Part shown: piece by piece, positions 1 to 64,000 of the stretch
How the letters are laid out: the number at the start of each line of letters is the position of its first letter
Position numbering within the stretch: the stretch's first letter is position 1
NCBI GenBank assembly: GCA_003483855.1
Contig: DMXP01000005.1
Span: 29,202 to 93,201, forward strand
DNA length: 64,000 nt
Direction: 5' to 3'
Source: Candidatus Yonathbacteria bacterium
GTDB lineage: Bacteria; Patescibacteriota; Minisyncoccia; Phycocordibacterales; UBA1550
Program-made: the position numbers and the translations under genes
The notes under the pieces: model-generated
The model's input: the letters and a program-made list of their open reading frames with translations, nothing else
Databases searched by the model: none
What the model was told of the DNA's origin: nothing

Positions 1-3000
1 CAAATGACGCAGCTGACATCCAGCTCTTTGTAGTAAGGGCAACAACAGAAATACCAAGCACCACTGTTTCCCCTTTTGCTTTTTCTCCACCCATCTTCTC
101 AATTCGCTCGTTTTCATGAGCGAGTTCTCCCTGTTCAACCACATCACCAAGATTGAAAATCGTATCTCCAGCATCCTTAATCTTTCTTCGCGAGAACATT
201 TGGCGAATAATTACCTCAATGTGCTTGCGTGAGATAGACGCGCCCTGAAGTTCGTAAATCTTGAGGACTTCAGTAATAATGTAATTTTCTGCTACATCCT
301 TTCCTGCGTACTGGAACACCTCTGCTATGTCTGCTGAACCGTCTGACAAAAGTTGTCCTTTTGACACAGCGTCGCCCACCTTTACAAACGGCGTACGCTT
401 TGCTGATGTTTCGTACTCTATTGCTTCACCCTTTTTCTTGCCTTCACCCTCAGCAGGGAGAACCTTGATAACCAGCTCCTTTTCGTCACGAATTACTTCT
501 GTAATCACGCCGTTTGTGTGAGAAATAATTGCGAGACTCTTTGGCTCACGCTTTTCAAAGATTTCTTCAACACGCGGAAGACCCATAGTAATGTCACCGC
601 CTGCCGATGCAATACCTCCAGAGTGGAAAGTACGCATTGTAAGTTGTGTACCTGGTTCGCCGATAGCTTGAGCAGCGATAATACCCACAGCCTCGCCAAT
701 CTCTACAAGCTCATTTCTACCGATGTCCAGACCATAACACTTGCGACAAATGCCATGTGAAGTCTTGCACGAAAGAGGAGAGCGGACAACGGCTTCGGTG
801 ATACCCTTCGCCTCCGCGTCCTTTGCATCTGCTTTTGACATAAGTTGACCCTTCTTGAAAATCACCGTGCCATCCGCGAGCGCAAGGTCCTTGGCAAGCA
901 CGCGACCTTTTAGATTGCGTGAAAGAAGGATGTCAAACCCAACAAGGTTTTCCTTGCGAATAGTCTTGCCTTCTTTGTCTCCACAGTCTTCCTCGGTGAT
1001 GATGGCGTCCTGCGCTACATCAACAATACGACGAGTAAGGTACCCTGCCTTTGCAGTCTGAAGAGCTGTGTCGGCGAGACCTTTACGTGAACCGTGAGTC
1101 GTAATGAAGTACTCAACCGGAGACAAACCTTCCTTGCTTGATGGAATAATCGGGAAGTCAATAGTGCGTCCCGCCGTGTTGATGATGAGTCCCATCATAC
1201 CTCCCATCTGGAGAATCTGAGCAATAGAACCGCGAGCGCCTGACTTCAACATGTCTTCCACAGAACCATTTTTGTCTAGAGTTCCTGGCATAAATTTTTC
1301 TATCTCGCCACGAGCTCCCTGCCAACACTCAATGGTGCGACGATAACGCTCGTCCTCGGAAAGAAGTCCGGCATTAAATTCTGAACGAATTTCGTCAGCT
1401 TCAATTTTTGCTTTTGCAATAATGCCTTTTTTCTCAGCAGGAATCTTGATCTCATCAATACCCCACGTAATACCAGCCTTGGTTACATACTTGAAACCAA
1501 AGTCCTTGATTTTGTCCAAAATCGGAGGTGTCGCGTCAATGCCGTACTTGTTTACAATCTCGTCAATAATAGACTCAAGCTCCTTTTGTGTAATCTCCTT
1601 GTTTACATATGCGAAGTCTGAAGGAAGCACGCTGTTAAAAAGTAGACGACCGACAGTAGTCTCAAAAACCTGACCGCCGAAAATGGCGTATTTTTGAGAG
1701 TCGGTACCCATCACCTTTATCTTTGCGCGATAGCTCACTGCGTCAAAATCGTGCGCTGTAATAGCGCTGTTTGGCGTAGGAAAAATCTTTCCTTCACCCT
1801 TTGCGCCTTCAATAATCTTTGTCATTGAATAACAACCTAGAGGAATATCAAGTTTTGGTTTTACAATTGGATCGCCGTTACCTGGCCCGAGGAGGTTCTT
1901 GTTTGCGGCCATAAGCTCGCCAGCTTCTTTTTGCGCAGCGTGCGAAAGTGGCACATGTACAGCCATTTGGTCTCCGTCGAAGTCCGCGTTGAAAGCGGCA
2001 CAAACGAGAGGATGAACCTGGATAGCGTTGCCTTCGATTAGTACAGGATGGAAAGCCTGAATACCAAGACGGTGAAGAGTAGGCGCGCGGTTCAAAAGAA
2101 CGTACTTGCCCTTAATCACTTCTTCAAGAATTGCCCACACTTCAGCAACACTGTCGTCTATGAGCTTGTTTGCTCCGCGAATATTGTACGCTAGCTCGCG
2201 CTCAATAATTTTTGAAACGATAAACGGACGGAAAAGCTCAAGAGCCATATGCTTTGGCAAACCGCACTGATCTAGATGAAGTTTTGGCCCAACGACAATA
2301 ACCGAACGACCGGAATAGTCCACACGCTTTCCGAGGAGGTTCTGACGAAAGAGTCCCTGCTTGCCTTTGAGAGTATCAGCGAGTGACTTCAAAGTACGCT
2401 TTTGAGCAGCATTCATTGCCACAGACTGCACACGACGAATAGAGTTATCAATAAGCGAATCCACCGCCTCCTGAAGGATACGCTTCTCGTTGCGGAGGAT
2501 AACATCCGGAGCGCCGATAGCCATGAGTTTCTTCAAGCGATTGTTGCGGTTGATAACGCGACGATACAAGTCGTTAAGGTCAGACGTAGCATGACGTCCA
2601 CCCTCAAGGGCGACCATCGGACGAAGCGCTGGTGGAATAATAGGAATAACTTTAATGAACATCCACTCTGGACGAACTCCAGAATTGATGAGAGACTTCA
2701 CGATTCCCAAACGCTTGTGGAGCTTCGCGCGCTCCACCGCGCCTGCTTTTTCTAGCTCACCCTGAAGCTTCTCGCGGAATTTTACCAAATCAATCTTTTT
2801 GAAGATGTTGTAAATCGCTTCTGCTCCAATACCTGCTTCAAATGCGGTGCTGTATTTGAGCGCAAACTTGTGATAGGTCATCTCATCAAGCACCTTGCCT
2901 TCAACAAGCGATTCAATTTCTTTTTTTGCTGTCAAAAGAAGCTCCTTCAATTTTTCTTTCCCTTTTTCGTCGGTAAGTGTCTTTGATTTGTTTTTATATT

Positions 3001-3469
3001 CCTGATCAAGCTCCTTCAAGAAGTTGTCACGCTCTGTGGTGTTTACAGAAGTGATGATGTACCCCGCAAAGTAAATAACTTTCTCAAGATCCACAATAGG
3101 AAGATTGAGTAGAAGGCCCATGCGTGAAGGAATGGAACGAAGGAACCAAATGTGCGCAACCGGTGAAGCAAGCTCAATATGCCCCATTCGCTCGCGACGA
3201 ACGATAGAGCGAGTAACCTCAACTCCACATTTCTCACAAATAATATTCTTGTAACGAATGCGTTTATACTTTCCGCAGTAACATTCGTAGTCCTTTTCAG
3301 GCCCGAAGATTCGCTCGTCAAAGAGACCTCCGCGTTCACTCCTTTGTGTGCGATAGTTGATAGTCTCCGGCTTTGTAACCTCGCCGTATGACCACTCCTT
3401 GATGCGTTCAGGAGATGCAAGCTTGAGAACTATTTCGTCGAAATTCTGTAATTCGCGTAGTGTTTTCAT
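1..3469 (-). CDS. rpoC: DNA-directed RNA polymerase subunit beta-prime, 3-prime end runs off window start
   Basis: The minus frame is open from ATG (rc of cat at 3467-3469) to position 1. N-terminal translation reads [41 protein letters not shown]... The C-proximal part reads ...HIEVIIRQM...[19 protein letters not shown], typical of beta-prime. It starts 1 nt after the rpoB stop. It is absent from the ORF track only because its stop lies outside the window. Confidence 0.93.
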
Positions 3470-3470
3470 A

Positions 3471-6400
3471 TTATTTTTTCTTATTGAGCGAAATGTCGAG
3501 TGAGAGCCCGCGTAGATAATTTAGAAGCACATTGAACGACTCGGGGATATTTGTGCTTGTGATGTCGTTGCCTTTCACAATAGCGTCAAATGCTTCCGAA
3601 CGACCTGAAATATCGTCTGATTTAATAGTGAGCATTTCACGAAGGACATGCGATGCGCCGTAACCTTCCAGAGCCCACACTTCCATTTCTCCAAAACGCT
3701 GACCTCCACCTTGCGCCTTTCCGCCAAGTGGCTGTTGCGTGATGAGAGAGTACGGCCCGATTGAACGCATGTGGATCTTGTCTTCCACCATGTGGTTTAG
3801 TTTCAAGATGTACATATAACCAACCGCAATATCCTGATCAAACGAGTCTCCAGTGCGTCCGTCAAAGAGTGGCATCTTGCCGTCCTCGCGGTAGCCTGCC
3901 TTCACGAGCTCGCCCTTAATTTCCTCAACTGTTGCTCCCATAAACGGAGGTACGATTGCCTGATAGTTGAGCGTGTGCGCGGCTAGACCCAAGTGAAGCT
4001 CAAGAATTTGTCCCAAGTTCATACGAGAAGGCACGCCGAGCGGAGTAAGCACAACATCAATAGGTGTACCGTCTGCCATGTATGGCATATCCTCCTCAGG
4101 AAGGATTACAGAAATAACACCCTTGTTACCGTGACGTCCCGCAAGCTTGTCGCCCACAGAAATGTTACGCACCTGAGCAACTTCAATGTGAATTTTCTTG
4201 ATGATACCGCTGTCTAGCGCATCGCCCTTTTCGCGCGAGAATACTTTCACACCAATCACGCGTCCACGCTTGCCGTGATCCATGCGAAGCGAAGTGTCTT
4301 TCACGTCGCGAGCCTTGTCTCCGAAAATACTGCGAAGGAGTCGCTCCTCAGGGGTCAATTCTGTCTCACCCTTTGGCGTAATCTTTCCAACCAAAATATC
4401 TCCTGGGTGCACCTCTGCGCCAATACGAATGATGCCGTCTTCGTCCAAGTCTTTGAGCTTGAGCTCACCAACGTTTGGAATATCGTGAGTTGTAACCTCG
4501 GGCCCGAGCTTTGTGTCACGCACATTCACAACAAACTCGTCCATGTGAATAGAAGTAAACTTGCTGTCCTTTACGAGACGCTCCGAAAGAATGATCGCGT
4601 CTTCGTAGTTGGAACCTGCCCATGACATAAACGCAACGAGCGCGTTTTGCCCGATAGCAATCTGACCATTGTCTGAAGACGAAGTGTCAGCAAGTACAGC
4701 TCCCTTCTTCACCTTGTCGCCCACGTTTACAATAGGACGCTGATGGAATGCTGTGAATCCGTTTGTTCGTGAGAATGTTACAAGCTTGTATGAATGTTCC
4801 TTCCCATCTCCACCCTTCAAAACAATTTTTCTTGAATCCGAATGAGTGACAGTGCCATCCACATCCGCAATAACGAGACGACCTGTGTCGCGAGCAGCCA
4901 TTCCCTCCATACCTGTTGCAACCAGCGGAGCCTCTGGCACAACTACTGGGATTGCCTGCTTCTGCATGTTTGAACCCATGAGCGCGCGGTTTGCGTTGTC
5001 GTGTTCCAAAAATGGAATCATGGATGTAGCTACCGAGTATGCTTGGTTTGCTGCGATGTCCATGTAGTGCACATCCGCGCGGTCTACAAGCTCTGGGTGT
5101 CCAGCGCGACGAACCTCAACCTTCTCTTCAACAATGCTGTCACCATCCATTTTCAAAGACGCATGCGCGATGTTGTATTGCTCTTCTTCTAACGCATCCA
5201 TGTACACGATTTCTTTTGTGGTCTTGCCGTTCTTCACCTTTACATAAGGCGTTTCAATCATTCCAAAGTCATTGATGCGCGCATAGCAAGAGAGACGGAG
5301 AATAAGACCGATGTTTGGACCTTCTGGAGTGTGGATAGGGCAAAGGCGTCCGTAGTGCGATGTGTGCACGTCGCGAACTTCAATACCAGCGCGTTCGCGA
5401 GTGAGGCCACCTGGCCCAAGCGCTGAAAATGTGCGGAGAAGCTCAATTTCAGAAAGCACGTTGTACTGACTCATAAACTGAGAGAGCTGGTTTGTCGCAA
5501 AGAATTCCTTTAGTCGCGCCTGAAGCGGGCGAGGAGAAATAAATTGCACAGGCATTGTGGCGTCGGTATCAATTGTGGACATTCTGTCCTGAATATTACG
5601 CTTCATCTGTGTCATACCCACGCGAATCTTTTGCTGGAGCATTTCACCTACAGAGCGAATGCGACGGCTTCCGAGGTGGTCAATATCGTCTGGAAGAGCG
5701 CGAGGGTCTGCGTTTAGCTTTACGATGTGCGAAACGATTGTTGCAACATCACTTGCATCAATAGTGCGTCTTGCAATATCATCTTTATCAAGTCCTTTTC
5801 CAAAACGCTTGTTAAACTTAAAGCGTCCTACTTCTGATAGGTCATACTTCTCCTTTGCAAAAATAGAGTTCACGAAACCGCGAGCATTTTCTGCTGTTGC
5901 AAGGTCGCCATCGCGAAGCTTCTTGTGAATTTCAATAAATGATTCGTCAGGAGTAAGAGCGAGGTCTTTTGCGAGAGTTGCTTCAATCACCTTCTTTACC
6001 GCTTCGTCTTTCTTTGCAAATGCTTTTAGAATTGCTTCATTGTTTTCCAAACCAAGAGCGCGAAGAAGCACGGTTACAGGGAACTTGCGCTTTTTATCAA
6101 TACGCACGTACACCGCTCCGTCTGGATCGGACTCCACCTCTACCCATGCGCCACGGCCTGGGATAATTTTTGCGCCGAAGTAACGCTTGCCCTTGAGCTC
6201 GTCTACGGTGAATGACACACCGAATGAACGAGAAATCTGTGGCACAACCACGCGTTCAACCCCGTTCACGATAAATGTACCGTGCGAGGTCATCATAGGA
6301 AAATCCGCCATAAAGATTTCCTGCTCTTTCTCACTCTTAAACGTTTTGTTTATAAGTTTTACGCGCGCTTTGAGAGGCGCTTCGTAAGAGAGGTTGTTTT

Positions 6401-6623
6401 CTTTTGCAAAATACTCGTCATACTTTGGCGCCGAGAGTTCAATGCCAACGAATTCAAGTTCAAACTTTTTTTCCGAGTAATCTTTAATCGGAGAAAATTC
6501 TTTAAATGCTTCCTTGAGTCCTACTTCGAGAAGCCATTTGTATGACTTCAAGTGTGTCTCTACGAGGTTCGGGAGTTCGATTTGCGGTTTCTTGTACCGC
6601 GCAAAATATTTCTGTTCTCGCAT
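3471..6623 (-). CDS. rpoB: DNA-directed RNA polymerase subunit beta
   Basis: 1050-aa ORF with rpoB hallmarks throughout (MREQKYFARYKKPQIELPNLVETHLKSY..., rifampicin-region and C-terminal GGQRFGEMEVWALEGYGA). The rpoB-rpoC order is conserved. Confidence 0.95.
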   Translation of the reverse strand: MREQKYFARYKKPQIELPNLVETHLKSYKWLLEVGLKEAFKEFSPIKDYSEKKFELEFVGIELSAPKYDEYFAKENNLSYEAPLKARVKLINKTFKSEKEQEIFMADFPMMTSHGTFIVNGVERVVVPQISRSFGVSFTVDELKGKRYFGAKIIPGRGAWVEVESDPDGAVYVRIDKKRKFPVTVLLRALGLENNEAILKAFAKKDEAVKKVIEATLAKDLALTPDESFIEIHKKLRDGDLATAENARGFVNSIFAKEKYDLSEVGRFKFNKRFGKGLDKDDIARRTIDASDVATIVSHIVKLNADPRALPDDIDHLGSRRIRSVGEMLQQKIRVGMTQMKRNIQDRMSTIDTDATMPVQFISPRPLQARLKEFFATNQLSQFMSQYNVLSEIELLRTFSALGPGGLTRERAGIEVRDVHTSHYGRLCPIHTPEGPNIGLILRLSCYARINDFGMIETPYVKVKNGKTTKEIVYMDALEEEQYNIAHASLKMDGDSIVEEKVEVRRAGHPELVDRADVHYMDIAANQAYSVATSMIPFLEHDNANRALMGSNMQKQAIPVVVPEAPLVATGMEGMAARDTGRLVIADVDGTVTHSDSRKIVLKGGDGKEHSYKLVTFSRTNGFTAFHQRPIVNVGDKVKKGAVLADTSSSDNGQIAIGQNALVAFMSWAGSNYEDAIILSERLVKDSKFTSIHMDEFVVNVRDTKLGPEVTTHDIPNVGELKLKDLDEDGIIRIGAEVHPGDILVGKITPKGETELTPEERLLRSIFGDKARDVKDTSLRMDHGKRGRVIGVKVFSREKGDALDSGIIKKIHIEVAQVRNISVGDKLAGRHGNKGVISVILPEEDMPYMADGTPIDVVLTPLGVPSRMNLGQILELHLGLAAHTLNYQAIVPPFMGATVEEIKGELVKAGYREDGKMPLFDGRTGDSFDQDIAVGYMYILKLNHMVEDKIHMRSIGPYSLITQQPLGGKAQGGGQRFGEMEVWALEGYGASHVLREMLTIKSDDISGRSEAFDAIVKGNDITSTNIPESFNVLLNYLRGLSLDISLNKKK

Positions 6624-6820
6624 ATGGTGATGTAACGCGTTAATTACAAAATGCCTCTTAACCCATTATTGGTTGCCCGTAAACAGCAAAAATCAAAAAG
6701 GCACGGAATATCCACCTTTCTGATTAAACAAGGGTATAAAAGACACTTAATACCTATTAAAATTGTACCTCCTCTCTATCGTACGGCGCCAAGTACGCAA
6801 TCAAATTACCGTTAAAAAGC

Positions 6821-6849
6821 AGTATACCAGACTGTAAATTGGTGTCAAT
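6821..6849 (-). promoter_or_regulatory. candidate sigma70-type promoter for rpoBC
   Basis: On the minus strand: TTGACA (rc of 6844-6849), 17-nt spacer, TATACT (rc of 6821-6826). It lies about 195 nt upstream of the rpoB ATG and just downstream of the hairpin at 6855-6881. Confidence 0.4.
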
Positions 6850-6854
6850 GCGTA

Positions 6855-6881
6855 AATTATCCTTACACAGCAAGGATAATT
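6855..6881 (-). terminator. hairpin downstream of the Mrr-cat operon (possible terminator, weak U-tract)
   Basis: Stem aattatcctt / aaggataatt with a 7-nt loop. No clear U-run follows. Confidence 0.3.
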
Positions 6882-6889
6882 CTGAATTT

Positions 6890-7771
6890 CTACTGCCAGG
6901 CTTCATGAAGATGCTCCGCAAGCTTACGCTTCAAGAGACCTCCGTCAATCAATTCCACTGAGTTTGACTTCGCCAAAGCTATCGCTCCTTGTGTAAAATA
7001 TGAAGTCGTTATTACAACTGCTCTTGTACACCCATAATGTACTCGCCCCGCCACCGCTTGCTGAACTGCTTTGTTATCGACAGGATCCTGATAACACTTC
7101 GCTTGAATAAGTATGCTCTCACCATTTTTATTCGCAATAACATCTGCGCCTTGATCACCAGAGCCACCTACTCTTTTACTTGCGTAACCCATCGCGCTAT
7201 AAAGTCGGGCGACAAGATTTTCAAATTCAATTCCACTTTTGCTCAACTCGCTCATGTTGTGCACTGCTTTTGTTCCAATACTTTCATTTAAATATCTATT
7301 CTCTTTTTTATCAATAAAATGTCTCAAGATTACAGAAAGTTCACCATAATCTTTTGTTGATATGGTGATATTTTTTTTATTAGCATTATCACGAAAGTCA
7401 TCGAGACGCTTCCACTCAAACTTGTACCCCCGATATTCCCAAGGTTTAATTTTGCCCTCCTTTCCAAACTGGTCAATGAAGCTGTTTACACTACTCTCAA
7501 AACCAGTATTTGCTATCTGCTCAAGGATACTATCAAGATGACGTTTCGTATTTTCCCTTCTTTTAAATATGTAAAACATATAGGCACCGACAGCTAGGAC
7601 AAGTACCGCAAGTGCAGGAAAAACGTAATGATTCATCTCAAACCAAAAACGATTAGTATCCACGTAGTATACGAATATGAGGTACGCGATACCAAACACA
7701 AATAGACCTGCAACCCCTCTCAAAAAACCATCTTCTTCATTTTCTTTTCTTCTGTAGCGTCTTTTATACAT
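6890..7771 (-). CDS. membrane-anchored restriction-endonuclease-like (Mrr-cat, PD-(D/E)xK) domain protein
   Basis: Two N-terminal TM helices (GVAGLFVFGIAYLIFVYYV and FPALAVLVLAVGAYMFYIF). The C-terminus FENLVARLYSAMGYASKRVGGSGDQGADVIANKNGESILIQAKCYQDPVDNKAVQQAVAGRVHYGCTRAVVITTSYFTQGAIALAKSNSVELIDG matches the Mrr N-terminal catalytic-domain pattern (GDGGID...QCK...ITTS.F). Confidence 0.7.
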   Translation of the reverse strand: MYKRRYRRKENEEDGFLRGVAGLFVFGIAYLIFVYYVDTNRFWFEMNHYVFPALAVLVLAVGAYMFYIFKRRENTKRHLDSILEQIANTGFESSVNSFIDQFGKEGKIKPWEYRGYKFEWKRLDDFRDNANKKNITISTKDYGELSVILRHFIDKKENRYLNESIGTKAVHNMSELSKSGIEFENLVARLYSAMGYASKRVGGSGDQGADVIANKNGESILIQAKCYQDPVDNKAVQQAVAGRVHYGCTRAVVITTSYFTQGAIALAKSNSVELIDGGLLKRKLAEHLHEAWQ

Positions 7772-7836
7772 ATTAGAAACAGTATACCAAATTCAAAACA
7801 ATAATTCCTAGTTCACATAGGCGAGCCCTATGTAAA

Positions 7837-8439
7837 CTACTTCAACTTCCCCTTTCGCCACTTCTCAATCTTTTTGATACCGAGCTTTTTTCCGAGGCAA
7901 TTAACCCATGCCTCGTCAGTCCCCCGAGACGCATAGTGTCTAATGTTGACAACCTTACCGCACCTAATTCTATCCCTAAAGTGCTCATTAAAACATCTCC
8001 ACAAAAAAGATGTGTCTGCACCTAAGGTAATAAATACTGTATCCTTGCCGATTTTAACATCCATCATTTCTTTTTCAAATAAATCTGCGTGTTTTTTAAT
8101 CTTTTCAGGATGCTTATGAAAATAAGATTCTACTTCTCGTGCATTTGCATTCGCATGATACTTAAAAATATCAGTCAGGTAGGAGCCCCTTAGTTTAGTA
8201 TCATTATTGCACGCATACATTAACTTCCTATCATGTTGCCCACCGTGGAAATTTGACCATGATGGTTTCTTCAAGTCTTTTGATATATTTAAACCAACAA
8301 ACACATATCTCGTATTCAGTTGAGCAACACTTTCATCAATAACAGATGTATCATTCTGGTCATTTTCATCCCAAATCGCCCAACTGGAACATGGGCCGTA
8401 TTCCATGCTTAATTTTTCATATTCATTAGTGGTATACAT
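7837..8439 (-). CDS. hypothetical protein with weak UDG-superfamily-like motifs
   Basis: 200 aa. Its start codon abuts the stop of the upstream gene (TAA-ATG junction at 8437-8442), which suggests translational coupling. YVFVGLNISKD and VVNIRHYASRG loosely resemble UDG-fold motif A (G-x-N-P-G) and motif B (H-P-S). No confident family assignment. Confidence 0.5.
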   Translation of the reverse strand: MYTTNEYEKLSMEYGPCSSWAIWDENDQNDTSVIDESVAQLNTRYVFVGLNISKDLKKPSWSNFHGGQHDRKLMYACNNDTKLRGSYLTDIFKYHANANAREVESYFHKHPEKIKKHADLFEKEMMDVKIGKDTVFITLGADTSFLWRCFNEHFRDRIRCGKVVNIRHYASRGTDEAWVNCLGKKLGIKKIEKWRKGKLK

Positions 8440-9183
8440 TTAATCAATAACATACCCATCTACTTTTTGAGAGTGGAACAGTGTTGTATTTGAAACAACA
8501 GTGACTCCATTATCCCACGCCTCAACACTATAGCCATGGGTGAACGGGGTAAGCAAGACATCATCTGGGATATCCACGAAATGCTCTGTTGAGTAACCAG
8601 AAGACGAGGGGAAGAAAGTGACTGAATTAGGACCATAAGTATACAAAACTAGCCGTGAATTAGCTGGAATATTTGTTCTCCATGAGAAACGACCTGAGTT
8701 ATTAATATTAGTTATACCTCTCAGTAAAATTGACAGTGCAGGGACATCCTCTTGAGATATCTGAGTTTGTACAGGTTGAACTAAAACGGATGGGATAATT
8801 ACTGCTTCCTTTATCCATCGAACAACATTTCCTCTTGCATCAATCTCGGCAACAGCACCATTTTGAAATGTTACGATACTAGTCTTTGACTCGTCCTGTT
8901 TTTGTGCTACCTGTGGTTCGGGTGTAACTTGCTTTTTAGGTGATACAACCACAGAGTTTTTACTTTTTTTTGTAGCTACTTCTTTTTGTTGAGAAACTTC
9001 CCCCGAACTTGTTGCAGTTGTTGTCGCTTTTTTATTTTCAAAATTTACATCATGAGTTTGCTCAACTCTCACTTCTGCTGGTCTACTAAAAATCTTCCAA
9101 GAAAACGGATTCCACCATGAAGCCAGCGCAATCTGTGGCACAATAAGCGTAGCTACAGCCAAAGAGATCAAGATTTTTTTCAT
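8440..9183 (-). CDS. secreted hypothetical protein (signal peptide)
   Basis: N-terminus MKKILISLAVATLIVPQIALASWW is a typical signal peptide. The rest shows no recognisable domain. Confidence 0.55.
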   Translation of the reverse strand: MKKILISLAVATLIVPQIALASWWNPFSWKIFSRPAEVRVEQTHDVNFENKKATTTATSSGEVSQQKEVATKKSKNSVVVSPKKQVTPEPQVAQKQDESKTSIVTFQNGAVAEIDARGNVVRWIKEAVIIPSVLVQPVQTQISQEDVPALSILLRGITNINNSGRFSWRTNIPANSRLVLYTYGPNSVTFFPSSSGYSTEHFVDIPDDVLLTPFTHGYSVEAWDNGVTVVSNTTLFHSQKVDGYVID

Positions 9184-9221
9184 ACCAATATGGTACTCCT
9201 CTTCCCTCAGATAAGCAACAT

Positions 9222-9635
9222 TTATTCCTCTGACTTCTTCACTTCTCTTTCCTTACTTCGTGTAGTTGAACCATACATAAAAACTCCTACAAGTGATGCA
9301 AGAGTACCCACGCCGATTATACCGCCAGCAATGGCATTCCCATAGATAGAGATGATTGCGGAAACAACAAGCCCAGCAACAGCAATAACAAAACCAAGAA
9401 TTTGACCCCATTTTGAACGAGCAATGTCGGAACTAATTACCTTTTGCTCAAGATCTTTTCTGTGCGCAGATTGGTCTTCTGCCATCTTGATTATTCTTTC
9501 AGCCGAACCAGGAACTACTTCTTCAAACTTGCGCAGAATGTCTGGATGAGGAAGCGGTCCAGAAAACGACTGCACAGAGTGCTGTTGAACTACTACACCA
9601 TTCTGATTATGCTGTCTTTGTAAGCCCTTGCTCAT
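9222..9635 (-). CDS. DUF2335-like membrane protein
   Basis: PHPDILRKFEEVVPGSAERIIKMAEDQSAHRKDLEQK followed by two TM helices resembles the DUF2335 predicted-membrane-protein pattern. It overlaps the upstream small gene by 29 nt. Confidence 0.55.
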   Translation of the reverse strand: MSKGLQRQHNQNGVVVQQHSVQSFSGPLPHPDILRKFEEVVPGSAERIIKMAEDQSAHRKDLEQKVISSDIARSKWGQILGFVIAVAGLVVSAIISIYGNAIAGGIIGVGTLASLVGVFMYGSTTRSKEREVKKSEE

Positions 9636-9828
9636 AATTTTTTATAGAAAACTTTAAGTCCTCGCCAACTGCACCCCAATCACTCTTTAACGCTTTTATA
9701 TCAGCCTCCTGTTCTGTTTCTGAAATATTGTAATCCTGTAGTGTCGCTCCTAAATCAAGAATGCGCGACATACCCTCAAGAAATGATGGTTCTGCAAAAA
9801 GCCTGCTAGAAGAATAGATATTTTTCAT
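9607..9828 (-). CDS. small hypothetical protein (74 aa)
   Basis: The ORF 9607..9918 is trimmed to the internal Met (MKNIYSSSRLFAEPSF...). The upstream extension overlaps the trmD terminator hairpin. First gene of a 5-gene minus-strand operon. Confidence 0.45.
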   Translation of the reverse strand: MKNIYSSSRLFAEPSFLEGMSRILDLGATLQDYNISETEQEADIKALKSDWGAVGEDLKFSIKNYEQGLTKTA

Positions 9829-9868
9829 ATTGAAAGTATAACAAATCGAGTTTATATATACAAATGCA

Positions 9869-9896
9869 GAAACCGCAACACGGGGTTGCGGTTTCG
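9869..9896 (-). terminator. hairpin terminator downstream of trmD
   Basis: gaaaccgcaac-acgggg-gttgcggtttc, an 11-bp perfect stem. On the minus strand it is followed by TGCATTTGTATATATA. Confidence 0.45.
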
Positions 9897-10103
9897 CGTC
9901 CTGCCACCGAAGCGACAAGAGGTATGAATTAAAGATACCTTACCTCTATGCAAATTGCAAGCAGTTATCCACAGCCTCAAAACCTACCTCATCTTCCCTC
10001 TCCTCCACTCTTGAATTAGCAAATTCACTTACGTGTCATATCTTCTTATGGTCGCCCGACGAAATTTCCTTTTAGAAATTTTTTCGGGTAAACCACCCGA
10101 GGA

Positions 10104-10763
10104 CTACCTTAGTTTACCTTCTCTCCATTTTTCTATCGCAGAATGGTCGCCGGACAGTAATACCTTTGGGACTCGGTACTTTTTGCCTTTCCATTCTAGG
10201 ACTTCGGGGCGAGTGTACATCTCGGGGGAAGCAGTGCGTTCCTCCTCTAGCGATTCCATTTTCCCGAGCACGCCTTCAATCTGGCGCGCACAAGCGTCTA
10301 CGACAACCATTGCAGGCACTTCCCCGCCTGTGAGCACAAATGGCCCCACGGAAACCTCCTCCGCTTTGAAAATCTTTTTCACTCGCGCGTCAATACCTTC
10401 GTAGCGACCTGCTATCAAAATAATGTCTGTATATTTGGTAACAAGAGCTTTTGCGTACACGTTTGTAAATTGCTTGCCTCCTGGCGCAAACAAAATTACC
10501 TTCACTTTAGTATTCTTTTTGCGCGCAATACCTCTTGCAATCTTTTCAAGTGTGCGAAGCATCGGCTCTGCTGTCATTACCATCCCAGGACCTCCCGCGT
10601 ATGGGCGGTCATCCACCTTTCCCCATTTGTTACCGGCAAGCTCACGTGGGTCATAATACGAAACAGAGATGAGCTTCCCTTCCTGTGCACGACCAAGAAT
10701 AGACGCGTCCATATATGGACGTACAGCCTCTGGGAAAATAGTGACAATATGAAAACGAATCAT
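10104..10763 (-). CDS. trmD: tRNA (guanine37-N1)-methyltransferase
   Basis: MIRFHIVTIFPEAVRPYMDASILGRAQEGKLISVSYYDPRE...LTGGEVPAMVVVDACARQIEGVLG is TrmD (SPOUT). The start is trimmed to the Met at 10763. The ORF-track N-terminal extension is discounted. Confidence 0.9.
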   Translation of the reverse strand: MIRFHIVTIFPEAVRPYMDASILGRAQEGKLISVSYYDPRELAGNKWGKVDDRPYAGGPGMVMTAEPMLRTLEKIARGIARKKNTKVKVILFAPGGKQFTNVYAKALVTKYTDIILIAGRYEGIDARVKKIFKAEEVSVGPFVLTGGEVPAMVVVDACARQIEGVLGKMESLEEERTASPEMYTRPEVLEWKGKKYRVPKVLLSGDHSAIEKWREGKLR

Positions 10764-10766
10764 GAG

Positions 10767-10806
10767 GGGGTAGAATATCGAATATTGAATGTCGAAGTTG
10801 GAATGG
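10767..10806 (-). promoter_or_regulatory. array of NNNATTC heptamers / GAATAT-n3-ATATTC palindrome immediately upstream of trmD
   Basis: Coding-strand reading: cccattc caacttc gacattc aatattc gatattc tacc, then ccctc ATG. Related arrays occur at 16337-16372, 50976-50990, 51908-51927 and 62208-62263. Confidence 0.35.
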
Positions 10807-10842
10807 GCCCAACTCATTACATTCGTTCAATACTTAATACTA

Positions 10843-10886
10843 TACACCAAAAACAAAAGAGCACCATTTTGGCACTCTTTTGTTTA
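10843..10886 (-). terminator. rho-independent terminator after the KH-domain gene
   Basis: Stem aaacaaaagag / ctcttttgttt with a U-run on the minus strand (cttttgtttttggtg). Confidence 0.5.
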
Positions 10887-10929
10887 ATGCGAATCCTTGT
10901 ATTATTCAATATTCGATATTCTATTTCTC

Positions 10930-11244
10930 CTACCCCTTTAGTCCTTCAATCACCTCATCCACTGTCTTTGAAGCGCTGGGGCCTTTGCCTCCTGCTGGCT
11001 CGCTGATCTTTAAATTCACACGCGCGTTGTTTTTCATTCCAACTACGCGAAGAAGTGTGCGGATTGCTTTTGCGGTGTTGCCATCGCGTCCGATAATTTT
11101 TCCCATATCTCCGGGATTTACATCAAGCGTGATGAGCACGCCCATTTCGTCCACCACACGTGTTACTTTTACATCGCTTGGATGTTCTACGAGCGCTTTT
11201 ACTACATATTCTAGAAATGTTACATCTGGTTCCTGTGTTGTCAT
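10930..11244 (-). CDS. KH-domain RNA-binding protein (YlqC/UPF0109-like)
   Basis: 104 aa with VTRVVDEMGVLITLDVNPGDMGKIIGRDGNTAKAIRTLL, the KH fold GxxG motif. It sits upstream of trmD as in rpsP-KH-rimM-trmD clusters. Confidence 0.8.
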   Translation of the reverse strand: MTTQEPDVTFLEYVVKALVEHPSDVKVTRVVDEMGVLITLDVNPGDMGKIIGRDGNTAKAIRTLLRVVGMKNNARVNLKISEPAGGKGPSASKTVDEVIEGLKG

Positions 11245-11456
11245 ATGATCGTGTTGTCTTATCGGTTAGCTACTAACATTTCAGCCTACTAGCTGATTGG
11301 GATATCGTACTACAAATGTGCCTACTATTCAAGAACGACCACGCCTTGTTTTAGAATTGCTTTGAGTACGAGGCGTGGGAGGTTTTTGTGACTAAAATGT
11401 ACAATTTGTACTTTGCAGAAACAAAAACATCCCACAACGAAGTAGGCGAAGTGATT

Positions 11457-13265
11457 TTAAGACAAGGTTGCCTTTATACGGCGAACGCCAGCTGACGACG
11501 CCTCCTCTTTCACAATTTTAAACTTCCCCATTCCTTCTGTTTTTTCTACGTGAGGTCCACCACAAAGCTCTGCGGAGTATTGTGTGCCGTCTGGTGAAGC
11601 AACAGAGTACACATTAACCACATCTGGATACTTCTCCCAGAAACTTCCTTCCGCCCCACGCGCTTTCGCTTCTTCTTTTTTCATCTGCTCAATTTTTACC
11701 GCGCATCCTTTCGCAATCGCCTCATTTACATACGCTTCCACCTTGTCTAAAACGTCCCGCTCTACTTTTTGCGGATATGTGAAATCAAAACGGGTTCTTT
11801 CTTCTGTAATATTTGAACCTGCCTGATGCACATCGTTTCCTAAATATTTGCGAAGGCCCGCGAGCATTAGGTGGGTCGCTGTATGAAGCGCGGTTGTCTT
11901 TATGCTCGCATCCGCGAGCCCACCTTTAAACTTCCCCTCTGCGCCTGCGCGCGAAAGCTCCTGATGTTTTTTGAAATCCTCGTCGTACCCCGCTCTGTCC
12001 ACAGAAACATGATGCTCCTCCGCGAGCTCCTCTGTCATCTCTATTGGGAAACCGTATGTTGAAAACAACTTAAACGCGTCGTCCCCAGAAATTGTTTTAT
12101 TTTCAAAAAGTCGAGCAATCTCTTTTGTTCCACGCTCAAGTGTTTTTCTAAACCTGTCTTCCTCCTCCCAAATTTCTTTTACAATAATATCGGTTTGTTC
12201 AAAAACATTGTCGTACACTCCGCGATATTTTTCTGCAATCACAGGAACAAGTTCAGAAAGCATATTGTGCCCTATGCCAAGTATGTCTGAATAACGAACA
12301 GCGCGACGAAGAAGTCTGCGCAAAATGTATCCTTGGTCGGTGTTTGACGGTCGCACTCCATCCGCAATAATCATCACAGCGGTACGCACGTGGTCTGCCA
12401 CGATACGCGATGCGCGAATGTGTTTAACATCAACAGGAATATCTCCGCCAGCCAAATCTGCAATCTTTTGCATTATCGGCGCAAACAAATCCGTCTCAAA
12501 CACATTGTCTTTCCCTTGTATCGCCATAACCACACGCTCTAGCCCTGAGCCTGTGTCAACATTTTTCTGCGCTAGTCTTCCAATCACCTTGCCGTCTTTT
12601 TTCTCGTACTCCATAAACACGTCGTTCCAAACCTCCACGATATCCTGCCTATCATCTGCCGTTAGATATTCCTCCTTTGTCATCTCGCCTAGCCCATTTT
12701 CGGTAATATCGTAAAACATTTCTGTGTCGGGACCGCATGGGCCGTTGTCTCCTGGGCTCCACCAGTTGGACTTTGCAGACATAAAATAAATATGACTGTC
12801 CGGCATATAGTTTCGCCAAATATCAAGCGCTTCGTTGTCGCGCGGAGCATCATCATTGCCTTCAAAAACAGTTACATACAAACGCGACGGATCCAAACCA
12901 AGCCCCTCGTCTTTTGATGTCAAAAATTCAAAACTCCACTGAATAGCTTCTTCTTTGAAATAATCTCCAAGCGACCAGTTGCCAAGCATTTCAAAAAAAG
13001 TGTCATGAGTTTTGTCACCCACTTCCTCAATGTCCTGCGTGCGAACACACTTCTGGCTGTTCACGAGTCGCTTCCCGCTTGGATGCGGTGTGCCCATTAG
13101 GTACGGCGCGAGCGGTTGCATTCCAGCAGTATTAAAAAGCACCGAGGGGTCATTCTCGGGAACAAGTGGCGCCGAGGGAATAATCGTATGCCCGCGCTTC
13201 TCAAAAAACTTTAAAAATCTGTCGCGAATTTCTCGGGAGTCCATCCCAATAGAAGTTTTGTCCAT
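11457..13265 (-). CDS. alaS: alanine--tRNA ligase, short form lacking the C-Ala domain
   Basis: N-terminal class II catalytic core (FLKFFEKRGHTIIPSAPLVPENDPSVLFNTAGMQP). The editing domain has HTATHLM...CGGPHV. Only 602 aa. Confidence 0.92.
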   Translation of the reverse strand: MDKTSIGMDSREIRDRFLKFFEKRGHTIIPSAPLVPENDPSVLFNTAGMQPLAPYLMGTPHPSGKRLVNSQKCVRTQDIEEVGDKTHDTFFEMLGNWSLGDYFKEEAIQWSFEFLTSKDEGLGLDPSRLYVTVFEGNDDAPRDNEALDIWRNYMPDSHIYFMSAKSNWWSPGDNGPCGPDTEMFYDITENGLGEMTKEEYLTADDRQDIVEVWNDVFMEYEKKDGKVIGRLAQKNVDTGSGLERVVMAIQGKDNVFETDLFAPIMQKIADLAGGDIPVDVKHIRASRIVADHVRTAVMIIADGVRPSNTDQGYILRRLLRRAVRYSDILGIGHNMLSELVPVIAEKYRGVYDNVFEQTDIIVKEIWEEEDRFRKTLERGTKEIARLFENKTISGDDAFKLFSTYGFPIEMTEELAEEHHVSVDRAGYDEDFKKHQELSRAGAEGKFKGGLADASIKTTALHTATHLMLAGLRKYLGNDVHQAGSNITEERTRFDFTYPQKVERDVLDKVEAYVNEAIAKGCAVKIEQMKKEEAKARGAEGSFWEKYPDVVNVYSVASPDGTQYSAELCGGPHVEKTEGMGKFKIVKEEASSAGVRRIKATLS

Positions 13266-13393
13266 AAAAATACTTAAAATATTACCGAGCCCCCAATGCG
13301 TTTTCCTATAATTCTGTGAATATTTCAGAGAAACTTCTAACGGGACAAGTATTCGCCTATCTTATACCAAAATGCTCCATTTAGACAACTTTT

Positions 13394-13876
13394 CTAATCC
13401 TCAGGAGAAAAATGCGCGAGAGCTTTGACCTTGTTTTCTATGTACCAGAGACCGGTAAAAATAAACAACGCGAATACTGTCGCAATGACCGCCAAAACAT
13501 AATATCCATACCCTATTGCCACGCCCACGCCGGCGGCAACCCAAATGCCTGCCGCAGTTGTAACCCCGCTAACTTTTGAGCCCTTGAAAATAATGAGGCC
13601 AGCGCCGATGAAACCGATTCCCTGAATAATAGCAGCGGTAACGCGCGCTGATGAATCTGTAAACATTGTGGCGTTGGAACCGTAACCGCCCGATGCAAGC
13701 ACTCCGACAATTACAAAGAGAGCCGAGCCCATAGTCACGAAACCGTATGTGCGCATACCGGCAGTCTTGCCAGCAAGCGCGCGCTCAATGCCAAGCGACA
13801 TTCCTAAAAACATCGCTGTGAACAACTTGAGAATAATTTCCAAATCTTGACTGCTTAAAAGTGTTGTGATGTCCAT
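13394..13876 (-). CDS. MgtC/SapB family membrane protein
   Basis: FTAMFLGMSLGIERALAGKTAGMRTYGFVTMGSALF matches the MgtC N-terminal domain. About four TM segments. Confidence 0.8.
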   Translation of the reverse strand: MDITTLLSSQDLEIILKLFTAMFLGMSLGIERALAGKTAGMRTYGFVTMGSALFVIVGVLASGGYGSNATMFTDSSARVTAAIIQGIGFIGAGLIIFKGSKVSGVTTAAGIWVAAGVGVAIGYGYYVLAVIATVFALFIFTGLWYIENKVKALAHFSPED

Positions 13877-13896
13877 TTGTTTATTGTAACAAATTA

Positions 13897-14760
13897 TTAA
13901 AATTCCTGACAGACTTGATCAACTTCTTCTACTACTCTTCCAATCTGTTCATCCGTAAAGCCAATTGATTTCAATGGAGCTGGATTATTCTTTAAATCGC
14001 GACACATCACAATTCCTTGTTCAAGTAAATTATTTTTGTCACTCTGACTAAGTGTAGAAAGAAATGTAAGCGGATGCACTCCCGTTTCCAAGATTAAATC
14101 CTGCAAATTGCCTTTTTCAGGATAGTCCCAGCCAATCACAGTGAGCCCAGAGCAATTCGCATATTGAATTGCATCACTCGTGAGCTTAGTGTTTGTAATG
14201 AGCCACCCCTCGTGAACTTTCTTTACCTCTCCTTCGTGTCTTTTATGCGCTTCATCGTGAGCTTTCTGCAAATCCATAAATCGCGCACGGACATAAAGCG
14301 CGACCTTCACGTCTGTTTTTATACCTTGCTGATTGTGGAACTTGCACTCTGCAAAAATATGCCTGTCGCCTTTTTCCATAAGCACGTCCACCTCGTGATC
14401 AACACAAAATCCCTGTAGAATTACACCTGTCTCTGCAGTGTAACCCTTTCCACGCAAAACTTCCGCGACAAATTTTTCAAATGGAAATCCGCTAGGCCCG
14501 AGCTCTAGCACTGCTTTCCTTAGCGAATAACGAATAGCGGCAGGATATTTTTTTTTCTTGAGAATAGAGTACGCGTGCTTGTAAATCTGCGAAGTCTTCA
14601 TCCCCTCGTGAAGCTCTGGGAGAATGTGCTCAACTATACGCTCTATAGTTTCATCGTCTGCACCAGAACGCGTAAGCGAACGACGAAGTTTATTAAGAGA
14701 AAATCGCTCACGCTCGCCAGTGCTTTTTATGACCCACACGTCATCTTGCTCTTTGTTCAT
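13897..14760 (-). CDS. ATP-cone domain fused to restriction-endonuclease-like PD-(D/E)xK domain protein
   Basis: N-terminus VWVIKSTGERERFSLNKLRRSLTRSGADDETIERIVEHI is an ATP-cone. The middle FEKFVAEVLRGKGYTAETGVILQGFCVDHEVDVLMEKGDRHIFAECKFHN is a D..EVD...ECK nuclease core. Start trimmed to MNKEQDD. Confidence 0.7.
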   Translation of the reverse strand: MNKEQDDVWVIKSTGERERFSLNKLRRSLTRSGADDETIERIVEHILPELHEGMKTSQIYKHAYSILKKKKYPAAIRYSLRKAVLELGPSGFPFEKFVAEVLRGKGYTAETGVILQGFCVDHEVDVLMEKGDRHIFAECKFHNQQGIKTDVKVALYVRARFMDLQKAHDEAHKRHEGEVKKVHEGWLITNTKLTSDAIQYANCSGLTVIGWDYPEKGNLQDLILETGVHPLTFLSTLSQSDKNNLLEQGIVMCRDLKNNPAPLKSIGFTDEQIGRVVEEVDQVCQEF

Positions 14761-14786
14761 ATTCCTTAGTTTAACACAATGAATAG

Positions 14787-14824
14787 GCAAAAGAAAAAGG
14801 TCGAGCTAAGATACTAGCTCGACC
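14787..14824 (-). terminator. rho-independent terminator
   Basis: Perfect 10-bp stem ggtcgagcta / tagctcgacc followed on the minus strand by tttttcttttgc. It lies about 320 nt downstream of the mnmA stop. Confidence 0.5.
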
Positions 14825-15143
14825 TTGCTAAGATACTTTGGGGGATCGCAAACTCTCCAAAGGGTTGCTGTCGTGGGATGCCGTATGCAACCGTGCCTCT
14901 TTAATTCAACCCCAAGTGAAGACATAAATACCTCAGAGATTCACTGTGCACAAATAAACACTATCACAAGAATGCAATTTTGTCTATATTTTTTTATTTA
15001 TTGTAATGTCGTGCACCAGTCTTTGCGAGCAGAGCGAAGCAAGCCAGGATTATGTGCGACAAGCTCTGGATTGCTTCGTTGTACCTCCTCGCAAAGACAA
15101 TGCCGAGAGACATCGCTACAAACCATCAACTAACGACTATTGG

Positions 15144-16268
15144 CTATCCCACTATTCCGCCACCAATACACTCTTTCCCATCATACAAAACTACTGATTG
15201 CCCTGCGTCAAAAACTGCTGGCTTTTCGAGGCGCAATGAAAAAGAATTTTCATTAACACTAGCAATCTTGCATTTGTACTGCTCGCCGTGGTAGCGCACC
15301 TGCGCGGTATATTTCCTTGCAGTATCAGGAATCGTTCCACTACAAAAACTCGCCTGCTCGGCTCGTAGCTCCTGCGAGGCGCACCCCAGTGCCTTTTTTG
15401 TATGAGGTGCAACCGTAATTGTATTTTTTTCAAAATCTTTTGCCACAACATAGAGTGGCGCATCGTCAGTACCTTTCTTCGTAACCATAAATCCATGACG
15501 TTCGCCAAGCGTAAAAAAGTATGTGCCACGATGCGTACCGATTATCTCGCCTTTTCCATTCAGCACACTTCCCTCTTTCTCCTCAATATAGTTCGCGAGA
15601 AAATCCTTCATATCAAGCTTGCCCACAAAACACAGTCCTTGCGAATCTTTTTTCTCCGCAACTGGCAAACCAAACTTTTTCGCAAGAGCGCGCACTTGCG
15701 ACTTTTTGTAACCGCCAATCGGGAAAAATGTTTTGCTCAGCTGTTCCTTTCCTAGTGTCCACAAAAAATACGATTGATCCTTGGTATCATCAACTCCCTT
15801 TAGCATTCTGTGTTTGCATTCACTTTTGACTTTTGACTTTTGACTTCGAATCAGCTGATTCGCGTCTTGGACGCAGACTACCTTTGCGTAGTGTCCTGTC
15901 GCCACAAAGTCCGCTCCCTCTTTCATGGCTCGTCTAAAAAATGCGCCAAACTTTACCTCGCGGTTGCACATTACATCGGGGTTCGGCGTGCGACCCTGCC
16001 TGTACTCCGCAATCATATAATCCGCCACGCCTTCTTTGTATTCCTTTTCAAAATCCCACGTGAGGAGGGGGATGCCAAGGGGCGCAGAAACGCGCATTGC
16101 GTCCAAACGCTCCTCACGCCACGTGCATGGCAAAAAATCCGGTTGCCATACCTTCATAAAAACACCCGTAACATCGTACCCTGCTTTTTGTAAAAGCGCT
16201 GCAGAAACTGACGAATCCACTCCGCCTGACATTCCAACATATACTTTACCCTTCGACTTTCTATTCAT
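15144..16268 (-). CDS. mnmA: tRNA-specific 2-thiouridylase
   Basis: VYVGMSGGVDSSVSAALL (PP-loop), ...KDQSYFL..., and a C-terminal beta-barrel. Contains an in-frame repeat-derived insertion (see repeat 15823-15874). Confidence 0.9.
   Translation of the reverse strand: MNRKSKGKVYVGMSGGVDSSVSAALLQKAGYDVTGVFMKVWQPDFLPCTWREERLDAMRVSAPLGIPLLTWDFEKEYKEGVADYMIAEYRQGRTPNPDVMCNREVKFGAFFRRAMKEGADFVATGHYAKVVCVQDANQLIRSQKSKVKSECKHRMLKGVDDTKDQSYFLWTLGKEQLSKTFFPIGGYKKSQVRALAKKFGLPVAEKKDSQGLCFVGKLDMKDFLANYIEEKEGSVLNGKGEIIGTHRGTYFFTLGERHGFMVTKKGTDDAPLYVVAKDFEKNTITVAPHTKKALGCASQELRAEQASFCSGTIPDTARKYTAQVRYHGEQYKCKIASVNENSFSLRLEKPAVFDAGQSVVLYDGKECIGGGIVG
15823..15874. repeat. 3x ttttgac heptamer plus 27-bp double palindrome (gaatcagctgattc + cgtcttggacg) embedded in frame in mnmA
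   Basis: cacttttgacttttgacttttgacttcGAATCAGCTGATTCgCGTCTTGGACG. The same double palindrome occurs at 54743-54770 and 57053-57080. Confidence 0.55.
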
Positions 16269-16336
16269 TTGTTTACCCTACTTGAATACCATCAAAATCG
16301 CAACTCTAACAAACAATCAAGTTTTGCATTTCGCGC

Positions 16337-16372
16337 CCATTCCATGTTCTACATTCCAAATTCGACATTCTA
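16337..16372. repeat. degenerate NNcATTC heptamer array between mnmA and mltG
   Basis: ccattcc atgttc tacattc caaattc gacattc tatc. Confidence 0.3.
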
Positions 16373-17398
16373 TCTTAGATACTTCCCCTTGTTTACCACA
16401 TGCTCATCAAATGTTTTTGCGTAATGCATCGCGCCTTCTTTATCTGAAAGATAATACATAAAAGATGTTGCCGTTGGACTAATAGCCGCGCGAATAGCAA
16501 CAATGCCTGGGTTTCCAATAGGACCAGCAGGGAGACCTTTGTTTGTATATGTATTGTACGCTGATTTTATTTTTAGATCTGCAGTTGTAAGCTCGCTTGA
16601 TTTCTTGCCCAGTAGATACATAAATGTTGCGTCTACTTGAAGAGGCATTCCTTTTGAAATACGATTCCAAAGCACGCCTGACACTAGAGCCATATCCTCG
16701 GGATTAGAGGCTTCTCGTTCAAGTATAGATGCCATAATAATTATATCGCGCAATGAATGCTTTGATGTTTCAATCGCGCCAGACCATGGCTCTATTTTTT
16801 TATTAAAATTGTTAATCATTATTTGTTCTGCTTCCAATGCTGTAACATTTTCAGGGAAAAAATATGTGTCGGGAAAAAGGTATCCTTCCTGCGGACGCGC
16901 ATGTTCTAGAAAAAACACAGTATCAAAATTTGAAATATTTTTTTCTAAAACTACTGCTACTTCCTTGTTAGACATTCCCTCCGGGATAGTTACGCGTACC
17001 GCAGGAATTCCTGAGATGCTTCGCGCAATGCGTATTGCAATACGACAGGCAGAAATCGGTTCTTTAAAAAGATACTGCCCTGCGGACACAGGCTTTGCGC
17101 CTCCGACGAGCTTCGCGCAAGATTCAAAAAGACTCTGTGAGCGGATAAGATTTTCTTTTTCAAGGAGTGCGGAAACTTCTGTAAGTGAAGCGCCCTTCTT
17201 TACTGTAATCATTTTATTTTCTGGAAAACTAAATGGGGGCATTACACGAAAGGAGATGTACGCTGAAAAAAGGACAATTATAATAACAATAACAATCAAA
17301 ACTTTTGCTCCTCGCTCTTCTATGCCGAGCGAAGACAGAAACCTTGAAAAACGTCCTGCTTCTTCTTGTGTTACTTTTTCTTCTGGTGTTTTGTCCAT
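16370..17398 (-). CDS. mltG: endolytic murein transglycosylase (YceG/MltG family)
   Basis: C-terminal LQVDATFMYLLGKKSSELTTADLKIKSAYNTYTNKGLPAGPIGNPG is the YceG signature. One TM helix. Start trimmed to MDKTPEEK. Confidence 0.85.
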   Translation of the reverse strand: MDKTPEEKVTQEEAGRFSRFLSSLGIEERGAKVLIVIVIIIVLFSAYISFRVMPPFSFPENKMITVKKGASLTEVSALLEKENLIRSQSLFESCAKLVGGAKPVSAGQYLFKEPISACRIAIRIARSISGIPAVRVTIPEGMSNKEVAVVLEKNISNFDTVFFLEHARPQEGYLFPDTYFFPENVTALEAEQIMINNFNKKIEPWSGAIETSKHSLRDIIIMASILEREASNPEDMALVSGVLWNRISKGMPLQVDATFMYLLGKKSSELTTADLKIKSAYNTYTNKGLPAGPIGNPGIVAIRAAISPTATSFMYYLSDKEGAMHYAKTFDEHVVNKGKYLR

Positions 17399-17403
17399 GA
17401 TGA

Positions 17404-18639
17404 TTAAATTGGCAAATTGACTGGCGCTTCTGACTTGCGTGAGGGAATACGACCGAATGTAGGTGTCTGCGCAACACCTCCTGGGAAGTGATAAATAGTG
17501 GCGAGCTCCTCTGTGGTAAGCACAAACGGTTTCAACTTGCGTGGCAAGTGGAACCACGAGCGTTGCTTGTAAGCTTCAAACATATCTACCTTTTTCCAAG
17601 TAAGACGCGTCTTGTCATAATCCTCCCACGGGAAATCCCATCCGTATGTTTGCTCACCACCTTTGAATGAGTTTAGATTGTTTGAAGTAAACGGGCGCAA
17701 TAGACCACCTAGCGCTTTTATATGACCAAAATCTGCTTTGTCCTTCTTCCCAAGATATATCGCGCGAATACCGCAATCAAAACCGAGCTTGTTTATACTA
17801 CGCTCAATAGCAGCAACGGCGTCTTGTTCGCCCTTGGTGGTCATAAAAAGTTTAGCAAAGCCTTCATCAGTTTTCTGGTCACGCTTCATTATCCTTTCGA
17901 TTAGCGCTTTCCCTTCATCTTGCCATGTACCAATACTGCTATCGGCTTTTTTATATCGCTTGCTTGCCGACTGAACAAGTATCTGAATCCAAATCTGCTC
18001 ATCCTTCCCAATTGACCCTAAGTACTCAATAATAGAAGTGATTGGATCAATTTTGAACTCCTCTTTCACACCCTCTTTGTCCATACCGTAGTCAACATAA
18101 GTTTTTATTGGATACGCGTCTTCTTTTGAGAGAGTGTATTCGGAGCTAATCATTTCCCATTCGCCCTTTTTGCCCCTGTAGTCCACATAGCGTGTGTAGT
18201 CTGGGACCTCGTGTATTTCTATATCAGGATACTGCGCGTAAAGTTGCGCCTCTATAACATTTTTATAAAATGCGCCTGTGCGAATAAAAAAGTGGACATT
18301 TCCATCTAGAGAAACCATCTCTAGAGAAAACCAATCCTTTACTTTTCCTTTCCAGTATTTGTCCCACCAAACAATCTTGCCGGATGACTGATAAAGCGCG
18401 TTTAACATAATCTCCATCGCAAGCGGAGTTTTGTGAATCTCCTTTGGAATCTTGACCTCGAGCATTATCCAATTGATGCGTGAGATATATCGCCCCTGCA
18501 CATAATGCATCCATTGATGCAAAAATAAATAACCTAGAAAAATCGGGCCCCAATAAGGGAACCATGCAAAAAAAGTTGATAGAAGAGAAACAACCTGCGC
18601 GTATAACTCGCTAAATCCGAGAGACTGAATTAAATCCAT
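17404..18639 (-). CDS. hypothetical membrane protein
   Basis: 412 aa from MDLIQSLGFSELY with two N-terminal TM helices. No recognisable domain. A predicted promoter sits immediately upstream. Confidence 0.55.
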   Translation of the reverse strand: MDLIQSLGFSELYAQVVSLLSTFFAWFPYWGPIFLGYLFLHQWMHYVQGRYISRINWIMLEVKIPKEIHKTPLAMEIMLNALYQSSGKIVWWDKYWKGKVKDWFSLEMVSLDGNVHFFIRTGAFYKNVIEAQLYAQYPDIEIHEVPDYTRYVDYRGKKGEWEMISSEYTLSKEDAYPIKTYVDYGMDKEGVKEEFKIDPITSIIEYLGSIGKDEQIWIQILVQSASKRYKKADSSIGTWQDEGKALIERIMKRDQKTDEGFAKLFMTTKGEQDAVAAIERSINKLGFDCGIRAIYLGKKDKADFGHIKALGGLLRPFTSNNLNSFKGGEQTYGWDFPWEDYDKTRLTWKKVDMFEAYKQRSWFHLPRKLKPFVLTTEELATIYHFPGGVAQTPTFGRIPSRKSEAPVNLPI

Positions 18640-18646
18640 ATTTCCT

Positions 18647-18674
18647 ATGATAACACACGGGGAACAATTGACAA
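18647..18674 (-). promoter_or_regulatory. candidate sigma70-type promoter (TTGTCA-16nt-TATCAT), short or no leader
   Basis: Minus strand: TTGTCA (rc of 18669-18674), 16-nt spacer, TATCAT (rc of 18647-18652), 7 nt, then ATG at 18639. It overlaps the caattgacaattgaca motif. Confidence 0.35.
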
Positions 18675-18682
18675 TTGACATG

Positions 18683-18723
18683 TAACCAAAAAAGCGCGTT
18701 TCCGCGTAGCGGAAACGCGCTTT
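18683..18723 (-). terminator. rho-independent terminator after the sigma-like gene
   Basis: aaagcgcgtttccgc-gtag-gcggaaacgcgcttt, a perfect 15-bp stem. The minus strand continues with TTTTTTGG. Confidence 0.6.
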
Positions 18724-18762
18724 AGTCAATTGTTAATGGTCACATGTCAAATGTTCCCCCTC

Positions 18763-19791
18763 TTACGCCAACGCGTATTTCCCGTCCTTTGTTCTCTTGA
18801 ACATCTTTGGGTCCTGAAGATTTACAAAGACTGTATTTTCTTTTACATAACGCTCTTTGAGTACACGGTCAATGATATCTTTTTTTGCAAGTGGTCCTTC
18901 CTTTTTGAGAACCTTTGCGATTACATCCTTCACAACACCTTTTTCGTAACCCCATGACGATAGAGCATACAGACCGCGACCGACTAGCACAAAACGTTTG
19001 TCTTTTATAAGCTCATTGTGACATGTTGCTACGTGCGCTTTTTTGCCAAAAATCTGAGTGATTGACTTTGCAACCTCTGTAAAGTGCATAGGTGAACCGT
19101 GCTTGCGAATAATAAGGTACGCATAATCGCGCATTCCGCGGGCATTTACATTGTGTGACTCTGTAACACCCCACTCGCCAAGAGGGTTTCTTGCAATTGT
19201 TTTCGAAAGCGCCAACCAACGCTTTGTGATTTCCTCGTTTTTATACTCTTCAGAAACATCCTTGAGGTGACTCAAAAATGCTGCGATGATTTCACTTTCA
19301 GGAACCAAATCCTCATGAGTAAGTGTTTTGTAAAGGTCGCGAATAGCATCATGGACCTTCATAGAAACTTTGTCGTCAACGATCCAGCGATGGCGAAAAT
19401 TCTCATCCTCTTTTTCACGTTTAAACTGGTCACCGAGAACAAGCAAAAAATACAGGTGGTTCTGCGTACCTTCGTCCTTAGATATATGCATCAAAAAATC
19501 TTCCTCGCACACGACTCCGCCCAATGACACTACTAGCTTATTCAATTCTTCAAATACGTCCGCTTCCTTTTTGAACGCGTCGGATTTCTTGATGGCGCCC
19601 AAAGCAAAGTTTTCAATCTGGCGAACGCGCTCGCGTGTTATACCATATGATTTGCCTATACCCTCAAGTGTCATACGATCGGTACTTTCACCCAAACCGT
19701 AGCGCCTTATCATCATATCAAGGGCGCGAGGCGAAAGAGAAGCGAGTAATCGTTTTACGACTTGTTTTGGCTTAAATGTTATGGCTGACAT
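18763..19791 (-). CDS. sigma-70 region-4-like HTH protein with extended C-terminal domain
   Basis: N-terminus RRYGLGESTDRMTLEGIGKSYGITRERVRQIENFALGAIKK is a sigma-70 region 4 HTH. The remaining ~260 aa are unassigned. Confidence 0.6.
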   Translation of the reverse strand: MSAITFKPKQVVKRLLASLSPRALDMMIRRYGLGESTDRMTLEGIGKSYGITRERVRQIENFALGAIKKSDAFKKEADVFEELNKLVVSLGGVVCEEDFLMHISKDEGTQNHLYFLLVLGDQFKREKEDENFRHRWIVDDKVSMKVHDAIRDLYKTLTHEDLVPESEIIAAFLSHLKDVSEEYKNEEITKRWLALSKTIARNPLGEWGVTESHNVNARGMRDYAYLIIRKHGSPMHFTEVAKSITQIFGKKAHVATCHNELIKDKRFVLVGRGLYALSSWGYEKGVVKDVIAKVLKKEGPLAKKDIIDRVLKERYVKENTVFVNLQDPKMFKRTKDGKYALA

Positions 19792-19878
19792 ATGTAATGA
19801 CTATTAAAATATCTTGTTAATTAATTTTCTCGCACAAAGTAAACCCTTTATATCATCAAAGGGGTTATGAGTCAACCC

Positions 19879-22275
19879 CTAGTCGCCAACCACAATATTG
19901 ATAAGTCTTCCTTTTACATAAATAATCTTTCTTATAGTATTGCCACCCACCCATTTAACGATTGCTGGACGCGCAAGAGCAAACTCTTTTACACCCTCCT
20001 CTGATGCATTCACAGACACAACTATAGTGTCGCGGAGCTTTCCACCGACCTGAATGGCAATAGTAACCTCATTCGCCACGCATTTAGACGCGTCAAAAAC
20101 AGGCCATTTTGCTAGGTGGATTGACTCCTTGTTCCCCACTTCATGCCATAGCTCCTCTGTGATGTGCGGAGCAAATGGAGCAAGGAGCAGAAGAAGATTC
20201 TCATACACACTCTTTGGAATCGCTTCAAGCTTCTCTATTTCATTTACCAAAATCATCATCGCAGAAATGACTGTATTGAAACTAAACTCTTCAATATCCT
20301 CCCCGACTTTTTGAATTGTTTTGTGAACAATCGCTTCGTCTTTTAGTTCTGCATTGTTTGAAACCTTTTCCTTCAATTTCCACACCCGTTCCAAAAAACG
20401 TCGCGGACCTATGATTGTTGCTGAATTCCACGCCTTCATATCCTCAAGAGGTCCTAGAAACATTTCATGGAGACGTAGTGTGTCCGCTCCGTATTCAAAA
20501 ACTATGTCGTTCGGGTTAATCACATTCCCAAGCGACTTTGACATTTTTCGCCCATCCTCTGCGAGAATCATTCCTTGGTGGCGAAGCTTCATAAATGGCT
20601 CATCAAAATTAATATAGCCAAGTTTTTTTAGAACTTTTGTAAAAAATCTTGCATACATAAGGTGAAGCACGGTGTGCTCTGCTCCCCCCATATACATATC
20701 TACAGGAAGCCACTTTTCAATTGCTTCGTGTGAAGCGAATTCTATATTATTTTTTGGGTCGGCGAAACGTAAATAGTACCAACTTGAACAAACAAAAGTG
20801 TCCATAGTGTCTGCTTCACGTCGCGCAGGTTTTTTACACTTTGGGCAAGCAACATCATTAAATGTCTTTGAGTATTTGAGTGGGGATTCTCCTGTTGGAC
20901 GAAAATCAACATCCGTAGGAAGGAGCACTGGGAGGTCTTCTTCGGGCACTGACACTTCGCCGCATTCGTCGCAATAAATAATCGGTATTGGCGCGCCCCA
21001 ATAGCGCTGTCTCGACACAAGCCAATCACGCAAACGATAATTTACTTTTTTAAAACCCAACTTTTTTGATTCGAGCCACTCAGACATTTTCGCGCGGGCT
21101 TCCTCGGATAAGAGTCCGTCAAATTCCCCAGAATTGATGAGTATGCCATCCTTTATGTATGCTTCTACTCCGCCAAAACCATCAATCGACGGCAAGATTG
21201 ACAGGTTGTATTTTTTAGCAAACTCAAAATCGCGTTCATCGTGTGCTGGGACTGCCATCACTGCTCCTGTGCCGTAGTTACTAAGCACATAATCAGCAAT
21301 AAACACTGGCACAGGTTCATTAGTAAATGGGTTAACCGCAGAAATCCCCTCAAACTTTACTCCTGTTTTTTCTTTCGCGAGTTCTGTGCGCTCAAGTTCA
21401 GTCTTTTTACTGGTTTCTTTAATATACGCATCAATTTCATCGTTATTTTTAGTAGTTGCGCGGAGTTTTTGGATAAGCGGGTGTTCTGGCGCCAGAACCA
21501 CATACGTCATTCCAAACACAGTGTCGATGCGAGTCGTGTATACAGCAATTGATTCATTTACATCTGAAATTTCCATCTTGAACTCTACACCCTCGCTTCT
21601 GCCAATCCAGTTTCGCTGAGCAGAGATTGTAGACGAAGGCCAATCAACTTTACTGAGATCATCAATGAGCTCATCTGCATAATCTGTAATTTTAAAAAAC
21701 CACTGCTCCAAATCTTTTTGTATAACTTCATTTTTACATCTTTCACAAATACCGTTCTCGGCCTGCTCGTTTGCAAGAACAGTTTTACATGATTCGCACC
21801 AATTTACCTTCGCCTTCTTTTTGTATGCAAGACCATTTTTGTAAAGAAGCAAGAAAAACCACTGTGTCCATCGATAATACTCAGGCGATGACGTATCAAT
21901 CTCGCGCGACCAGTCAGATGAAAAACCGAGACTCTTCATCTGACCAATAAAGTTTTTGATATTCTTATGTGTACTTATGTCAGGATGAATACCTGTTTTG
22001 ATAGCATAATTTTCCGCAGGCAAACCAAAAGCATCCCAGCCAATCGTGTGCATCACATTAAACCCCTTCATCCGCAAATAACGCGAATAGATGCATGTTG
22101 CAGTGTAGTTTTCTACATGCCCAAGGTGCAACCCATCTCCCGATGGATACGGAAACATATCCAGCACGTATTTTTTGGGCTTGTTGGAGTTATTGTCAGC
22201 CTGATACATCCCAGCCGACTCCCATTCAGCCTGCCACTTTTTCTCTATTTTAATATGGTCGTACTTTTCAGACAT
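19879..22275 (-). CDS. leuS: leucine--tRNA ligase
   Basis: PYPSGDGLHLGHVENYTATCIYSRYLRMKGFNV (HIGH), ...KMSKSLGNV (KMSKS), and an editing domain. Start trimmed to MSEKYDHIK. Confidence 0.93.
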   Translation of the reverse strand: MSEKYDHIKIEKKWQAEWESAGMYQADNNSNKPKKYVLDMFPYPSGDGLHLGHVENYTATCIYSRYLRMKGFNVMHTIGWDAFGLPAENYAIKTGIHPDISTHKNIKNFIGQMKSLGFSSDWSREIDTSSPEYYRWTQWFFLLLYKNGLAYKKKAKVNWCESCKTVLANEQAENGICERCKNEVIQKDLEQWFFKITDYADELIDDLSKVDWPSSTISAQRNWIGRSEGVEFKMEISDVNESIAVYTTRIDTVFGMTYVVLAPEHPLIQKLRATTKNNDEIDAYIKETSKKTELERTELAKEKTGVKFEGISAVNPFTNEPVPVFIADYVLSNYGTGAVMAVPAHDERDFEFAKKYNLSILPSIDGFGGVEAYIKDGILINSGEFDGLLSEEARAKMSEWLESKKLGFKKVNYRLRDWLVSRQRYWGAPIPIIYCDECGEVSVPEEDLPVLLPTDVDFRPTGESPLKYSKTFNDVACPKCKKPARREADTMDTFVCSSWYYLRFADPKNNIEFASHEAIEKWLPVDMYMGGAEHTVLHLMYARFFTKVLKKLGYINFDEPFMKLRHQGMILAEDGRKMSKSLGNVINPNDIVFEYGADTLRLHEMFLGPLEDMKAWNSATIIGPRRFLERVWKLKEKVSNNAELKDEAIVHKTIQKVGEDIEEFSFNTVISAMMILVNEIEKLEAIPKSVYENLLLLLAPFAPHITEELWHEVGNKESIHLAKWPVFDASKCVANEVTIAIQVGGKLRDTIVVSVNASEEGVKEFALARPAIVKWVGGNTIRKIIYVKGRLINIVVGD

Positions 22276-22341
22276 TAGACCCATTGTAGCAAAACACGCG
22301 CCGAGCACCAATATTGGTGCTCGGCGGGGGTTTGAAGTACA

Positions 22342-23310
22342 TTATCTGACAGGAGCAGGTTTTACTATAGTGTTGATCATCGGATATAGCTCTGGATCAA
22401 GAGTGCGGTCGAAACAGACTCTCCCTGCTTCGTGTTGCCAGTTTTCATTTGTTGAAGTTTTATACACAGAAACAGGGCGGGCAAAATTCTCTACGGCCAT
22501 ACCTTCTGGGGTTTCCTTGCTAAATGTTGCGCATAGTTGGAATGAATACTTTCCCTTAACAAGGTACTCATATTGCGCTTTTGTGGTTGGGTCAATCGGC
22601 ATTACAAAACCGCTCAATGGATCCTTGATGTCATCCAACACTGCTGGAAGTTTTTGTTTCGCCTGCCAATAATAAATTATTTGATTTTGAATTGTTTGCA
22701 AACCATCCAGCCTGCTAGCGTCAAAACGCTTTTCCTTTTGCGCATAAGGCGAACCCATCACAAAAAATCCTACTACTACGGCAAGTATTACAAACACGCC
22801 CGACCCATAGGCAAAACGTTGACGCATACCAGCGCTTTCAGAAGACAAATGACGCATATCATAAAAGTAGTACCCGAACACTGATGAAAGCACGAGAATT
22901 ATAGAAATTACTTTGAGAGCAAAAGCGATCGTGATTTCCTGACCGGCAAAAAACGTTTGCAAAAGAACAATGAGATCTACCGCTATCATCGCGCCAGCAA
23001 TAAAAAGTGTGAGGTACACAAGCCATTTGCGCACCGACAACTCCCGTTTCTCTGGAAACTCGGATTCCGCGCGCGACGTGATTCGCATAAAAAGAATGTG
23101 GAGCGGGAACGCAACGATGAGCATCGCTATAGCCAAAGACACACCGCCAGCGTATGGATCAACATACTCAAAAGGTTTTGGATAAAGCTGGTTAATAACT
23201 TCAAATAAAAGTGTCAGAATGCTGGCAACACTGATATATAGTGTTACGATTGCGCCGAAATAGAGAAAGAAGTCCTTTGGCGAGGTTCTAGGTTTTTGCG
23301 TGTTTTCCAT
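22342..23310 (-). CDS. hypothetical polytopic membrane protein with C-terminal soluble domain
   Basis: Five to six TM helices followed by about 150 aa soluble region. No recognisable domain. Confidence 0.55.
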   Translation of the reverse strand: MENTQKPRTSPKDFFLYFGAIVTLYISVASILTLLFEVINQLYPKPFEYVDPYAGGVSLAIAMLIVAFPLHILFMRITSRAESEFPEKRELSVRKWLVYLTLFIAGAMIAVDLIVLLQTFFAGQEITIAFALKVISIILVLSSVFGYYFYDMRHLSSESAGMRQRFAYGSGVFVILAVVVGFFVMGSPYAQKEKRFDASRLDGLQTIQNQIIYYWQAKQKLPAVLDDIKDPLSGFVMPIDPTTKAQYEYLVKGKYSFQLCATFSKETPEGMAVENFARPVSVYKTSTNENWQHEAGRVCFDRTLDPELYPMINTIVKPAPVR

Positions 23311-23385
23311 ACAAGTAATTGTACCTCGGCGATGGACAATTGACAATTGTTATTAGTTGGTCTTTTTGTGATAGAATGAATATCA

Positions 23386-23814
23386 ATGGAAGCGCGGAAA
23401 AAGAAGATTCTACTAATAGACGATAACGAAATTGTTCGTTTGATGTTTTCAAATGTTTTTTGGCTTCACGGACTAGACGACAAATACGAGTTAAACACTG
23501 TCGGGACCATAGACGAGGCGTTTGTTTTCATAGACAACCCATCTACTCGCCCAGACATTATCTTTACAGGACTTGTTATGCCATTTATAAAGGACGGCAA
23601 AAAAGAAACGAGCGCTGAGGCAGGATTTTCACTTCTTAATCGCGTAAAAAATAATCCTGAGACTCAGGCAATTCGTGTCGTAGTTTTTTCTGGATACAAC
23701 GAGGAAGAATACCGCGCGCAAGCGATGTCCCTTGGCGCAGAGATGTACCTACAAAAAGGTGAGAATATGCCACAGGATCTTATTGGGATTATCAAGTCAT
23801 TTGACACACCGTAA
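23386..23814 (+). CDS. response-regulator receiver-like protein lacking the phospho-acceptor Asp
   Basis: KKILLIDDNEIVRLMF and the conserved Lys region are present. At the usual D-x-x-x-P position the sequence reads PDIIFTGLVMP, with T/G in place of Asp. Confidence 0.75.
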   Translation: MEARKKKILLIDDNEIVRLMFSNVFWLHGLDDKYELNTVGTIDEAFVFIDNPSTRPDIIFTGLVMPFIKDGKKETSAEAGFSLLNRVKNNPETQAIRVVVFSGYNEEEYRAQAMSLGAEMYLQKGENMPQDLIGIIKSFDTP

Positions 23815-23816
23815 TC

Positions 23817-25118
23817 ATGAGCGCGCCACTTGTAAAACTTGAAGGTATAAACTTCTACTACAATCGTGGGAAGCCTTCTGAAGTGCACGCATTGAAGGAC
23901 ATCAATCTTGAAATTGAACGCGGAGGATATGTAGCTTTTTTTGGGCCATCTGGATGCGGAAAAACTACACTCACCTATTTGATTGGCGGTATAGAAACAG
24001 AAAACACGGACGAGGGACACATTCTCATAAACGGACGCGACCTTCGTGGACTTTCTAAAAAAGAGCTCGCTGTTTACCGTCAAGTCGGTGTTGGTATTAT
24101 TTTTCAACAATTCAACCTTCTCCCTTCTCTGACAGTTTTAGACAATGTAGCACTTCCCATGGCATTCCTTGGCATTAGTGTTGATCGTCGTAGAAAAGAG
24201 GCGATGAAACTACTGGATAGATTCTCTATGACAAGCAAAGCAGACCGTTTTCCATCGGAGCTTTCAGGCGGGCAACAGCAACGCGTAAGTATCGCGCGCG
24301 CGCTCGCAAACAACCCCCCTCTAATTATCGCGGACGAACCTCTCGGTAATTTGGACTCTGAAAACGCAAACAAGGCACTTGAATTTTTAAAAGAGCTTAA
24401 TGAAAAAGATGGACGCACCATTATCATGGTTACACACGAATCATGGAGCTTACGTGATGCAAAAACAATTTTCTACCTAAAGGATGGCGAATTGATCAGA
24501 AAAGAACAGCCAGAAAAAAAGAAAGAGGCTCAAAAGAAACTTTCAGAACATTTGTATCACAACCTTTTCCCCGATGTAACGCCTGAGAGGCTAATGGCGC
24601 GTTCACTTTCGTATATGCTTATGCGCGGGTTCTCGGGAGACGAGATTAAACGCTTTGAGATGTTCCTCGCAAAAAGACTTGCGGGAGAGATAGACACACC
24701 AACATTTATTGATTTTCTCGATAGCCCATACAAAGAAGGAGGGGTTGGCCTATGGAAGCAACGCGCAATCGCAATCGCAAAAACAGTGGAGGACATTGTA
24801 GAAAAAAGGAAGACAGTTGAGGATGTTTACACGGACCTACAAAAAGATCCTGAGACACCTCTCTATGAAGCAGTTTCAAAAATGCGTTCATGGCTATTAG
24901 AAGACTACAAGGGCATACTTTCAGACATTCAAATCGTGCGATTTGATGAGGCAGTTGAGGACCGCTTCAGAAACATCATCAGTCCGGAAAACTTCCGCCA
25001 GGTGCTAGAGCTTCCACGAGTAGACTTTGGAGTTGGTCTCGCGCCAGGAACAGTGAGAACAATTTCAGAAAAGCTTGAAACAATTCTCACCGGCAAGAAC
25101 CTGCAAGTATTTCATTAA
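23817..25118 (+). CDS. ABC transporter ATP-binding protein (MacB/LolD-like) with ~200-aa C-terminal extension
   Basis: GPSGCGKTT (Walker A), LSGGQQQRVSIARAL (signature), IIADEPLGNLD (Walker B). The C-terminal 200 aa are unassigned. Confidence 0.85.
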   Translation: MSAPLVKLEGINFYYNRGKPSEVHALKDINLEIERGGYVAFFGPSGCGKTTLTYLIGGIETENTDEGHILINGRDLRGLSKKELAVYRQVGVGIIFQQFNLLPSLTVLDNVALPMAFLGISVDRRRKEAMKLLDRFSMTSKADRFPSELSGGQQQRVSIARALANNPPLIIADEPLGNLDSENANKALEFLKELNEKDGRTIIMVTHESWSLRDAKTIFYLKDGELIRKEQPEKKKEAQKKLSEHLYHNLFPDVTPERLMARSLSYMLMRGFSGDEIKRFEMFLAKRLAGEIDTPTFIDFLDSPYKEGGVGLWKQRAIAIAKTVEDIVEKRKTVEDVYTDLQKDPETPLYEAVSKMRSWLLEDYKGILSDIQIVRFDEAVEDRFRNIISPENFRQVLELPRVDFGVGLAPGTVRTISEKLETILTGKNLQVFH

Positions 25119-25123
25119 AATAT

Positions 25124-26392
25124 ATGGATCAATTCACTGAAAAAACAGAAGTGCAACAGAAGGTAGCGTCAAAACTTGAAGTAAAGACAGACCACAGTCT
25201 TTCTGCTTGGGACCTGCTCAAACTCTCCCTTCGAGTTTTTCGCACAAAACCAACACGTACTATTTTAACAGTACTTGGTATGTCCGTTGGTATCGGTACT
25301 GTCGTTTTTCTTGTGTCTCTTGGTTATGGGCTTCAATACATTTTAATTGGTAACCTAATTACTAGCGAGGACTCCCTTATGACACTAGAAGCAGCATACC
25401 CAAGCGAAGCTGGAAAAAGTATTGACCTTGAGAAAATGGATGAAATAAAAACAATGGAGGAAGTGGACGCAATAAGCCCTGTCACAGAATTCTCTGGCGA
25501 ACTTTCTATTGCTGGTGGAGCTCCAGGCCTTATCCCTGTGACTCGTGTCGTTCGTTCATCATATTTTAGATATGCAGGAGTTTACCCAGATATTGGAGAT
25601 GTATTTAGCGAGGATAACCCTGGAGCTGTTTTATCAATACAAGCATTGAAACTTCTAGGCCTCAATGTAGATGAATCGATTATTGGGAAAGAGGTTTCTG
25701 GAAAAGTTTATTACCCAAAACAAGACGGAAGCACAGAAGAGGTAATTATTTCTAAACTGCAAATTCGTGGAGTTATTACTGACGAAAATGAACCGCCTCT
25801 TGCGTACATTCCCTACTATTCAGTCTCGAAAGAGCCAACTGCTCTCAAGAGTTTACTCATCAAAGCGCGTAATGTTGACCTTGTTGAACAACTGCGAGAT
25901 AAATTAGATAAAGAAGGTTTCCTCGTGAGCGCGAAAATTGACCTAGTGAATCAAGCGCGAAAAATCACAAACGCTATAACAGTAGTCCTTATGGTTTTTG
26001 GCACAGCCGCTCTTATCGTGTCCGCTATTGGAATGTTCAACACTATGATAGTCGGCTTTCTTGAACGTATTTACGAAGTGGGGGTTATGAAATCCCTCGG
26101 CGCGACAGACGGCGACGTGCAAAACCTGTTCCTTATGGAATCCTTCATCATCGGATTCTTGGGAGGGCTCTCTGGAGTCGCTATCGGTATGGGGGGAGGA
26201 TCAGCCATAAACTTTGTGATGAGTACTCTTTCTCAAAACCTAGGAAGCAAGGCACTTACACTTTTCATCACACCAGCGTGGTTTGCAATTTCAACTATTA
26301 TTCTTTCCTCGTGTATAGGAATTATTTCCGGCGCTTTGCCTGCAAGAAACGCATCCAAGCTCTCACCGAGAGAAGCATTCGTGAGAAAATAA
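25124..26392 (+). CDS. ABC transporter permease (FtsX/MacB-type)
   Basis: N-terminal TM, large periplasmic domain, then three C-terminal TM helices with the FtsX pattern (MKSLGATDGDVQNLF). Confidence 0.8.
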   Translation: MDQFTEKTEVQQKVASKLEVKTDHSLSAWDLLKLSLRVFRTKPTRTILTVLGMSVGIGTVVFLVSLGYGLQYILIGNLITSEDSLMTLEAAYPSEAGKSIDLEKMDEIKTMEEVDAISPVTEFSGELSIAGGAPGLIPVTRVVRSSYFRYAGVYPDIGDVFSEDNPGAVLSIQALKLLGLNVDESIIGKEVSGKVYYPKQDGSTEEVIISKLQIRGVITDENEPPLAYIPYYSVSKEPTALKSLLIKARNVDLVEQLRDKLDKEGFLVSAKIDLVNQARKITNAITVVLMVFGTAALIVSAIGMFNTMIVGFLERIYEVGVMKSLGATDGDVQNLFLMESFIIGFLGGLSGVAIGMGGGSAINFVMSTLSQNLGSKALTLFITPAWFAISTIILSSCIGIISGALPARNASKLSPREAFVRK

Positions 26393-26686
26393 AATCCGCT
26401 CACCATTTCCTTTTCTGTTGCACGCATAATTTTTTGCTAAAAATTTGACTCCAAGAGCGAACCAGCTGATTCGTCTGCTCGCCTCGCCAGGCTGTGCAAG
26501 GCACCAGAAAACGAAACGGCTCGCTCTGAGAAAAATCATGCGGTCGTCTTTTATGCAAAAAACAACCGCATCTGTTTAGGGTCTAAATTGCTCAAGGTGC
26601 GAGGCGTGGAATATTTTTACGCCCAAGACGTACACTCGTACGACGTGGGAGAAAAAATATTCCGCAACAAAGCAGATTGAGATAAC

Positions 26687-27784
26687 TTAGACTCTAAACT
26701 CGATGACGTCGCCGTCGCTGACTATATACTCCTTCCCTTCAATCCTCAGCAACCCCTTCTCCTTTGCATTCGCAAATGATCCCGCATCCAATAAATCCTT
26801 CCAATAAATAACCTCCGCGCGAATAAACTTGTCTTTAAAATCGGTATGGATTGCCATTCCTGCCACTGGCGCTGTGCTCCCCTTTTTAATAGTCCATGCG
26901 CGGGTCTCTTTTTCTCCAGTTGTAAAATATGTTTCAAGCCCGAGCATTTCGTAACCTTTTGTAATGAGGTCATTGATGCCGTCATTTTTTGAGCCAAGTT
27001 CTGCGCGGAACATTTCTTTTTCTTCACCTTCAAATACTGAGAGCTCGTGTTCCACTCCTGCATCCACTACCACATAGTGCGCGCCGAGCGTCTTCAAGTA
27101 TGCGAGAAGTTTTTCAAAACGTTCACCTTTCACTTCATCCAAATTCTTACCGCCAGCTTTTTTGTTAAGCACATATAAAATAGGTTTCATTGTAAGCAGG
27201 TGCATTGCGCGCGCAATGAGCACCTCCTCGTCTGTAAGCGATACCGTACGCGCGAGTTTCCCTTGCACTAACGCATTTGAAATTTTTTGCAAAATATCTT
27301 TTTCTCTTATTGCATCCTTGTCGCCACGCTTCACATCCTTCTCAATATTCGCGAGACGTTTGGTCACTGTTTGTTCGTCGGCAATAATAAGCTCAAGGTT
27401 TATTGTTTCAATATCTGACACAGGGTCAACCTTGCCGTGCACATGTATCACGTTGTCGTCCTCAAAAATGCGCACTACTTCTGCAATGGCATCCGTCTCG
27501 CGAATATTTGAAAGAAACTGATTTCCCAAACCTTCACCTTCACTAGCTCCTTTCACGAGCCCAGCAATATCCACAAACTCCACCGCTGCAGGAATTGTCT
27601 TTTGTGTTTTTGAAAACTCCGCGAGTTTATGCAGGCGCTCGTCAGGCACAGCAACAACACCCACTGATGGGTCTATTGTGCAAAAAGGATAATTCTCCGC
27701 TGGAACAGATTTTTTCGTTAATGCGTTAAAAAGAGTGGACTTGCCGACATTTGGAAGTCCGACGATACCTATTGCGAGTGCCAT
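26687..27784 (-). CDS. ychF: ribosome-binding ATPase YchF
   Basis: [28 protein letters not shown], and a TGS domain at the C-terminus. Confidence 0.9.
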
Positions 27785-27785
27785 A

Positions 27786-28013
27786 TTACTTTTGTAGTAC
27801 TTTCTGGAGCTCCCCCTGATGAGCCCTCATCACTTCCATTGAGGCGGCTTGCTCTGAACGGCCAGCCTTCACCTTGGCCTTTATTTCGTCACCAATCTTT
27901 TTAAAAAGCTCTGTGTTCTTTTCTACAAGCCCGATAATGCGGTCAATTTCTGCCTCTGGAACACCTTTGAGTTGGCGTTTTATAACTTGTTTAAGTAAAA
28001 ATTCTTTTATCAT
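27786..28013 (-). CDS. small helical hypothetical protein
   Basis: 75 aa from MIKEFLLKQV. Its stop is 1 nt before the ychF start, suggesting coupling. Confidence 0.4.
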   Translation of the reverse strand: MIKEFLLKQVIKRQLKGVPEAEIDRIIGLVEKNTELFKKIGDEIKAKVKAGRSEQAASMEVMRAHQGELQKVLQK

Positions 28014-28142
28014 ATCTGACGATATTAGCAGAAAAAAACCGGTTTTACAAACAAAAACTAACAAGAAAAAATCTCAACCCATACTATACACGCATTTGTC
28101 CGATAGTATATTATACGTGTATAGTAGAAAACAGGAGAAAAA

Positions 28143-29144
28143 CTAATGCCCGCTGACTGCGCTGATGCATGCGTTGAACGCCTGCACGCCCGCATTGTAT
28201 GTTGCAACTGCAACTCTGTTTGCCTCTACGAGCGAGTTATATTGTGGCACCAGCGCGTTGTATTCATTTATATATGTATTGTAATTTGGATCATGTTGCG
28301 AAGTCGCATCAAGCAAGGCCTTTTTTGCGTCAAGCTTGGAACGCATGTCCGCTATCGTTGCGCTGGTTGAATCAATCTGAGCTTTGAGTGTTTGATCTGT
28401 TGCTGGACACGCTGACAATGGAAGCCCAAAACTTTGCACGGCGAGCCATGTCATATGACCATCATACATTCCTTTACCAACAGCAACGCCGATCTCCCTA
28501 TAATGCGTATTCAAAATATTCGCGCGATGACCGGGGCTGTTCATCCACGCGGTAACCACTCCAGCGTCGCCCGCAAAATCTCCTAGAGCGAGGTTTTCCC
28601 CTACTGTCACATATGCGTACCCGACAGCCTGAGCCAAGTCCGAAGGACCCACACCAGTTGGCGACACGTGTTCAAAGTATTGTTTTGCAAACATGTCATC
28701 AACCTTCATCTGCGCATCACGATTTAGAAGAGTATTTTCAGTAAGCGCAGGCAGTGCTCCATTTTGCGCTCGTTCTATGTTTGTGCGTTCTATTATTCCT
28801 CGCGCAGTAAGGTCTGTCGCGCTTGTAGTCTGTGTAATTGCCCGAAGTGGACCAGGAGTAACAACAGACTTCTCTACCACTGCCGTTTTTGGTACAAGAC
28901 TGCCGTTTGTCGCAGTTGCGGTTGTCGTTTTTGGTACGACCTTTTTTACTGTTGCTTGCGTGGATGTAGAAACAACTGTTTCTCGGCTTGGCCGTGGACT
29001 TAATTGCTCCTTTTTCGCAACAACTGGCATTTCTTGCGCTATTTCTCTCGGCGCAAAAGTCTCCCCGAGGTACGTGTACGAAAGCGCTCCCGCTCCTATG
29101 AGCGCCAAAATTCCCGCGAGAATTTTTATTATTGATGCCAGCAT
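28143..29144 (-). CDS. CAP/SCP (PR-1-like) domain protein with N-terminal TM anchor
   Basis: C-terminal GENLALGDFAGDAGVVTAWMNSPGHRANILNTHYREIGVAVG matches the bacterial SCP/YkwD pattern. Confidence 0.7.
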   Translation of the reverse strand: MLASIIKILAGILALIGAGALSYTYLGETFAPREIAQEMPVVAKKEQLSPRPSRETVVSTSTQATVKKVVPKTTTATATNGSLVPKTAVVEKSVVTPGPLRAITQTTSATDLTARGIIERTNIERAQNGALPALTENTLLNRDAQMKVDDMFAKQYFEHVSPTGVGPSDLAQAVGYAYVTVGENLALGDFAGDAGVVTAWMNSPGHRANILNTHYREIGVAVGKGMYDGHMTWLAVQSFGLPLSACPATDQTLKAQIDSTSATIADMRSKLDAKKALLDATSQHDPNYNTYINEYNALVPQYNSLVEANRVAVATYNAGVQAFNACISAVSGH

Positions 29145-29148
29145 TGTT

Positions 29149-29934
29149 TTATTTCCTTAACACCTCAAGAAAGAGAAACATTGGTATCTCTTTTCTCGCT
29201 CTATCCTCTGCTTTCTTTCTTGGACCAGCCTCGCTTTCTCTGTGAGAGAGCCATTCTTCTAATCGCGCAACCACAAACCCGCTGTTCGCGAGTGTTTTGA
29301 AATAGTACTGGAGCGGACGGTGGAAAGAAACGGTCGTTGGCCCGCCACGCTTACTTGGATTCATTTCAATCTCCACTTTTGACTCTGACATATAGCTGTC
29401 TATGCGACGATACTGTGTTTTTGATTCCTCGTCATAACCCCATGCGCTTGCTTTTGGAACACGAAATGCTGGATGGTTGAGGACGATAAAAAGCTTTCCG
29501 TGAGGTTTAAGCACGCGCGCGCACTCTTTAAAAACTTTGTGTGGAGCTTCTATATTTTGTATCGCAAGCACAATCGCAATTTTATCAAATGAGCTGTCTT
29601 CAAAAAGCGAGAGGTCCTCGGCAGAGTGTGGGAAGTATTTGATCTCTTTTGAGGACTCTTTTTTTGCGATGAGGATGAGTTGTTTCCCGAGGTCCACTCC
29701 AGTAGTATCCGCGCCTTCTTGAAAAAATGCTTGCGTAAAAAAGCCCTGCCCACACGCGAGGTCAAGCACACGCTCCCCCTTCATAATAGCCATAGCGCGG
29801 AGAATATTTGGTAAAATCACGCGCGCTTGATATGTATCATCCCCAGCGAGAAGCGTATCGTACCAATGCGCCACCCCTCCCCACGAGGTGGTCTTCTTTT
29901 TCGCTATCGGATGTTTTTTAGGTTGTTCGGTCAT
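29149..29934 (-). CDS. class I SAM-dependent methyltransferase
   Basis: RVLDLACGQGFFTQAF (motif I), a DKIAIVLAIQN-type motif and a VLKPHGKLFIV-type motif. Confidence 0.8.
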   Translation of the reverse strand: MTEQPKKHPIAKKKTTSWGGVAHWYDTLLAGDDTYQARVILPNILRAMAIMKGERVLDLACGQGFFTQAFFQEGADTTGVDLGKQLILIAKKESSKEIKYFPHSAEDLSLFEDSSFDKIAIVLAIQNIEAPHKVFKECARVLKPHGKLFIVLNHPAFRVPKASAWGYDEESKTQYRRIDSYMSESKVEIEMNPSKRGGPTTVSFHRPLQYYFKTLANSGFVVARLEEWLSHRESEAGPRKKAEDRARKEIPMFLFLEVLRK

Positions 29935-29976
29935 ATTGTCATTGATTCTAGCATAAAATTGTAGTATTGTGACCCA

Positions 29977-30484
29977 ATGAAATGGATTCTATTCACGGGG
30001 ACATGGAAGCTCACGAACGACGAAGTTGAGCACGATGTGCGTCAGGCTGCGCGTGAAGTTATAGCGCGTGGGGACCGGCGTACTCACTGGTGGTGCGACT
30101 GGAGTAGACTACTTCGCAATGGATGAAGTGTTGAAGCACAATCCTACAGCATCTCACCTCCGCGTTATCATCCCCGCTCGGCTAGAAAGCTATATTGAGG
30201 ACTACTTTACGAACTGGTGTCACGAACCAATCACGCAAAAAGACATCGACAACCTTGCGACAATTTTAAAACATATCAAGAAAATAAACCCTGCAGGTCT
30301 TTTGGAAATGCCATACAAGAAAATCACGCAGGAACACTACAACCTACGCCATGACCAAGAGGTTATGTACTCAGACGAAGTACACGCATTCCAAGTAAAT
30401 GAGAGTGCTGGCACACAAGATACAATAGATAAATCAGCAAAAGCTGGACTTAAAACCACTCATCACAAAAAGTATCAGATTTAA
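29977..30484 (+). pseudogene. DUF2493/SLOG-family (DprA-like Rossmann) gene interrupted by a +1 frameshift at a poly-G tract
   Basis: Frame 1 from ATG 29977 gives MKWILFTGTWKLTNDEVEHDVRQAAREVIARGD and then stops. The frame shifted by +1 (ORF 30068..30484) continues VLTGGATGVDYFAMDEVLKH... Joined, they resemble DUF2493. The junction is at gcgcgtGGGGaccggc (~30066-30075). Confidence 0.5.
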
Positions 30485-30504
30485 TTATGTGCTAAAATCG
30501 GCCT

Positions 30505-31071
30505 ATGAATAAGTCTGATGAGCTAAAAGCGCTCCATGAAAAATGGCTTCAGGAATGCGCCTGTGAATTACGAAAAAACGCGATACAGTGTGTTCCTGGT
30601 GACGGCAAGGCAAGCGCGCAAATCGTATTCATCGGCGAAGCGCCAGGAGCAAAGGAGGACAAAGATGGTCGCCCATTCGTCGGCTCCGCGGGGAAATTTC
30701 TAGCGGAGATGCTTGAGAGTATAAAAATGAAACGCGAGGATGTGTACATTACCAACATCGTGAAATATCGCCCGCCAGAAAATCGCGACCCGACATCTAA
30801 AGAGATTGCCGACTGTGCAAAGTGGCTTGAAGAAGAAATCAAACTCATAGACCCAGCGCTTATTGTTTTTCTCGGTCGCCACTCAATGAACCATTTCTTT
30901 CCGAACGAAAAAATTTCTGAGGCGCACGGTATTCTAATCACAGGAGAGCACTTCGGCAAGGTTCGTAACTTTCTCCCTCTCTATCATCCTGCCGCTGCTC
31001 TCTACAACGGCTCTTTGCGCGAAGTTCTGAAAGAGGATTTTAAAAAAATTCCTAGAGCAATGAAAATGTAG
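30505..31071 (+). CDS. uracil-DNA glycosylase, family 4
   Basis: FIGEAPGAKEDKDGRPFVGSAGKFL (GEAPG motif) and HPAAALYN (motif B). Confidence 0.85.
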   Translation: MNKSDELKALHEKWLQECACELRKNAIQCVPGDGKASAQIVFIGEAPGAKEDKDGRPFVGSAGKFLAEMLESIKMKREDVYITNIVKYRPPENRDPTSKEIADCAKWLEEEIKLIDPALIVFLGRHSMNHFFPNEKISEAHGILITGEHFGKVRNFLPLYHPAAALYNGSLREVLKEDFKKIPRAMKM

Positions 31072-31197
31072 AAAACTAAAAAATTGTTTTAGATACGAGG
31101 AGCCTAGAAATTTTTTGAGGATGATGTACAGGCAGTACTTCGACGAGAAAAATTTCGTAGTGACAAAGTAGATGAAATAATTTTTTAGTTTTCTACA
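31069..31197. repeat. 18-bp inverted repeat pair flanking the udg/atpC convergent intergenic region
   Basis: gtagaaaactaaaaaatt (31069-31086) and aattttttagttttctac (31180-31197). Confidence 0.3.
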
Positions 31198-31432
31198 AAA
31201 TGACTGTCGCCTCATTATGAGCCACTTCCAATATCCCACTCTCCACAGGAATTACAATTTCCTTGCCTTCGCTGTCAACAATTTTTAGAACACCATTTTT
31301 GATAGGTGTCGCAAGAGGCGCATGGTGAGGAAGAATGGTAAGGTCACCTATACTACCAGTGCATGACAAACTCTCTGCTTCTCCTTTAAAAAGCACTTCG
31401 TCCACTTTTGCGATGGTTAGCTTCATTGACAT
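31193..31432 (-). CDS. atpC: ATP synthase epsilon subunit (beta-sandwich only, no C-terminal helical hairpin)
   Basis: 79 aa. MKLTIAKVDEVLFKGEAESLSCTGSIGDLTILPHHAPLATPIK follows immediately after atpD. Confidence 0.8.
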   Translation of the reverse strand: MSMKLTIAKVDEVLFKGEAESLSCTGSIGDLTILPHHAPLATPIKNGVLKIVDSEGKEIVIPVESGILEVAHNEATVIL

Positions 31433-31433
31433 A

Positions 31434-32834
<1,401 letters not shown>

Positions 32835-32959
32835 CTAATAAATCTTCCTCAATTAGTCTGAACTCTATCATTTTTTACCCAAAAAACCAAGCCAAAAAAA
32901 GGAGAATTTGGGATGTGGATAACTCAACCTATAAAAGTTGCCGTTTATTCGCAGATAGT

Positions 32960-33025
32960 ATATATTATAGGTATTAGGGCTTCGGCCTCCGAGATACCCG
33001 TCACCGCAAGGTGGCGGGTATCGAT
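32960..33025 (+). ncRNA. candidate plus-strand structured RNA (UUCG and GCAA tetraloop hairpins) antisense to the mazF-like 3-prime end
   Basis: ggc-TTCG-gcc hairpin at 32978-32987. An 8-bp + 4-bp stem capped by GCAA at 32993-33023. Preceded by TTGCCG-17nt-TATATT (32936-32964). The canonical tetraloops exist only on the plus strand. Confidence 0.25.
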
Positions 33026-33041
33026 GTTTACGGACGAGCCC

Positions 33042-33455
33042 TTAGGTATATATTCGGAAGGCTTCAACTACTCTATCAAATTCACTTTGATTAACAGTGT
33101 CCACCTTACGCAATAACCTATTATTACTAATCACGCGTGCTTGAGTAAGTTTAATCCAGACAGGCTTCGTATATTCCTCTTCCGTTTTACTATTTTTAGC
33201 TTGTATCTGAATCTCATAATGAAAGCCATCTAGTTTCTCTTTGCTCGTTATCGGTAGCACGAGCATGGTTTCTTTATTATACACTCGCACAACCAAAACT
33301 GGCCGTTCAAAATTTTCATTTTTGCCATCAACTTCTGCTCCGACATTTACACCAAGAGCGCACCACCATACTTCACGAGGATACGCATACGCTTTCTTTC
33401 CCGAATCACCTAAATTCTTTTTCTGTGAATTCCAAGCATCAAACTCTTTTTTCAT
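33042..33455 (-). CDS. MazF/PemK-family endoribonuclease toxin-like protein (no adjacent antitoxin gene)
   Basis: YPREVWWCALGVNVGAEVDGKNENFERPVLVVRVYN...MLVLPITSKEK...LTQARVISNNRLLRKVDTVNQSEFDRVVEAF aligns with MazF/PemK (RGDVY.ADL.PVVGSEQGGVRPVLVIQND...LEQIRTIDKQRL..). Confidence 0.75.
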   Translation of the reverse strand: MKKEFDAWNSQKKNLGDSGKKAYAYPREVWWCALGVNVGAEVDGKNENFERPVLVVRVYNKETMLVLPITSKEKLDGFHYEIQIQAKNSKTEEEYTKPVWIKLTQARVISNNRLLRKVDTVNQSEFDRVVEAFRIYT

Positions 33456-33591
33456 ATAGGCTCAATTATATCACGATTAATTATAGATAATTAAAGGTAC
33501 CTGACACCTTTCCCCTCCTTTTCTTCATATAGACATAACAAACTCCCAGCAATTGCTGAGAGTTTGTTATTAAATACACAGACCCCTTTAC

Positions 33592-34272
33592 TTATTTAAC
33601 GACCGCAGCATCCAACACAGCCTGCGCCTCCACATTCCCATTCTTTGAGGAGAGGGTTACCTCTGTAGGGGTAACAACGCCTCCAGAAGGAGGTAACACT
33701 GCTACTGATTTTATTTCATTCTCTATATCAGAAACAAAGCGACTTCCACTAAACATTTTGTGTAAATGCGCCAACTCTTCATCCCCTACGCCAATTTCTC
33801 CATTAACACTTACGGTGTATTTCCCTTGCGTCCAACCATTTACCGTAAACGCACCCAAGGAATCTCTTGTTAGGAAAACGAGGACACGATCGCCAGCCTT
33901 AAACGAAGGAGACCCTTCGACAATCATTTTTGTACCGCTTACCGAACCACCAAGAGTTTGAACAGCTAGCGTTTGAGAGGTGATGTTTTCTGGGTTATAA
34001 AGATACTTTTCAACCTCCAAAGTTACTGTAGAAACTATATCTTCTTCTCCTTCTCTAATTTTTGATGGATACTTACCACTTCGCACACTGCTTACCCTTG
34101 CAATAAGAGCCACTGTAGAACTTCTAATAAGCTCTTCTTTACTAATTTCAGCCAAAACTGCGTGCCCAACCACCGATGTCGTTTGGCTTGCTCTGGGTAA
34201 AAAAACATACACTCCCATACTTGCACCAATCACTACTAGCGAAATAATAACGGGCGAGATATTTCTTTTCAT
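33592..34272 (-). CDS. secreted hypothetical protein (signal peptide)
   Basis: MKRNISPVIISLVVIGASMGVYVFL signal or anchor. No recognisable domain. Confidence 0.55.
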   Translation of the reverse strand: MKRNISPVIISLVVIGASMGVYVFLPRASQTTSVVGHAVLAEISKEELIRSSTVALIARVSSVRSGKYPSKIREGEEDIVSTVTLEVEKYLYNPENITSQTLAVQTLGGSVSGTKMIVEGSPSFKAGDRVLVFLTRDSLGAFTVNGWTQGKYTVSVNGEIGVGDEELAHLHKMFSGSRFVSDIENEIKSVAVLPPSGGVVTPTEVTLSSKNGNVEAQAVLDAAVVK

Positions 34273-34311
34273 AAGTTGCGAGATAAATTAATTATTAATT
34301 AAAGACAAAAA

Positions 34312-34872
34312 TTAAGGGTACACGGCGTTTATTCCACTCAAGTCATCCGCAACGAGAGTACGCTTTTTAGTTTCACCAGTTCCGACATAGCCATACATCG
34401 TTTTTTCTGTATCTCCGCCACCATATAAGTCATTCAACATAAGAAAATGCCCGAATTCATGCGTTGCGACATTCTGCACATCATACAATCCAGGAGCCCC
34501 AGAAGTTGACCATGAGTAATAACTATTAAACACTAGATCGGTGTCTGTTATTGTAGACCCAGAAGAAGTAACTGTTGTTAGGGCAAGTGCTCCTGCGCCA
34601 AAATTTGAAACAGTGATATCGTTGTTTGATGTTCCAGCAGAAAAAGTAAACGGCGACGATGCCCCATTCCAAGGAGTCATCCCTTGTGCAATCGGTGTAA
34701 TCCACGAACTTGGTATACTTGGACTTCCAAAATCAGCAGTGGTTCCATTTGTTGACCACTTTACGCCAGCATATGAATATGCAGAAACGAATGACGGGAT
34801 CATTAAAACCAGCAACATCGTACCAAAACCAAAACTGAACATTTTTTTGAGAATTAACGTATTTCGAAGCAT
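34312..34872 (-). CDS. secreted zinc metalloprotease, snapalysin/matrixin-like (HExxHxxxxxD)
   Basis: Signal peptide, then ATHEFGHFLMLNDLY. This reads H-E-F-G-H-x5-D, the spacing of the snapalysin M7 zinc site HETGHVLGLPD. Confidence 0.7.
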   Translation of the reverse strand: MLRNTLILKKMFSFGFGTMLLVLMIPSFVSAYSYAGVKWSTNGTTADFGSPSIPSSWITPIAQGMTPWNGASSPFTFSAGTSNNDITVSNFGAGALALTTVTSSGSTITDTDLVFNSYYSWSTSGAPGLYDVQNVATHEFGHFLMLNDLYGGGDTEKTMYGYVGTGETKKRTLVADDLSGINAVYP

Positions 34873-35060
34873 AATTGAATTATTTATTAATTTTACATTG
34901 ATAGTATCTGCGCATCGACCATTACACTACAGTGTAGTAAAAAAAACTGGGTTTAGTAAATCCGCAACTGTGGACAACCTAAAAACCATTGAATAACCAC
35001 GGAACCGAAGCTAGTCACAGATAGGAAACGGGTACGGTTCACTGTCTCATTATATTTTAC

Positions 35061-35232
35061 CACTCCCCACTCCTCGTGCGAGGGATGCCTCTTGTGTGGG
35101 GACTTGCGAGCGTGAACCCAGGGTCATTCTGCTGAATGAGACGCTCACACGAGGACGATTTAGTAAAATCGCTCTTGGAGCTTTTCTAGCAAGAAAATAT
35201 CCGTACCCCGCACAAGACGGCTCCCGAGCTAT
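35061..35232. repeat. copy B of a ~170-bp palindromic (MITE-like) structured element
   Basis: Shares cctcttgtg[c/t]ggggacttgcga...cacgaggacgatttag[c/t]aaaatcgc...gcttttcta...atatccgtacc...cacaagacg...cccgagc with 53918-54086. The arms are mutually complementary. Confidence 0.5.
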
Positions 35233-36155
35233 TTCATCGCTTCAATCCCCCCGATAATCTCACTCATCTCTCTTGTAATCGCGCCTTGTCGGGCTTTGTT
35301 GTACTGACGCGTGAGTGAGAATGTAACTTCCTCGGCCTTGTCAGAAGCATTTCGCATCGCGACCATTCGCGCCGAATGCTCGGACGCCTTTGCTTCCAGA
35401 AAAGCATGGTGGAGTTCAATAGCGAGAAGTCGCGGAATGAGTGTCTCAAACACCGCCTCTGGCGATGGCTCAAACAAATAGTCAGCCGGCGCCGATTCCT
35501 TTTCAATATCAACATTTGTTTCGGCAAACGCGCCCTTCTCTGGCACGATGCCCTTTATCATTGTTGTGAGTCCCTCCACAGAGAGGGGGAGCAACGAGCG
35601 CGAAACTGGTTCCTGTTCAAATGTTGAGCGAAAGTTTGTGTACACTAGCATACACTCGTCGTACTTCCCATTTGTAAACAAGTCAGTAATGAGCGACACG
35701 ACCCCAGAAAAATCACCGATGGCGCTTTCGTCTTTCATTGTTTCAATATGCTTTTCCATAATATACCCTCGGCGCGCAAAAAATTCTTCCCCTTTGCGAC
35801 CGATAGCAATAACACCTGTGTTCTCGCGAGAAATGTATCTGTCCGAGAGAGAAGACAGGGCGCACTTTGTAGCCCCACTGTTCAGTCCTCCAGCAAGCCC
35901 TTTGTCGCTCGTCACAATAACAAGGAGAATGCGACTCACTGGACGCACAGCTACGAGTGGGTGACGAGCAATATCAACTGAGTGCGAGATGCGAGAAAGA
36001 ATACGAAATGCCGCCATAGCATATGGACGCGCTGTAAGCGCGGACAACTGCGCCTTGCGCATTTTTACACCAGAAACAGCCTCCATAGCTTTTGTGACTT
36101 GGTGCGTCTTTTGCACAGAGCGTATTTTTCCTTTTATCGCGCGGAGGGATGACAT
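35229..36155 (-). CDS. atpG: ATP synthase gamma subunit
   Basis: MSSLRAIKGKIRSVQKTHQVTKAMEAVSGVKMRKAQ and C-terminal ITREMSEIIGG. Confidence 0.9.
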   Translation of the reverse strand: MSSLRAIKGKIRSVQKTHQVTKAMEAVSGVKMRKAQLSALTARPYAMAAFRILSRISHSVDIARHPLVAVRPVSRILLVIVTSDKGLAGGLNSGATKCALSSLSDRYISRENTGVIAIGRKGEEFFARRGYIMEKHIETMKDESAIGDFSGVVSLITDLFTNGKYDECMLVYTNFRSTFEQEPVSRSLLPLSVEGLTTMIKGIVPEKGAFAETNVDIEKESAPADYLFEPSPEAVFETLIPRLLAIELHHAFLEAKASEHSARMVAMRNASDKAEEVTFSLTRQYNKARQGAITREMSEIIGGIEAMK

Positions 36156-36200
36156 TTGGGTAGGTGTTAGTTTGTAGGTTTTAGTTTTTAGAAAATGCTA

Positions 36201-37772
36201 CTAGTGAACGATAAAAAGTTCTGGGTGCGATGTTACAAAATCCGCAAGAGCGAGTTTCAAATTTGCCTCAGTTTGCTCTGAAATCGCGTGCTCCTTTTTG
36301 ATTGCATCCACAATGCCCTTTGCATGATGATCAAAGTATTCTGAAAGTTTGTCCTCAAAAAGACGCATGTCCTCAACCTTGACCTTGTCAATAATTCCGG
36401 AGATGCCAGCAAAAATAACGATGACTTCTTTTTCAAATGAAAGCGGTTTCCCGTTTGTCTGCTTCAATAGCTCCGAAAGACGTCGGCCTTTTTCAATACG
36501 ATCTTTTGTTTCCTTGTCCAGGTCAGACGCAAACTGCATAAAAGCTTCAAGTTCGCGAAATTGCGCAAGCTCCAAACGAATCTTCCCAGCAACTTTCTTC
36601 ATCGCTTTTGTTTGCGCATTTGATCCAACGCGTGACACCGAGAGACCAACGTTTACCGCAGGACGCATGCCTTTGTTGAAAAGATCAGTGTCCAAATAAA
36701 TCTGTCCGTCGGTTATGGAAATCACGTTTGTGGGAATATACGCTGACACGTCTCCTTGCTGTGTCTCAATAATAGGAAGCGCAGTTAGTGACCCACCACC
36801 GAGTTTGTCCGAGAGCTTTGCGGCGCGCTCAAGAAGACGCGAGTGCAAATAAAAAATATCTCCCGGATACGCCTCGCGTCCAGGTGGACGGCGAAGTAGG
36901 AGCGACATCTGGCGATACGCAACAGCGTGCTTAGAAAGGTCGTCGTACACAACAACCGCATCTTTCCCTTTCAACATAAAAAATTCACCAATTGTCGCGC
37001 CTGTAAATGGAGCGAGGTATTGAAGCGCAGCCGCTTCCGACGCCCCAGCGACAACAACAATCGTGTACGCCATAGCTCCACGTTCCTCAAGCTCGCCCAC
37101 GATGCGCGCGATCTTTGACTCCTTTTGACCAATAGCAACATAAATACAAATAGGGCGTGTTTCTTTTGGCTCTGTGATTTGGTTTAAAATAGTATCAAGG
37201 GCGATGGCGGTCTTCCCTGTGCCACGGTCGCCAATGATGAGCTCGCGTTGTCCTCGCCCAACTGGAATCATAGAGTCAATAGCTTTGATGCCAGTGTGCA
37301 CTGGCGTATCCACTCCTGCGCGGTCAATAACTCCAAAAGCGATGCGCTCAATAGGCATTCTATCTTCTTCTTTGATCGCCCCCTTGCCGTCTACAGGCTC
37401 GCCGAGCGCATTCACAACACGACCAATCATTCCAGTTGATACGGGGATAGAAAGTGTTTTTCCTGTGCCTTTTACAATCATCCCTTCAACAATACGCTCC
37501 GCGCCAGACAAAATAACTGCCTTCACATAGTCCTCCTCTAGGTTAAGAACGAAACCAACAATCGGTTCCGCATCAAGGGTATCATTGAGTGTCTTTTTGC
37601 CAACATGTTCAAAAACAACCATTTCCGCCATCATCGCGTTTTGAAGTCCGTCAATCTCAGCGATGCCGTCGCCTGCCTTCACAACAGTGCCAACACGCTC
37701 CACTGATGTCTTTGGTTCAAGCGCTTCTATTTCCTTTCTGATTTTTTCTATGAGGATTGTGTTCATGGTCAT
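36201..37772 (-). CDS. atpA: ATP synthase alpha subunit
   Basis: [18 protein letters not shown] (P-loop). 523 aa. Confidence 0.95.
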
Positions 37773-37773
37773 T

Positions 37774-38205
37774 TTAATTAGTAATGTCTCGATAAAGTTC
37801 TACGAGGGATTTTTTGTAACTGCCGTCTATCAGAGTGTCTTTTGTTCTTATTTGAAACCCTCCAACTATTGTTTCGTCCACTACATCACGGCGTGTCGCG
37901 CCTTTGCGTATAACTCCTTCTTTTTCATAATGGTCATACGCATGCGCCCACTTGCTCACACTCTTGTTGTCAGCAGTTACTAGGAGGACTTCGTTCCTAT
38001 CTCTTTCACGCGACATTATTTTTTCAAGTTCATGAGCGACAAAAGGTAGCAACCTTTCATGTCCGCGCGCTGAGACTACCTTGCGAAAGCGAGCAAAGAT
38101 TTTTTTAGAATCGCTATCGGACTCGAGCAAGCTTGCTCGTGGCTTGGCCATAGACATATTTTGTAACGCTCCATAAAGCGCCTCTGCGTACCATGATGCT
38201 TTCAT
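37774..38205 (-). CDS. atpH: ATP synthase delta (OSCP) subunit
   Basis: 143 aa, in the position expected between atpF and atpA. Confidence 0.8.
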
Positions 38206-38294
38206 CCCGTTAGAAGTTACTTACGATTAGCTGATAATGGTTAAAATTTTTCATGTTGTTTAAATACACATTACTTCTAACGGGATGAATCCCG

Positions 38295-38750
38295 TTACTT
38301 CTTAAGCGCGCCTTGACGAAGAATCTTCTCCGCAGAGAGAACCGCCATGCGCGCGACCTCGCGCTCGGCTTTTTGAATCATCTCTTCGCGCTCGCGCGCA
38401 GTACGACGCTCTGCTTCGTTCAAAAGATGCACCGCCTTTCGGTGCGCATCTTTCATTATTGTAATCTCCGAGGTTTCCGCGTGCTTCTTTGCTGAGTCTA
38501 TAATATCATCACCTTTCATTGTGGCCTCGCGTATAATACGCGCTTTTTCAGCTTCCGCTTCACCTAGCTGACGGTCAGCTTCTTCTGCATCCTGAATGGC
38601 GCGTTCAATCTTTTTTCTACGCACATCCACCATTGCAAGAACTGGCTTGTACAAGAAAATGTACAAAACAAGCAGAAGCAAGCCAAAGTTAATCATCTGC
38701 ACAACAAGGAGCTTCCAGTTGATTCCAAATACGTCGAGAATTTGCTCCAT
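38295..38750 (-). CDS. atpF: ATP synthase subunit b
   Basis: N-terminal TM followed by a long charged coiled coil. Located between atpE and atpH. Confidence 0.8.
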   Translation of the reverse strand: MEQILDVFGINWKLLVVQMINFGLLLLVLYIFLYKPVLAMVDVRRKKIERAIQDAEEADRQLGEAEAEKARIIREATMKGDDIIDSAKKHAETSEITIMKDAHRKAVHLLNEAERRTAREREEMIQKAEREVARMAVLSAEKILRQGALKK

Positions 38751-38769
38751 AATTAACGAATGATTTTGA

Positions 38770-39033
<264 letters not shown>

Positions 39034-39039
39034 CTAGTC

Positions 39040-39783
39040 CTAATGCACCTCAGTGATTGCAATCTTCACAAAGAAAAGTGTGAGGAGCGCAAATATTGCG
39101 GCTTGGATAAACCCAACAAATACCTCAAAAAGCATGATGGGGACAGGCAACACAATTGGAACAAAATGCTGAATAACCAGAATCATCACTTCCCCTGCAA
39201 AAATGTTTCCGAATAAACGAACAGAAAACGAGACCAATCTTGCGACCTCAGAAAATAGTTCGATAATTCCCACCAGAAACCCTAGGGCAGAACTAAGATT
39301 AACAAATTTCTTCCCATATCTCAAGAACCCCAATGTTGCCACCCCAGCAACCTCTATTACTATGAATACGATTACGGTTAGAGCTAGTGTGGTATTGAGA
39401 TCCGTATTCATTGAGCGAAGTAGCGGAATAAACTCTCCATGAGCATTTGTCCATCCAATACTTCCTATCCCAGGGGTAAACTCAATGATATTTGCGGTAA
39501 AAATAAAAAGGAAGATAGTGAGGATTAACGGAAAAAGCTGTCGTGCCAGTTTTTCATTCCCAAGAGTTTCTGTTATGTAGTCTAAAATTCCAACAAAAAG
39601 CGTCTCAACGAGAGTTTGTAAACGCCCTGGAATTAGAGCGAGTTTTCTTCGCACAAAAAAAGTAAGCACCACCAAAAGGAAAAAAACAACGAAGCTCATC
39701 AGCATCGTGTTTGTGATTGGAATTCCCCAAAGTGTGCCTATTTGTTCAGCGGAGAGCGAGATGTGGATACTTTTTTCTGCCAT
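39040..39783 (-). CDS. atpB: ATP synthase subunit a
   Basis: 247 aa polytopic protein with the conserved Arg-containing helix (VSFSVRLFGNIFAGEV). Confidence 0.85.
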   Translation of the reverse strand: MAEKSIHISLSAEQIGTLWGIPITNTMLMSFVVFFLLVVLTFFVRRKLALIPGRLQTLVETLFVGILDYITETLGNEKLARQLFPLILTIFLFIFTANIIEFTPGIGSIGWTNAHGEFIPLLRSMNTDLNTTLALTVIVFIVIEVAGVATLGFLRYGKKFVNLSSALGFLVGIIELFSEVARLVSFSVRLFGNIFAGEVMILVIQHFVPIVLPVPIMLFEVFVGFIQAAIFALLTLFFVKIAITEVH

Positions 39784-39864
39784 ATGACTGCGCGCATTCT
39801 AGCAGAAACTTGGGCTGACTTCAACAATGAAGCCGAAACACTCATGACTCAATAGATGTTGGTG

Positions 39865-40335
39865 TTAAATCCCTAAAATACGGTATACGGCAACTCCAAA
39901 AGCGATAGTTACATTGAGCGACTCCTTTGTGCCGAGCATTGGGATTTCTGCGATAACATCGCTTTGAGCAAGTACATCATTTGAAATACCAACTACCTCC
40001 GCGCCAACCACAAACGCAACCATTTCACATCCACTCACACTCACCTCTTTATAGTCTACTGATTTCTCGTCCTGCTCCAACGCAATAATAAAATACTTTT
40101 CTTCCTTTAGTTTTTTTACGCATTCAAATGTGCTTTCTACATATTCCCATTTCACAGTGTCCTCTGCTCCTAGTGCGACCTTAGCAAAATCTTTTCTTCG
40201 CTCCTCTTTTTTATCAAGTGGTGTTGGAGTGGTTCCGCACAAATATATTTTCTCTATGCCAACCGCATTTGCAGTGCGAAAAATAGAGCCAACATTGTAA
40301 ACACTGCGAAGATTGTCTAGCACTGCAACAGCCTT
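39865..40335 (-). CDS. SpoU/TrmH-family RNA 2-prime-O-methyltransferase
   Basis: MKAVAVLDNLRSVYNVGSIFRTANAVGIEKIYLCG...IIALEQDEKS...LNVTIAFGVAVY is a SPOUT fold. Start trimmed to avoid overlap with the upstream gene. Confidence 0.7.
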   Translation of the reverse strand, partial: KAVAVLDNLRSVYNVGSIFRTANAVGIEKIYLCGTTPTPLDKKEERRKDFAKVALGAEDTVKWEYVESTFECVKKLKEEKYFIIALEQDEKSVDYKEVSVSGCEMVAFVVGAEVVGISNDVLAQSDVIAEIPMLGTKESLNVTIAFGVAVYRILGI

Positions 40336-40342
40336 CATTTTT

Positions 40343-41374
40343 TTAACTGTTGCGTGTTCCACGAATAGTGGAGTATATTTCAAGAAACGCAAAGAGAAGC
40401 GCGAGCGCGAGTGGTCCAAACAAAAATCCAATAGGTCCAAACAATCCTATCCCTCCTAAAATAGAAAGAAGAATTAGAAATGGATGAAGCTTCGCGCCCT
40501 TGCCTACAATCTTTGGCCCCAACACATTGTCCACCAAACCTACAGCAACAATCCCCCAAATGAGGAGTCCGACAGCCGCCACCTCCGCTCCTGTGAAAAA
40601 TAGAAATAAAATCGATGGGATAATAACGATAGATGTCCCAACACCAGGGATAAGGGCTGTTACAGCCGCCACACTACCCCAAAGGACAGAGTTTGGAACT
40701 CCAAAAATAGCGAGACCTATCGCCGTCAACACGCCCTGCACTAGCGCAACTGAAATACTCCCGCGCACCACAGAGTTGATAGCAAGTTCAAGCTTGCGAA
40801 AAATTGTTTCATCGTATACATCAGAAAGTGGGCTAAGCGCAACCACAGACTTCCTAAGCTCGTGTCCATCCTTGAACAAGTAATAAAGCGCGATAAAAAG
40901 AACGATAATGCTGACCATTATTTTCGCAACATTTGAAAAAACAGTGCCGAGGTGTTCTATTAGGAAGCTCAATCCCTGTTCCATGTACTGTTCAAAATCA
41001 AGAGACCCGACAGGAAGGAATGGTATACTCATTCCTCGCACTAGATTTTCTGTGGCTCTCAATAGTCCGCCTGCTCCACCATTATCTGTTAGAGACGAGT
41101 ATAGCGATGTTGCCTCCTGAAAAATTTGCGTGCTTAAAAATGTTACCGGCACGACAATCACAACAAGAACGAATGCGGTGGTTATGAGAGCGGAGATTCC
41201 ACGGCTCTCACGCAACGCTGATAAAATTCTTTTATGCACAGGAGAAAAAACCGTTGCAAAAATCACCCCTAAAATAAGCGTGTATAAAAACGGCTCAAAA
41301 ATAAAAAATGTGATAATAGACATCCCCACAAGAAGGGTGATGAGAAAGTATAGTTCTGATTTTTGGTAGCTCAT
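40343..41374 (-). CDS. AI-2E family (PerM/UPF0118) transporter
   Basis: 343 aa with eight TM helices and a typical AI-2E topology. Confidence 0.8.
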   Translation of the reverse strand: MSYQKSELYFLITLLVGMSIITFFIFEPFLYTLILGVIFATVFSPVHKRILSALRESRGISALITTAFVLVVIVVPVTFLSTQIFQEATSLYSSLTDNGGAGGLLRATENLVRGMSIPFLPVGSLDFEQYMEQGLSFLIEHLGTVFSNVAKIMVSIIVLFIALYYLFKDGHELRKSVVALSPLSDVYDETIFRKLELAINSVVRGSISVALVQGVLTAIGLAIFGVPNSVLWGSVAAVTALIPGVGTSIVIIPSILFLFFTGAEVAAVGLLIWGIVAVGLVDNVLGPKIVGKGAKLHPFLILLSILGGIGLFGPIGFLFGPLALALLFAFLEIYSTIRGTRNS

Positions 41375-41384
41375 ATGGACTCAA

Positions 41385-42359
41385 TTATATAGTTTTATTG
41401 GAAAGAACGCCATTTAATCTATTTTCCGCAACAGAACGCCAAAAGAAATAGCCGACAACAGTGATTGTAACCACTGGCGAAAACCATGCTGGAATGTGCG
41501 CCCCAAATGCCTCAAGAATCATCACAAATCCAAGGAAACCAATGGAGTACATTGCGCCATTCTTTAGATAACTGTAAGAGCGAATGCGCTCAACACCCAA
41601 AACTGTGAGTTGACGCACTACAATAGCGCCAATACCAGTACCAATAAGTATCATCGGCACTGACGTAGTGAACGCAAATGCTCCAACAACACCGTCAATA
41701 CTAAACACCGTGTCAAGAACCTCCAGAAAAAGCACCTTTGACCAGTCCGACATAGAACTGTGCTCGCCAGAAGCAATGATTCGCTCCTCAATAATTTGCG
41801 CATTGTCTTTAAACCCTTGTGTTATAAAAAAGATACTAAAACCGACAGCTGATGCAAGAGCAAGATGCATTGGGTTTTCCAAAATTGACTTATTTATTTC
41901 ATAAAGAACACCTACGAGTAGAAGCGCTGCTATTGAATAAAACCAAACCGCGCCATATTTTTGGACATACCATTCGTGCGGAAGCCCAAAGTTTTTGTCC
42001 TCCATAAAAAGCCAATGCGCCCAAAGAAGAATAAGAAACATCCCACCTGCTATCATAATTATCGGCGTTGCTTCAAGGACTGCGACAGAAACAGATGGAT
42101 CATTTTGCCAAATTACAGAAATAGCGCCAAAAAAACTTAGACCCGGAGTAGAGAGGTATACAATAATAGACGGCAAAACCCCGCGAACAACGAAGACTGC
42201 AAAAAGAATTCCCCACGTAAGGAAAAATCTCCTAGCTCGACGACTCTTCATTGTTGAAAGCACGTCCGCATTGACAACCGCGTTGTCAATACTCATCACT
42301 GTTTCAAAAATTACGAGCCCGAGAATTATGAGGAAAAGTTCAAACATTGCGTTTATCAT
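41385..42359 (-). CDS. TerC family integral membrane protein
   Basis: VMSIDNAVVNADVL... and a repeated TerC motif in the second half (FSIDGVVGAFAFT). Confidence 0.8.
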   Translation of the reverse strand: MINAMFELFLIILGLVIFETVMSIDNAVVNADVLSTMKSRRARRFFLTWGILFAVFVVRGVLPSIIVYLSTPGLSFFGAISVIWQNDPSVSVAVLEATPIIMIAGGMFLILLWAHWLFMEDKNFGLPHEWYVQKYGAVWFYSIAALLLVGVLYEINKSILENPMHLALASAVGFSIFFITQGFKDNAQIIEERIIASGEHSSMSDWSKVLFLEVLDTVFSIDGVVGAFAFTTSVPMILIGTGIGAIVVRQLTVLGVERIRSYSYLKNGAMYSIGFLGFVMILEAFGAHIPAWFSPVVTITVVGYFFWRSVAENRLNGVLSNKTI

Positions 42360-42415
42360 AACGCATAATTGAGCAAAAGAAAAACCTGGGTAATTTACAC
42401 CCAGGTTATAGTTTA

Positions 42416-42751
42416 TTACTGGAGCTGATGCCCATCTGGACAGAAGAGAATGATCTGATCCACAAAATTATCGAGGTCTGTAGGATTGCTTCCATACTCA
42501 ACCATTTCTTCTATCACCTCATCTAGATACGCAATGGTGAATGGTAGGAGCTCAAAATTAAACTCAACCACAAACTTTTTTCTTGAGGTAGAAAAGTTTT
42601 TAAAAAAATCCTTCTCAAAAACTGGGACTCGTGTGCCTTTTGTTTTCTCCTCCTCAATTACCAACTGCATTAATACTGAAAGCCGGTCTGACTCATTTGG
42701 TAAAAAAGAAAGCGTGGTCTTGCCATCACTCGGGTTAAATCTGACGTCCAT
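42416..42751 (-). CDS. hypothetical protein
   Basis: 111-aa ORF with no recognisable domain. Confidence 0.4.
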   Translation of the reverse strand: MDVRFNPSDGKTTLSFLPNESDRLSVLMQLVIEEEKTKGTRVPVFEKDFFKNFSTSRKKFVVEFNFELLPFTIAYLDEVIEEMVEYGSNPTDLDNFVDQIILFCPDGHQLQ

Positions 42752-42859
42752 ATCACACCTCCTTCATCTTCGCAAATTTAAGGAACAAAAAATGTGACCA
42801 GTGGCAACTACGTTTATTATAAAGCGATTAGAATATTTGAGCAAGGAGCCCGCCTCCGC

Positions 42860-43198
42860 CTTTCGATTCTCCTCGGAGTCACACAATAGCAAAAGATGTC
42901 CCGAGGCTCTCGGTCACGGGTTACTAATTAATTTTTGGATAGCCTCGTCGTGTACGACAGGTCTAAGACTAGCGTGTGGTCAACACGTAAGTAATTTTGC
43001 TAAATCAAAGTCACTAAGTCTACTCGTGTGTCGCGTTTCAATCGACACTACGCGACGCGATTTTGCAAAATCGACACTGCGTGGACGTAAGTGCTCGCGA
43101 CCCCAGAGTCCAAGATTAGGGCCAAGCCCCGAATTTGTTAATTCGAAATCTGCAGATTCGTCGTGGTTTTGCGTGCTCGCAAAACATCACTGCGCTTT
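42860..43198. repeat. mosaic noncoding repeats next to tRNA-Ala, including a 45-bp segment repeated at 57660-57704
   Basis: 43116-43160 ttagggccaagccccgaatttgttaattcgaaatctgcagattcg is near-identical to 57660-57704. An inverted partial copy of the tRNA-Ala T-arm (ttcgattctcctcgg) lies at 42866-42880. aatcgacact is duplicated. Confidence 0.45.
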
Positions 43199-43239
43199 CC
43201 ACAAACTAAAAACCTGCCGCAGGGCAGGTTTTTAGTTTG
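43199..43239 (-). terminator. long hairpin terminator immediately after tRNA-Ala
   Basis: ccacaaactaaaaacctgcc-gcag-ggcaggtttttagtttgtgg, a 20-bp stem with U-runs on both strands. Confidence 0.5.
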
Positions 43240-43313
43240 TGGACCCGAGGAGAATCGAACTCCTTACCTCCGGAGTGCAAAACCGGCGCTCTAGCCAGGT
43301 GAGCTACGGGCCC
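43240..43313 (-). tRNA. tRNA-Ala (anticodon TGC)
   Basis: Cloverleaf GGGCCCG-TA-GCTC...GAGC-G-CCGGT-TTTGCAC-TCCGG-AGGTA-AGGAG-TTCGATT-CTCCT-CGGGTCC-A. The G3:U70 identity pair is present. Confidence 0.9.
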
Positions 43314-43348
43314 AGATATCAAAACACTACTTTAGCAAACTACCTAGA

Positions 43349-43430
43349 TTTTTACAGCGCCGGTTTTGAAACCGGCGACTATTATTCCTCTCGGCAGAGC
43401 CTCGTGGCCAGGTGAGCTACGGGCACATTC
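43349..43430 (-). other. degenerate partial copy of tRNA-Ala (5-prime half) plus perfect hairpin
   Basis: gccaggtgagctacgggc (43399-43416) duplicates tRNA-Ala 43296-43313. gcgccggttttgaaaccggcgac mimics the anticodon arm as a perfect hairpin. The rest cannot fold as a tRNA. Confidence 0.35.
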
Positions 43431-43533
43431 ACCACATTTAACAATTAACTTGTGACATGTGACAAATTCAAACCCATTTGTGCGGGTCAATTGTCAATTA
43501 TTCTTAGTTAAATGTTATCCCGTCTATAATACC

Positions 43534-44499
43534 TTATTTTTTCCTTAATGCAAGGGTGAGCACATAGTCAACAAATTCTGGAAGGGTGAGCCCACTCTGC
43601 GAGAGTGATTTCATGAGGAGCGATGTATCGGTAAGTCCGGGGAGTGTGTTTACTTCTAAAAGGTACGGCCCTTCTTCTGTCAAAATAAAATCGTATCTCG
43701 CATAATGTCGCGCGCCAAGGTGGGCGTGAGCGCGGAGTGCATCTTCCTCAAGGGCTCTGCGTTCAGCGTCGCTCATGCGCGCGGGTCCTACTGGATGCGT
43801 CAGATTCCTATATTTTTGATCATAGTCAAAAAGCTTCCCATCTGGTAAAAGAATCTCAAGAGCGGGAGTTGCGTATGAACCAACCCCTTCTGATGAATCT
43901 ACGACACCAACTGTAACCTCGCGCCCTCGCACGTACTCCTCAATCATTGCCTTCTCCGAGTATGCGAGAGCGCGCTCTATCGCGGACACAAGTTCGCGGT
44001 CTGTATGCGCGAGAGAGAGGCCTACTGACGAACCTCCCGAAAGTGGCTTCACCACATACGGCGCCTTTATCTCAGATCCGACACGCGCCACGACCTCGCT
44101 CACCTCCTCGCCTCTGGAAACAACGAGCCCACGTGGCACCTTGATGCCGACAGCAGAAAAGTATTTCTTCGCGAGATCTTTGTTCATACCAATAGCAGAA
44201 GGCATCGCTGTGGAACCAGTGTACGGAATATTAAAAAGCTCAAGAATTTTTTGCACTTTTCCGTCCTCACCAAACTCACCATGAAGAGCGTTGAAAACAA
44301 TATCAACGTGTTGAGCAAGTTTCGCCGGGCTCGTTGGTCTGCCGTCTATGTGCCACTCGCCAGCGTTTGTGATAAGTATATCGTGTGCTTCATATTTGTC
44401 CGAAGGAAGCGCTGAGAGCACGTTTCCACCAGTACGAAGAGAAACATGGTATTCGCTACCAAGCCCCCCGCGCATAACACCGACCCGAAGTTTGTTCAT
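43534..44499 (-). CDS. ddl: D-alanine--D-alanine ligase
   Basis: MNKLRVGVMRGGLGSEYHVSLRTG...ATP-grasp motifs...EVNTLPGLT. Start trimmed to MNKLRV. Confidence 0.9.
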   Translation of the reverse strand: MNKLRVGVMRGGLGSEYHVSLRTGGNVLSALPSDKYEAHDILITNAGEWHIDGRPTSPAKLAQHVDIVFNALHGEFGEDGKVQKILELFNIPYTGSTAMPSAIGMNKDLAKKYFSAVGIKVPRGLVVSRGEEVSEVVARVGSEIKAPYVVKPLSGGSSVGLSLAHTDRELVSAIERALAYSEKAMIEEYVRGREVTVGVVDSSEGVGSYATPALEILLPDGKLFDYDQKYRNLTHPVGPARMSDAERRALEEDALRAHAHLGARHYARYDFILTEEGPYLLEVNTLPGLTDTSLLMKSLSQSGLTLPEFVDYVLTLALRKK

Positions 44500-44591
44500 A
44501 CAGACAGTATACAAGAGGTGTGTCACTTGCGAAAGTGCCACATTGATTTTAGTGCTGTTTCTGATAGTATGAGCAAGTATTTATATTGATT

Positions 44592-44672
44592 GCCGGAATG
44601 GTGGAATGGTATACACGTGCGACTCAAAATCGCATGCCGCAAGGCTTGTGGGTTCAAGTCCCACTTCCGGCA
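44592..44672 (+). tRNA. tRNA-Leu (anticodon CAA)
   Basis: GCCGGAA-TG-GTG...CAC-G-TGCGA-CTCAAAA-TCGCA, a 13-nt variable arm, GTGGG-TTCAAGT-CCCAC-TTCCGGC-A. Confidence 0.9.
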
Positions 44673-44684
44673 CAAAGCGTAAAA

Positions 44685-44708
44685 AAACCTGCACTGCTGC
44701 AGGTTTTT
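44685..44708 (+). terminator. rho-independent terminator after tRNA-Leu(CAA)
   Basis: aaacctgca-ctgc-tgcaggttt followed by tt. Confidence 0.6.
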
Positions 44709-44930
44709 AGCTTTGTGCGGGCGGAGTGATGTTCCGCGACCACGCGGAACCGCGAGCCGGGGGCGGCAAGTACTTACGGCTATGAGAGCGTATCCGCTTG
44801 AAGAGACTTAGTAACTTATGCTCACACAGACTCAGTCGGGCTTTGCCCGTCCTTACCTTTCCCTTCGTGACCGACCCTCTCTCGGCACAAGCAAAGCGGG
44901 TGTGACCGAAGGTCGCACCCGCTTTTACTT
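44709..44930 (+). repeat. ~220-nt structured noncoding segment ending in a terminator; member of the tRNA-flanking mosaic repeat family
   Basis: Contains cgcgaccacgcggaacc, gcgagccggggg, gtacttacgg and gagacttagtaac, shared with 46531-46610 and 57300-57660. The 5-prime gctttgtgcgggcgg pairs with the 3-prime cggcacaagcaaagc. It ends with gcgggtgtgacc-gaag-gtcgcacccgc then tttt. Confidence 0.35.
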
Positions 44931-44961
44931 AAATTGTCAGTTGTCAAATGTTCCTCCCAAT

Positions 44962-45582
44962 TTATATCTTCCCCACCAAGTCCAATCCCGGCTTCAATGT
45001 GTCATCACCTGGCTCCCAGCTTGCTGGACAGACATTGCCACCATGCTCACGAACAAATTTTGCCGCCTGCAGTTTACGTACGAGCTCCTTTGCGCTTCGC
45101 CCTACGCTGTTATCGTTTACTTCCACTATACGAAGAATACCATCTGGATCAACCACAAATGTTCCGCGAAGCGAAAGTCCTTCTTCGGGAATGTATGTGC
45201 CAAACATATGGCAAAGTTCACGACGAGTATCAGAAATCATTGGGAACTTTATTTTCTTGATAGCTTCCGAAGTGTCGTGCCACGCCTTATGAACAAAAAC
45301 AGTATCTGTTGAAACTGAAAGCACTTCCCCGCCAAGTTTTTGAATCTCCGCATAGTTGTCCGCCATCTCCTCAAGCTCTGTTGGGCAAACAAACGTAAAG
45401 TCAGCTGGATAGAAAAAGAGAATGAGCCACTTTCCGCGATAATCAGAAAGTTTAATCTTTTTTACTTCTTCATTGTGAAATGCTTCCACCAGAGCGTCTG
45501 GAATTTCGTGTCCTATTTCCGCAAACATTAGCATATCTACCGAACATCCTCCACAACACTCATTCATATCTTTATGTTTCAT
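44962..45582 (-). CDS. peroxiredoxin (AhpC/TSA family)
   Basis: WLILFFYPADFTFVCPTE carries the peroxidatic Cys. There is a Cys-rich N-terminal 16 aa (MKHKDMNECCGGCSVD). The start could instead be the Met at ~45534. Confidence 0.85.
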   Translation of the reverse strand: MKHKDMNECCGGCSVDMLMFAEIGHEIPDALVEAFHNEEVKKIKLSDYRGKWLILFFYPADFTFVCPTELEEMADNYAEIQKLGGEVLSVSTDTVFVHKAWHDTSEAIKKIKFPMISDTRRELCHMFGTYIPEEGLSLRGTFVVDPDGILRIVEVNDNSVGRSAKELVRKLQAAKFVREHGGNVCPASWEPGDDTLKPGLDLVGKI

Positions 45583-45625
45583 GGTAGTAATTTATTGTTT
45601 ATTGATATATAAGTAATATACCAAA

Positions 45626-46528
45626 ATGGCACCAAAACAGAAAGATAGGATAATCGCTGTTGTCGGTCCAACAGCCTCAGGCAAGAGCGCTCTTGCTGTA
45701 GAGATTGCTCGCCTTGTTAACGGCGAGATTATTTCGGCTGATTCACGACAGGTTTACACTGGGCTTGATATCGGCACAGGCAAGGTCACGAAACGAGAGA
45801 TGCTTGGTGTGCCCCACCACATGCTTGATGTCATAAATCCTAAACGAACAATGTCGGTCGTACAGTACGAACGCCTCGCCACACGAGAAATAGAAGATAT
45901 TTTGAAGAGAGGAATAACCCCCATCATTTGCGGAGGCACGGGGCAATACGTTGACGCAGTACTTACCACTGCTTCATTCCCTGAGGTTCCACCAAATGCA
46001 AAACTCAGGAAAAAATTGGAGAAACTTTCGGCTGAAAAACTTTTTAAAAAATTGCAGAAAATGGATCCTGCGCGGGCAAAAACAATTGATGCAAAAAATC
46101 CACGACGGCTCATTCGCGCAATTGAAATTGCAGAAGTGCTCGGTAGTGTGCCATCGCGCGAGCCTGCGACCGAGCGCTATGACACTCTTTACATAGGACT
46201 CGCGCTTCCAAAAGAAGAACTGTCAGAACGCATCCACAAGCGCCTCGTGGCACGTATGCGCCAAGGCATACTAGCCGAAGCGAAGCGTTTGCACGAGAAA
46301 GGTCTCTCCTGGAAGCGCATGAAGGCACTTGGACTTGAGTATCGCTTCCTTGCGCAATTTTTGCAAAATAAAATCTCAAAAGAGGAATTGCTTGATTTGC
46401 TTGAAATTGCAATTCGTCAGTACTCAAAACGCCAGATAGTTTGGTTTAAGAGGAATGAGAAGATTAAGTGGTTTGAGCCAAGTGAGTCTAAAAAGGTTTT
46501 GTCAGTTGTAGTAAAATTTTTGAAATAG
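45626..46528 (+). CDS. miaA: tRNA dimethylallyltransferase
   Basis: IIAVVGPTASGKSALAVEIARLVNGEIISADSRQVYTGLDIGTGK. Confidence 0.9.
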   Translation: MAPKQKDRIIAVVGPTASGKSALAVEIARLVNGEIISADSRQVYTGLDIGTGKVTKREMLGVPHHMLDVINPKRTMSVVQYERLATREIEDILKRGITPIICGGTGQYVDAVLTTASFPEVPPNAKLRKKLEKLSAEKLFKKLQKMDPARAKTIDAKNPRRLIRAIEIAEVLGSVPSREPATERYDTLYIGLALPKEELSERIHKRLVARMRQGILAEAKRLHEKGLSWKRMKALGLEYRFLAQFLQNKISKEELLDLLEIAIRQYSKRQIVWFKRNEKIKWFEPSESKKVLSVVVKFLK

Positions 46529-46530
46529 AA

Positions 46531-46803
46531 GCGGGCCCACGAGTCCGCGGTCCCGAGTTACTAAGTATTTTTCCACACTTCGTGTTCAAAAATCCTAAGT
46601 GTTCGCGACCACGCCTCGGCGACCCAGTGAGTACACTGTGTGCTCCCGATTTCTTAGGTTGTACTCAACCTCTTGAAATCGCAGTGCCCTAGATTTATCG
46701 TGGCCCCGCCTGCGGTTTTCGAGTCCTCGTGGGCCTAGCAGTAACAACAAACCCCAAACACTGTCGTGTTTGGGGTTTGTTACTGCGGGCCCACGAGGAC
46801 TCG
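46531..46803. repeat. noncoding repeat region containing an 84-bp near-perfect palindrome (46720-46803) that incorporates the tRNA-Trp 3-prime end
   Basis: cgagtcctcgtgggcc-tagca-gtaacaacaaaccccaaacac-tgtc-gtgtttggggtttgttac-tgc-gggcccacgaggactcg. A third degenerate copy gcgggcccacgagtccgcgg lies at 46531-46550. ccgagttactaagtat and gttcgcgaccacgc are shared with other tRNA-flanking regions. Confidence 0.45.
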
Positions 46804-46856
46804 AACCTCGGTCTGCGCGTTTGGAGTGCGATATTCTACCACTGAACTATAGGCCC
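46786..46856 (-). tRNA. tRNA-Trp (anticodon CCA), with an unusually weak anticodon stem
   Basis: GGGCCTA-TA-GTTC-AGTGGTA-GAAT-A-TCGCA-CTCCAAA-CGCGC-AGAC-CGAGG-TTCGAGT-CCTCG-TGGGCCC-G. It sits directly downstream of rpmG, the classic rpmG-tRNA-Trp position. Only 3 Watson-Crick pairs in the anticodon stem. Confidence 0.6.
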
Positions 46857-46931
46857 TATAGCTACTGCCTTACAAATCGGAGTATATCAAAATACTCATG
46901 AAAAGAAAAACCCGGCATTGCCGAGTTTTTT

Positions 46932-47090
46932 CTACTTCTTTGCTTCCTTGTGAGAAGTATGAGCGCGACAAGAATTGCAGTATTTGTCTAGCTCAATTTT
47001 ACGCTCAACAAGCTTCTTGTTCTTGCGAGTCCAATAGTTTATGCGCTTGCACTTCTTGCAGGCGAGTTTGATAAGTTGGTCTTGTGACAT
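46932..47090 (-). CDS. rpmG: 50S ribosomal protein L33
   Basis: 52-aa ORF below the ORF-track cutoff: MSQDQLIKLACKKCKRINYWTRKNKKLVERKIELDKYCNSCRAHTSHKEAKK. It has the Cys4 zinc ribbon and typical L33 length. Confidence 0.85.
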   Translation of the reverse strand: MSQDQLIKLACKKCKRINYWTRKNKKLVERKIELDKYCNSCRAHTSHKEAKK

Positions 47091-47138
47091 AATTTTCCTA
47101 TCCTACTACACTCAGCACAAAAAGGCAAGAAAACTGCT

Positions 47139-47172
47139 ATTTAAAAAAGACGGGTGATAATATCACCCGTCT
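47139..47172 (-). terminator. rho-independent terminator after the HDOD gene
   Basis: aagacgggtgat-aat-atcacccgtctt, a perfect 12-bp stem. The minus strand continues with TTTTTTAAAT. Confidence 0.55.
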
Positions 47173-47195
47173 TAACTATTTATTATCATTTACTA

Positions 47196-47840
47196 TCATG
47201 CGCATTTATCAGAATACGTATCGATGTTTGCGCAAGCAATCATCTTTGCATCATACCATGACGTGTAAAGATATCCTGCTTCAAAAGGTTTGGTTCCTTT
47301 TTCAAAACCGTTTATGAGCTCTTTCACCTGATCAATAGTTGATATTCCTTCCATTTGAATACCATGCGCATATGAAGAACTAAAGTAGTCCCTGAGCTCG
47401 TCGTTACATTCGTAAAGTATCGATTCGTCCTCCTCTATGAGTGGTGCGATAAGACCTGCCAAAAAATGTTCTGGGGCTTTTTTCTTTCCAAATATTTGCT
47501 CAGCGAGCGACGCGTACACTGATGCAAGAATGTAACAATCTATTGCATGATTCAATATCTTGCGCTCCTCGTGCAGTGGCGCATATTCAACACGATTAAT
47601 TTCATACTCAACCTTACTGAATCCAAGTATATTTATGATACCATGGACACTCGTAGGTCTTCTGAATGAACCGTGACATATACACATATGATTTGTCATG
47701 CGCAAGAGTCTCACAACAAGGTAAGGTTGAAAGACCAAAAGTTTTGCAATGTCTCCAAACGAAGAATCCTTGTTTGCAAGCAAGTTAGAGAATTTCTTGA
47801 TGAACCCTTGTGTCACATACACCTTTTCAAATTCTTCCAT
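47196..47840 (-). CDS. HDOD-domain (HD-related output domain) signalling protein
   Basis: FGDIAKLLVFQPYLVVRLLRMTNHMCICHGSFRRPTSVHGIINILGFSKVEYEINRV fits the HDOD pattern. Start trimmed to MEEFEKVY. Confidence 0.65.
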   Translation of the reverse strand: MEEFEKVYVTQGFIKKFSNLLANKDSSFGDIAKLLVFQPYLVVRLLRMTNHMCICHGSFRRPTSVHGIINILGFSKVEYEINRVEYAPLHEERKILNHAIDCYILASVYASLAEQIFGKKKAPEHFLAGLIAPLIEEDESILYECNDELRDYFSSSYAHGIQMEGISTIDQVKELINGFEKGTKPFEAGYLYTSWYDAKMIACANIDTYSDKCA

Positions 47841-48042
47841 TCTACCCTCCTGTGTATTATTTTGTGATGTAAATGTACTGGTGCACATAATATCATAAAA
47901 TATGGGATTATGTCAAATAGCAATTTTTTAGAATTAAAAATCTAGTAGAACCTTTAACGGATTCATAATTTTGTACACCTGTAAATTAGCAAATTTTAAT
48001 CTTGGCAAAAGGATTCTCTTTTTCGAATCCTTCCCAACACTA

Positions 48043-48079
48043 CAAAAGCCAAAAGCCTCCAACTCTCTCGAGTTGAGGG
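48043..48079 (-). terminator. terminator after tRNA-Tyr
   Basis: cctccaactc-tctc-gagttgagg hairpin. The minus strand continues with cttttggcttttg. Confidence 0.5.
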
Positions 48080-48090
48080 CTAGGTTTTTG

Positions 48091-48173
48091 TGCGCCGGGA
48101 AAGATTCGAACTTTCGAAGACCGAAGTCAGGAGATTTACAGTCTCCCCTCGTTGACCACTTGAGTACCGACGC
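48091..48173 (-). tRNA. tRNA-Tyr (anticodon GTA)
   Basis: GCGTCGG...GGAGA-CTGTAAA-TCTCC, a long variable arm TGACTTCGGTC, TTCGA-AAGTTCGAATC, CCGGCGC-A. Confidence 0.88.
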
Positions 48174-48241
48174 ATTTTAACAAGCGCTTTTAAAGCGTTT
48201 GTTAACTCTATCACTTTTTTTCTCTCACTTCAACCTCATTT

Positions 48242-50932
48242 TTAAATGCTTGCTTTTGCTCTAACTCGCGTTTTTGTCGTCACTTGTTTTTTCTCCACAC
48301 GGATAGCAATCTCGTCTTTCTCCACAGAGACTAGCACGCGACCGCCTTTTAGCACTCCAGATGAAATCATAAGCGAAGCGACTGGTGTCAAAATCTTTGT
48401 CTGGATTAGTCTCTTGAGCGGGCGTGCGCCGTAGCGTGAGTCGTACCCTTTTTCGGCAAGATATGTCAGAACTTCGGGCATAACATTGAGAGCAATTTCT
48501 TTTTCTGCGAGTCGCTTCTTTATGATATCCACCTGGAGTCCGACAATACTCTTGATAACCTCTGGCGACAAAATATCAAAAATGATGATTTCGTCCAAGC
48601 GGTTCAAAAATTCTGGACGGAAGAAATCCTTAAGCGAGCCCATCACGCGCTCCTTTGCGTCGGAATAATCAGCACTGTCACTCGCATGCGCGCCGAAACC
48701 AATCGCCTGCATTTTATCAATGTATTCAGAACCAATGTTTGATGTCAAAATGATGACAGTGTTTTTGAAATTCACCACACGACCTTTTGAGTCTGTAAGG
48801 TGACCACTGTCAAGAACCTGAAGCAAGATGTTGAACACCTCTGGATGCGCTTTCTCAATTTCGTCAAAGAGTAACACAGAGTATGGGCGATGGCGCACTG
48901 TCTCAGTGAGGTTTCCACTCTCTTCGTGTCCCACATATCCAGGAGGTGAGCCGATTAATTTTGACACTGAGTGTTTCTCCATATACTCCGACATATCCAC
49001 TCGAACAAGCGCTTTGTCGTCGTTGAACATAAACTCAGCGAGTGCTTTAGAGAGCTCTGTCTTACCAACACCTGTTGGTCCAAGGAAAAGAAACGAGCCG
49101 ATTGGGCGGTTTGGATCGGCGATGCCCGCGCGCGTACGTTTGATTGCGTCTGAAACTTTTTGGATAGCGTCCCTTTGTCCTACAACACGCTTCTCAAGTT
49201 CTGCTTCTATGTGCGCAAGCTTTCCAGCTTCTTCCTCGAGCATCTTGGTCACCGGAATACCTGTCCAACGAGCAACAACTTCCGCGATATCTTGCTCTAC
49301 AACTTCTTCCTTCAAAATACGACGTGATGACTGAAGCTTTTTCAGACGCGCGACTTTAGAAACCAAATCTTTTTCAAATGATGGAATGCGTCCATAACGA
49401 ATCTCCGCCGCAAGAGCGAGGTCAGCTTTCATTTCAGCAGTTTCTGCCTCCAGGCGAGCAGTCTCCAGACTTTTCTTGATTGCGCGAATGTCTTGAACAA
49501 GCTCCTTTTCGTTTTTCCACTTAATCTCTATTTCCTTTGTCTTCTCGCGAAGGTCACCGATTTCCTTATCAATCTTTTTTGTGCGCGCTTTTGCATTTTT
49601 GCCGGCATCACCCTCAATAGTTGACTCCTTTTTAAGGGCCTCTTTTTCAATTTCAAGACGCATTATGCGACGATGTGCCTCCTCAAGAACAGGCGGTTTG
49701 TTTTCAAGCGAAATGCGAAGTGACGACGCAGCCTCGTCTATAAGGTCCACTGCTTTGTCTGGTAGAAAACGATCGGTGATGTAGCGACTTGAGAGATTTA
49801 CCGCAGCCATAATTGCGTCGTCTGTAATATGCACTCCGTGAAAGAGTTCGTATTTTTCTTTTAGTCCACGAAGAATAGCCACCGCGTCTTCAATGCTTGG
49901 CTCATTTACATGCACAGGCTGGAAACGACGAGTAAGCGCGGGATCTTTTTCAATATGCTTTTGGTACTCACGAAGGGTCGTTGCGCCGATAGCGCGAAGC
50001 TCCCCGCGAGCTAGAGCAGGCTTCAACATATTTGACGCGTCCATAGAACCCTCCGCGGCGCCAGCGCCTACTATAGTGTGAATCTCGTCTATAAAAAGAA
50101 TTATCTTCCCTTCCGAGCGCTCAATTTCTTTCATAATTTTCTTCAAACGATCCTCAAATTCACCGCGGTACTTTGTGCCTGCGATAAGCTGACCAAGGTC
50201 TAGAGAGACGAGCTCCTTGCCCTTCAGAGACTCTGGCACGTCACCCTTTGCCATGCGAATAGCGAGTCCTTCCACAACAGCAGTCTTGCCCACACCTGCC
50301 TCCCCAATAAGAATGGGATTGTTTTTTGTGCGACGAGAAAGAATTTGAATTATACGCCCGACTTCATTATCGCGACCAATCACTGGGTCAAGCTTGTCCT
50401 GACCAGCAAGCGCTGTGAGGTTCCTCGTGTATTTGTAAACTGACTTGAGTTTTTTTGATGGCGTGCTGTCTGTAATATTTTGTGTGCGAAATTCCTCTAG
50501 CACGCGCATTACACCTTCGCGGTCAATATTGTGACGTGACAAAAATTCGCGCGCTTGACCTTCTACGTCAAAAAGCGCGAGAAAAAGATGTTCACAGGAA
50601 ATCTGTTCGTCTTTCATTGCTTCTGCAAGGCGGGGCGCAACTTCTCCCAAAACTTGCCCAAGCTCAGGAGTAAGATACAGTTGATACGATGCCGAAGCGA
50701 CATTTTGCGAGGTTGTTGGTTCAATGAGATCAAGGATCGCTTCCGCAAACGCCATTGAGTCCACATCTAGACGATCTAGGATAGACACAACAATACTCTC
50801 GTCGTCGAGGACAAGGGAAGTCAATAGGTGCATTGGGCTCACATGGTTCTGCCCGCGCTCTACCGCAAGCTCGTGCGCGCGACGAATAATATCGCGAGCT
50901 TTTGTTGTGAAATTGTTAAATGGTGGCATCAT
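48242..50932 (-). CDS. clpB: ATP-dependent chaperone ClpB
   Basis: Two AAA+ modules ([15 protein letters not shown]; [15 protein letters not shown]), a long middle coiled coil and the Clp N-domain. Start trimmed to [15 protein letters not shown]. Confidence 0.93.
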
Positions 50933-50949
50933 TTGAATTGAATGTTGAC

Positions 50950-50990
50950 GAATTAGCAAATTCGCGCCTGGCGCTATCGAATATTGAATG
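50950..50990 (-). promoter_or_regulatory. palindromic GAATT-n4-AATTC plus CATTCAATATTC motif pair upstream of clpB
   Basis: Coding-strand reading: cattcaatattcgat...cgaatttgctaattcg...aacattcaattcaa then ATG. The same two motifs precede the HtrA-like gene. Confidence 0.35.
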
Positions 50991-51060
50991 CTAGATATTA
51001 AGAGTAATGTACAATAGCTGTTCTCCCCTGTCAAACTTCGCCGTAAAAATGCTGAACCCA

Positions 51061-51903
51061 CTATATAATCTTCTCAGGATCAGCAAGGGCTGTTTTCGTG
51101 GCTTCATTAATGAGCCTTTTTGCTTCTGTCACAGGTACTCCATACTGAGAACCAGTGCTTTCATCAATATTCAAAAAACCAATAATTTCGCCGTTCAAAT
51201 TAATGATAGGCGCGCCGTTTGATGTGCCGGCAAAGCGCATGGAGATTGCGATATTGTCCAAAATCTTCGTTTCAACTTTTGTTTCCTTGTCAACAACAGC
51301 GCGCGTATCAAGGCTTGTGATAATTCCAGTTGAAATCGTTTTTCCGTCACGACCGGCGATGACAAGTGAAGTTTGCCCAAGTTTTAGTGTGTCGGGATTC
51401 CCAAACGCGACAGTGTTAAACTTTGGTGTTGATGTTGCTGACACTGGCACAAGGCGACCAAGACCTAACGAGTTTGCCTTATTGTTTGAAATAACTTCAA
51501 GAGTGTATTGGATTCCATTGATTGTCGTATAGAGTACACCAAGTCCAAGATTCCAACGAGCTGTTATCACAAGTCCATCAGGAGACACAATCGTTCCCAC
51601 CCCTGCAGAAAGAACACCTCCATCACCAATCTCCGCCTTAAAAGGAATAATGTTATTTATGTTTTTATCGATAGCCACCACGAGTAGGTCTTCATCTTTA
51701 ACCACAACAGTTGCACCCGGCTTATCTACAAAAGTAGGAGTAATCTTTTCTATCGTGCGCTCAACCACGTTGGTTATCGTTTGATTTACTGGGTCAGGCG
51801 CCTGATCCATAAGTGTAACTACAACGATTCCTGTTGCCATTGATGCAACAAAACTAACGAAAAGTGTGAGTAAAACTATTTGCGCTTTTGTGAGATGCTC
51901 CAT
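51061..51903 (-). CDS. trypsin-like serine protease (HtrA/DegP S1C core, no PDZ) with N-terminal TM
   Basis: SAGVGTIVSPDGLVITARWNL...GNSGGPLI-like region (GTSNGAPIINLNGEIIGF). 280 aa. Confidence 0.75.
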   Translation of the reverse strand: MEHLTKAQIVLLTLFVSFVASMATGIVVVTLMDQAPDPVNQTITNVVERTIEKITPTFVDKPGATVVVKDEDLLVVAIDKNINNIIPFKAEIGDGGVLSAGVGTIVSPDGLVITARWNLGLGVLYTTINGIQYTLEVISNNKANSLGLGRLVPVSATSTPKFNTVAFGNPDTLKLGQTSLVIAGRDGKTISTGIITSLDTRAVVDKETKVETKILDNIAISMRFAGTSNGAPIINLNGEIIGFLNIDESTGSQYGVPVTEAKRLINEATKTALADPEKII

Positions 51904-51907
51904 AGGG

Positions 51908-51956
51908 TTGAATATTGAATGTTGAATTAGCGTCCAAGACGTGAATTTGTTAATTC
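51908..51956 (-). promoter_or_regulatory. CATTCAATATTC heptamers + cgtccaagacg palindrome + GAATT-n4-AATTC palindrome upstream of the HtrA-like gene
   Basis: Coding-strand reading: gaattaacaaattc-acgtcttggacg-ctaattcaacattcaatattcaaccct then ATG. Confidence 0.35.
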
Positions 51957-52023
51957 AAGAATGTAGAACAAATGCGGATACAAATACTCTCAATTCTTTA
52001 TTATTGTAATTGTACAGCCTTGT

Positions 52024-52599
52024 CTATTTTACTGCAAGAAATCGCTCAGATGCAACGCTCCAGTCAATCGCATTCCAAAACGCAGAGATGTAGTCCGCGC
52101 GTTTGATGCCATAGTCTAGAGCAAATGCGTGTTCAAATACATCCATCACCAAAATGATTGTCGTTCCAGCGAGATGCCCGCCGTCGTGTTCATTTATCCA
52201 CACATTAAAAAGTTTTCCCGTTTCCACATCGCGCGCAAGCACAGCCCAGCCAATACCACGCATAGCGCCAATTGCGCGAAAATCTTTTTCCCAGTTTTCC
52301 ACTGAACCAAAATCCTCTTCAAGTTTTTTCGCAAGCAAGGACTTTATATCCAAATCACTTCCGCCCTTAGTCATATTCCCAAAATATAATTCGTGCAGAC
52401 GCATTCCGTTCCACTCCCATCCGAAACGACGCTTTAGCTCGCTGTACGGCGGTGTTCCAACATCTGCGGGCTTTAGAAACTCGTGAATTTTATTGGTATT
52501 AGAAACATATCCCTCGTAGAGCGTGAAATGGTTACGTAGAAGCACATCCGAAAATCCATCGGTTCCCAAAAGTCGTTCAAAATTTTTTGCTTCGTACAT
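52024..52599 (-). CDS. Fe/Mn superoxide dismutase
   Basis: HHxxHH-type N-terminus (LRNHFTLYEGYVSN) and C-terminal DVFEHAFALDYG (the DxWEHAYY motif). Confidence 0.9.
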   Translation of the reverse strand: MYEAKNFERLLGTDGFSDVLLRNHFTLYEGYVSNTNKIHEFLKPADVGTPPYSELKRRFGWEWNGMRLHELYFGNMTKGGSDLDIKSLLAKKLEEDFGSVENWEKDFRAIGAMRGIGWAVLARDVETGKLFNVWINEHDGGHLAGTTIILVMDVFEHAFALDYGIKRADYISAFWNAIDWSVASERFLAVK

Positions 52600-52625
52600 A
52601 ATAATTTAGTCTAAAGTTATTAAGG

Positions 52626-53810
52626 TTAAATTAAATCGCTCTGCGCTTGCGATTCACGGAGGAATGGTACGAGACGAATGATTTCATTCGCCACGTGCGC
52701 AATATCCTCATTTTTTGTTTCCCTTCCGAGTGAAAAGCGGATTGAGCCTGATTCACCTTCATTTGCTTCGCCTATCGCCATTATAACATGAGACGGTCCA
52801 CCATCTGAACTCTTGCAAGCACTCTTCCCAGACACCGCAACCCCAGAAGCATCAAGGTAAAGCACGAGCGCTTCACTATCCACTCCGTCAAACGAAATGT
52901 TCAAAATATTTGGCAAACTGTGTTCAAGAGAGCCGTTCACACTTGTGCCTGAAACTTTCTTAAGAATCTTCGTAGCGAGCGCGTCGCGAAGGATAACCAC
53001 GCGCTTCCCTTCTTTCGCGCTCATTTTTTGCGCCTCCTGTAGGGCCTCTGCGAACCCTCTAGCAAGGGCAACGGCTTCCGTGCCTGGACGACGACCGCCT
53101 TCATGTTCACCGCCGTACATTTGCGAAAGCAAATTAACTCCGCGTTTTACAAATAGCGCGCCGATACCGCGTGGGCCGTATGTCTTGCCAGAAGAAATGG
53201 TCATCAAGTCTACACCAAGGCGTAGCACGTTGATGTCCAAGTAGTTCCCTGCTTGCGCGGCGTCTGTATGAAAATATGGGTACGCGCTTCCGTTCATTTT
53301 CCTTGCATGGCGAATTTCTTTTGCAACATCAATAATCGGCTCAATCGTTCCGATTTCATTATTCGCATACATTATAGACACAAGAGCAGTTTCAGGAGTG
53401 ATAAGTTTCCGCAGCTCTCTCGTGTCCACCAGCCCGCGACTATCAACAGGGAGATAATCCACCTGAATCCCAGCAGATTCAAATGCTCTCGCAAGTCCAA
53501 TAACCGATGCGTGCTCAATAGCAGATACAATGATACGTGGTTTCGCAATTCCACAAGCGCGCACCACACCGCTTATCGCCAAATTGTTCGCCTCGGTCGC
53601 GCTACTCGTGAAAACAATCTCATCTGGACGCGCGGACAAACATTCAGCAATTCCGGCACGAGCCGTCTCGAGGACGGCTCGTGCCGACCTGCCCTCCTTA
53701 TGAATCCCACTCGGGTTCCCTGGAAACTTTTTTGTCGCTTCAACAACCGCGCGCAAAGCCGTGGCACTCACCGGCATCGCCGAAGCATAATCCATGTAGA
53801 TTCTTTTCAT
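52626..53810 (-). CDS. cysteine desulfurase (aminotransferase class V, IscS/NifS-like)
   Basis: SATEANNLAI, the PLP-lysine region SSGKTYGPRGIGAL, and the C-terminal active-site loop SGKSACKSSDGGPSHV. Confidence 0.9.
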   Translation of the reverse strand: MKRIYMDYASAMPVSATALRAVVEATKKFPGNPSGIHKEGRSARAVLETARAGIAECLSARPDEIVFTSSATEANNLAISGVVRACGIAKPRIIVSAIEHASVIGLARAFESAGIQVDYLPVDSRGLVDTRELRKLITPETALVSIMYANNEIGTIEPIIDVAKEIRHARKMNGSAYPYFHTDAAQAGNYLDINVLRLGVDLMTISSGKTYGPRGIGALFVKRGVNLLSQMYGGEHEGGRRPGTEAVALARGFAEALQEAQKMSAKEGKRVVILRDALATKILKKVSGTSVNGSLEHSLPNILNISFDGVDSEALVLYLDASGVAVSGKSACKSSDGGPSHVIMAIGEANEGESGSIRFSLGRETKNEDIAHVANEIIRLVPFLRESQAQSDLI

Positions 53811-53917
53811 CCCGACATCATATCCCGCGAGTCAATTGTTTTCAATAGTTGAACCCAACCTTGGTCTTTCTGGCGAGGCGGTCTTCCTATTTACCAGCAA
53901 TGCAAAATAAGCATTGG

Positions 53918-54086
53918 GTTCCCCTCCTTGGCGAGGAATGTCTCTTGTGCGGGGACTTGCGAAAGCGACGGCTTGAGCACGAGGACGATTTAGCAAAATC
54001 GCACCTTGGGCTTTTCTAAAATAAATATCCGTACCTCATTCACCAGAATGACCTACGGGCAAGTCCACAAGACGACATCCGAGCAG
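53918..54086. repeat. copy A of the ~170-bp palindromic (MITE-like) structured element
   Basis: Aligns with 35061-35232. A 20-30 nt module present in the left arm of copy B (ggtcattctgctgaatgag) appears here as its reverse complement in the right arm (ctcattcaccagaatgacc). Confidence 0.5.
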
Positions 54087-54285
54087 TTTTTGCAAAAATC
54101 CTTAAAATGTGGTACATTTTCGGAACCTCCTCTCTAAAATAGTGCTGAGATGAAAGGTTTTAATTTCGTAGCGAGAATTTCAAGACGCGAAGAGGTGAAG
54201 CGAGCTTCATTGATGAGTGCCTTGAAATTTGTAGTAGAAATTTAAGCCTTATCAGCCAGCAATATTTTAGAGGGCGGTTCCTAAT

Positions 54286-54753
54286 ATGACACCAGAAGCT
54301 CTACAAATAACCGTTATCGTATTGAGCGTTATCATGATAGCGCTCTCTGCATTGGTTTTTGTATTAGAGCGTCGTATGAAAAAGCTACTCGCGGGGAAAG
54401 ACGCATTGAGTCTTGAGGAAACAATTGTAGCCCTGGGCAAAGACATTCGCGCTCTGGAAAAGTTTCAGTCAGATACGGAGAACTACATTACTGATTCAAA
54501 CAGACGCATCAAGCGAAGCATTCAAGGTGTTGAGACAATTCGTTTCAACGCTTTCAAAGGCAACGGTGAAGGAGGAAACCAAAGTTTCGCAATCGCGCTC
54601 CTGTCTGAAAATGGCGATGGAACGGTAATCTCCTCCCTCTTCGCTCGCGACCGAATGAGCATCTTTGCAAAGCCCATCAAAAACTTCACTTCCGAACTTG
54701 AAATGACAGACGAAGAAAAGGACGCGGTCAAACGCGCGACACCGAATCAGTAG
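54286..54753 (+). CDS. DUF4446-like small membrane protein
   Basis: N-terminal TM, then ...RFNAFKGNGEGGNQSFAIALLSENGDG... Its stop codon lies inside the 27-bp double-palindrome element. Confidence 0.55.
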   Translation: MTPEALQITVIVLSVIMIALSALVFVLERRMKKLLAGKDALSLEETIVALGKDIRALEKFQSDTENYITDSNRRIKRSIQGVETIRFNAFKGNGEGGNQSFAIALLSENGDGTVISSLFARDRMSIFAKPIKNFTSELEMTDEEKDAVKRATPNQ

Positions 54754-54770
54754 ATTCGCGTCTTGGACGT
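54743..54770. repeat. 27-bp double palindrome (gaatcagtagattc + cgtcttggacg)
   Basis: Same element as 15846-15874 and 57053-57080. Confidence 0.45.
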
Positions 54771-54819
54771 AAAATTAATAAGTTCCTCATACGTTCGCGT
54801 TTGTATTTTCATTTTTTTT

Positions 54820-56355
54820 ATGACAAAAAATTCCACATCAAAAATAATTCCACGTCCGCCCATTGTTGTTATCATGGGGCATATTGACCATGGAAAGTCA
54901 TCGCTCCTTGACTACGTCCGCAAGACAAACGTTGTTGAGGGAGAAGCTGGTGGCATTACTCAGCACATTTCTGCATACGAGGTGTCACACCATCTTGACC
55001 AAACGCGAAAAGATGCGCTCGCGAGCAACCGCATCACTTTTCTAGATACTCCGGGGCACGAAGCTTTTTCAAAAATGCGCGCTCGTGGCGCAGGGGTAGC
55101 GGACATTGCTATTCTTGTAGTCTCAGCAGAAGACGGTGTGAAGGAGCAAACAAAAGAGGCGCTTCGTTCTATTAAAGAGGCCGGCATCCCGTACATTGTC
55201 GCCATCAATAAAATAGACAAGCCAAACGCAAACATTGAGCGCACAAAACAAAATCTCGCTGAGAACGAAATCTATCTTGAGGGATTCGGCGGTGACGTGC
55301 CATTCGTACCAATCTCTGCAAAGCTCGGCACCGGTGTGCCAGACCTTTTGGATATGATGCTTCTTGTTGCAGAAATGGAGAACCTTACAGGCGACACATC
55401 GCTTCCAGCAGAAGGAATTGTGGTGGAGTCAAACATTGATACAAAACGTGGCACATCCGCAACTCTCATCATTACAAATGGCACACTCAAAAAAGGAATG
55501 TTCATTCTCGCAGAGGAAAGCATGTCCCCTGTGCGCGTGATTGAAAACTTTCTAGGCAAGCAAGTTTCCGAAGCAACATTCTCATCCCCTGTTCAGATTA
55601 CCGGCTTTGACGCTCTCCCTGCTGTAGGAAGCACTTTCCGCGCGTACGCAAACAAAAAAGATGCTGAGAAGGTTCAGCTTGAACTCAGGGAAGCAAAGAG
55701 CAAGGAAAAAGTGAAGGAGATTGTGCGGACAATCCCGCTCGCAGACGACGCGCTTGTCGTGCCTATTGTTTTGAAATCAGACGTCGCAGGTACCCTTGAA
55801 GCGATTGAAAAAGAACTTGCTAAAATTGAGCGCGAGCGTGTTGTAATAAAAATCATCGCGAAGGGTGTCGGCACTATCGGTGAAAACGACGCGAAGCTCG
55901 CTTCTGGTTCAGACAGCGCCATCATCATTGGCTTCCACACAAAGGTAGAGCGTGGCGCACAAGATATTGCGGAGCGCTTTGGCATCACTATCAAAACTTT
56001 TGATATCATCTACAAACTTTCAGAGTGGTTAAACGAGGAGCTAGATCGTCGCACACCTAAAGTTATGGGCGAGGAAGTTGTTGGTATGGCAAAAATTCTC
56101 AAAACATTCAGCGCCACAAAGCACAAGCAGGTTATTGGTGGAAAGGTAACTTCAGGCACGCTTGAAGTTGGCGCGCAGGTAAAGATTATGCGTCGCGATG
56201 TTGAAATCGGTCGCGGAAAAATTGAAGGTCTCCAAGCGCAAAAACTTCCAGCGAAAAAAGTTGAGGAAGGAAACGAGTGCGGAATGATGATAGACGGAAA
56301 AATTGAAATTGCCGGCGGTGACGTGCTTGAAGCTTTTGTGATGAACGCCAAATAA
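54820..56355 (+). CDS. infB: translation initiation factor IF-2 (short form: G domain to C-terminus)
   Basis: [46 protein letters not shown]. Start trimmed to MTKNSTSK. The long N-terminal domains of canonical IF-2 are absent. Confidence 0.9.
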
Positions 56356-56526
56356 AGGCCACTCGCTAAATTCTTTTTAGGGTACGACTTTTTTGAAGCT
56401 TAAAAAAATCTGAAGTTTTCGCGCCGTCGCGCTCAAAACCCCCTAAAAAGCAATTTAGCTCGCTCTGAGTTAGGGGAGCCGACTTAAATTACGAATTGTG
56501 GTAGTATAAAAAATAATAAGAAAATC

Positions 56527-56853
56527 ATGACCACTCCAAGACAAGACAAAATGCGCGCATTCCTACGCGCCATCGCCGCAGACTTTTTCACTCGTGAAGC
56601 TGGAAAAAACTCGCTCATCACAGTGACAGATGCGACCATCTCCCCCGACTTCAAACGTGGGACAATTTACTTTACCTGCTTCCCCACAAGCGAGGAAGAG
56701 AAGGCTCTTGATTTCGCAAAACGAAAGCGCACCGAACTCCGTGAATACATCAAAGATCATGCGCATTTAAAAAATCTTCCAGTGCTTGAAGTAAAGATAG
56801 ATGAAGGCGAACGAAACCGCCAGAGAATTGACGAGTTGGGACAACAAGGCTAA
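56527..56853 (+). CDS. rbfA: ribosome-binding factor A
   Basis: LITVTDATISPDFKRGTIYFT. It follows infB as usual. Confidence 0.85.
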   Translation: MTTPRQDKMRAFLRAIAADFFTREAGKNSLITVTDATISPDFKRGTIYFTCFPTSEEEKALDFAKRKRTELREYIKDHAHLKNLPVLEVKIDEGERNRQRIDELGQQG

Positions 56854-56894
56854 GATAGGCAGGTGCTTAGGTTTAAGATCCACAAATAGGGAAC

Positions 56895-57047
56895 ATGGCA
56901 ATAAAACCAAAGTGTGATAAATGTAAAGAAGAACTCAAAGATTTTGGTGGCATTTTATTAAGTCCGCCTGACAAAAAAGATATGGTTAGGAAATTTCATT
57001 TGTGCCAAAAGTGTTACAAAGAAATCTCAAATGAGTTAAAAAATTAA
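56895..57047 (+). CDS. small zinc-ribbon protein (50 aa, 2x CxxC)
   Basis: MAIKPKCDKCKEELKDFGGILLSPPDKKDMVRKFHLCQKCYKEISNELKN. SD aggga lies 4 nt upstream. Below the ORF-track size cutoff. Confidence 0.5.
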   Translation: MAIKPKCDKCKEELKDFGGILLSPPDKKDMVRKFHLCQKCYKEISNELKN

Positions 57048-57052
57048 GGTTT

Positions 57053-57080
57053 ACGTCCAAGACGTGAATCAGCTGATTCA
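57053..57080. repeat. 27-bp double palindrome (cgtccaagacg + gaatcagctgattc), inverted order relative to 54743-54770, abutting tRNA-Cys
   Basis: cgtccaagacgtgaatcagctgattc. Confidence 0.45.
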
Positions 57081-57152
57081 GGCGTGGTAGCCAAGTGGTA
57101 AGGCAGTGGTTTGCAAAACCTCTACACGCGAGTTCGATTCTCGCCCACGCCT
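57081..57152 (+). tRNA. tRNA-Cys (anticodon GCA)
   Basis: GGCGTGG-TA-GCC...GGC-A-GTGGT-TTGCAAA-ACCTC-TACAC-GCGAG-TTCGATT-CTCGC-CCACGCC-T. The discriminator is U. Confidence 0.88.
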
Positions 57153-57418
57153 CAAAGAAAATTCTGTTAAGAATTTTCTTGGCGTGGGAGCAGGTAAACT
57201 GCTTTGCCTGCGTCGGGTCCTAAATTTCGCACAACTTTGTTGTGCGAAATCTTACGACATGATTTTTGAAGCGCAAAAATCAGAATCGAAGGGCGGAGCA
57301 TGTCGCTTGCGACAGCGAGCCGGGGTCGCGAACACTTTGTAGTTTTCAAGCGAAGCGAAGAAAAATACTTAGTGATTCGTGACCGAGAGCGCCCACGCCT
57401 CAAGAAACAATTAAATAC
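57153..57418 (+). repeat. hairpin-dense spacer between tRNA-Cys and tRNA-Leu carrying tRNA-flanking mosaic motifs
   Basis: gaaaattct-gtta-agaattttc (57161-57182), tttcgcacaac-ttt-gttgtgcgaaa (57226-57250), gcgagccggggtcgcgaacac, agcgaagcgaag and aaaaatacttagtgattcgtgacc are shared with 44709-44930, 46531-46610 and 57597-57704. Confidence 0.4.
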
Positions 57419-57499
57419 GTCCGGGTGGTGGAATGGTATACACAGGAGACTTAAAATTTCCCGCCGTAAGGCTTATGGGTTCGAGTCCCATCCCGGACA
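57419..57499 (+). tRNA. tRNA-Leu (anticodon TAA)
   Basis: GTCCGGG-TG-GTG...CAC-A-GGAGA-CTTAAAA-TTTCC, a 13-nt variable arm, ATGGG-TTCGAGT-CCCAT-CCCGGAC-A. Confidence 0.88.
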
Positions 57500-57720
57500 C
57501 AAAATTAACAAGCGGAAAGCGATAGCTTTTTGCGACTGTAATTTTGTAGTCCGGGATGGGACTCGAAAGCCGGAGGCGGGCACCTTGTGTAATCACAAGG
57601 TCGCTGAGGCGGGGTCGCGAGTACTTAGGAGCGAAGCGACTTAGTAACTCGGGCCAAGCTTAGGGCCAAGCCCCGAATTTGTTAATTCGAAATCTGCTGA
57701 TTCGTGACCGCGGACCATCC
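57500..57720 (+). repeat. post-tRNA-Leu noncoding repeats: inverted copy of the tRNA 3-prime end and the 45-bp segment shared with 43116-43160
   Basis: gtagtccgggatgggactcgaaagcc (57547-57572) is the reverse complement of the tRNA-Leu T-arm and acceptor. 57660-57704 ttagggccaagccccgaatttgttaattcgaaatctgctgattcg. Confidence 0.45.
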
Positions 57721-57807
57721 CTGTATTACCAAACAAGATTTGCCGAGCAAGCTAGTCCAATTGTAACAAACAAAAACACCCATAAGGGGTGTCTATGTTT
57801 ATATTTG

Positions 57808-57890
57808 TGCCGAGGAGAGGACTTGAACCTCCATGGGTTAACCCCGCTTGCTCCTAAGGCAAGTGCGTCTACCAATTTCGCCACCTCGGC
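57808..57890 (-). tRNA. tRNA-Leu (anticodon TAG)
   Basis: GCCGAGG...CTTGC-CTTAGGA-GCAAG, a long variable arm, GAGGTTCAAGTCCTC, TCCTCGGC-A. Confidence 0.88.
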
Positions 57891-57901
57891 ACTTCGCCCT
57901 G

Positions 57902-57974
57902 TGCACCCAGTAGGATTCGAACCTACGACCGTCTCGTTAAGAGCGAGCTGCTCTACCAACTGAGCTATGGGTGC
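57902..57974 (-). tRNA. tRNA-Lys (anticodon CTT)
   Basis: GCACCCA-TA-GCTC-AGTTGGTA-GAGC-A-GCTCG-CTCTTAA-CGAGA-CGGTC-GTAGG-TTCGAAT-CCTAC-TGGGTGC-A. There is one G-A mismatch at the top of the anticodon stem. Confidence 0.8.
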
Positions 57975-58028
57975 ATGTAGAAAGCATTATACACAAAAAC
58001 TGGAAAATTAAAAGACGTTTTTGTTTTG

Positions 58029-58113
58029 TGCTGGAGGGCGGGACTTGAACCCGCATAAGCTTACGCTCGTAGCGTTCTGAACACTATGTGTATACCAATT
58101 TCACCACTCCAGC
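58029..58113 (-). tRNA. tRNA-Leu (anticodon CAG)
   Basis: GCTGGAG...TAGTG-TTCAGAA-CGCTA, a long variable arm, GCGGGTTCAAGTCCCGC, CCTCCAGC-A. Confidence 0.88.
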
Positions 58114-58183
58114 AAAATTTTATCTTTTTGAATATCCCAAATTTTACCATATTTCCCAAGCCTTCCACGTCGTACGTGCGGGC

Positions 58184-58212
58184 TTGACTTTTTCATCAAA
58201 ATCCTATATAAT
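58184..58212 (+). promoter_or_regulatory. canonical sigma70-type promoter for the SPFH operon
   Basis: TTGACT (58184-58189), 17-nt spacer, TATAAT (58207-58212). SD aggagg lies 7 nt before the ATG at 58271. Confidence 0.55.
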
Positions 58213-58270
58213 ATAAAAAGGTTACAGATCTTTGATAATTGCAAATTAAACTTACTTATAGGAGGTTCAA

Positions 58271-59308
58271 ATGGACATAATAATCATAGTGCTTCTGTTG
58301 GTTGCAATTTGGTATCTCGCGCAACTGACAGTCTGGCTTTGTGCCAGCATTGGTATCTTTTGGATTACACCAAAAGAAGGAACCGCTGTTGCCATTATGC
58401 GCAACAAAAAATTCCATAAAATGTTGCTACGCTACACTGGTCACCACTTTAAAAGCCAGCGCAGCGCTTATAAACCGTCAGAAAACAATCTTGATGGATA
58501 CGAAATTGAGCAAGAAGAAATTTCTGAAGAAATTTCTATGTTTACTTCTATCGTCTTCCCTATCCGCGGAGTTTCGTGGATAGGCATCCCGCCATTTTAC
58601 AGCGTGTACAGTTACAAATTTAAATGGATGGATGACAGGTTCGTAATGCGTGATCCAGAAGAGATTGAGTGGATCCTCGTGCAAAAATATGTCTATGGCC
58701 TCGTTCTAGACAATATTGAGCTTGAAGGAGGAATCCCTTACACAATCAAACTTCTAATTACACTTCAGGTTACAAATCCGGCAAAGGCTTTATTTCGTGT
58801 TAAACGTTGGCTTGATGCAACAATGGAAAGAGTCTCTGGTTGGTCGCGAGATGAATTCTCCACTTTGTCCATAGATGACTTCGTTGTAGCAGAAGGCGAC
58901 AGGGAAATGGCGGAGTCAGAAGGTCATGCTGGGCCGAGACTTGAAAGAGCTCTCAAAAGGATAATGAATTCTGCAGAAAAAGACATAGAGCCAGAGTTTG
59001 GCATTGACATCAGCATTGTTCAGGTTGTAGAAATAGACCCTGCCAATGATGAGATGCGAAAAATCATTATCCAAAGAGAAGTAGCGAAGCAACAAGCTGC
59101 GGCGGTAATTGAAAAAGCAAAAGGCGAAGCGGAGGCGATAAACATTGTCAATGCTGCGGCGGAAAAAATGAGCGACAAAGCAATGATGCTCAAGGGATTC
59201 CACGCAATTGAAAACGCTGGAGCAAATGTAACGCTTATCGGGAAGGATCTTAATCTTCCCTCAATGCTTCAAATTCCAACATCTAACAAAGAAGGAGGTG
59301 CTAAATGA
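58271..59308 (+). CDS. SPFH/Band-7 (stomatin/prohibitin/flotillin-like) membrane protein
   Basis: N-terminal TM, SPFH core, and a C-terminal coiled coil EMRKIIIQREVAKQQAAAVIEKAKGEAEAINIVNAAAEK typical of the family. Confidence 0.8.
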   Translation: MDIIIIVLLLVAIWYLAQLTVWLCASIGIFWITPKEGTAVAIMRNKKFHKMLLRYTGHHFKSQRSAYKPSENNLDGYEIEQEEISEEISMFTSIVFPIRGVSWIGIPPFYSVYSYKFKWMDDRFVMRDPEEIEWILVQKYVYGLVLDNIELEGGIPYTIKLLITLQVTNPAKALFRVKRWLDATMERVSGWSRDEFSTLSIDDFVVAEGDREMAESEGHAGPRLERALKRIMNSAEKDIEPEFGIDISIVQVVEIDPANDEMRKIIIQREVAKQQAAAVIEKAKGEAEAINIVNAAAEKMSDKAMMLKGFHAIENAGANVTLIGKDLNLPSMLQIPTSNKEGGAK

Positions 59309-60138
59309 TTAACAGTTTGTTGTGGATATTGTTGATTCTGGTAATTGTGACTGCCTCTTTGGGGTCACTTTACTTTTTGAAATTCAACAAGTCAGCACCT
59401 GCAGTAGGTGGCAATTCATCGCAACCAAAACAACCAACCGCCATAGGCAAGATCTATGCTGGATGGGGTAAAATGACGCCAGGCTCAAAAAAAAGGGTTT
59501 GGCTCATCGTCCTTTCTGTCATAGCGATGTTGGTTGCCGCAGCGTCAATGCCAAAATCAATTGCAGCAGAAAGTTCCCCAGAAAATGTCTATCTCTGGGC
59601 GGGTATTATTGCCCTTTTGGGGGTTCACTTTGTCTGGGCAGTCTACTCGTTTAGCGAAAAAGTAAGCTGGATGGAAACAACAATTCTATACGGCATCATT
59701 TTCTTCTACGGGTTAACGTTGGTATTTCCGCAAGTTGTGCCGATACGTGATGCTTTATGGGGTCTAACAAATAAAGCATTAACGGATGCGCAGGAGGTAA
59801 TAGTATCCGCTAACGAAAAATACGGGGAAACACCTTCTGCTCCACAAGTACAGCAGTCAGCAAGCGCGCCAGCGGTGTATCAGCCACAGACACGAGTGAT
59901 TGAGATGACGGCCACCGAGGATGAATTCACGGAAGTGAAAATACCTTCGGGTGTACATTTCTCAATAGACTGTCCTGATGACGGGCTTGCAAAAGTCTTT
60001 CATCGTGATGCGCAACAAGGAATCATCTATGATTGCGCGCAGACTGTTGAGGTTGGCGAAAACCTGCACAACTTCCGTATTGGATTCTCTTCAAAAACGG
60101 AAACTCCTGTGTTGGTGCGAGTTCGCATCACATCGTAG
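59305..60138 (+). CDS. hypothetical 4-TM membrane protein with C-terminal soluble domain (SPFH operon partner)
   Basis: Overlaps the SPFH stop by 4 nt (ATGA). There is no NfeD-like serine protease signature. Confidence 0.55.
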   Translation: MINSLLWILLILVIVTASLGSLYFLKFNKSAPAVGGNSSQPKQPTAIGKIYAGWGKMTPGSKKRVWLIVLSVIAMLVAAASMPKSIAAESSPENVYLWAGIIALLGVHFVWAVYSFSEKVSWMETTILYGIIFFYGLTLVFPQVVPIRDALWGLTNKALTDAQEVIVSANEKYGETPSAPQVQQSASAPAVYQPQTRVIEMTATEDEFTEVKIPSGVHFSIDCPDDGLAKVFHRDAQQGIIYDCAQTVEVGENLHNFRIGFSSKTETPVLVRVRITS

Positions 60139-60160
60139 ACTTAATTTGCAATTCAACTCA

Positions 60161-60193
60161 AAAGCCCACAGAGCAATCTGTGGGCTTTTTTCT
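60161..60193 (+). terminator. rho-independent terminator of the SPFH operon
   Basis: aagcccacag-agcaat-ctgtgggctt followed by tttttc. Confidence 0.65.
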
Positions 60194-60283
60194 TTACCCG
60201 CTTAAGTTTTCTGCTTGCCTGTCCTGATTTCATTGAAACCCAGGTAGATAAGAAAATTTTGGCGGGTTTGTGTTTACCCAAAC

Positions 60284-60526
60284 CTATCTGGAGAACCCCA
60301 TCACAAACTCATTGATGAAGTTTAGTATCCCCCACACGCTGAGCATAATAGAAAGACCAATAACTCCCCACATCATATGTTTCTTTCCTTCTTGTTGAGC
60401 GTCCTCACTACTTTGGTCCTTTACAAACTTCATTACTCCATACAGAAAATATCCTACAGCCAAAGCCATAAGTAGCATCACTATCGGCTGAAGGATAGCG
60501 TCGTTAATTTTCTGAATGATGTTCAT
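60284..60526 (-). CDS. small two-TM membrane protein, paralog 1 of 5 (VirB2/TrbC-pilin-like topology)
   Basis: 80 aa. GYFLYGVMKFVKDQSSEDAQQEGKKHMMWGVIGLSIMLSVWGILNFI shares the FL(W/Y)...charged loop...WG(V/I)IG...(M)VS(I/M)WG(L/I)(V/L)NF pattern with the next four genes. Confidence 0.6.
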   Translation of the reverse strand: MNIIQKINDAILQPIVMLLMALAVGYFLYGVMKFVKDQSSEDAQQEGKKHMMWGVIGLSIMLSVWGILNFINEFVMGFSR

Positions 60527-60547
60527 TGTGAGCTTTTTTAACCTATA

Positions 60548-60895
60548 CTAGAGAGAAAGCGAAGGCGCGGTACGCGTAGTTGTGTCTAGCTTTGCTGAAG
60601 ATGTAAGAAAGTTTACTAGGCCCCAAATGGACACCATCACTGCAATACCGATAACACCGTATATCATTCCTCCTTGCTTTTCCTTGCGCGCCTCAGGGTC
60701 ACCAGCGGACATTACATAACCAAATACGTTCCAAAGAAAATACACAACAGCTCCAGCGAGAATAAGCACTGTTAATGTACTGAGTCCATCCTTCAAAAAT
60801 GCGATTAGCCCAGACACAGTGCTTGCCCCTTGCGCAATCTGCGCTCCTGCCACAAATGGTGTTAAAATGAAACCTAATGCAATAATCTTTTTCAT
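60548..60895 (-). CDS. small two-TM membrane protein, paralog 2 of 5 (signal peptide)
   Basis: MKKIIALGFILTPFVAGAQIA signal peptide, then VVYFLWNVFGYVMSAGDPEARKEKQGGMIYGVIGIAVMVSIWGLVNFL. Confidence 0.6.
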   Translation of the reverse strand: MKKIIALGFILTPFVAGAQIAQGASTVSGLIAFLKDGLSTLTVLILAGAVVYFLWNVFGYVMSAGDPEARKEKQGGMIYGVIGIAVMVSIWGLVNFLTSSAKLDTTTRTAPSLSL

Positions 60896-60977
60896 ATTTA
60901 TATTTATATTTATTAATTTACCTACGATAATTAAGGCCCGCTCGTATGCATATTATTATACGAAACTTGTGAAAAAA

Positions 60978-61265
60978 CTACAATGGTCGTTCAAACCGCT
61001 CCAAATTGATGCGGTCTGAAGTGTTTAATTTGAGCGAACCAGTGACAAAGTTTACCAACCCCCACATAGACACCATTACAGTGATAGCAATAATGCCCCA
61101 CACCGCTTGTTTCTTCACTTTTGCAAGCTCCTCTGGGTTGTCGTTGTTCTTGTACACCCCCATCATGTTCCATAGGAAAAAAACCACAGCCACACCCAGA
61201 AAAATAGAGAAAAACGGCGTTATGACCGTGTTAATGATGTAGTTAATAAATTCCTTGAAATTCAT
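60978..61265 (-). CDS. small two-TM membrane protein, paralog 3 of 5
   Basis: From MNFKEFINYII: VVFFLWNMMGVYKNNDNPEELAKVKKQAVWGIIAITVMVSMWGLVNFV. Confidence 0.55.
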   Translation of the reverse strand: MNFKEFINYIINTVITPFFSIFLGVAVVFFLWNMMGVYKNNDNPEELAKVKKQAVWGIIAITVMVSMWGLVNFVTGSLKLNTSDRINLERFERPL

Positions 61266-61270
61266 AATTA

Positions 61271-61762
61271 TTACTGGGTAAGCGTTGAAACAGTCTGCCC
61301 GATAATCTGCGCAAATCCCCACGCACCGAGGAGGATAAATGTGCCAATAATACTATACCAAAGGATATTTTTCGCTTCTGTTAATTTCGTGTCATTTCCT
61401 TGCGCGCTTACAAAAAGGAACCCAGAATAAATGAAGGCGAGGACGATAAATGGCATAAGCACCTGAACAGCGGTTTTTGTGACAGCGGTGGCAAACTGAG
61501 AGAACGTGGAATATTTTATTGGGTTTTGGAGTTTTGTGTTTGCGGAGAGGCCAGAAGTACCGCCTGAAGGCGCTGTACTTCCTGATGGCGCTGTACTTCC
61601 TGATATTGATGGAGCAGAATAACCGCTAGACATCACAGGGAGGGAACAATCAATACCAATGTAATCTGGATCGCCAGGAACGCACTGATCTGCCATTGCA
61701 AAAGAAGGGATTCCTATCAAAACAGCCAATAATGTCGCGCCAAATATTTTTTTCATATCCAT
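61271..61762 (-). CDS. small membrane protein, paralog 4 of 5 (signal peptide, Cys pair, Ser/Thr/Pro-rich linker)
   Basis: Signal peptide, DQCVPGDPDYIGIDC, then SGSTAPSGSTAPSGG encoded by a direct DNA repeat at ~61560-61610, then the C-terminal two-helix module FIYSGFLFVSAQGNDTKLTEAKNILWYSIIGTFILLGAWGFAQIIG. Confidence 0.55.
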   Translation of the reverse strand: MDMKKIFGATLLAVLIGIPSFAMADQCVPGDPDYIGIDCSLPVMSSGYSAPSISGSTAPSGSTAPSGGTSGLSANTKLQNPIKYSTFSQFATAVTKTAVQVLMPFIVLAFIYSGFLFVSAQGNDTKLTEAKNILWYSIIGTFILLGAWGFAQIIGQTVSTLTQ

Positions 61763-61777
61763 AGTATATCTTATTTA

Positions 61778-62179
61778 TTATTGAAACATAAACTGCATAA
61801 AGCTTGCCTGTTCGTCAGTCAAAAACGCAAAGAGTACTGTCTTGATAAGGATATACGCCCCGAGCATCACAAGGAACCCTACGCCAACACCTTGGAAAAT
61901 ACCGGTTGCCTTAGTCTTTGCTTCTTCTTTTTTAGGATTTAATATTAACAAAGCCCCAGCATACATAAAGCGAAGTGCAGCTAAAGGCACCGCAACAGCA
62001 AAGATTAAGAACTTTATAACATTATTAACTAGCATAATCAGATCATCAAATCCACAGTCTGGACCGTTGCATGGGATGCCAACTTGCGCCCACGCAAACA
62101 CTGGAACTGCAAAAAAAGTAAGCGACAAAATCCACGCTATTATTTTTTGATTTTTCATTACAGAATTTGTATTTTGCAT
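61778..62179 (-). CDS. small membrane protein, paralog 5 of 5 (signal peptide, CNGPDCGFDD)
   Basis: Signal peptide, CNGPDCGFDD, then ALRFMYAGALLILNPKKEEAKTKATGIFQGVGVGFLVMLGAYILI. Alternative start at MKNQKII. Confidence 0.55.
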   Translation of the reverse strand: MQNTNSVMKNQKIIAWILSLTFFAVPVFAWAQVGIPCNGPDCGFDDLIMLVNNVIKFLIFAVAVPLAALRFMYAGALLILNPKKEEAKTKATGIFQGVGVGFLVMLGAYILIKTVLFAFLTDEQASFMQFMFQ

Positions 62180-62207
62180 ATTTAGTTCGCTAATTATTCT
62201 ATCGCAT

Positions 62208-62263
62208 TACATTCTACATTCGACATTCTACATTCTACATTCTACATTCTACATTCAATATTC
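62208..62263. repeat. tandem heptamer array (tacattc)x8 upstream of the paralog array
   Basis: tacattc tacattc gacattc tacattc tacattc tacattc tacattc aatattc, read directly from the sequence. Confidence 0.6.
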
Positions 62264-62273
62264 TACCCTACCA

Positions 62274-63596
62274 TCATTGCTGTTGATAATCCTGCAGAAT
62301 CTTTGAAAGACTACCGTGCGCCACAGTGAGCGCCTCGTTCATACTGCTACGACCGGAGTTCACGCTCTCAATCATATTCATAAAAATAAGATTTGTTTCC
62401 GCAGATGATGGGTCGTACCAAGCGCGTGAGATGAGAGCGGAGTCATAAAAAACCGATAGTGCAGGGTCCGTTGGTCTAACAGAAATGAGGTCGCGTCGCA
62501 CCGGTGGAAGCTTTAATAGGTCGCTAATTCCAGTAATAACCCTGCTTCCAGAAAGAAGTGTTGTAGCGCGCAATGCCCCTGCTTGATTTTTCCCTGACGC
62601 CACAATTGCCACACCGTACATGCGACCAAACGTGAGTTTCTTTGCTGTCATGCCGACCTGTGGCACTACCGCCACATCAAAGTTTAAGTGTGGATTCATT
62701 TGTTTTATTAATTGATTTTCGCTCGCGTAGCCAAAGTAGAGAGCCAAGTCTCCCGACTGAAACATCGCGCTGGATTGAGGCAATGAGCGATTCCACGAGT
62801 ATGAATCCTTTTCTGGTTTCGAAAACTCTGTGTAAAAACGCATTGCTGTAACTACTGGATTTTCAATGTTTGCAGGACCCTGAATGGTGAGACCGGCTGA
62901 AAGCGAACCATTTTTGCTAATTACAACAGAGCTTCCCGCCTGCATTAAAAGGATAGAGAGGATTTCCTTTACGTTGGTAACATTTCTGTATTCACCGAAT
63001 GGTACGAGACTCTTTAAAATGCCTCCCGTTCTGCTACGAACAGTAATCTTTGGAACTAGATCATAAAATTCTGTCCAGTATTTTGGAGGCGCGGTGAGAA
63101 GCGCATTGGTAAAAATATCGCGGTTCCAATACATCACGATTGGGTCCACAATAAAAGGCAAGGCGACGATGCCTTCAGGACGGAGAAACATCTCCCCTTC
63201 TTCTATAAATGTATTTTTAAAATCACGTTCACGGATTGTTTCGTACGAAATTGGAGCAATCTTATTAAGATTTGCTATTAATTCGTCTTGTGGAAGTATT
63301 ACCATATCGGGGCCCTTGCCACTAGCAAGCGCTTCAACAAAATCCTTCGTAAAATTTTCGGGTCTTTTTTCTACATATTTTATGCTCACACTCCTCTCGT
63401 CACGAAAAATGTTTTCAATGAGTGTTTGCATTATTTCCTTAGGCACACTTCCCCATAGTATCACCTCACCATAATTGATATCTTTTTTACTTGTAGGAAG
63501 TGGGATTTTCCCAGAAAAACCAAGGAACCCGAGTATGAGCAAAACGACAAACACACCTGTGAGAACTATTTGAAAAATTTTTGGTCGCTGTGGCAT
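62274..63596 (-). CDS. extracellular solute-binding protein (ABC-type SBP family 1-like) with N-terminal TM anchor
   Basis: 440 aa. N-terminal TM, then ...NYGEVILWGSVPKEIMQTLIENIF...GKGPDMVILPQDELIANL... typical of MalE/UgpB-like binding proteins. Confidence 0.65.
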   Translation of the reverse strand: MPQRPKIFQIVLTGVFVVLLILGFLGFSGKIPLPTSKKDINYGEVILWGSVPKEIMQTLIENIFRDERSVSIKYVEKRPENFTKDFVEALASGKGPDMVILPQDELIANLNKIAPISYETIRERDFKNTFIEEGEMFLRPEGIVALPFIVDPIVMYWNRDIFTNALLTAPPKYWTEFYDLVPKITVRSRTGGILKSLVPFGEYRNVTNVKEILSILLMQAGSSVVISKNGSLSAGLTIQGPANIENPVVTAMRFYTEFSKPEKDSYSWNRSLPQSSAMFQSGDLALYFGYASENQLIKQMNPHLNFDVAVVPQVGMTAKKLTFGRMYGVAIVASGKNQAGALRATTLLSGSRVITGISDLLKLPPVRRDLISVRPTDPALSVFYDSALISRAWYDPSSAETNLIFMNMIESVNSGRSSMNEALTVAHGSLSKILQDYQQQ

Positions 63597-63611
63597 ATAG
63601 TTAGAATTATA

Positions 63612-64000
63612 TCAGGACTTGAACAATAGCAAACCATAATGGTGCTCGCCGACTGGGACTTCGTTTTTTAGAACAAAACCTTCCGCCTCGCAAAGTGCTA
63701 GAGCAGTGTCCTTTGTCACCACCATTTTCGGCGCTGGGCCCAAGTTGTTGAACGAGTCAGTCCAGTCTATCAGAAAAAGCTTGCCACCGACTTTCAAAAT
63801 ACGACTCGCCTCGCGAAGGAGCCCCGACTTGTCCTCCGCCTGGAAAAGAACGTTAGAGATAATTACCGCATCGCATACTCCGTCTTTTATTTTAGTTCCG
63901 CCGATATTTTCAATATTCCCCCATAGAAGCTCAACATTTTTTAGTCCGCGACGTGTCGCCTCGTCTTTAATATTAGTAAGAAAATCTTTTTGCACCTCCA
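63612..64000 (-). CDS. class I SAM-dependent methyltransferase, N-terminus outside window
   Basis: C-terminal 127 aa (CDAVIISNVLFQAEDKSGLLREASRILKVGGKLFLIDW) with post-motif II/III. The ORF continues beyond position 64000. Confidence 0.6.
   Translation of the reverse strand, partial: EVQKDFLTNIKDEATRRGLKNVELLWGNIENIGGTKIKDGVCDAVIISNVLFQAEDKSGLLREASRILKVGGKLFLIDWTDSFNNLGPAPKMVVTKDTALALCEAEGFVLKNEVPVGEHHYGLLLFKS

Follow-up and report, generated by a model that had tools for sequence, protein, structure and literature searches.

A toxin gene and a convergent small RNA gene

The window, which is the whole 64,000-nucleotide stretch of Candidatus Yonathbacteria DNA analyzed here, carries a MazF/PemK-family toxin gene on the minus strand and, convergent with it at its 3′ end, a predicted small RNA gene of approximately 58 nt on the plus strand. 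The RNA gene comprises a sigma-70-type promoter, two hairpins (H1 and H2) separated by a short linker, and a U-tract (Table 1). An earlier note on this DNA had proposed that the toxin is accompanied by an RNA antitoxin or antisense regulator rather than by a protein antitoxin.

Table 1. Features of the toxin-RNA locus (positions are those of the window)
Feature	Position	Strand	Description
DnaA-box-like 9-mer	32914..32922	+	TGTGGATAA; 16 nt upstream of the small-RNA -35
Small-RNA promoter, sigma-70 type	32938..32966	+	-35 TTGCCG (32938-32943), 17-nt spacer, -10 TATATT (32961-32966)
Predicted small RNA, ~58 nt	32973..33030	+	Convergent with the toxin gene; 5′-AUUAG, H1, UCCGA, H2, GAUGUUUA-3′
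H1	32978..32987	+	GGC-UUCG-GCC; 3-bp helix with UUCG tetraloop; seen in the sequence
Single-stranded linker UCCGA	32988..32992	+	Invariant columns of alignment A3; candidate recognition site
H2	32993..33022	+	13-bp helix (one U·G pair), GCAA loop; hairpin search and folding
U-tract after H2	33025-33029	+	With H2, predicted intrinsic terminator
MazF/PemK-family toxin gene	33042..33455	-	137 aa; stop codon 33042-33044
Putative toxin-gene extended -10 box	33465..33473	-	TGATATAAT; read from the sequence; box ends 9 nt before the ATG

The toxin matched the Pfam family PF02452 (PemK_toxin) with an E value of 4.4e-17 (62.7 bits; cut-off, 23.1), in agreement with the MazF/PemK identity put forward in the earlier note. 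The toxin-family profile also matched Bacillus subtilis MazF (1ne8 and 4mdx; E = 3.7e-8), and the AF2 model (pLDDT, 78.5) predicts a MazF/Kid SH3-like barrel fold, with the top 50 Foldseek matches in the PDB all being MazF (E of ~2e-6; probability, 1.0). The predicted layout is an N-terminal helix with a conserved K-DFD-WN-KK motif, followed by the MazF barrel and a C-terminal helix. In the family alignment, R51 (within FERP) is invariant and P68-x-T70 is conserved; these residues align with the catalytic Arg and Thr of MazF, which are R25 and T48 in the B. subtilis protein and R29 and T52 in that of Escherichia coli. Judged by its sequence and model, the toxin looks catalytically competent. 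The subfamily extends to 1,810 clusters (E ≤ 1e-5) in the protein database searched with the toxin profile, and the best 120 matches are all from Patescibacteria; a search of the plasmid collection found no homologues of the toxin in Firmicutes.

An essentially leaderless toxin mRNA is predicted because the putative extended -10 box lies so close to the ATG (Table 1) and no Shine-Dalgarno sequence is present upstream of the start codon. The same -10 element (TGTGATAyAAy) is kept at the same position in the related loci L081 and L083, and many other loci have a TGnTAnAAT box 6 to 9 nt before the toxin ATG, with the Shine-Dalgarno sequence absent in most. A candidate arrangement on the toxin-sense strand, in which GGAGG would act as the Shine-Dalgarno sequence of a small ORF, was discarded, as no conserved start codon was seen by eye.

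No gene for a protein antitoxin was recognized beside the toxin. The spacer 5′ of the toxin gene (33456-33591) has a single ORF, which spans 32 aa from a GTG or 15 codons from an ATG and overlaps a 16-bp hairpin; the earlier claim that no ORF longer than 15 codons exists there is correct when counted from the ATG. The product of the next gene upstream has 226 aa and begins with a hydrophobic anchor, consistent with its previous description as a secreted protein. Among 78 loci, no recurrent ORF adjoins the toxin gene. Only 28 of 142 loci have a same-strand ORF of 45 to 130 aa ending within 60 nt upstream of the toxin, and none of these ORFs recurs. Similarity to MazE or PemI was likewise found neither in the window nor in related loci, using approximate query sequences. 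The locus thus has no adjacent, cotranscribed antitoxin gene of the MazE/PemI, AbrB, or RHH fold such as defines type II systems, and in this respect the earlier reading holds.

Several features mark the RNA gene. A promoter scan recovered TTGCCG-17-TATATT with 9 of 12 consensus matches, and both the UUCG-capped and the GCAA-capped hairpins are present where they had been described. The 5′ end of the RNA was placed 7 nt after the -10 box, and its 3′ end was placed from the hairpin and U-tract. Folding was more favorable for the plus strand (-38.6 kcal/mol; z = -4.5) than for the minus strand (-33.6 kcal/mol; z = -3.7). The H2 hairpin occurs once in the window, with zero copies expected by chance, and its interpretation as a repeat element was rejected on account of this uniqueness. 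A covariance model (R1) trained on other loci only, with the window left out, matched 32973-33030 of the plus strand with 54.3 bits (E of ~1e-20) as the only full-length match in the 64 kb. The small-RNA element in the window is therefore far beyond chance. The earlier note had the structured transcript running over the toxin stop codon, a statement that applies to most relatives, in which the small-RNA U-tract overlaps that codon, but not to the window, in which the RNA ends at approximately 33030, 12 nt short of it, because of a window-specific insertion of ~13 nt.

A DnaA-box-like 9-mer precedes the RNA promoter. Sequences with no more than one mismatch from TTATCCACA/TGTGGATAA immediately precede the -35 in 25 of 84 loci, compared to a background of 0.03 per 90 nt. 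The 9-mer may be a regulatory site and may or may not belong to the toxin-RNA module.

Conservation of the RNA and its linkage to the toxin

Model R1 found the RNA antisense at the toxin 3′ end in 143 of 160 homologous loci (70 of 80 from genomes and 73 of 80 from metagenomes), which lends computational support to the RNA-antitoxin or antisense logic of the earlier note. All belong to Patescibacteria, their toxins are 33 to 100% identical, and their neighboring genes differ. The loci that gave no R1 match are mostly cut contigs or variant forms recognizable by eye. Throughout ~0.9 Mb of flanking sequence, high-scoring R1 copies lie only beside toxin copies, and additional RNA copies accompany additional toxin copies. 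The toxin loci are scattered, some as tandem arrays; two tandem copies of the RNA itself are present in only 3 of the 160 loci (L021, L024, and L026). The possibility, raised earlier, that the hairpins belong to an atpD 5′ leader is excluded by the occurrence of the same RNA after the toxin in loci without atpD.

Between close relatives the small RNA is 98 to 100% identical, whereas the toxin coding sequence is 77 to 81% identical, which indicates that the RNA is under purifying selection and that this constraint is stronger than that on the coding sequence. In the same comparison the small-RNA -35 differs (TTGCAA or TTGATA) and the -10 is invariant. Across 84 loci, 65% have, at constant spacing from the RNA, a promoter with at least 10 of 12 matches to the sigma-70 consensus, compared to 1.2% of shuffled sequences; the -35 is TTGACT or TTGACA in 63 of the 84 loci, and the -10 ends 20 to 23 nt before CUCCGAG in 62. 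The plus-strand promoter is thus borne out by comparison as well as by the scan of the window. The predicted terminator, like the promoter, keeps its position across loci, and the 9 nt after H2 hold 4.8 T on average.

The most constant part of the RNA is its center. Nearly every locus contains CUCCGAG when one mismatch is allowed, and UCCGA together with the helix-closing bases is invariant over the full range of toxin identity (33 to 100%), while the sequence of H2 is free to vary. In distant loci, H1 is replaced by covarying stems (GGAC/GUCC, GUCCC/GGGAC, GCUUCC/GGAAGU, and GCAUCCC/GGGAAGC) capped by UNCG or GNRA loops. The covariation analysis of homologous loci that the earlier note had suggested showed that H2 covaries at all 10 modeled pairs, with 98.4 to 98.5% of cells paired compared to ~50% in slid controls, and with 252 double changes compared to 70 in shuffles. 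RNAalifold independently yielded the same fold.

These changes also indicate the strand. On the strand antisense to the toxin, the H2 pairs include 30 to 42 G·U, compared to at most 7 C·A, and 51 of 75 H2 loops are GNRA, compared to 5 of 75 on the other strand, which fits the earlier observation that the UUCG and GNRA loops exist only in the plus-strand reading. Taken together, the G·U pairing, the GNRA and UUCG loops, the positioned promoter, and the U-tract point to a transcript.

The new family is described by H1, UCCGA, H2, and a U-tract that lie antisense to the toxin behind a positioned sigma-70 promoter, and the window has this combination. A scan with Rfam 15 gave no match to the small RNA at an E value of ≤10 in the window or ≤1 in nine related loci, the only matches being sub-threshold and attributable to chance. 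The RNA (~55 nt) is a well-supported family that is missing from Rfam. Carriage by phages was considered and rejected: at least 120 exact matches to GGCTTCGGCCTCCGAG in viral contigs all scored ≤26.6 bits, as expected by chance, and none had H2 or a toxin gene nearby.

A similar design is found outside the Patescibacteria. On the Campylobacter jejuni plasmid pVir, a gene homologous to the toxin family is followed, beyond its stop codon, by hairpins and a convergent promoter, and plasmids of Nitratiruptor, Helicobacter, and Campylobacter share this convergent 3′ arrangement with an unrelated RNA sequence. R1 did not match the Campylobacterota loci (L161, L162, and L164), and homology of these RNAs to the Patescibacteria RNA was rejected in favor of an analogous design in sequences that are not detectably related. 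On plasmid pCJ419, the pVir-type RNA cassette faces an unrelated, non-MazF ORF, so the Campylobacter cassettes are not exclusive to MazF-like genes.

A putative RNA antitoxin and competing explanations

From this sequence evidence we infer that the small RNA is transcribed and probably serves the toxin as its dedicated RNA partner or antitoxin. The two genes would form a compact module of a MazF-fold endoribonuclease toxin and an antitoxin made of RNA instead of protein. A strongly promoted, convergent RNA gene, in which H2 would double as the terminator at or near the toxin stop codon, would display the invariant single-stranded UCCGA between two very stable hairpins. We hypothesize that the toxin dimer would bind this hairpin-flanked UCCGA in its RNA groove as a pseudosubstrate; loss of the module, or an end to its transcription, would let the RNA decay and release the RNase. 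An additional, secondary action on the message is likely. H2 has no U-tract when read in the toxin sense, so toxin transcripts likely read through it, and the RNA would be complementary, over its full length, to the toxin mRNA solely in such transcripts; the resulting duplex would be open to RNase III, which would destabilize the toxin message.

Direct, type III-like binding of the RNA by the toxin as the primary step is a tentative preference, held with somewhat less than even confidence. It is favored by the invariance of UCCGA, since a purely cis-antisense RNA imposes no such sequence constraint, and by the loops, since UUCG and GNRA tetraloops are poor initiation sites for antisense pairing and poor kissing-loop initiators. 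It is also favored by the toxin mRNA, which has no Shine-Dalgarno sequence to mask and no detectable RNA pairing in its 5′ region (mean z, -0.14; p = 0.13), and by the binding of MazF proteins to single-stranded motifs of 3 to 7 nt (PMC13107127). UCCGA is a suggestive candidate for the toxin recognition site and offers a concrete, testable guess at that sequence; its complement, TCGGA, has no positional conservation in the toxin coding sequence (40 seen versus 28 expected), and a trans target was rejected on this count and on the missing 5′ pairing. Against direct binding stand the strictly convergent 3′ geometry, which is kept even on the Campylobacterota plasmids as cis-antisense control predicts, and the organization of known type III antitoxins, which form tandem repeats that precede the toxin gene on its own strand, an arrangement that this RNA does not share. 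That the RNA of the window stops before the toxin stop codon and that the pCJ419 cassette faces an unrelated ORF also count against the favored explanation.

The main alternative to direct binding, which we regard as somewhat less likely, is a pure cis-antisense mode of the type I kind with no RNA-protein contact. The RNA would pair with the 3′ untranslated region of read-through toxin transcripts, RNase III would cut the duplex, and the toxin mRNA, having lost its protective 3′ hairpin, would be degraded. The convergent layout with the RNA terminator abutting the toxin stop codon, kept in ~140 loci, is what this explanation expects, as is the recurrence of the design on Nitratiruptor, Helicobacter, and Campylobacter plasmids despite the unrelated RNA sequence, and read-through of H2 should give toxin transcripts that carry the full complement. 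A nuclease toxin is no obstacle, given RalR/RalA and SymE/SymR. However, cis complementarity does not account for an invariant UCCGA or for the constant H1 architecture, the tetraloops are poor places to start pairing, and overlap of the RNA with the coding sequence is little or none. With neither a Shine-Dalgarno sequence nor 5′ pairing to act on, only 3′ decay would be available, which would be leaky silencing for a catalytic RNase.

It is improbable that the RNA is no antitoxin at all and serves instead as a conserved, promoter-bearing terminator or insulator or acts, as a small RNA, on another target, while the toxin is an orphan, is neutralized in trans, or is harmless through low expression. 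H2 with its U-tract is indeed a plausible terminator, and the related Campylobacter cassette on pCJ419 does face a non-MazF ORF. A terminator alone, however, needs neither a consensus promoter at a fixed distance nor a conserved H1 and an invariant linker, and the constraint on the RNA exceeds that on the toxin coding sequence. The confinement of high-scoring copies to the neighborhood of the toxin and the lack of a MazE-like gene in the window and loci speak against this explanation as well.

Less probable still is a ribonucleoprotein with a role other than that of a toxin-antitoxin pair, in which the RNA would be a substrate, guide, or cofactor, for instance, a processed RNA directing or gating RNA cleavage in phage defense. 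The specific co-inheritance, the invariant single-stranded motif, and the conserved N-terminal helix, which canonical MazF lacks, would suit such a complex, but the pair comes without further conserved genes, its loci are scattered and sometimes arrayed in tandem like toxin-antitoxin modules, and the only variable part of the RNA is the H2 stem, leaving no guide-like variable single-stranded segment.

Very improbable is an element acting as DNA, such as a recombination or attachment site of a mobile toxin cassette with a 3′ hairpin like integron attC: toxin and element do travel together between unrelated contexts, homology with L081 stops at the -35 of the RNA promoter, and RNA-motif searches can also discover single-stranded DNA motifs, as the authors of one such method state of their own (PMC5737381), but the one-strand G·U pairing, the GNRA and UUCG loops, the positioned sigma-70 promoter, and the U-tract indicate a transcript, no recurrent recombinase lies nearby, and attC-type core sites were not seen by eye.

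Relation to known toxin-antitoxin systems

By Pfam, profile, predicted fold, and the kept Arg and Thr, the toxin genuinely belongs to the family found in the type II systems MazEF and PemIK (Kid-Kis). The locus differs from these systems in having no MazE/PemI-type or other recurrent protein antitoxin gene and in the extra conserved N-terminal helix of its toxin. In MazEF and PemIK the toxin is the second gene of an antitoxin-toxin operon, whereas the toxin mRNA here is predicted to be leaderless and monocistronic.

With the type III systems (ToxIN, CptIN, and TenpIN), the proposed module would share an endoribonuclease toxin neutralized by a small structured RNA, and ToxN has a fold related to that of Kid and MazF. 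Type III antitoxins consist of tandem direct repeats that lie 5′ of the toxin gene in the same orientation, with a terminator between the two, and are processed by the toxin. Here, in contrast, one RNA unit with a promoter and a terminator to itself lies downstream of the toxin gene and converges on it, and the toxin belongs to PF02452 rather than to the ToxN/AbiQ type.

Convergent, 3′-overlapping pairs are known among type I systems, including txpA/RatA and bsrG/SR4 of B. subtilis and Fst/RNAII of the Enterococcus faecalis par locus, and a cis-encoded small RNA convergent at the toxin 3′ end is the likeness to the present locus. Type I toxins are typically short hydrophobic peptides (usually <60 aa), whereas the toxin here is a soluble, 137-aa RNase of the MazF fold. 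SymE/SymR is a type I system with a nuclease toxin. So is RalR/RalA (PMC8594479), and these two known exceptions show that a type I toxin can be something other than a membrane peptide. Further differences are that the RNA here barely overlaps the coding sequence, that it keeps over deep divergence an invariant motif of which cis-antisense RNAs have no need, and that the toxin gene offers neither a Shine-Dalgarno sequence nor a 5′ element as a target.

It is possible, though doubtful, that the locus represents an unrecognized class of toxin-antitoxin system, in which a MazF-fold RNase would be neutralized by a dedicated, convergent small RNA with transcription of its own; as a decoy, this RNA would offer the toxin its own recognition sequence, UCCGA, which would be cleaved slowly or not at all. 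The system is widespread in Patescibacteria, with analogous RNAs on Campylobacterota plasmids. MazF/PemK toxins are textbook examples of control by protein antitoxins; control by RNA, if true, would be a new mode for a well-known toxin family, would blur the boundaries between types I, II, and III, and would account for many of the MazF genes annotated as "orphan" in candidate phyla radiation genomes. The toxin and its 58-nt RNA are a compact pair that is directly testable in E. coli.

Two further RNAs are among the closest known comparisons. In Firmicutes, the pemK RNA motif accompanies toxin genes of the pemK family. It is a conserved structure named after pemK and is listed in Rfam as RF02913 (Weinberg et al. 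2017, PMC5737381). RF02913 gave no match to the small RNA at an E value of ≤10 in the window or ≤1 in the nine loci. The second, aMEF, is an antisense RNA of E. coli mazEF that tunes a normal MazE-MazF operon (PMC8749433); it differs in acting on a protein-antitoxin operon, which is absent here. A literature search for MazF/PemK with an RNA antitoxin returned unrelated cases only (PMC3074167 and PMC8749433), the former being E. faecalis, in which mazEF adjoins txpA.

The CjrA/CjpT pair of C. jejuni pVir was considered as a characterized member of the toxin-RNA family and set aside. In pVir of strain 81-176, the position of CJpv2, which we provisionally take to be CjrA, falls within a gap that contains small hydrophobic ORFs and lies ~5 kb away from the PemK-like gene, and CjrA/CjpT is probably a different locus. 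CJpv2 is a validated pVir antisense small RNA at positions 25244-25412 in the IA3902 plasmid (PMC5447181), and CjrA/CjpT is attributed to Shen et al. 2016, as cited in PMC10470494. Both aMEF and CjrA/CjpT are antisense RNAs that act on toxin-antitoxin loci, a role like that proposed for the present RNA.

Toxin protein and gene neighborhood

The toxin ORF of the source genome, a Candidatus Yonathbacteria member of the Patescibacteria, encodes a protein with 100% identity to HAS84859.1 that matches PF02452 (PemK_toxin; E=4.4e-17). A profile of toxin family members aligned with Bacillus subtilis MazF/EndoA (1ne8, 4mdx; E=3.7e-8), placing the invariant R51 (motif FERP) on the MazF catalytic Arg and the conserved P68-x-T70 on the catalytic Thr. 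The AlphaFold2 model (pLDDT 78.5) consists of a MazF barrel, a C-terminal helix, and an added N-terminal helix (residues 5-17) that carries a conserved K-DFD-WN-KK motif, and the best 50 Foldseek PDB matches were all MazF proteins. Given these alignments, residues, and structural matches, the toxin is, by profile and predicted structure, a genuine member of the MazF family and looks catalytically competent, and the module is placed in the MazF toxin family, in agreement with the earlier note.

Features of the toxin-RNA module and its surroundings (window positions)
Feature	Position	Strand	Remark
atpA	36201-37772	minus	
atpG	35229-36155	minus	
M10-like metalloprotease	34312-34872	minus	
226-aa protein	33592-34272	minus	membrane anchored or secreted
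Extended -10 box of toxin gene	33465-33473	minus	TGATATAAT
Toxin ORF	33042-33455	minus	137 aa
H2 (3' hairpin of RNA)	32993-33022	plus	13-bp stem, GCAA loop; single copy in window
H1 (5' hairpin of RNA)	32978-32987	plus	GGC-UUCG-GCC
RNA promoter	32938-32966	plus	TTGCCG-17-TATATT
DnaA-box-like 9-mer	32914-32922	plus	upstream of RNA -35
atpD	31434-32816	minus	
atpC	after atpD	minus	

The ATP synthase operon (31193-37772, minus strand) is broken up, with the metalloprotease, the 226-aa protein, and the toxin-RNA module lying between atpG and atpD. The toxin is also found downstream of atpG in loci L006 and L083; L081 has it in a different context. The spacer upstream of the toxin contains just a 16-bp hairpin, without any credible ORF. 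This perfect hairpin (33529-33560), directly past the 226-aa gene, lacks a U-tract on both strands and is followed by a promoter-like GTGTCA-16-TATAAT at 33507-33480.

A total of 160 homologous loci (80 genome and 80 metagenome) were fetched, nearly all from Patescibacteria, with toxin identities to the window of 33 to 87%. No ORF adjoining the toxin recurred among 78 loci, the biggest neighbor cluster being ABC ATPases (5/78). Same-strand ORFs of 45 to 130 aa whose end lies no more than 60 nt ahead of the toxin occurred in 28 of 142 loci, none of them recurrent, and a search for MazE or PemI similarity found none. Because recurrent neighbors and such similarity are lacking, the toxin family is, by gene content, solitary everywhere, in unrelated gene contexts, which bears out the earlier claim that a protein antitoxin is absent. 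In Wolfebacteria (L084/L001), a 109-aa ORF stops 11 nt before the toxin; by eye, it resembles a RelE/ParE-type toxin rather than an antitoxin.

Most loci have no Shine-Dalgarno sequence before the toxin ATG, and many carry an extended -10 box (TGnTAnAAT) 6 to 9 nt ahead of it; a leaderless toxin mRNA is therefore predicted.

A predicted small RNA gene convergent with the toxin gene

All the plus-strand promoter and hairpin elements that the earlier note had described are present. Folding is more favorable for the plus strand than for the minus strand (-38.6 versus -33.6 kcal/mol) because one plus-strand U·G pair corresponds to a C/A mismatch in the minus-strand reading. Among the four closest loci, the toxin coding sequences are 77 to 81% identical, while the 58-nt RNA shows 0 to 1 differences, and the stretch that begins just past the stop codon and runs to the plus-strand -35 is conserved far above the coding sequence. 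Both H2 substitutions in these loci (G·U to A-U and G-C to G·U) preserve plus-strand pairing and would give C/A mismatches on the minus strand.

In the printed downstream regions of all loci, the architecture is constant even where toxin identity falls to 33%. On the strand antisense to the toxin, the order is a -35 TTGAC(A/T), a spacer of ∼17 nt, a -10 TAtAaT, a further ∼6 nt and a short 5' tail, then H1, a UCCGA linker, H2, and CG(A)UUUUUUA, whose final UUA is complementary to the toxin stop codon. The single-stranded UCCGA and the helix-closing bases are invariant, and the H2 sequence varies freely. H1 covaries in distant members (GGC/GCC, GGAC/GUCC, GUCCC/GGGAC, GCUUCC/GGAAGU, and GCAUCCC/GGGAAGC), with UNCG or GNRA loops.

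R1, a covariance model trained on 25 sequences excluding the window, matched the window at 32973-33030 (plus strand, 54.3 bits). Full-length antisense matches lay at the toxin 3' end in 70/80 genome and 73/80 metagenome loci, which supports the earlier interpretation of a putative RNA antitoxin or antisense regulator; most of the remaining loci either lie on contigs that break off at the toxin or have variant forms recognizable by eye. Across 97 distinct sequences in the R1 alignment, 98.5% of cells were paired (∼50% in slid controls), all 10 H2 pairs showed compensatory changes, and double-change cells numbered 252 against 70 in shuffles. The covariation proposed as a check is thus present, and RNAalifold independently returned the same structure.

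The plus-strand reading holds across the family, with 30 to 42 G·U pairs in H2 versus at most 7 C·A, and GNRA loops in 51/75 sequences in the antisense orientation versus 5/75 in the toxin sense. Promoters matching at least 10 of 12 consensus positions were found in 65% of 84 loci versus 1.2% of shuffles. The -10 ends 20 to 23 nt ahead of CUCCGAG in 62/84 loci, which places the predicted RNA start at AUUAG (∼32973 in the window), and the tail past H2 is T rich (mean, 4.8 T in 9 nt). Wobble bias, loops, positioned promoter, and tail together indicate that the conserved element is a self-contained gene for a predicted RNA of ∼55 to 60 nt, convergent with the toxin gene.

Several variants were seen. 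An insertion of ∼13 nt (GGGCTCGTCCGT, 33031-33041) between the toxin stop codon and the RNA terminator is peculiar to the window, absent in relatives, and pairs with the RNA 5' GGGCUU in the minimum-free-energy fold. L006, the closest genome locus with the window's gene order, has an intact RNA (4320-4377, 56.4 bits) beside an N-terminally truncated toxin ORF (4007-4321, 104 aa, beginning at residue 32). Tandem arrays of up to three toxin copies, with an RNA after each, occur in L019 (2992-4399) and L139 (2053-3337). L021, L024, and L026 have two tandem RNA copies behind a single toxin, and no obvious promoter was seen between the two in L026. Toxin ORFs of 145 to 155 aa (L032, L035, L039, L046, L055, L058, L126, L131, and others) lack the usual stop codon and run through the antisense RNA gene, so that the overlap is complete. 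A perfect or near-perfect DnaA-box 9-mer (TGTGGATAA / TTATCCACA) lies directly upstream of the RNA -35 in 25/84 loci (including L102, L096, L087, L022, L111-L113, L030, L147, and L145), ∼10 times the background rate, and might tie expression of the RNA to DnaA status.

Mode of action and relation to known systems

Any mechanism would have to explain the apparent exclusive co-inheritance, the absent protein partner, and an RNA that is more constrained than the coding sequence. We tentatively favor a type III-like mode in which the RNA sequesters the toxin directly, in view of the invariant UCCGA, the points against a purely antisense role given below, and the short single-stranded motifs to which MazF proteins bind (PMC13107127). 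Toxin transcripts that read through would unavoidably be complementary to the RNA, which would add a type I-like effect. Type I-like antisense action alone is a somewhat less likely explanation; its strongest point is the convergent 3' geometry, which recurs on plasmids of Nitratiruptor, Helicobacter, and Campylobacter. However, a purely cis-antisense RNA would not require fixed sequence, yet UCCGA and the helix-closing bases do not vary, and tetraloops are poor pairing initiators. Moreover, the RNA barely overlaps the toxin coding sequence, a leaderless mRNA would offer no ribosome-binding site to mask, and no trans pairing with the toxin 5' region was found.

The module differs from type II systems in having no protein antitoxin, from type III systems in lacking their defining upstream tandem repeats, and from type I systems, whose usual toxin is a short hydrophobic peptide. 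No Rfam 15 family, including the pemK motif RF02913, matched the RNA, nor did searches of the literature turn up an RNA antitoxin for any MazF or PemK toxin. The finding is real, and we infer its function from sequence; by the covariance matches it generalizes to a large family, which appears undescribed in Rfam 15 and the literature searched.

Campylobacterota plasmids

The Nitratiruptor, Helicobacter, and Campylobacter plasmids carry a homologous toxin (27 to 40% identity), after which come a consensus promoter and two or three hairpins that are unrelated in sequence to the Patescibacteria RNA; R1 did not match these plasmid loci. On pVir of Campylobacter jejuni 81-176, an unannotated 477-nt gap (L163 1728-2205; pVir 25227-25704) has small hydrophobic minus-strand ORFs of 35 to 58 aa. 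Its position matches the one published for the small RNA CJpv2, and it probably represents the type I locus CjrA/CjpT. That pair, described as type I in PMC10470494 and PMC7826846, probably sits in another pVir gap than the toxin homologue. On C. jejuni plasmid pCJ419 (L285, 1300-1400), there is a pVir-type RNA cassette (93% identical) that has the TATGATATAAT promoter and the hairpins seen on pVir. This cassette is convergent with an unrelated 142-aa ORF, at whose end it lies; no Pfam domain was found in the ORF, which sits directly past the rep gene.

Follow-up and report, generated by a model that had tools for sequence, protein, structure and literature searches.

The intergenic DNA at 35061-35232 of the window, the 64-kb stretch of Candidatus Yonathbacteria DNA analysed here, shares long blocks of sequence with a second stretch at 53918-54086. 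The question is what kind of element this pair represents and what determines where it lies. A first-pass annotation had described the two (copy B at 35 kb and copy A at 54 kb) as a MITE-like palindromic structured element, and had considered a chance similarity unlikely. All of the shared blocks it named are present where it placed them, and the similarity reaches about 15 nt further 5' (GCGAGGRATGYC) than it had stated, with cores at 35078-35229 for copy B and 53931-54084 for copy A, both on the plus strand. A covariance model of the element matches copy B at 35077-35239 (101-104 bits) and copy A at 53930-54094 (76-77 bits). Since scores of 77-104 bits correspond to E-values of ~1e-19 to 1e-26, and since the same element is found in other genomes, the similarity is not due to chance. 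The two stretches are members of one non-coding repeat family in Candidatus Yonathbacteria and close relatives; Yonathbacteria are placed in the Parcubacteria, within the candidate phyla radiation.

The covariance model was built on 13 distinct copies and used in two versions, R1 and R2. It finds four copies in the window, including two more diverged ones that had gone unnoticed in the first pass. The third copy lies at 56361-56463 on the minus strand (match 56351-56464; 55.6 bits with R1 and 84.7 bits with R2), and the fourth at 26398-26524, also on the minus strand (match 26388-26525; 50.6 bits with R1 and 80.4 bits with R2). Rescanning the window with the model's filters off gave no significant matches beyond these four. 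Two independent exact patterns recovered eight true copies from reference genomes, with three in one Yonathbacteria genome, two in another and the rest elsewhere, and 11 true copies from metagenome contigs. Later loci (L030-L035) contributed further copies through the covariance model, and the pattern matches at L012, L019, L023-L025 and L029 proved to be chance matches and not family copies. In total, ~19 distinct copies were counted at ~13 genomic sites, and the Yonathbacteria-like genomes or metagenome contigs that carry them number at least 10; this is a small sample of partly related sequences. Pairwise comparison divides them into three subfamilies, with copies A and B in subfamily I, the third copy in II and the fourth in III. 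The contig with the L010 copy bears the label Saccharibacteria, and such labels may be wrong for metagenome-assembled genomes. A phage origin was dropped, as the pattern gave a single match in viral contigs, judged to be chance. A known RNA family was also rejected: Rfam at gathering scores reported only eight tRNAs in the whole window, and permissive scans of both loci gave at best E = 0.29-0.52, i.e., 17-18 bits against cut-offs of 39-59.

The complementarity of the 5' and 3' blocks, from which a hairpin had been predicted for each copy, is real, and each copy closes into a multi-stem fold. The minimal unit is ~105 nt long, as exemplified by the L007 copy (GCGAGGGAUGCCUCUUGUGCGGGGACUUGCGAGCGUGACGACGCGAGCACGAGGAAUUUUUCAGCAGAAAAAUAUCCGUACCCCGCACAAGACGGCUCCCGAGC), and the copies of the family range from 103 to 165 nt. 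Terminal inverted repeats of ~25 nt each, with GCGAGGGATGCCTCTTGTGCGGGGAC as the 5' arm, form a stem of ~25 bp (P1) that closes a three-way junction. The P1 arms of copy B lie at 35078-35103 and 35204-35229 (+), and its core reads GCGAG...CGAGC. Within the junction, P2 is a 4-bp hairpin with GA/GA flanks and P3 is the hairpin UUUUUC-AGCA-GAAAAA closed by GGA/UCC, and the outer end of P1 shares with P2 a conserved CGAG/CGAG tandem G·A motif. The plus-strand folds of copies B and A have z-scores of -3.8 and -4.6, respectively, and no shuffled sequence folded as well; the minus strands of both copies fold too.

The fold is also conserved through compensatory changes. In a 16-sequence alignment, which was fitted to the model and consists of related sequences, 23 of 37 pairs are altered on both sides and 94.7% of the cells are paired, a result matched by none of 500 shuffles, with slid controls dropping to 37-54%. 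The raw sequences show the same, with P2 occurring as GCGU/ACGC, GUGU/ACAC, GCGC/GCGC, AGC/GCU and GCCU/AGGC, further variants in P3, and wholly different P1 sequences among the three subfamilies. The model-sense strand is predicted to be more stable than its complement in all 16 copies, on average by 6 kcal/mol, with the difference reaching 8-15 kcal/mol for subfamilies II and III, and the conserved stem mismatches are G·A on this strand where they would be U·C on the complement. Because of this consistent stability difference and the G·A mismatches, the constrained structure is most likely that of the sense strand, either as RNA or as single-stranded DNA. The wobble counts on the model alignment (15 G·U versus 12 A·C) favour neither strand clearly. 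A simple intrinsic terminator was also considered and rejected, as the terminator scanner makes no call on the elements.

Copies A and B reach 150-165 nt because small independent hairpin modules have been inserted into them. In copy B, a CATTC-NNNN-GAATG mini-hairpin of ~25 nt occupies the P2 loop (35116-35140, +), and a double hairpin (CGATTTAGTAAAATCG followed by CTCTTGGAGC) lies between the junction segment J2/3 and P3 (35156-35181, +). This double hairpin has the same architecture as a 27-nt double hairpin dispersed in this genome, and the L006 copy has CGAATCAGCTGATTCG in its place. Double hairpins of ~26 nt between J2/3 and P3 are also found in copy A (53986-54011, +), L003, L006, the second L008 copy (7623-7760) and the fourth window copy at 26.4 kb, where the module is embedded. 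Copy A additionally carries the mini-hairpin module in reverse, together with GGGCAAGTC, in the 3' strand of P1 (54036-54065, +), where it pairs anew with GGACTTGC and changes the shape of the inner stem. The module that the first-pass annotation had seen reversed between the copies was confirmed: GGTCATTCTGNTGAATGA is present once in each copy and in opposite orientations, at 35122-35139 (+) and 54036-54053 (-), the only two matches in the window where 0.26 would be expected. The proposed origin, in which both copies descend from a larger perfect palindrome and each has lost one side, is contradicted by the orthologues. The orthologues of copy B (L007 and L011) and of copy A (L002 and L003) are ~105-137 nt long and lack the CATTC hairpin. 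As these orthologous copies are shorter and lack the module, it was gained in this lineage and is no relic of a larger palindrome; by this comparison the CATTC module (~25-30 nt) is a lineage-specific insertion that stands in opposite orientations in A and B.

The position of the element is linked to gene ends. Both copies had been thought to lie upstream of stress or secreted-protein genes on the coding strand, but the rule that holds for the family is that the element follows closely on the stop codon of an opposite-strand gene; such genes include atpG, infB and those for an FtsX-like permease, PilB, PilC and ribosomal protein S1. Gene calls were made by a simple ORF procedure and the identities of abutting genes were taken from Pfam. 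The abutting gene is convergent with the element at 11-12 of 13 sites, and its stop codon lies inside the 10-nt tail of the model at all checkable sites but one. At 7-9 sites, the spacer between stop codon and element is exactly 5 nt. This distance, measured to the GAGC end, is found at infB (window, 56.4 kb), the FtsX-like permease gene (window, 26.4 kb, and L033), PilB (L005), PilC (L020), ribosomal protein S1 (L027), a 109-aa protein (L006) and atpG (L035). The L010 copy and the second L008 copy, whose loci end before the gene, probably have the 5-nt spacer as well. The remaining distances are 3 nt at a sugar transferase gene (L008) and -1 to +1 nt at atpG in copy B, L007, L011 and L030.

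In the window, copy B has atpG (35229-36155, -) on one side and a peptidase M10 gene on the other, and the atpG stop codon (35229-35231, -) shares the last base of the element. The ATP synthase operon around it is split by ~2.4 kb, in the order atpA, atpG, insert and atpD (31434-32816). The third copy lies between infB and rbfA, with the infB stop codon (56353-56355, +) 5 nt from its end, which here reads GAGT. At the fourth copy, the FtsX-like permease gene ends in a stop codon (26390-26392, +) 5 nt from the GAGC end of the element. Following copy B and the 56.4-kb copy, as read along the gene strand, candidate extended -10 promoters can be seen at which the promoter scanner made no call.

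Copy A is the one site that does not adjoin a stop codon. It is found in a divergent spacer, with a cysteine desulfurase gene (IscS/NifS-like) followed by sodA on the minus strand, and a DUF4446 gene followed by infB on the plus strand. The cysteine desulfurase has 100% identity to a protein of Candidatus Yonathbacteria. Its 3' end abuts the -35 element of the inferred DUF4446 promoter (TTGCAA, 54090-54095; TACATT, 54113-54118), which was read from conserved sequence at a place where the promoter scan gave no call. L002 and L003, two relatives, also carry the element in the orthologous cysteine desulfurase/DUF4446 spacer. Between copy A and the cysteine desulfurase gene lies a promoter-like site that ends 6 nt ahead of the ATG, and copy A is therefore not the leader of that gene. 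This promoter position and the heterogeneous neighbours of the family led us to reject the idea that the element is a leader or riboswitch, be it for cysteine desulfurase-sodA or for the peptidase gene; the tight link is to the stop codon on the other side.

Several simpler accounts of the stop-codon association were considered. The element does not supply the stop codon, as infB, FtsX and atpG have an unchanged last residue in relatives that do not carry it. Read-through extension was also rejected: the frame is open in subfamily I, but in II and III it stops after ~15 codons, and the peptides are unrelated. GCTCG following stop codons is not a general gene-end signal either, being found at 9 of 70 genes, most of them by chance or because they bear the element. 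Only 14 of the 170 non-coding sites in the window that match the local flank motif TARADD are stop codons, and a sequence preference combined with neutrality can therefore not explain the association.

The neighbours on the far side of the element are mostly on the same strand as the abutting gene, i.e., the element sits inside strings of co-directional genes and antisense to them. Within 30 kb of the window the element occurs in both orientations, and in each case it is antisense to its local gene, so that the rule follows the genes and not one direction of replication. A canonical intrinsic terminator precedes the element at four sites, with its end 7-12 nt from the 5' side of the element. 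The terminator at the fourth window copy (26538-26571, -; a hairpin followed by GATTTTT) lies on the sense strand of the element and ends 12 nt (GATTTTTCTCAG) before it, and the same arrangement is seen in L006, L027 and L033. With a terminator this close, there is no room for a private promoter of the element.

The occupancy of these gene ends differs between genomes. At the atpG stop codon, subfamily I is present in the window, L007 and L011, subfamily II in L035 and subfamily III in L030, and L033 and L036 have no copy in their atpG-atpD spacers of 36 and 34 nt, respectively. At the FtsX stop codon, no subfamily I copy is found; subfamily II is present in L033 and subfamily III in the window, and L035, L030, L036 and L037 have no copy. 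Of these, L035 is empty (66-nt spacer) and L030, L036 and L037 contain other DNA. L030 is a close relative whose FtsX protein is 96% identical to that of the window, and its atpG copy is related to the fourth window copy (82-85%). Likewise, the infB-rbfA copy is missing from the same spacer in three relatives (L002, L003 and L004). The subfamily II copies at infB (window), atpG (L035) and FtsX (L033) are 94-98% identical, and the third window copy and the L035 atpG copy reach 98%. Between the window and L035, the host genes FtsX and atpG are only 74-77% identical, and ~48-50% identical at third codon positions. Near-identical copies in such diverged genomes imply either that copies moved recently between lineages or that their sequence is under unusually strict constraint; very strong constraint could in principle account for the near-identity instead of transfer. 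Collectively, these sequence comparisons provide good evidence for spread and turnover of the element.

Regarding the mode of insertion, the MITE-like description stands in that the element is repeated, non-coding and palindrome-ended, but target-site duplications were not detected. The longest words shared by the two flanks do not exceed those of mismatched pairs in length (permutation p = 0.28), and the apparent duplications GATTTT, GTATTT and CTTTA seen by eye were discarded, as the T-rich flanks match equally well in mismatched pairs. The filled atpG site of L035 (CTCTG[element]GGTTT) compared with the empty sites of L036 (CCTGTG|GGCTG) and L033 (CTTGTG|GGTTG) shows no duplication either, in a comparison of one locus with short, diverged flanks. 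A CTYNR pentamer is found directly 5' of the element at ~9 of 13 sites, where 1/64 would be expected by chance, and it is also present in empty atpG sites. At the FtsX site, two subfamilies have identical junctions; possibly this reflects gene conversion between resident copies or site-specific insertion, which would fit as well as independent transposition. An rve-family gene in L031 was considered as a parent element and dropped, since no inverted repeats were found around it.

We consider it reasonably probable that the element is a non-autonomous mobile repeat, of the MITE/REPIN/bcr1 kind, whose movement or persistence depends on its fold and which probably affects transcript 3' ends. Such an element would spread within and between genomes, inserting without detectable duplication and often just 3' of CTYNR, and nearly all retained copies would lie only a few nucleotides from the stop codon of an opposite-strand gene. 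As the fold is strand-asymmetric and its conservation extends over the subfamilies, and as no duplications accompany the copies, we infer that the element moves, or is recognised, as a folded single strand. It might be acted on in trans by an enzyme of the HUH/Y1 type or another non-DDE enzyme, as in REPIN/RAYT systems or IS200/IS605 derivatives; a DDE transposase is an unlikely mover. The orientation of the copies is not explained by a simple replication-strand bias of the IS200/IS605 type, as both orientations occur near each other and each is antisense to its gene. The persistence of the element at gene ends might reflect a selective filter or a benefit. In the mRNA, a stem of ~25 bp that starts 5 nt past the stop codon could protect the 3' end or offer a site for RNase III, a role that has been proposed for REP and Correia elements. 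The more stable strand would present a terminator-like hairpin and a U-rich tail towards the gene end, and could thereby block antisense transcription from the next promoter into the gene; the complement of the stop codon would be part of this U-rich tail. The exact 5-nt spacing is unexplained by known insertion mechanisms and points to function.

Parts of this evidence could also be read without mobility as the central feature. The copies might be paralogous sRNA genes on the model-sense strand, convergent with the neighbouring gene and slightly overlapping its 3' end, with P1 and a UUUAUU tail as terminator and an RNA that acts either in cis as antisense to the mRNA 3' end or in trans, e.g., as a protein sponge through the five CGAG motifs. 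The stability of the sense strand would agree with this, as would the tandem G·A motifs and G·U closing pairs on that strand, the U-rich stretch past the 3' end, the retention of copies A and B at the same sites across several genomes, and the -10-like hexamers upstream of some copies (TGCTATATT in L030; TATATT in copy B and the second L008 copy). However, we find such genes unlikely, as no promoter is conserved by sequence or position among the sites compared, the four upstream terminators leave no space for one, and the U-rich tail is mostly the complement of the stop and last codons of the neighbour. Turnover of sites and 98% identity at non-orthologous sites would also be unexpected for ordinary sRNA genes. 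Another reading is a function on the opposite strand, namely that of a host-beneficial element in the 3' UTR or intercistronic region of the mRNA, repeatedly recruited for 3'-end protection, RNase III processing or modulation of termination. A stem 5 nt past the stop codon would stand at the mRNA entry point of the terminating ribosome. The exact spacer recurs at 7-9 different genes, each with an A at +4, which is far from the 8% that sequence-matched non-coding sites would predict, and different subfamilies occupy the same gene ends. Moreover, the mRNA strand is very likely transcribed through the element in co-directional strings such as atpG, infB-rbfA and pilB-pilC, and a canonical terminator comes next on it at three to four sites. 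Even so, we judge this function on the mRNA strand unlikely to the same degree. The mRNA strand has the less stable fold in every copy, with tandem U·C where the other strand has G·A, and close relatives lack the element at the same genes. Copy A is not beside a stop codon, and the atpG spacing is -1 to +1 nt in subfamilies I and III.

The accessory genes at several of the sites raise the question of DNA recombination. The element is an imperfect palindrome right past an ORF, and the strand antisense to that ORF has conserved non-Watson-Crick positions; in both respects it resembles an integron attC site, which would integrate accessory cassettes beside core genes. Between atpG and atpD, the window has the peptidase M10 gene and two ORFs, L035 has a PemK toxin gene, and L007 and L011 have small ORFs; the FtsX site of L033 has a ParE toxin module, and L002 and L004 have a 91-aa zinc-ribbon gene at their cysteine desulfurase locus. 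An attC-like site is nevertheless very unlikely, as the core sites (RYYYAAC/GTTRRRY) are absent from the termini and the inserted genes are not each trailed by a copy. Furthermore, there are copies without cassettes (infB-rbfA, FtsX in the window and atpG in L030), and at the same hot spots cassettes without copies (the FtsX site of L030, L036 and L037). A related scheme, which we regard as quite unlikely, is that the element homes in antisense orientation and without duplication to the first few nucleotides after stop codons, by a fold-dependent and possibly guide-like mechanism, and then docks accessory cassettes (PemK, ParE, peptidase) into core operons. If true, this would be a gene-end-targeting mobile system without a described counterpart.

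Among cultivated bacteria, a few are well known to carry small structured interspersed repeats. Genomes of the candidate phyla radiation are ~1 Mb in size and tightly packed. We consider the present family previously undescribed, as full-text searching of the literature turned up no such repeats for the candidate phyla radiation and no counterpart was found there. Its presence means that such compact genomes still carry, exchange and tolerate mobile non-coding DNA. The family also marks hot spots (atpG|atpD and FtsX|YchF) where accessory genes come and go. Three of its features are atypical of MITEs, namely the near-fixed 5-nt distance to stop codons, the strict antisense orientation and the conservation of the fold across subfamilies. 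Together they provide a testable case of fold-dependent targeting, or of recruitment as a gene-end signal in organisms where termination is poorly understood. In practice, the covariance model can be used for annotation and helps avoid spurious ORF and sRNA calls, and the family provides a strain-level marker in groundwater metagenomes.

Compared with known systems, the element has the terminal inverted repeats of a MITE and is small, non-coding and multi-copy with presence/absence differences, but the target-site duplications of a classical MITE were not detected. It also lacks the heads of REP sequences and the cores of attC sites. The bcr1 repeat of the Bacillus cereus group is an intergenic repeat of ~100-155 bp with 5-bp direct repeats and a cruciform of two independent stem-loops (Okstad 2004 and Klevan 2007, reviewed in PMC3184786). 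Our element resembles it in being non-coding and intergenic, in its size, in a distribution that varies between relatives and in a multi-stem fold with compensatory changes (PMC3184786). It differs in that no direct repeats were detected and in that its three-way junction is closed by the termini, and PMC3184786 gives no rule of stop spacing or antisense orientation for bcr1. With REPIN/RAYT elements and IS200/IS605-derived palindrome-associated elements it shares a long single-strand hairpin formed by inverted arms, a lack of detected duplication, what may be a short conserved sequence on one flank, the extragenic position at gene 3' ends and a probably non-autonomous nature. REP arms of 20-40 nt have a GTAG or CGTC head (PMC3733652), whereas the Yonathbacteria arms end in GCGAG/GCTCG and have neither head. 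In REPINs the centre is a spacer, whereas here it is branched and conserved, and the orientation follows the local gene and not one replication direction. Unlike the separate subterminal hairpins of IS200/IS605 elements, the two ends pair with each other.

Among other structured repeats, pneumococcal BOX elements have a similarly modular build with optional inserted units, and pneumococcal SPRITEs combine a long stem with a U-rich tract near the 3' ends of coding sequences and show no demonstrable duplication (PMC3049150). Neither has any sequence relationship to our element, and both are found in another host phylum. SPRITEs are moreover simple 18-bp hairpins, and the terminator-like strand of the Yonathbacteria element faces the abutting gene instead of trailing it. 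Correia/CREE and ERIC elements are likewise multi-copy, ~100-160 bp long, with ~25-bp terminal inverted repeats, in transcribed intergenic DNA and with a long duplex that RNase III could cleave; they differ in having TA duplications and in inserting in either orientation. Together, bcr1, BOX, SPRITE, ERIC and Correia elements are precedents for structured repeats (PMC3184786; PMC3049150).

Besides the large element, the branched and probably mobile repeat of about 105 nt, a further structured repeat is scattered through the window, namely a double hairpin of 27 nt. Copies of this repeat are found on the forward strand at 15847-15873, 28968-28994, 38124-38150 and 54743-54769 and on the reverse strand at 43119-43145, 51931-51957, 57054-57080 and 57663-57689, with a variant at 50947-50975. 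The first hairpin has a stem of 6 bp and a loop of 4 nt, and the second, which follows without a gap, has a stem of 4 bp and a TTG loop that does not vary (one copy reads CGAATCAGCTGATTCG-CGTCTTGGACG). Covariation between copies is seen in both stems. The repeat is mostly located immediately 5' of gene starts or beside tRNAs, in both orientations, and three of the four large elements of the window contain this module as an embedded part. The repeat had no match in Rfam.

One copy overlaps the boundary between DUF4446 and infB (54751-54765), where the TAG stop codon of DUF4446 falls within the first-hairpin loop and the second-hairpin loop is the TTG with which the longest infB ORF begins (54763). 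This ORF would give an IF-2 of 530 aa, while the IF-2 proteins of relatives are 493-511 aa, and because of these shorter lengths the true infB start is probably further downstream.

The double hairpin is also found inside a 52-nt repeat (43110-43161 and 57654-57705, 96% identity), which lies about 80-105 nt past the 3' end of the closest reverse-strand tRNA gene (43240-43313 and 57808-57890, respectively). The window holds eight tRNA genes, at 43240-43313, 44592-44672 and 46786-46856 and, for five of the eight, in a cluster at 57-58 kb (57081-58113). Inverted-orientation repeats of tRNA-flanking sequences are also present (I1, I4 and I7). A shorter 7-nt unit (TACATTC/GAATGTA) forms short arrays at 62208-62270 and 16336-16377, with related inverted copies at 10748-10805 and 51903-51927.

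A promoter-like TTGAAA-17-TATGAT (53817-53845, reverse strand) ends 6 nt 5' of the cysteine desulfurase ATG, which suggests that this mRNA is leaderless. Conserved TGTGG-TAnnnT motifs, of the TRTG-type extended -10, are found on the forward strand upstream of DUF4446 (54090-54118) and rbfA (about 56470-56526).

Comparison of the window (32817-35228) with the related loci L030 (19191-19371), L033 (20562-20596) and L035 (17394-18180) shows that accessory DNA has a hot spot between atpG and atpD. This junction holds a peptidase M10 gene and two ORFs in the window, whereas L035 has a gene for a PemK toxin there and the junctions of L033 and L036, of 34-36 nt, are empty. A similar pattern is seen between FtsX and YchF, where L033 carries a ParE toxin module, L030, L036 and L037 carry other small ORFs, and L035 has just a bidirectional terminator.

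In the related locus L004 (GCA_030649835.1), the cysteine desulfurase/DUF4446 spacer (9440-10000) has a different long hairpin in place of the large element, GCGAGGAACGAAGCAA...TTGCTTCG...TTCCTCGC, followed by a T run. Elsewhere in this locus (17641-17696), a partial match of 26.8 bits covers only P2 and P3, the two short hairpins of the large element. Both may be copies that have decayed or recombined.

Another hairpin, about 65 nt long (32975-33041), begins 2 nt past the stop codon that ends an ORF of 137 aa (33042-33455, reverse strand), reading TAA-GG-GCTCG... on the gene strand and ...CCGAG-[ATACCCGTCACC GCAA GGTGGCGGGTAT]-CGA...CGAGCCC on the forward strand. The covariance model of the large element did not detect this hairpin. 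It shares CGAG flanks and antisense placement with the large element, and may be a smaller relative of it.

Follow-up and report, generated by a model that had tools for sequence, protein, structure and literature searches.

Hairpin-rich insertions flanked by copies of the preceding gene's 3' end: an element family behind tRNA genes of Patescibacteria

Introduction

What has left partial copies of a tRNA-Ala gene, in both orientations, on either side of that gene? The locus lies in a 64,000-nucleotide stretch of Candidatus Yonathbacteria DNA (the window). Its first-pass annotation had described an inverted T-arm copy, a recurrent block, a trailer hairpin and a degenerate 5' half around the gene and read them as the footprint of repeated site-specific integration and excision or, alternatively, as a family of tRNA-linked small RNAs. 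Patescibacteria genomes are among the most streamlined in bacteria; despite this, six of the nine tRNA genes in the window are accompanied by elements or remnants of several hundred bases each. These small hairpin-rich insertions are a family in Patescibacteria that is previously undescribed as far as Rfam and the searchable literature go. Indeed, literature searches found no description of such elements. The group I introns described for Patescibacteria tRNAs sit at position 35/36 in the anticodon loop and are distinct from them, and a paper on horizontal gene transfer in Patescibacteria mentions neither tRNA nor integrases.

Results

The tRNA-Ala locus consists of three stacked members or remnants of the element family and one upstream relic (Table 1). 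The hairpin that uses the tRNA trailer is much as first described, with 21-nt arms that are 100% complementary around a 4-nt loop, and it has orthologous counterparts at four loci (L134, L146, L143, L050). Only this first module (T1/PC, AAAAACCTGCC-CTGC-GGCAGGTTTTTAG) combines a GC-rich hairpin with a U tract in the manner of an intrinsic terminator; hairpins A and B are not terminators. The module is homologous to the lone terminator of the empty locus L131. The block reported to recur as 45 bp next to tRNA-Leu(TAA) proved to be slightly longer (52 nt at 96% identity), and its two copies have opposite orientations relative to their host elements. It is missing from the orthologous elements L134, L146 and L050, and L046 has a shorter version at the same A/B junction. 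The inverted T-arm copy is genuine as well: segment 43245-43259 of tRNA-Ala recurs without mismatch in inverted orientation as the 15-mer ttcgattctcctcgg (~1e-4 matches expected in 128 kb of two strands, an arithmetic estimate), and the match extends to 27 nt at 81%. However, the 15-mer lies at 42862-42876 rather than 42866-42880, i.e., 4 nt off. The 5'-half copy upstream was recovered too (43407-43427 versus 43294-43314, 21 nt at 95%), and the intact tRNA-Ala lies ~43 nt beyond the pseudo 5' half. L128-130 and L143/144 have this copy at their orthologous locus, too, and L119 has it more fully: there, an A/B element can still be recognised at this position.

Table 1. Positions of the elements, their parts and their remnants in the window.
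Feature	Positions	Strand	Parts	Basis
tRNA-Ala(TGC)	43239..43313	-	CCA not encoded; target segment X = last ~22 nt	ARAGORN; Rfam, 59.5 bits
Ala: long perfect hairpin, terminator-like PC module of short-form element	43198..43243	-	arms 43223-43243 (tRNA end and trailer) and 43198-43218 (ending in X' GTTTGTGGA); loop CTGC	self-comparison
Ala: hairpin A of proximal short-form element	43161..43197	-	AAGCGCAGTGATG..CCACGA	family covariation
Ala: 52-nt module between hairpins A and B	43110..43161	.	three mini-palindromes; second copy 57654-57705, within Leu(TAA) hairpin B	repeat comparison
Ala: hairpin B of proximal element, expanded and degenerate	42975..43109	-	5' strand GGGGTCGCGAGCACTTACG 43086-43104; ACTTAGTGAC 43010-43020; closing strand GTGTTGACC-ACA 42975-42987	covariance model, 22 bits
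Ala: older long-form element remnant	42895..42927	-	hairpin B 3' strand TTAGTAACCCGTGACCGAGAGC 42906-42927; degenerate sense tRNA 3'-end copy CTCGGGACATC 42895-42905	homologous remnants in L148, L128
Ala: start of further truncated element	42842..42876	-	antisense T-arm copy CCGAGGAGAATCGAA, then hairpin A 5' base AAGGCGGAGGCGGGCTCCTTG	complete version in L127
Ala: upstream pseudo 5' half	43349..43430	-	tRNA positions 1-21 (43406-43426); degenerate insert; palindromic remnant GTCGCCGGTTTCAAAACCGGCGC (43357-43379)	direct repeat; alignment to L119
Element behind tRNA-Leu(CAA)	44670..44926	+	X-PC-X' hairpin 44670-44718; hairpin A 44719-44760; hairpin B 44760-44823; second B 3' strand 44861-44876; sense copy 44881-44898; second terminator 44893-44926	covariance model, 49.6 bits
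Element behind tRNA-Trp	46531..46781	-	terminator hairpin 46746-46781; X' 46718-46735 (18/18 antisense); hairpins A, B 46546-46654; sense copy 46531-46546	covariance model, 53.7 bits
Core-less version behind tRNA-Tyr	48004..48089	-	terminator 48054-48083; antisense copy TGGGAAGGATTCGAA 48022-48036; possible degenerate sense copy 48004-48018	antisense copy; strain variant L122
Long-form element behind tRNA-Cys	57154..57408	+	terminator 57154-57180; X'a 57181-57188; PC hairpin 57189-57212; two extra hairpins; X'b 57281-57290; hairpins A, B to 57387; sense copy 57390-57408	covariance model, 92.2 bits
Element behind tRNA-Leu(TAA)	57529..57723	+	X' to 57567 (39-nt arm, 79% complementary); hairpin A 57568-57612; hairpin B 57613-57709, split by 52-nt module; sense copy 57710-57723	covariance model, 49 bits

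Two conserved hairpins account for the short motifs seen to recur at the Leu(CAA), Trp and Cys/Leu(TAA) loci, the motifs being parts of them, and a pattern built from the motifs has three matches in the window versus none in 100 shuffles. A covariance model detects exactly five copies in the window, each directly downstream of a tRNA gene. Five of the nine tRNAs are followed by homologous elements of 250-450 nt and a sixth by a core-less remnant, and the suspected mosaic noncoding family linked to tRNAs is borne out by these copies and by many further Patescibacteria loci. Three of the five elements face convergent genes. The predicted fold of the Cys locus reproduces the layout of the element (z = -8.2). 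In a strain variant of the Tyr locus (L122), there is a mini core, and the sense repeat matches at 19/19 positions from C56 on. The terminators behind tRNA-Leu(TAG) in the window and at empty loci are ordinary ones with no X' extension. At the gathering score, Rfam 15 recognises only the tRNAs in the window, and a search of 42700-47200 with E up to 5 gave nothing credible beyond them.

A complete copy lies on the sense strand directly past the terminator hairpin of a tRNA, tmRNA or, more rarely, protein gene. Its layout from 5' to 3' is the 3' end of the gene (X), the terminator hairpin, an antisense segment X', the hairpins A and B and, last, X once more in sense orientation; the noncoding inserts measure ~120-400 nt. 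X' is antisense to the last 5-30 nt of the preceding gene and abuts the terminator stem, so that X, terminator and X' form a single long hairpin. The junctions of the core are invariant: A(A/G)G follows X', and GUGAC(C) ends hairpin B directly ahead of the sense copy. Hairpin B carries the boxes GGUCGCGA..ACUUAG and CUUAGU..UYGUGACC (note that the conserved boxes of the A/B core are partly imposed by the search pattern used), and its tips are variable. Most hairpin tips are C-GNA-G or other triloops, a kind of unusual stability in DNA and not in RNA. Across the family, paired cells make up 88% of hairpins A and B versus 76% in shuffles, and several pairs switch between GC and AU or between GC and CG in roughly half of the sequences. 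Furthermore, a conserved G-U pair makes the A/B fold strand-specific.

In the long forms, which occur at tRNA and tmRNA genes, a hairpin with a CUGC loop (PC) splits X' opposite the T-stem/acceptor boundary; at mRNA-linked copies X' is undivided. PC hairpins were found 86 times versus twice in shuffled sequence. In 13 long forms from ~10 tRNA species, the PC flanks are antisense to adjacent or near-adjacent tRNA segments that meet near the T-stem/acceptor junction, the segments being contiguous or at most 1 nt apart in 10 of them. Paired with either copy of X, X' is predicted to give a three-way junction that resembles a tRNA's top half in shape. Other cores, or no core at all, can be found within the same X'/X architecture as well. 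A loose pattern for a "type 2 core" gave 12 matches versus 8 in shuffled sequence; as this is no enrichment, we make no count-based claim for this core.

The terminal arms X' and X are different at every locus. Over at least 8 nt, 50% of the copies match the preceding gene in antisense, versus 2% in the control, and 48% have a sense repeat of that minimum length, versus 6%. Sense repeats are ~6 to 40 nt long and begin either at C56 of the T-loop or 3-4 nt short of the tRNA end. The longest ones without mismatches have 37-40 nt (L060, L039), and a 38-nt repeat with two mismatches spans the ftsZ stop codon in L040. In about half of the copies, a recognisable sense copy is gone. Perfect 19-nt repeats coexist with imperfect X', which suggests that X' can predate the sense repeat. 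In two related MAGs (L071 and L078), X' tracks recent changes in its own X and the distal sense copy retains the older sequence, suggesting re-templating or selection rather than a fixed guide.

The core pattern has at least 124 matches in at least 120 Patescibacteria genome loci, mostly in lineages labelled Paceibacteria/Parcubacteria. Among the matches listed, 83 are located 32-409 nt past a same-strand tRNA (30 anticodons), all 83 lying on the tRNA strand. Further hosts among the listed matches are tmRNA (6 loci), intron-containing tRNAs, ftsZ, rplL and rplB, and the A/B boxes are kept across many Patescibacteria lineages in this set. Many tRNAs of element-bearing genomes have no element, and the possibility that the motifs are universally conserved parts of tRNA processing sites is therefore dismissed. 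The viral contigs scanned with the core pattern gave 0 matches, and no free, circular or autonomous copy was seen.

The first-pass annotation had proposed to look for empty sites in sister genomes, and these do exist. Of 16 orthologous ddl-tRNA-Ala contigs with enough downstream sequence, 11 have an element and 5 have none. The Ddl proteins of the window, L127 and L128 are 94% identical, yet the three loci have three different element configurations; together with the empty loci, this means that elements have been gained and lost. In L128, the tRNA-adjacent terminator matches the lone terminator of the empty locus L131, and the insert starts right after it, i.e., insertion took place past a pre-existing terminator. 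L133 represents the empty site relative to L143 at the position of the upstream pseudo 5' half. The order of short and long forms varies between lineages (window versus L081), and tandem arrays are present in L039, L022 and L143. Strain-level look-ups with MiaA and RbfA returned identical configurations only, with no polymorphism at that depth. The window copies are old and divergent and thus make no case for recent transposition in this genome.

Another proposed check, for integrase genes near further copies, came out negative: at the 120 listed loci, no recombinase-like neighbour cluster is recurrent, and clustering of the neighbour proteins gave housekeeping families only. Integrase, transposase and reverse-transcriptase domains were not found in the 58 window ORFs of the Pfam scan, which left aside the ORF truncated by the window edge (1-2401) and a small number of short ones. 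ORFs occasionally lie between tRNA and 3' fragment, e.g., a Ham1-like one in L106 and one of 199 aa in L119.

Discussion

The elements share features with several known systems. Like the islands and prophages of tyrosine integrases, they use tRNA/tmRNA 3' ends, have a direct repeat from the T-loop or near the 3' end, leave an intact gene on one side and accrete at one site. Unlike these islands, they have no integrase, are noncoding, measure 0.1-0.4 kb, contain an antisense copy, insert past a pre-existing terminator and share one core among dozens of targets. REP/BIME, ERIC, BOX, RUP, Correia and Rickettsia palindromic elements are likewise multi-copy, modular, hairpin-forming, intergenic and noncoding, and repeats of this type are often found at gene 3' ends, co-transcribed, and in mosaic module combinations. 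However, none of these families is known to carry copies of the individual insertion site in both orientations, and our elements, unlike them, have no constant terminal inverted repeats or fixed-length target duplication. Compared with REP/BIME (RAYT-associated imperfect palindromes of 20-40 nt with a conserved head), hairpin modules and mosaicism are present; no RAYT-like gene was found among the scanned window ORFs. The locus-specific X'/X arms and the repeat length of ~6-40 nt do not fit MITEs, in which terminal inverted repeats are constant and target-site duplications have a fixed length.

Integron attC sites and CTX-phi attP resemble the elements: the hairpins are imperfect, their tips vary, bases bulge out, the boxes at the base are conserved, and structure is better conserved than sequence; in CTX-phi attP (XerCD), an inverted target-like pair folds to mimic the double-stranded target. 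In contrast, the elements have no R/L boxes (GTTRRRY), intI or dif-like arms, and PC would interrupt a duplex mimic. Their boxes read GGTCGCGA/TYGTGACC and ACTTAG/CTTAGT, they follow tRNAs rather than cassettes, and no intI is present in the scanned ORFs. Furthermore, attC and CTX-phi sites are folded single-stranded, whereas a single-stranded DNA stage of our elements is hypothetical. Group IIC introns insert just past intrinsic terminator stem-loops as well, where they are harmless, and recognise their sites partly by base pairing. Unlike them, the elements have no domain V/VI, reverse-transcriptase ORF or Rfam intron match, and their size is 5-10 times smaller. Group II introns went undetected in Patescibacteria in one survey (PMC13011429). 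Moreover, the tRNAs are intact and no group I or II intron model matches at the element sites; the same tool did find genuine group I introns in L003 and L082.

An internal segment complementary or identical to insertion-adjacent sequence is also a property of type V-K CRISPR-associated transposons, IS110 bridge RNA and IS200/IS605 guides; the homing crRNA of type V-K transposons matches a tRNA gene, and these transposons home downstream of tRNA genes. But such guide-bearing elements encode their own enzymes and have one target per element, whereas in the present family the matched gene differs from copy to copy and there is no linked enzyme. The tRNA-like domain of tmRNA, mascRNA-type mimics and RNase P external guide sequences bring two distant strands together to rebuild the acceptor-plus-T-stem helix and place a side arm where the junction naturally is, as the modelled structure would do. 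Unlike in these processing signals, the T-loop is fully paired here, the neighbouring tRNA rather than a generic one is copied, and the family is also present at mRNA ends that show no tRNA likeness. A T-box is not indicated: Rfam has no match, the pairing is to the T-arm and acceptor strand rather than to NCCA, and three of the five window elements face convergent genes. The same orientation led us to drop a leader or riboswitch of the downstream gene. We also rejected a duplicated tRNA gene (X' is truly antisense, TTCGATT T-loops becoming AATCGAA), a retroviral-type primer-binding site (X' pairs with the gene-encoded trailer, not with CCA), a retron (there is no reverse transcriptase among the scanned window ORFs) and a diversity-generating retroelement (repeat differences are not adenine-specific). 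A kissing interaction of the CUGC loop of PC with GCAG of hairpin A was dropped as it shows no covariation, and snap-back copying as the source of tandem units is contradicted by L039, where the loop recurs in direct orientation instead of being complemented.

The reading that we favour, with a probability of about 45%, is one of non-autonomous modular insertion elements: they would land behind terminator hairpins, each with an arm that matches its target in the manner of a guide. The mechanism that we infer is as follows. The elements would be mobilised in trans, the target-matched X' (with X) serving in a single-stranded state as a recognition or docking arm and hairpins A and B as the handle for the moving protein. 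Insertion would be harmless because the landing site lies past the terminator, and later recombination between copies, along with small secondary hairpin insertions, could have given the observed mosaic. A stricter version, in which X'a-PC-X'b would serve as guide by docking on single-stranded 3' ends of the tRNA, tmRNA or mRNA gene or transcript, so that miniature elements would pick their insertion site by base pairing and A/B would recruit a trans-acting enzyme, appears unlikely. Several points count against the insertion reading as a whole: a pre-programmed guide alone does not explain how ~30 targets each gained a matching X' and X, X' tracks its own X in L071/L078, and the searches gave no enzyme, no viral match and no free, circular or autonomous copy. 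The placement of PC at a structural junction of the tRNA argues for an RNA-level logic and against insertion elements. The main alternative, itself doubtful, is a read-through RNA module, where X'-PC-X'-A-B-X, transcribed by polymerase that has passed the first terminator, would fold like a tRNA top half with the acceptor and T-stem sequence of the upstream tRNA and would either be cut from it by RNase P, RNase Z and the CCA-adding enzyme or persist as a stable small RNA, dispersal being purely historical. Such a module would suit the covarying, strand-specific hairpins with G-U pairs, the common strand of all 83 tRNA-linked listed matches, the PC position in the 13 long forms and the undivided X' at mRNAs, the strong predicted fold, the persistence of the boxes across many lineages and the convergent neighbours, which are not what leaders of downstream genes would face. 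The strand-specific covarying hairpins would fit the earlier small-RNA idea as well. Against both, the terminator precedes A/B (in short forms it is part of the unit) and the copies are patchy: many tRNAs of the same genomes and 5 of the 16 orthologous tRNA-Ala loci have none. Against the read-through module in addition, about half of the copies have no recognisable sense copy, the decay of antisense copies seems to keep pace with that of sense copies, as in neutral sequence, the ftsZ, rplL and rplB copies are not tRNA-like, and the predominant triloops are of the kind that is stable in DNA rather than RNA.

Dedicated targeting would be superfluous if X' and the sense repeat arose by hairpin-driven template switching at terminators during replication or repair, X' by growth of the palindrome into the gene end and the repeat by renewed copying of that end, with small REP-like hairpin repeats (A, B, PC, the 52-nt module) scattered into such unstable sites. 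We think this improbable. X' always adjoins a hairpin to give a continuous long stem, it tracks its own X in L071/L078 while the distal copy is older, core-less and other-core versions share the X'/X layout, and the repeat length is variable, all of which would fit template switching; but it leaves unaccounted for the constant core junctions, the X'a-PC-X'b split at the same position in many independent tRNAs and the ordinary terminators of tRNA-Leu(TAG) and the empty loci. Finally, the integration and excision first proposed, in which islands of tyrosine integrases would have left attL/attR-like partial copies, is largely refuted and very improbable, although parts of it, as of the RNA-family idea, hold up. 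Sense repeats do start at the T-loop (C56) or the 3' end, reportedly the two classic tRNA sublocations for integration; several fragments can build up at one tRNA, the elements are flanked by partial sense copies of tRNA 3' ends, orthologous sites are filled or empty, and the Ham1-like and 199-aa ORFs could be cargo. But integrases are neither found in the scanned window ORFs nor recurrent near the listed copies, the inserts are small, noncoding and built on shared structured cores, antisense copies are not a product of integrase recombination, the tRNA-adjacent terminator was there beforehand (L128 versus L131), and ~30 targets would need equally many integrase specificities.

The family is defined by its combination of a conserved scaffold with an antisense arm whose match is to the gene, of whatever kind, that precedes the element. 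As this is the layout of guide-based systems, it offers a concrete lead to a new targeting or processing mechanism. If the guide reading is true, ultra-small bacteria would possess a native, protein-sparing form of programmable targeting with no gene of its own; a bacterial RNA-guided activity on tRNA 3' halves would, if true, be equally novel. The elements explain differences in tRNA loci between close relatives, and the analysis yields a covariance model and clear filled and empty sites. At present, they are left unannotated or miscalled as ORFs, e.g., 42801-43235 and 57300-57644 in the window.

Homologous elements behind tRNA genes

The window comes from the chromosome of a Patescibacteria bacterium and carries housekeeping genes (rpoB, alaS, leuS, the ATP synthase operon, ddl, miaA, Clp ATPase, infB, rbfA) and nine tRNA genes (ARAGORN); the contig matching it originates from a groundwater metagenome. 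At gathering score, Rfam detects tRNAs and nothing else in it. The first-pass annotation had described tRNA genes embedded in mosaic repeats and inverted copies of their own 3' ends, and all items on its list were found in the sequence. Its inverted T-arm copy beside tRNA-Ala is exact over 15 nt (4 nt from the position reported), its "45-bp block" is a 52-nt repeat, the trailer hairpin of tRNA-Ala has perfect 21-nt arms and a CTGC loop, and the copy of the tRNA 5' end (21 nt) lies 113 nt upstream. Its recurring short motifs are pieces of conserved hairpins; combined into a search pattern, they gave three matches in the window versus none in 100 shuffles.

The sequences that follow tRNA-Ala, Leu(CAA), Trp, Cys and Leu(TAA) align as homologues, and a covariance model built from 116 element sequences has exactly five matches in the 64 kb, namely these five sites. 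In the direction of the tRNA, the element starts with the tRNA 3' end (X) and a terminator-like hairpin; a segment antisense to X (X') abuts this hairpin and extends its stem, followed by hairpin A, hairpin B (boxes GGUCGCGA..ACUUAG and CUUAGU..UYGUGACC, one U-U mismatch, one bulged A, variable tip) and a sense copy of X, after which some copies have a second terminator. The predicted fold of the Cys locus matches this layout (z = -8.2). A sixth tRNA, tRNA-Tyr, has the terminator and the antisense copy without the A/B core. A third module, the CUGC-loop hairpin PC, occurs 86 times in the window and the compared Patescibacteria loci (L handles) versus twice in shuffled sequence; in long forms it splits X', and in short forms it is itself the terminator.

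The proposed pairs are standard in 88% of the cells of the 116-sequence alignment, compared with 76% after shuffling and 32-45% with partners slid. At several pairs, GC and AU (or GC and CG) are about equally frequent. A G-U pair is nearly invariant at one position, and GC and GU alternate at another; therefore, the fold belongs to the gene-sense strand. At other positions G-U exceeds A-C only modestly, and the invariance of the boxes is by construction, as they were part of the search pattern. Tips of hairpin B are triloops in 66 of 115 cases, many of them C-GNA-G, a loop type that is unusually stable in DNA; this is only a hint.

Features in the window and in compared Patescibacteria loci (L handles)
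Feature	Source	Position (strand)	Remark
Short-form element, nearest tRNA-Ala	window	43243 to about 42975	52-nt palindromic module at A/B junction
Older long-form remnant	window	42895-42927	3' half of hairpin B, decayed sense copy
Start of another long form	window	42842-42876	inverted T-arm copy (42862-42876), then base of hairpin A
Upstream pseudo-half of tRNA-Ala	window	43349-43430	decayed version of the arrangement intact at the same position in L119
52-nt repeat	window	43110-43161; 57654-57705	96% identity
X' of Trp element	window	46718-46735	18/18 antisense
Sense copy of X, Trp element	window	46531-46546	
Sense copy of X, Cys element	window	57390-57408	
Stand-alone relatives (52-nt module, first part)	window	51931-51957 (+)	
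	window	57054-57080 (+)	directly upstream of tRNA-Cys
	window	54744-54773 (-)	between DUF4446 and infB
Fourth module match	window	15858-15873	inside coding region; may be chance
Mechanical ORFs, 94-144 aa	window	42801-43235 (+); 57300-57644 (+); 57679-57963 (+)	wholly over elements/tRNA genes
tRNA-Trp/tRNA-Tyr region	window	46857-48089	230-aa protein
tRNA-Trp/tRNA-Tyr region	L122	4232-6706	alanine racemase, two small ORFs
tRNA-Tyr with other core	L122	6562-6706 (-)	58-nt core
tRNA genes split by group I introns	L003; L082; L091	2360-2602; 400-603; 	followed by elements
LOOT RNA (RF03000)	L049	3415-3542	79 bits
Cargo	L106	393-1460	Ham1-like pyrophosphatase
Cargo	L119	2003-3600	199-aa ORF without Pfam match
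Restriction, toxin and pilin-like genes	window	6890-7771 and 13897-14790 (-); 33042-33455 (-); 60548-61762 (-)	two Mrr-type restriction endonuclease domain proteins; one PemK/MazF-type toxin; three tandem T4SS-pilin-like small proteins

Distribution

The hairpin B pattern was found at no fewer than 120 loci in a species-representative genome collection. Among the matches listed, nearly all locus titles name Patescibacteria lineages (Paceibacterota, Parcubacteria, Yonath-, Kaiser-, Lloyd-, Nomura- and Campbellbacteria, MAGs labelled Saccharibacteria), and several MAGs have more than one locus. A same-strand tRNA (30 anticodons) lies 32-409 nt (median 107) upstream in 83 of the 124 matches listed. 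Most of the others stand behind tmRNA (six cases, Rfam-confirmed), group I intron-interrupted tRNAs or the protein genes ftsZ (at least six loci), rplL and rplB. Viral contigs scanned for the core pattern gave no matches, and no description of the family was found in the searchable literature. The intron-split tRNA genes are missed by ARAGORN, and one of the compared Patescibacteria loci contains a LOOT RNA.

Arms derived from the upstream gene

The elements bear locus-specific antisense and sense arms. Of 101 copies, 50% have an exact antisense match to the end of the upstream gene that is 8 nt or longer (2% in controls), and 48% have a sense repeat of this minimum length (6% in controls). 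Mismatch-free sense repeats reach 37-40 nt and may extend beyond the tRNA into the trailer; their left edge is bimodal, at T-loop C56 or 3-4 nt before the tRNA end. Behind ftsZ in L040, a 38-nt sense repeat with two mismatches spans the stop codon.

In 13 long forms (~10 tRNA species), the PC flanks are antisense to two tRNA segments that adjoin or nearly adjoin each other, contiguous or at most 1 nt apart in 10 of the 13. These segments meet near the T-stem/acceptor junction, and therefore X'-X pairing forms a three-way junction in which the top half of the tRNA is reproduced. Behind protein genes X' is undivided.

Among 73 tRNAs without the A/B core, 25% have an antisense and 29% a sense arm (controls, 1% and 0%), and the antisense-plus-sense layout also occurs with other cores, so that it is not confined to a single core family. 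Behind tRNA-Tyr of L122, the terminator and antisense copy are followed by a core that does not resemble hairpins A and B, then by a 19/19 sense repeat from C56 and a second terminator. More core types with the same flanks are found in L028, L047, L020 and L073 and in L002, L069 and L018. One of these types ends in TACTG and a hairpin with a CTGTAAG loop (its loose pattern is not enriched over shuffled sequence, so that counts are unreliable), and another reads TGCCCAGA...GGGAGAT.

Gain and loss at the ddl-tRNA-Ala locus

A Ddl-based metagenome scan yielded a graded series of orthologous ddl-tRNA-Ala loci. Among 16 with enough downstream sequence, 11 have an element and five a plain terminator or unrelated sequence, so that empty sites do exist. 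Contigs with 94% identical Ddl have three configurations: a short form followed by long-form remnants (window), a single long form with an undivided 22-nt X' (L127), and a long form with PC followed by short-form remnants (L128-130); the upstream pseudo-half is present in the first and third and absent from L127. The tRNA-adjacent terminator of L128 is clearly that of the empty locus L131, where it stands alone, and the L128 insert begins directly after it, with X'. Counted from the tRNA, short and long forms come in opposite orders in the window and in L081, and in L039, L022 and L143 the units form arrays of two or three. These loci show repeated, lineage-specific insertion, deletion and recombination, which is why the window appeared mosaic. 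The elements are dispersed homologous inserts placed immediately behind terminator hairpins, and they turn over quickly.

The 52-nt module is missing in the orthologous short forms of L134, L146 and L050 and is thus a secondary insertion or an optional module. Its stand-alone relatives are intergenic, lie in either orientation and read CGTC-CAA-GACG, then a 14-16 nt palindrome such as TGAATCAGCTGATTCA; they look like binding sites of a dimeric protein or tiny mobile hairpins. The distal long form of the window is cut off by the promoter region of the next gene and has a full counterpart in L127. In L119, the upstream arrangement consists of tRNA positions 1-24, an A/B-type element, an anticodon-arm fragment and a spacer before the intact tRNA; L051 has the same one on tRNA-Val, and L133 is the empty site to L143 for this upstream class. 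Partial copies of tRNA 5' halves or anticodon arms lie 40-160 nt upstream of ~7% of the intact tRNAs in the loci (e.g., L019, L025, L048, L066, L084, L114), some with a hairpin in the D-loop region; some of these matches may be neighbouring paralogous tRNAs.

The 3' CCA is encoded in four of the five element-free tRNA-Ala loci (L131, L150, L133, L149; not in L137), whereas all element-bearing ones lack it (..TCCAC, then A-rich; window, L127, L128, L134, L142, L143, L146, L148), a difference that may be accidental or result from insertion. L137 has, about 130-400 nt beyond its tRNA-Ala, a small ORF starting MIKNSADKLYIGITDNHEQRLREHN... that resembles a putative GIY-YIG nuclease domain.

Mechanism and related systems

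We favour, with a probability of about 0.45, that the elements are non-autonomous, that X' would be the arm by which they dock or are guided while single-stranded, and that hairpins A and B would bind a mobilising factor. At several loci a perfect repeat stands alongside an imperfect X', which suggests that X' can be older than the insertion, as expected of a guide that the element brings with it. However, in L071 and L078 X' has followed recent changes in the X that it matches, and integrase, transposase or reverse-transcriptase domains were found neither in the 58 window ORFs scanned nor recurrently beside copies. Furthermore, the placement of PC makes most sense for an RNA seen by tRNA-processing enzymes. 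The main rival is a read-through RNA module, serving as a tRNA-like processing signal or small RNA, which we consider possible but rather unlikely.

That template switching alone produced the elements as a by-product is improbable. The first-pass annotation had preferred footprints of site-specific integration; the elements do share the site and direct repeats with tRNA-integrating islands, but no integrase was found in the window ORFs scanned or recurrently beside copies, and classical integrase scars are a very improbable source. An origin by chance is excluded. The family has further parallels: REP/BIME/ERIC-type repeats also have modular hairpins, integron attC sites have hairpins with conserved base and variable tip, group IIC introns likewise land behind terminators, and V-K CRISPR-associated transposons and IS110 contain an internal segment that matches the target. 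Yet the family appears to lack a defining feature of each of these systems, the tRNA islands included; for REP/BIME-type repeats this is the RAYT transposase, of which no gene was found among the window ORFs scanned. It is therefore placed among interspersed noncoding insertion elements, as a variant whose targeting principle may be new.

Neighbouring genes

Between the window and the strain variant L122, MiaA is identical, the gene sets between tRNA-Trp and tRNA-Tyr and the tRNA-Tyr alleles differ, and similarity stops ~100 nt from tRNA-Trp, so this interval is a replaceable island with a tRNA at each end. In L106 and L119, cargo lies between a tRNA and its downstream 3'-end fragment, with another element next, which hints that larger units can be captured at element sites. 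The three mechanical ORFs over elements are likely false gene calls of automatic annotation. One of the two Mrr-type proteins of the window contains an ATP-cone.
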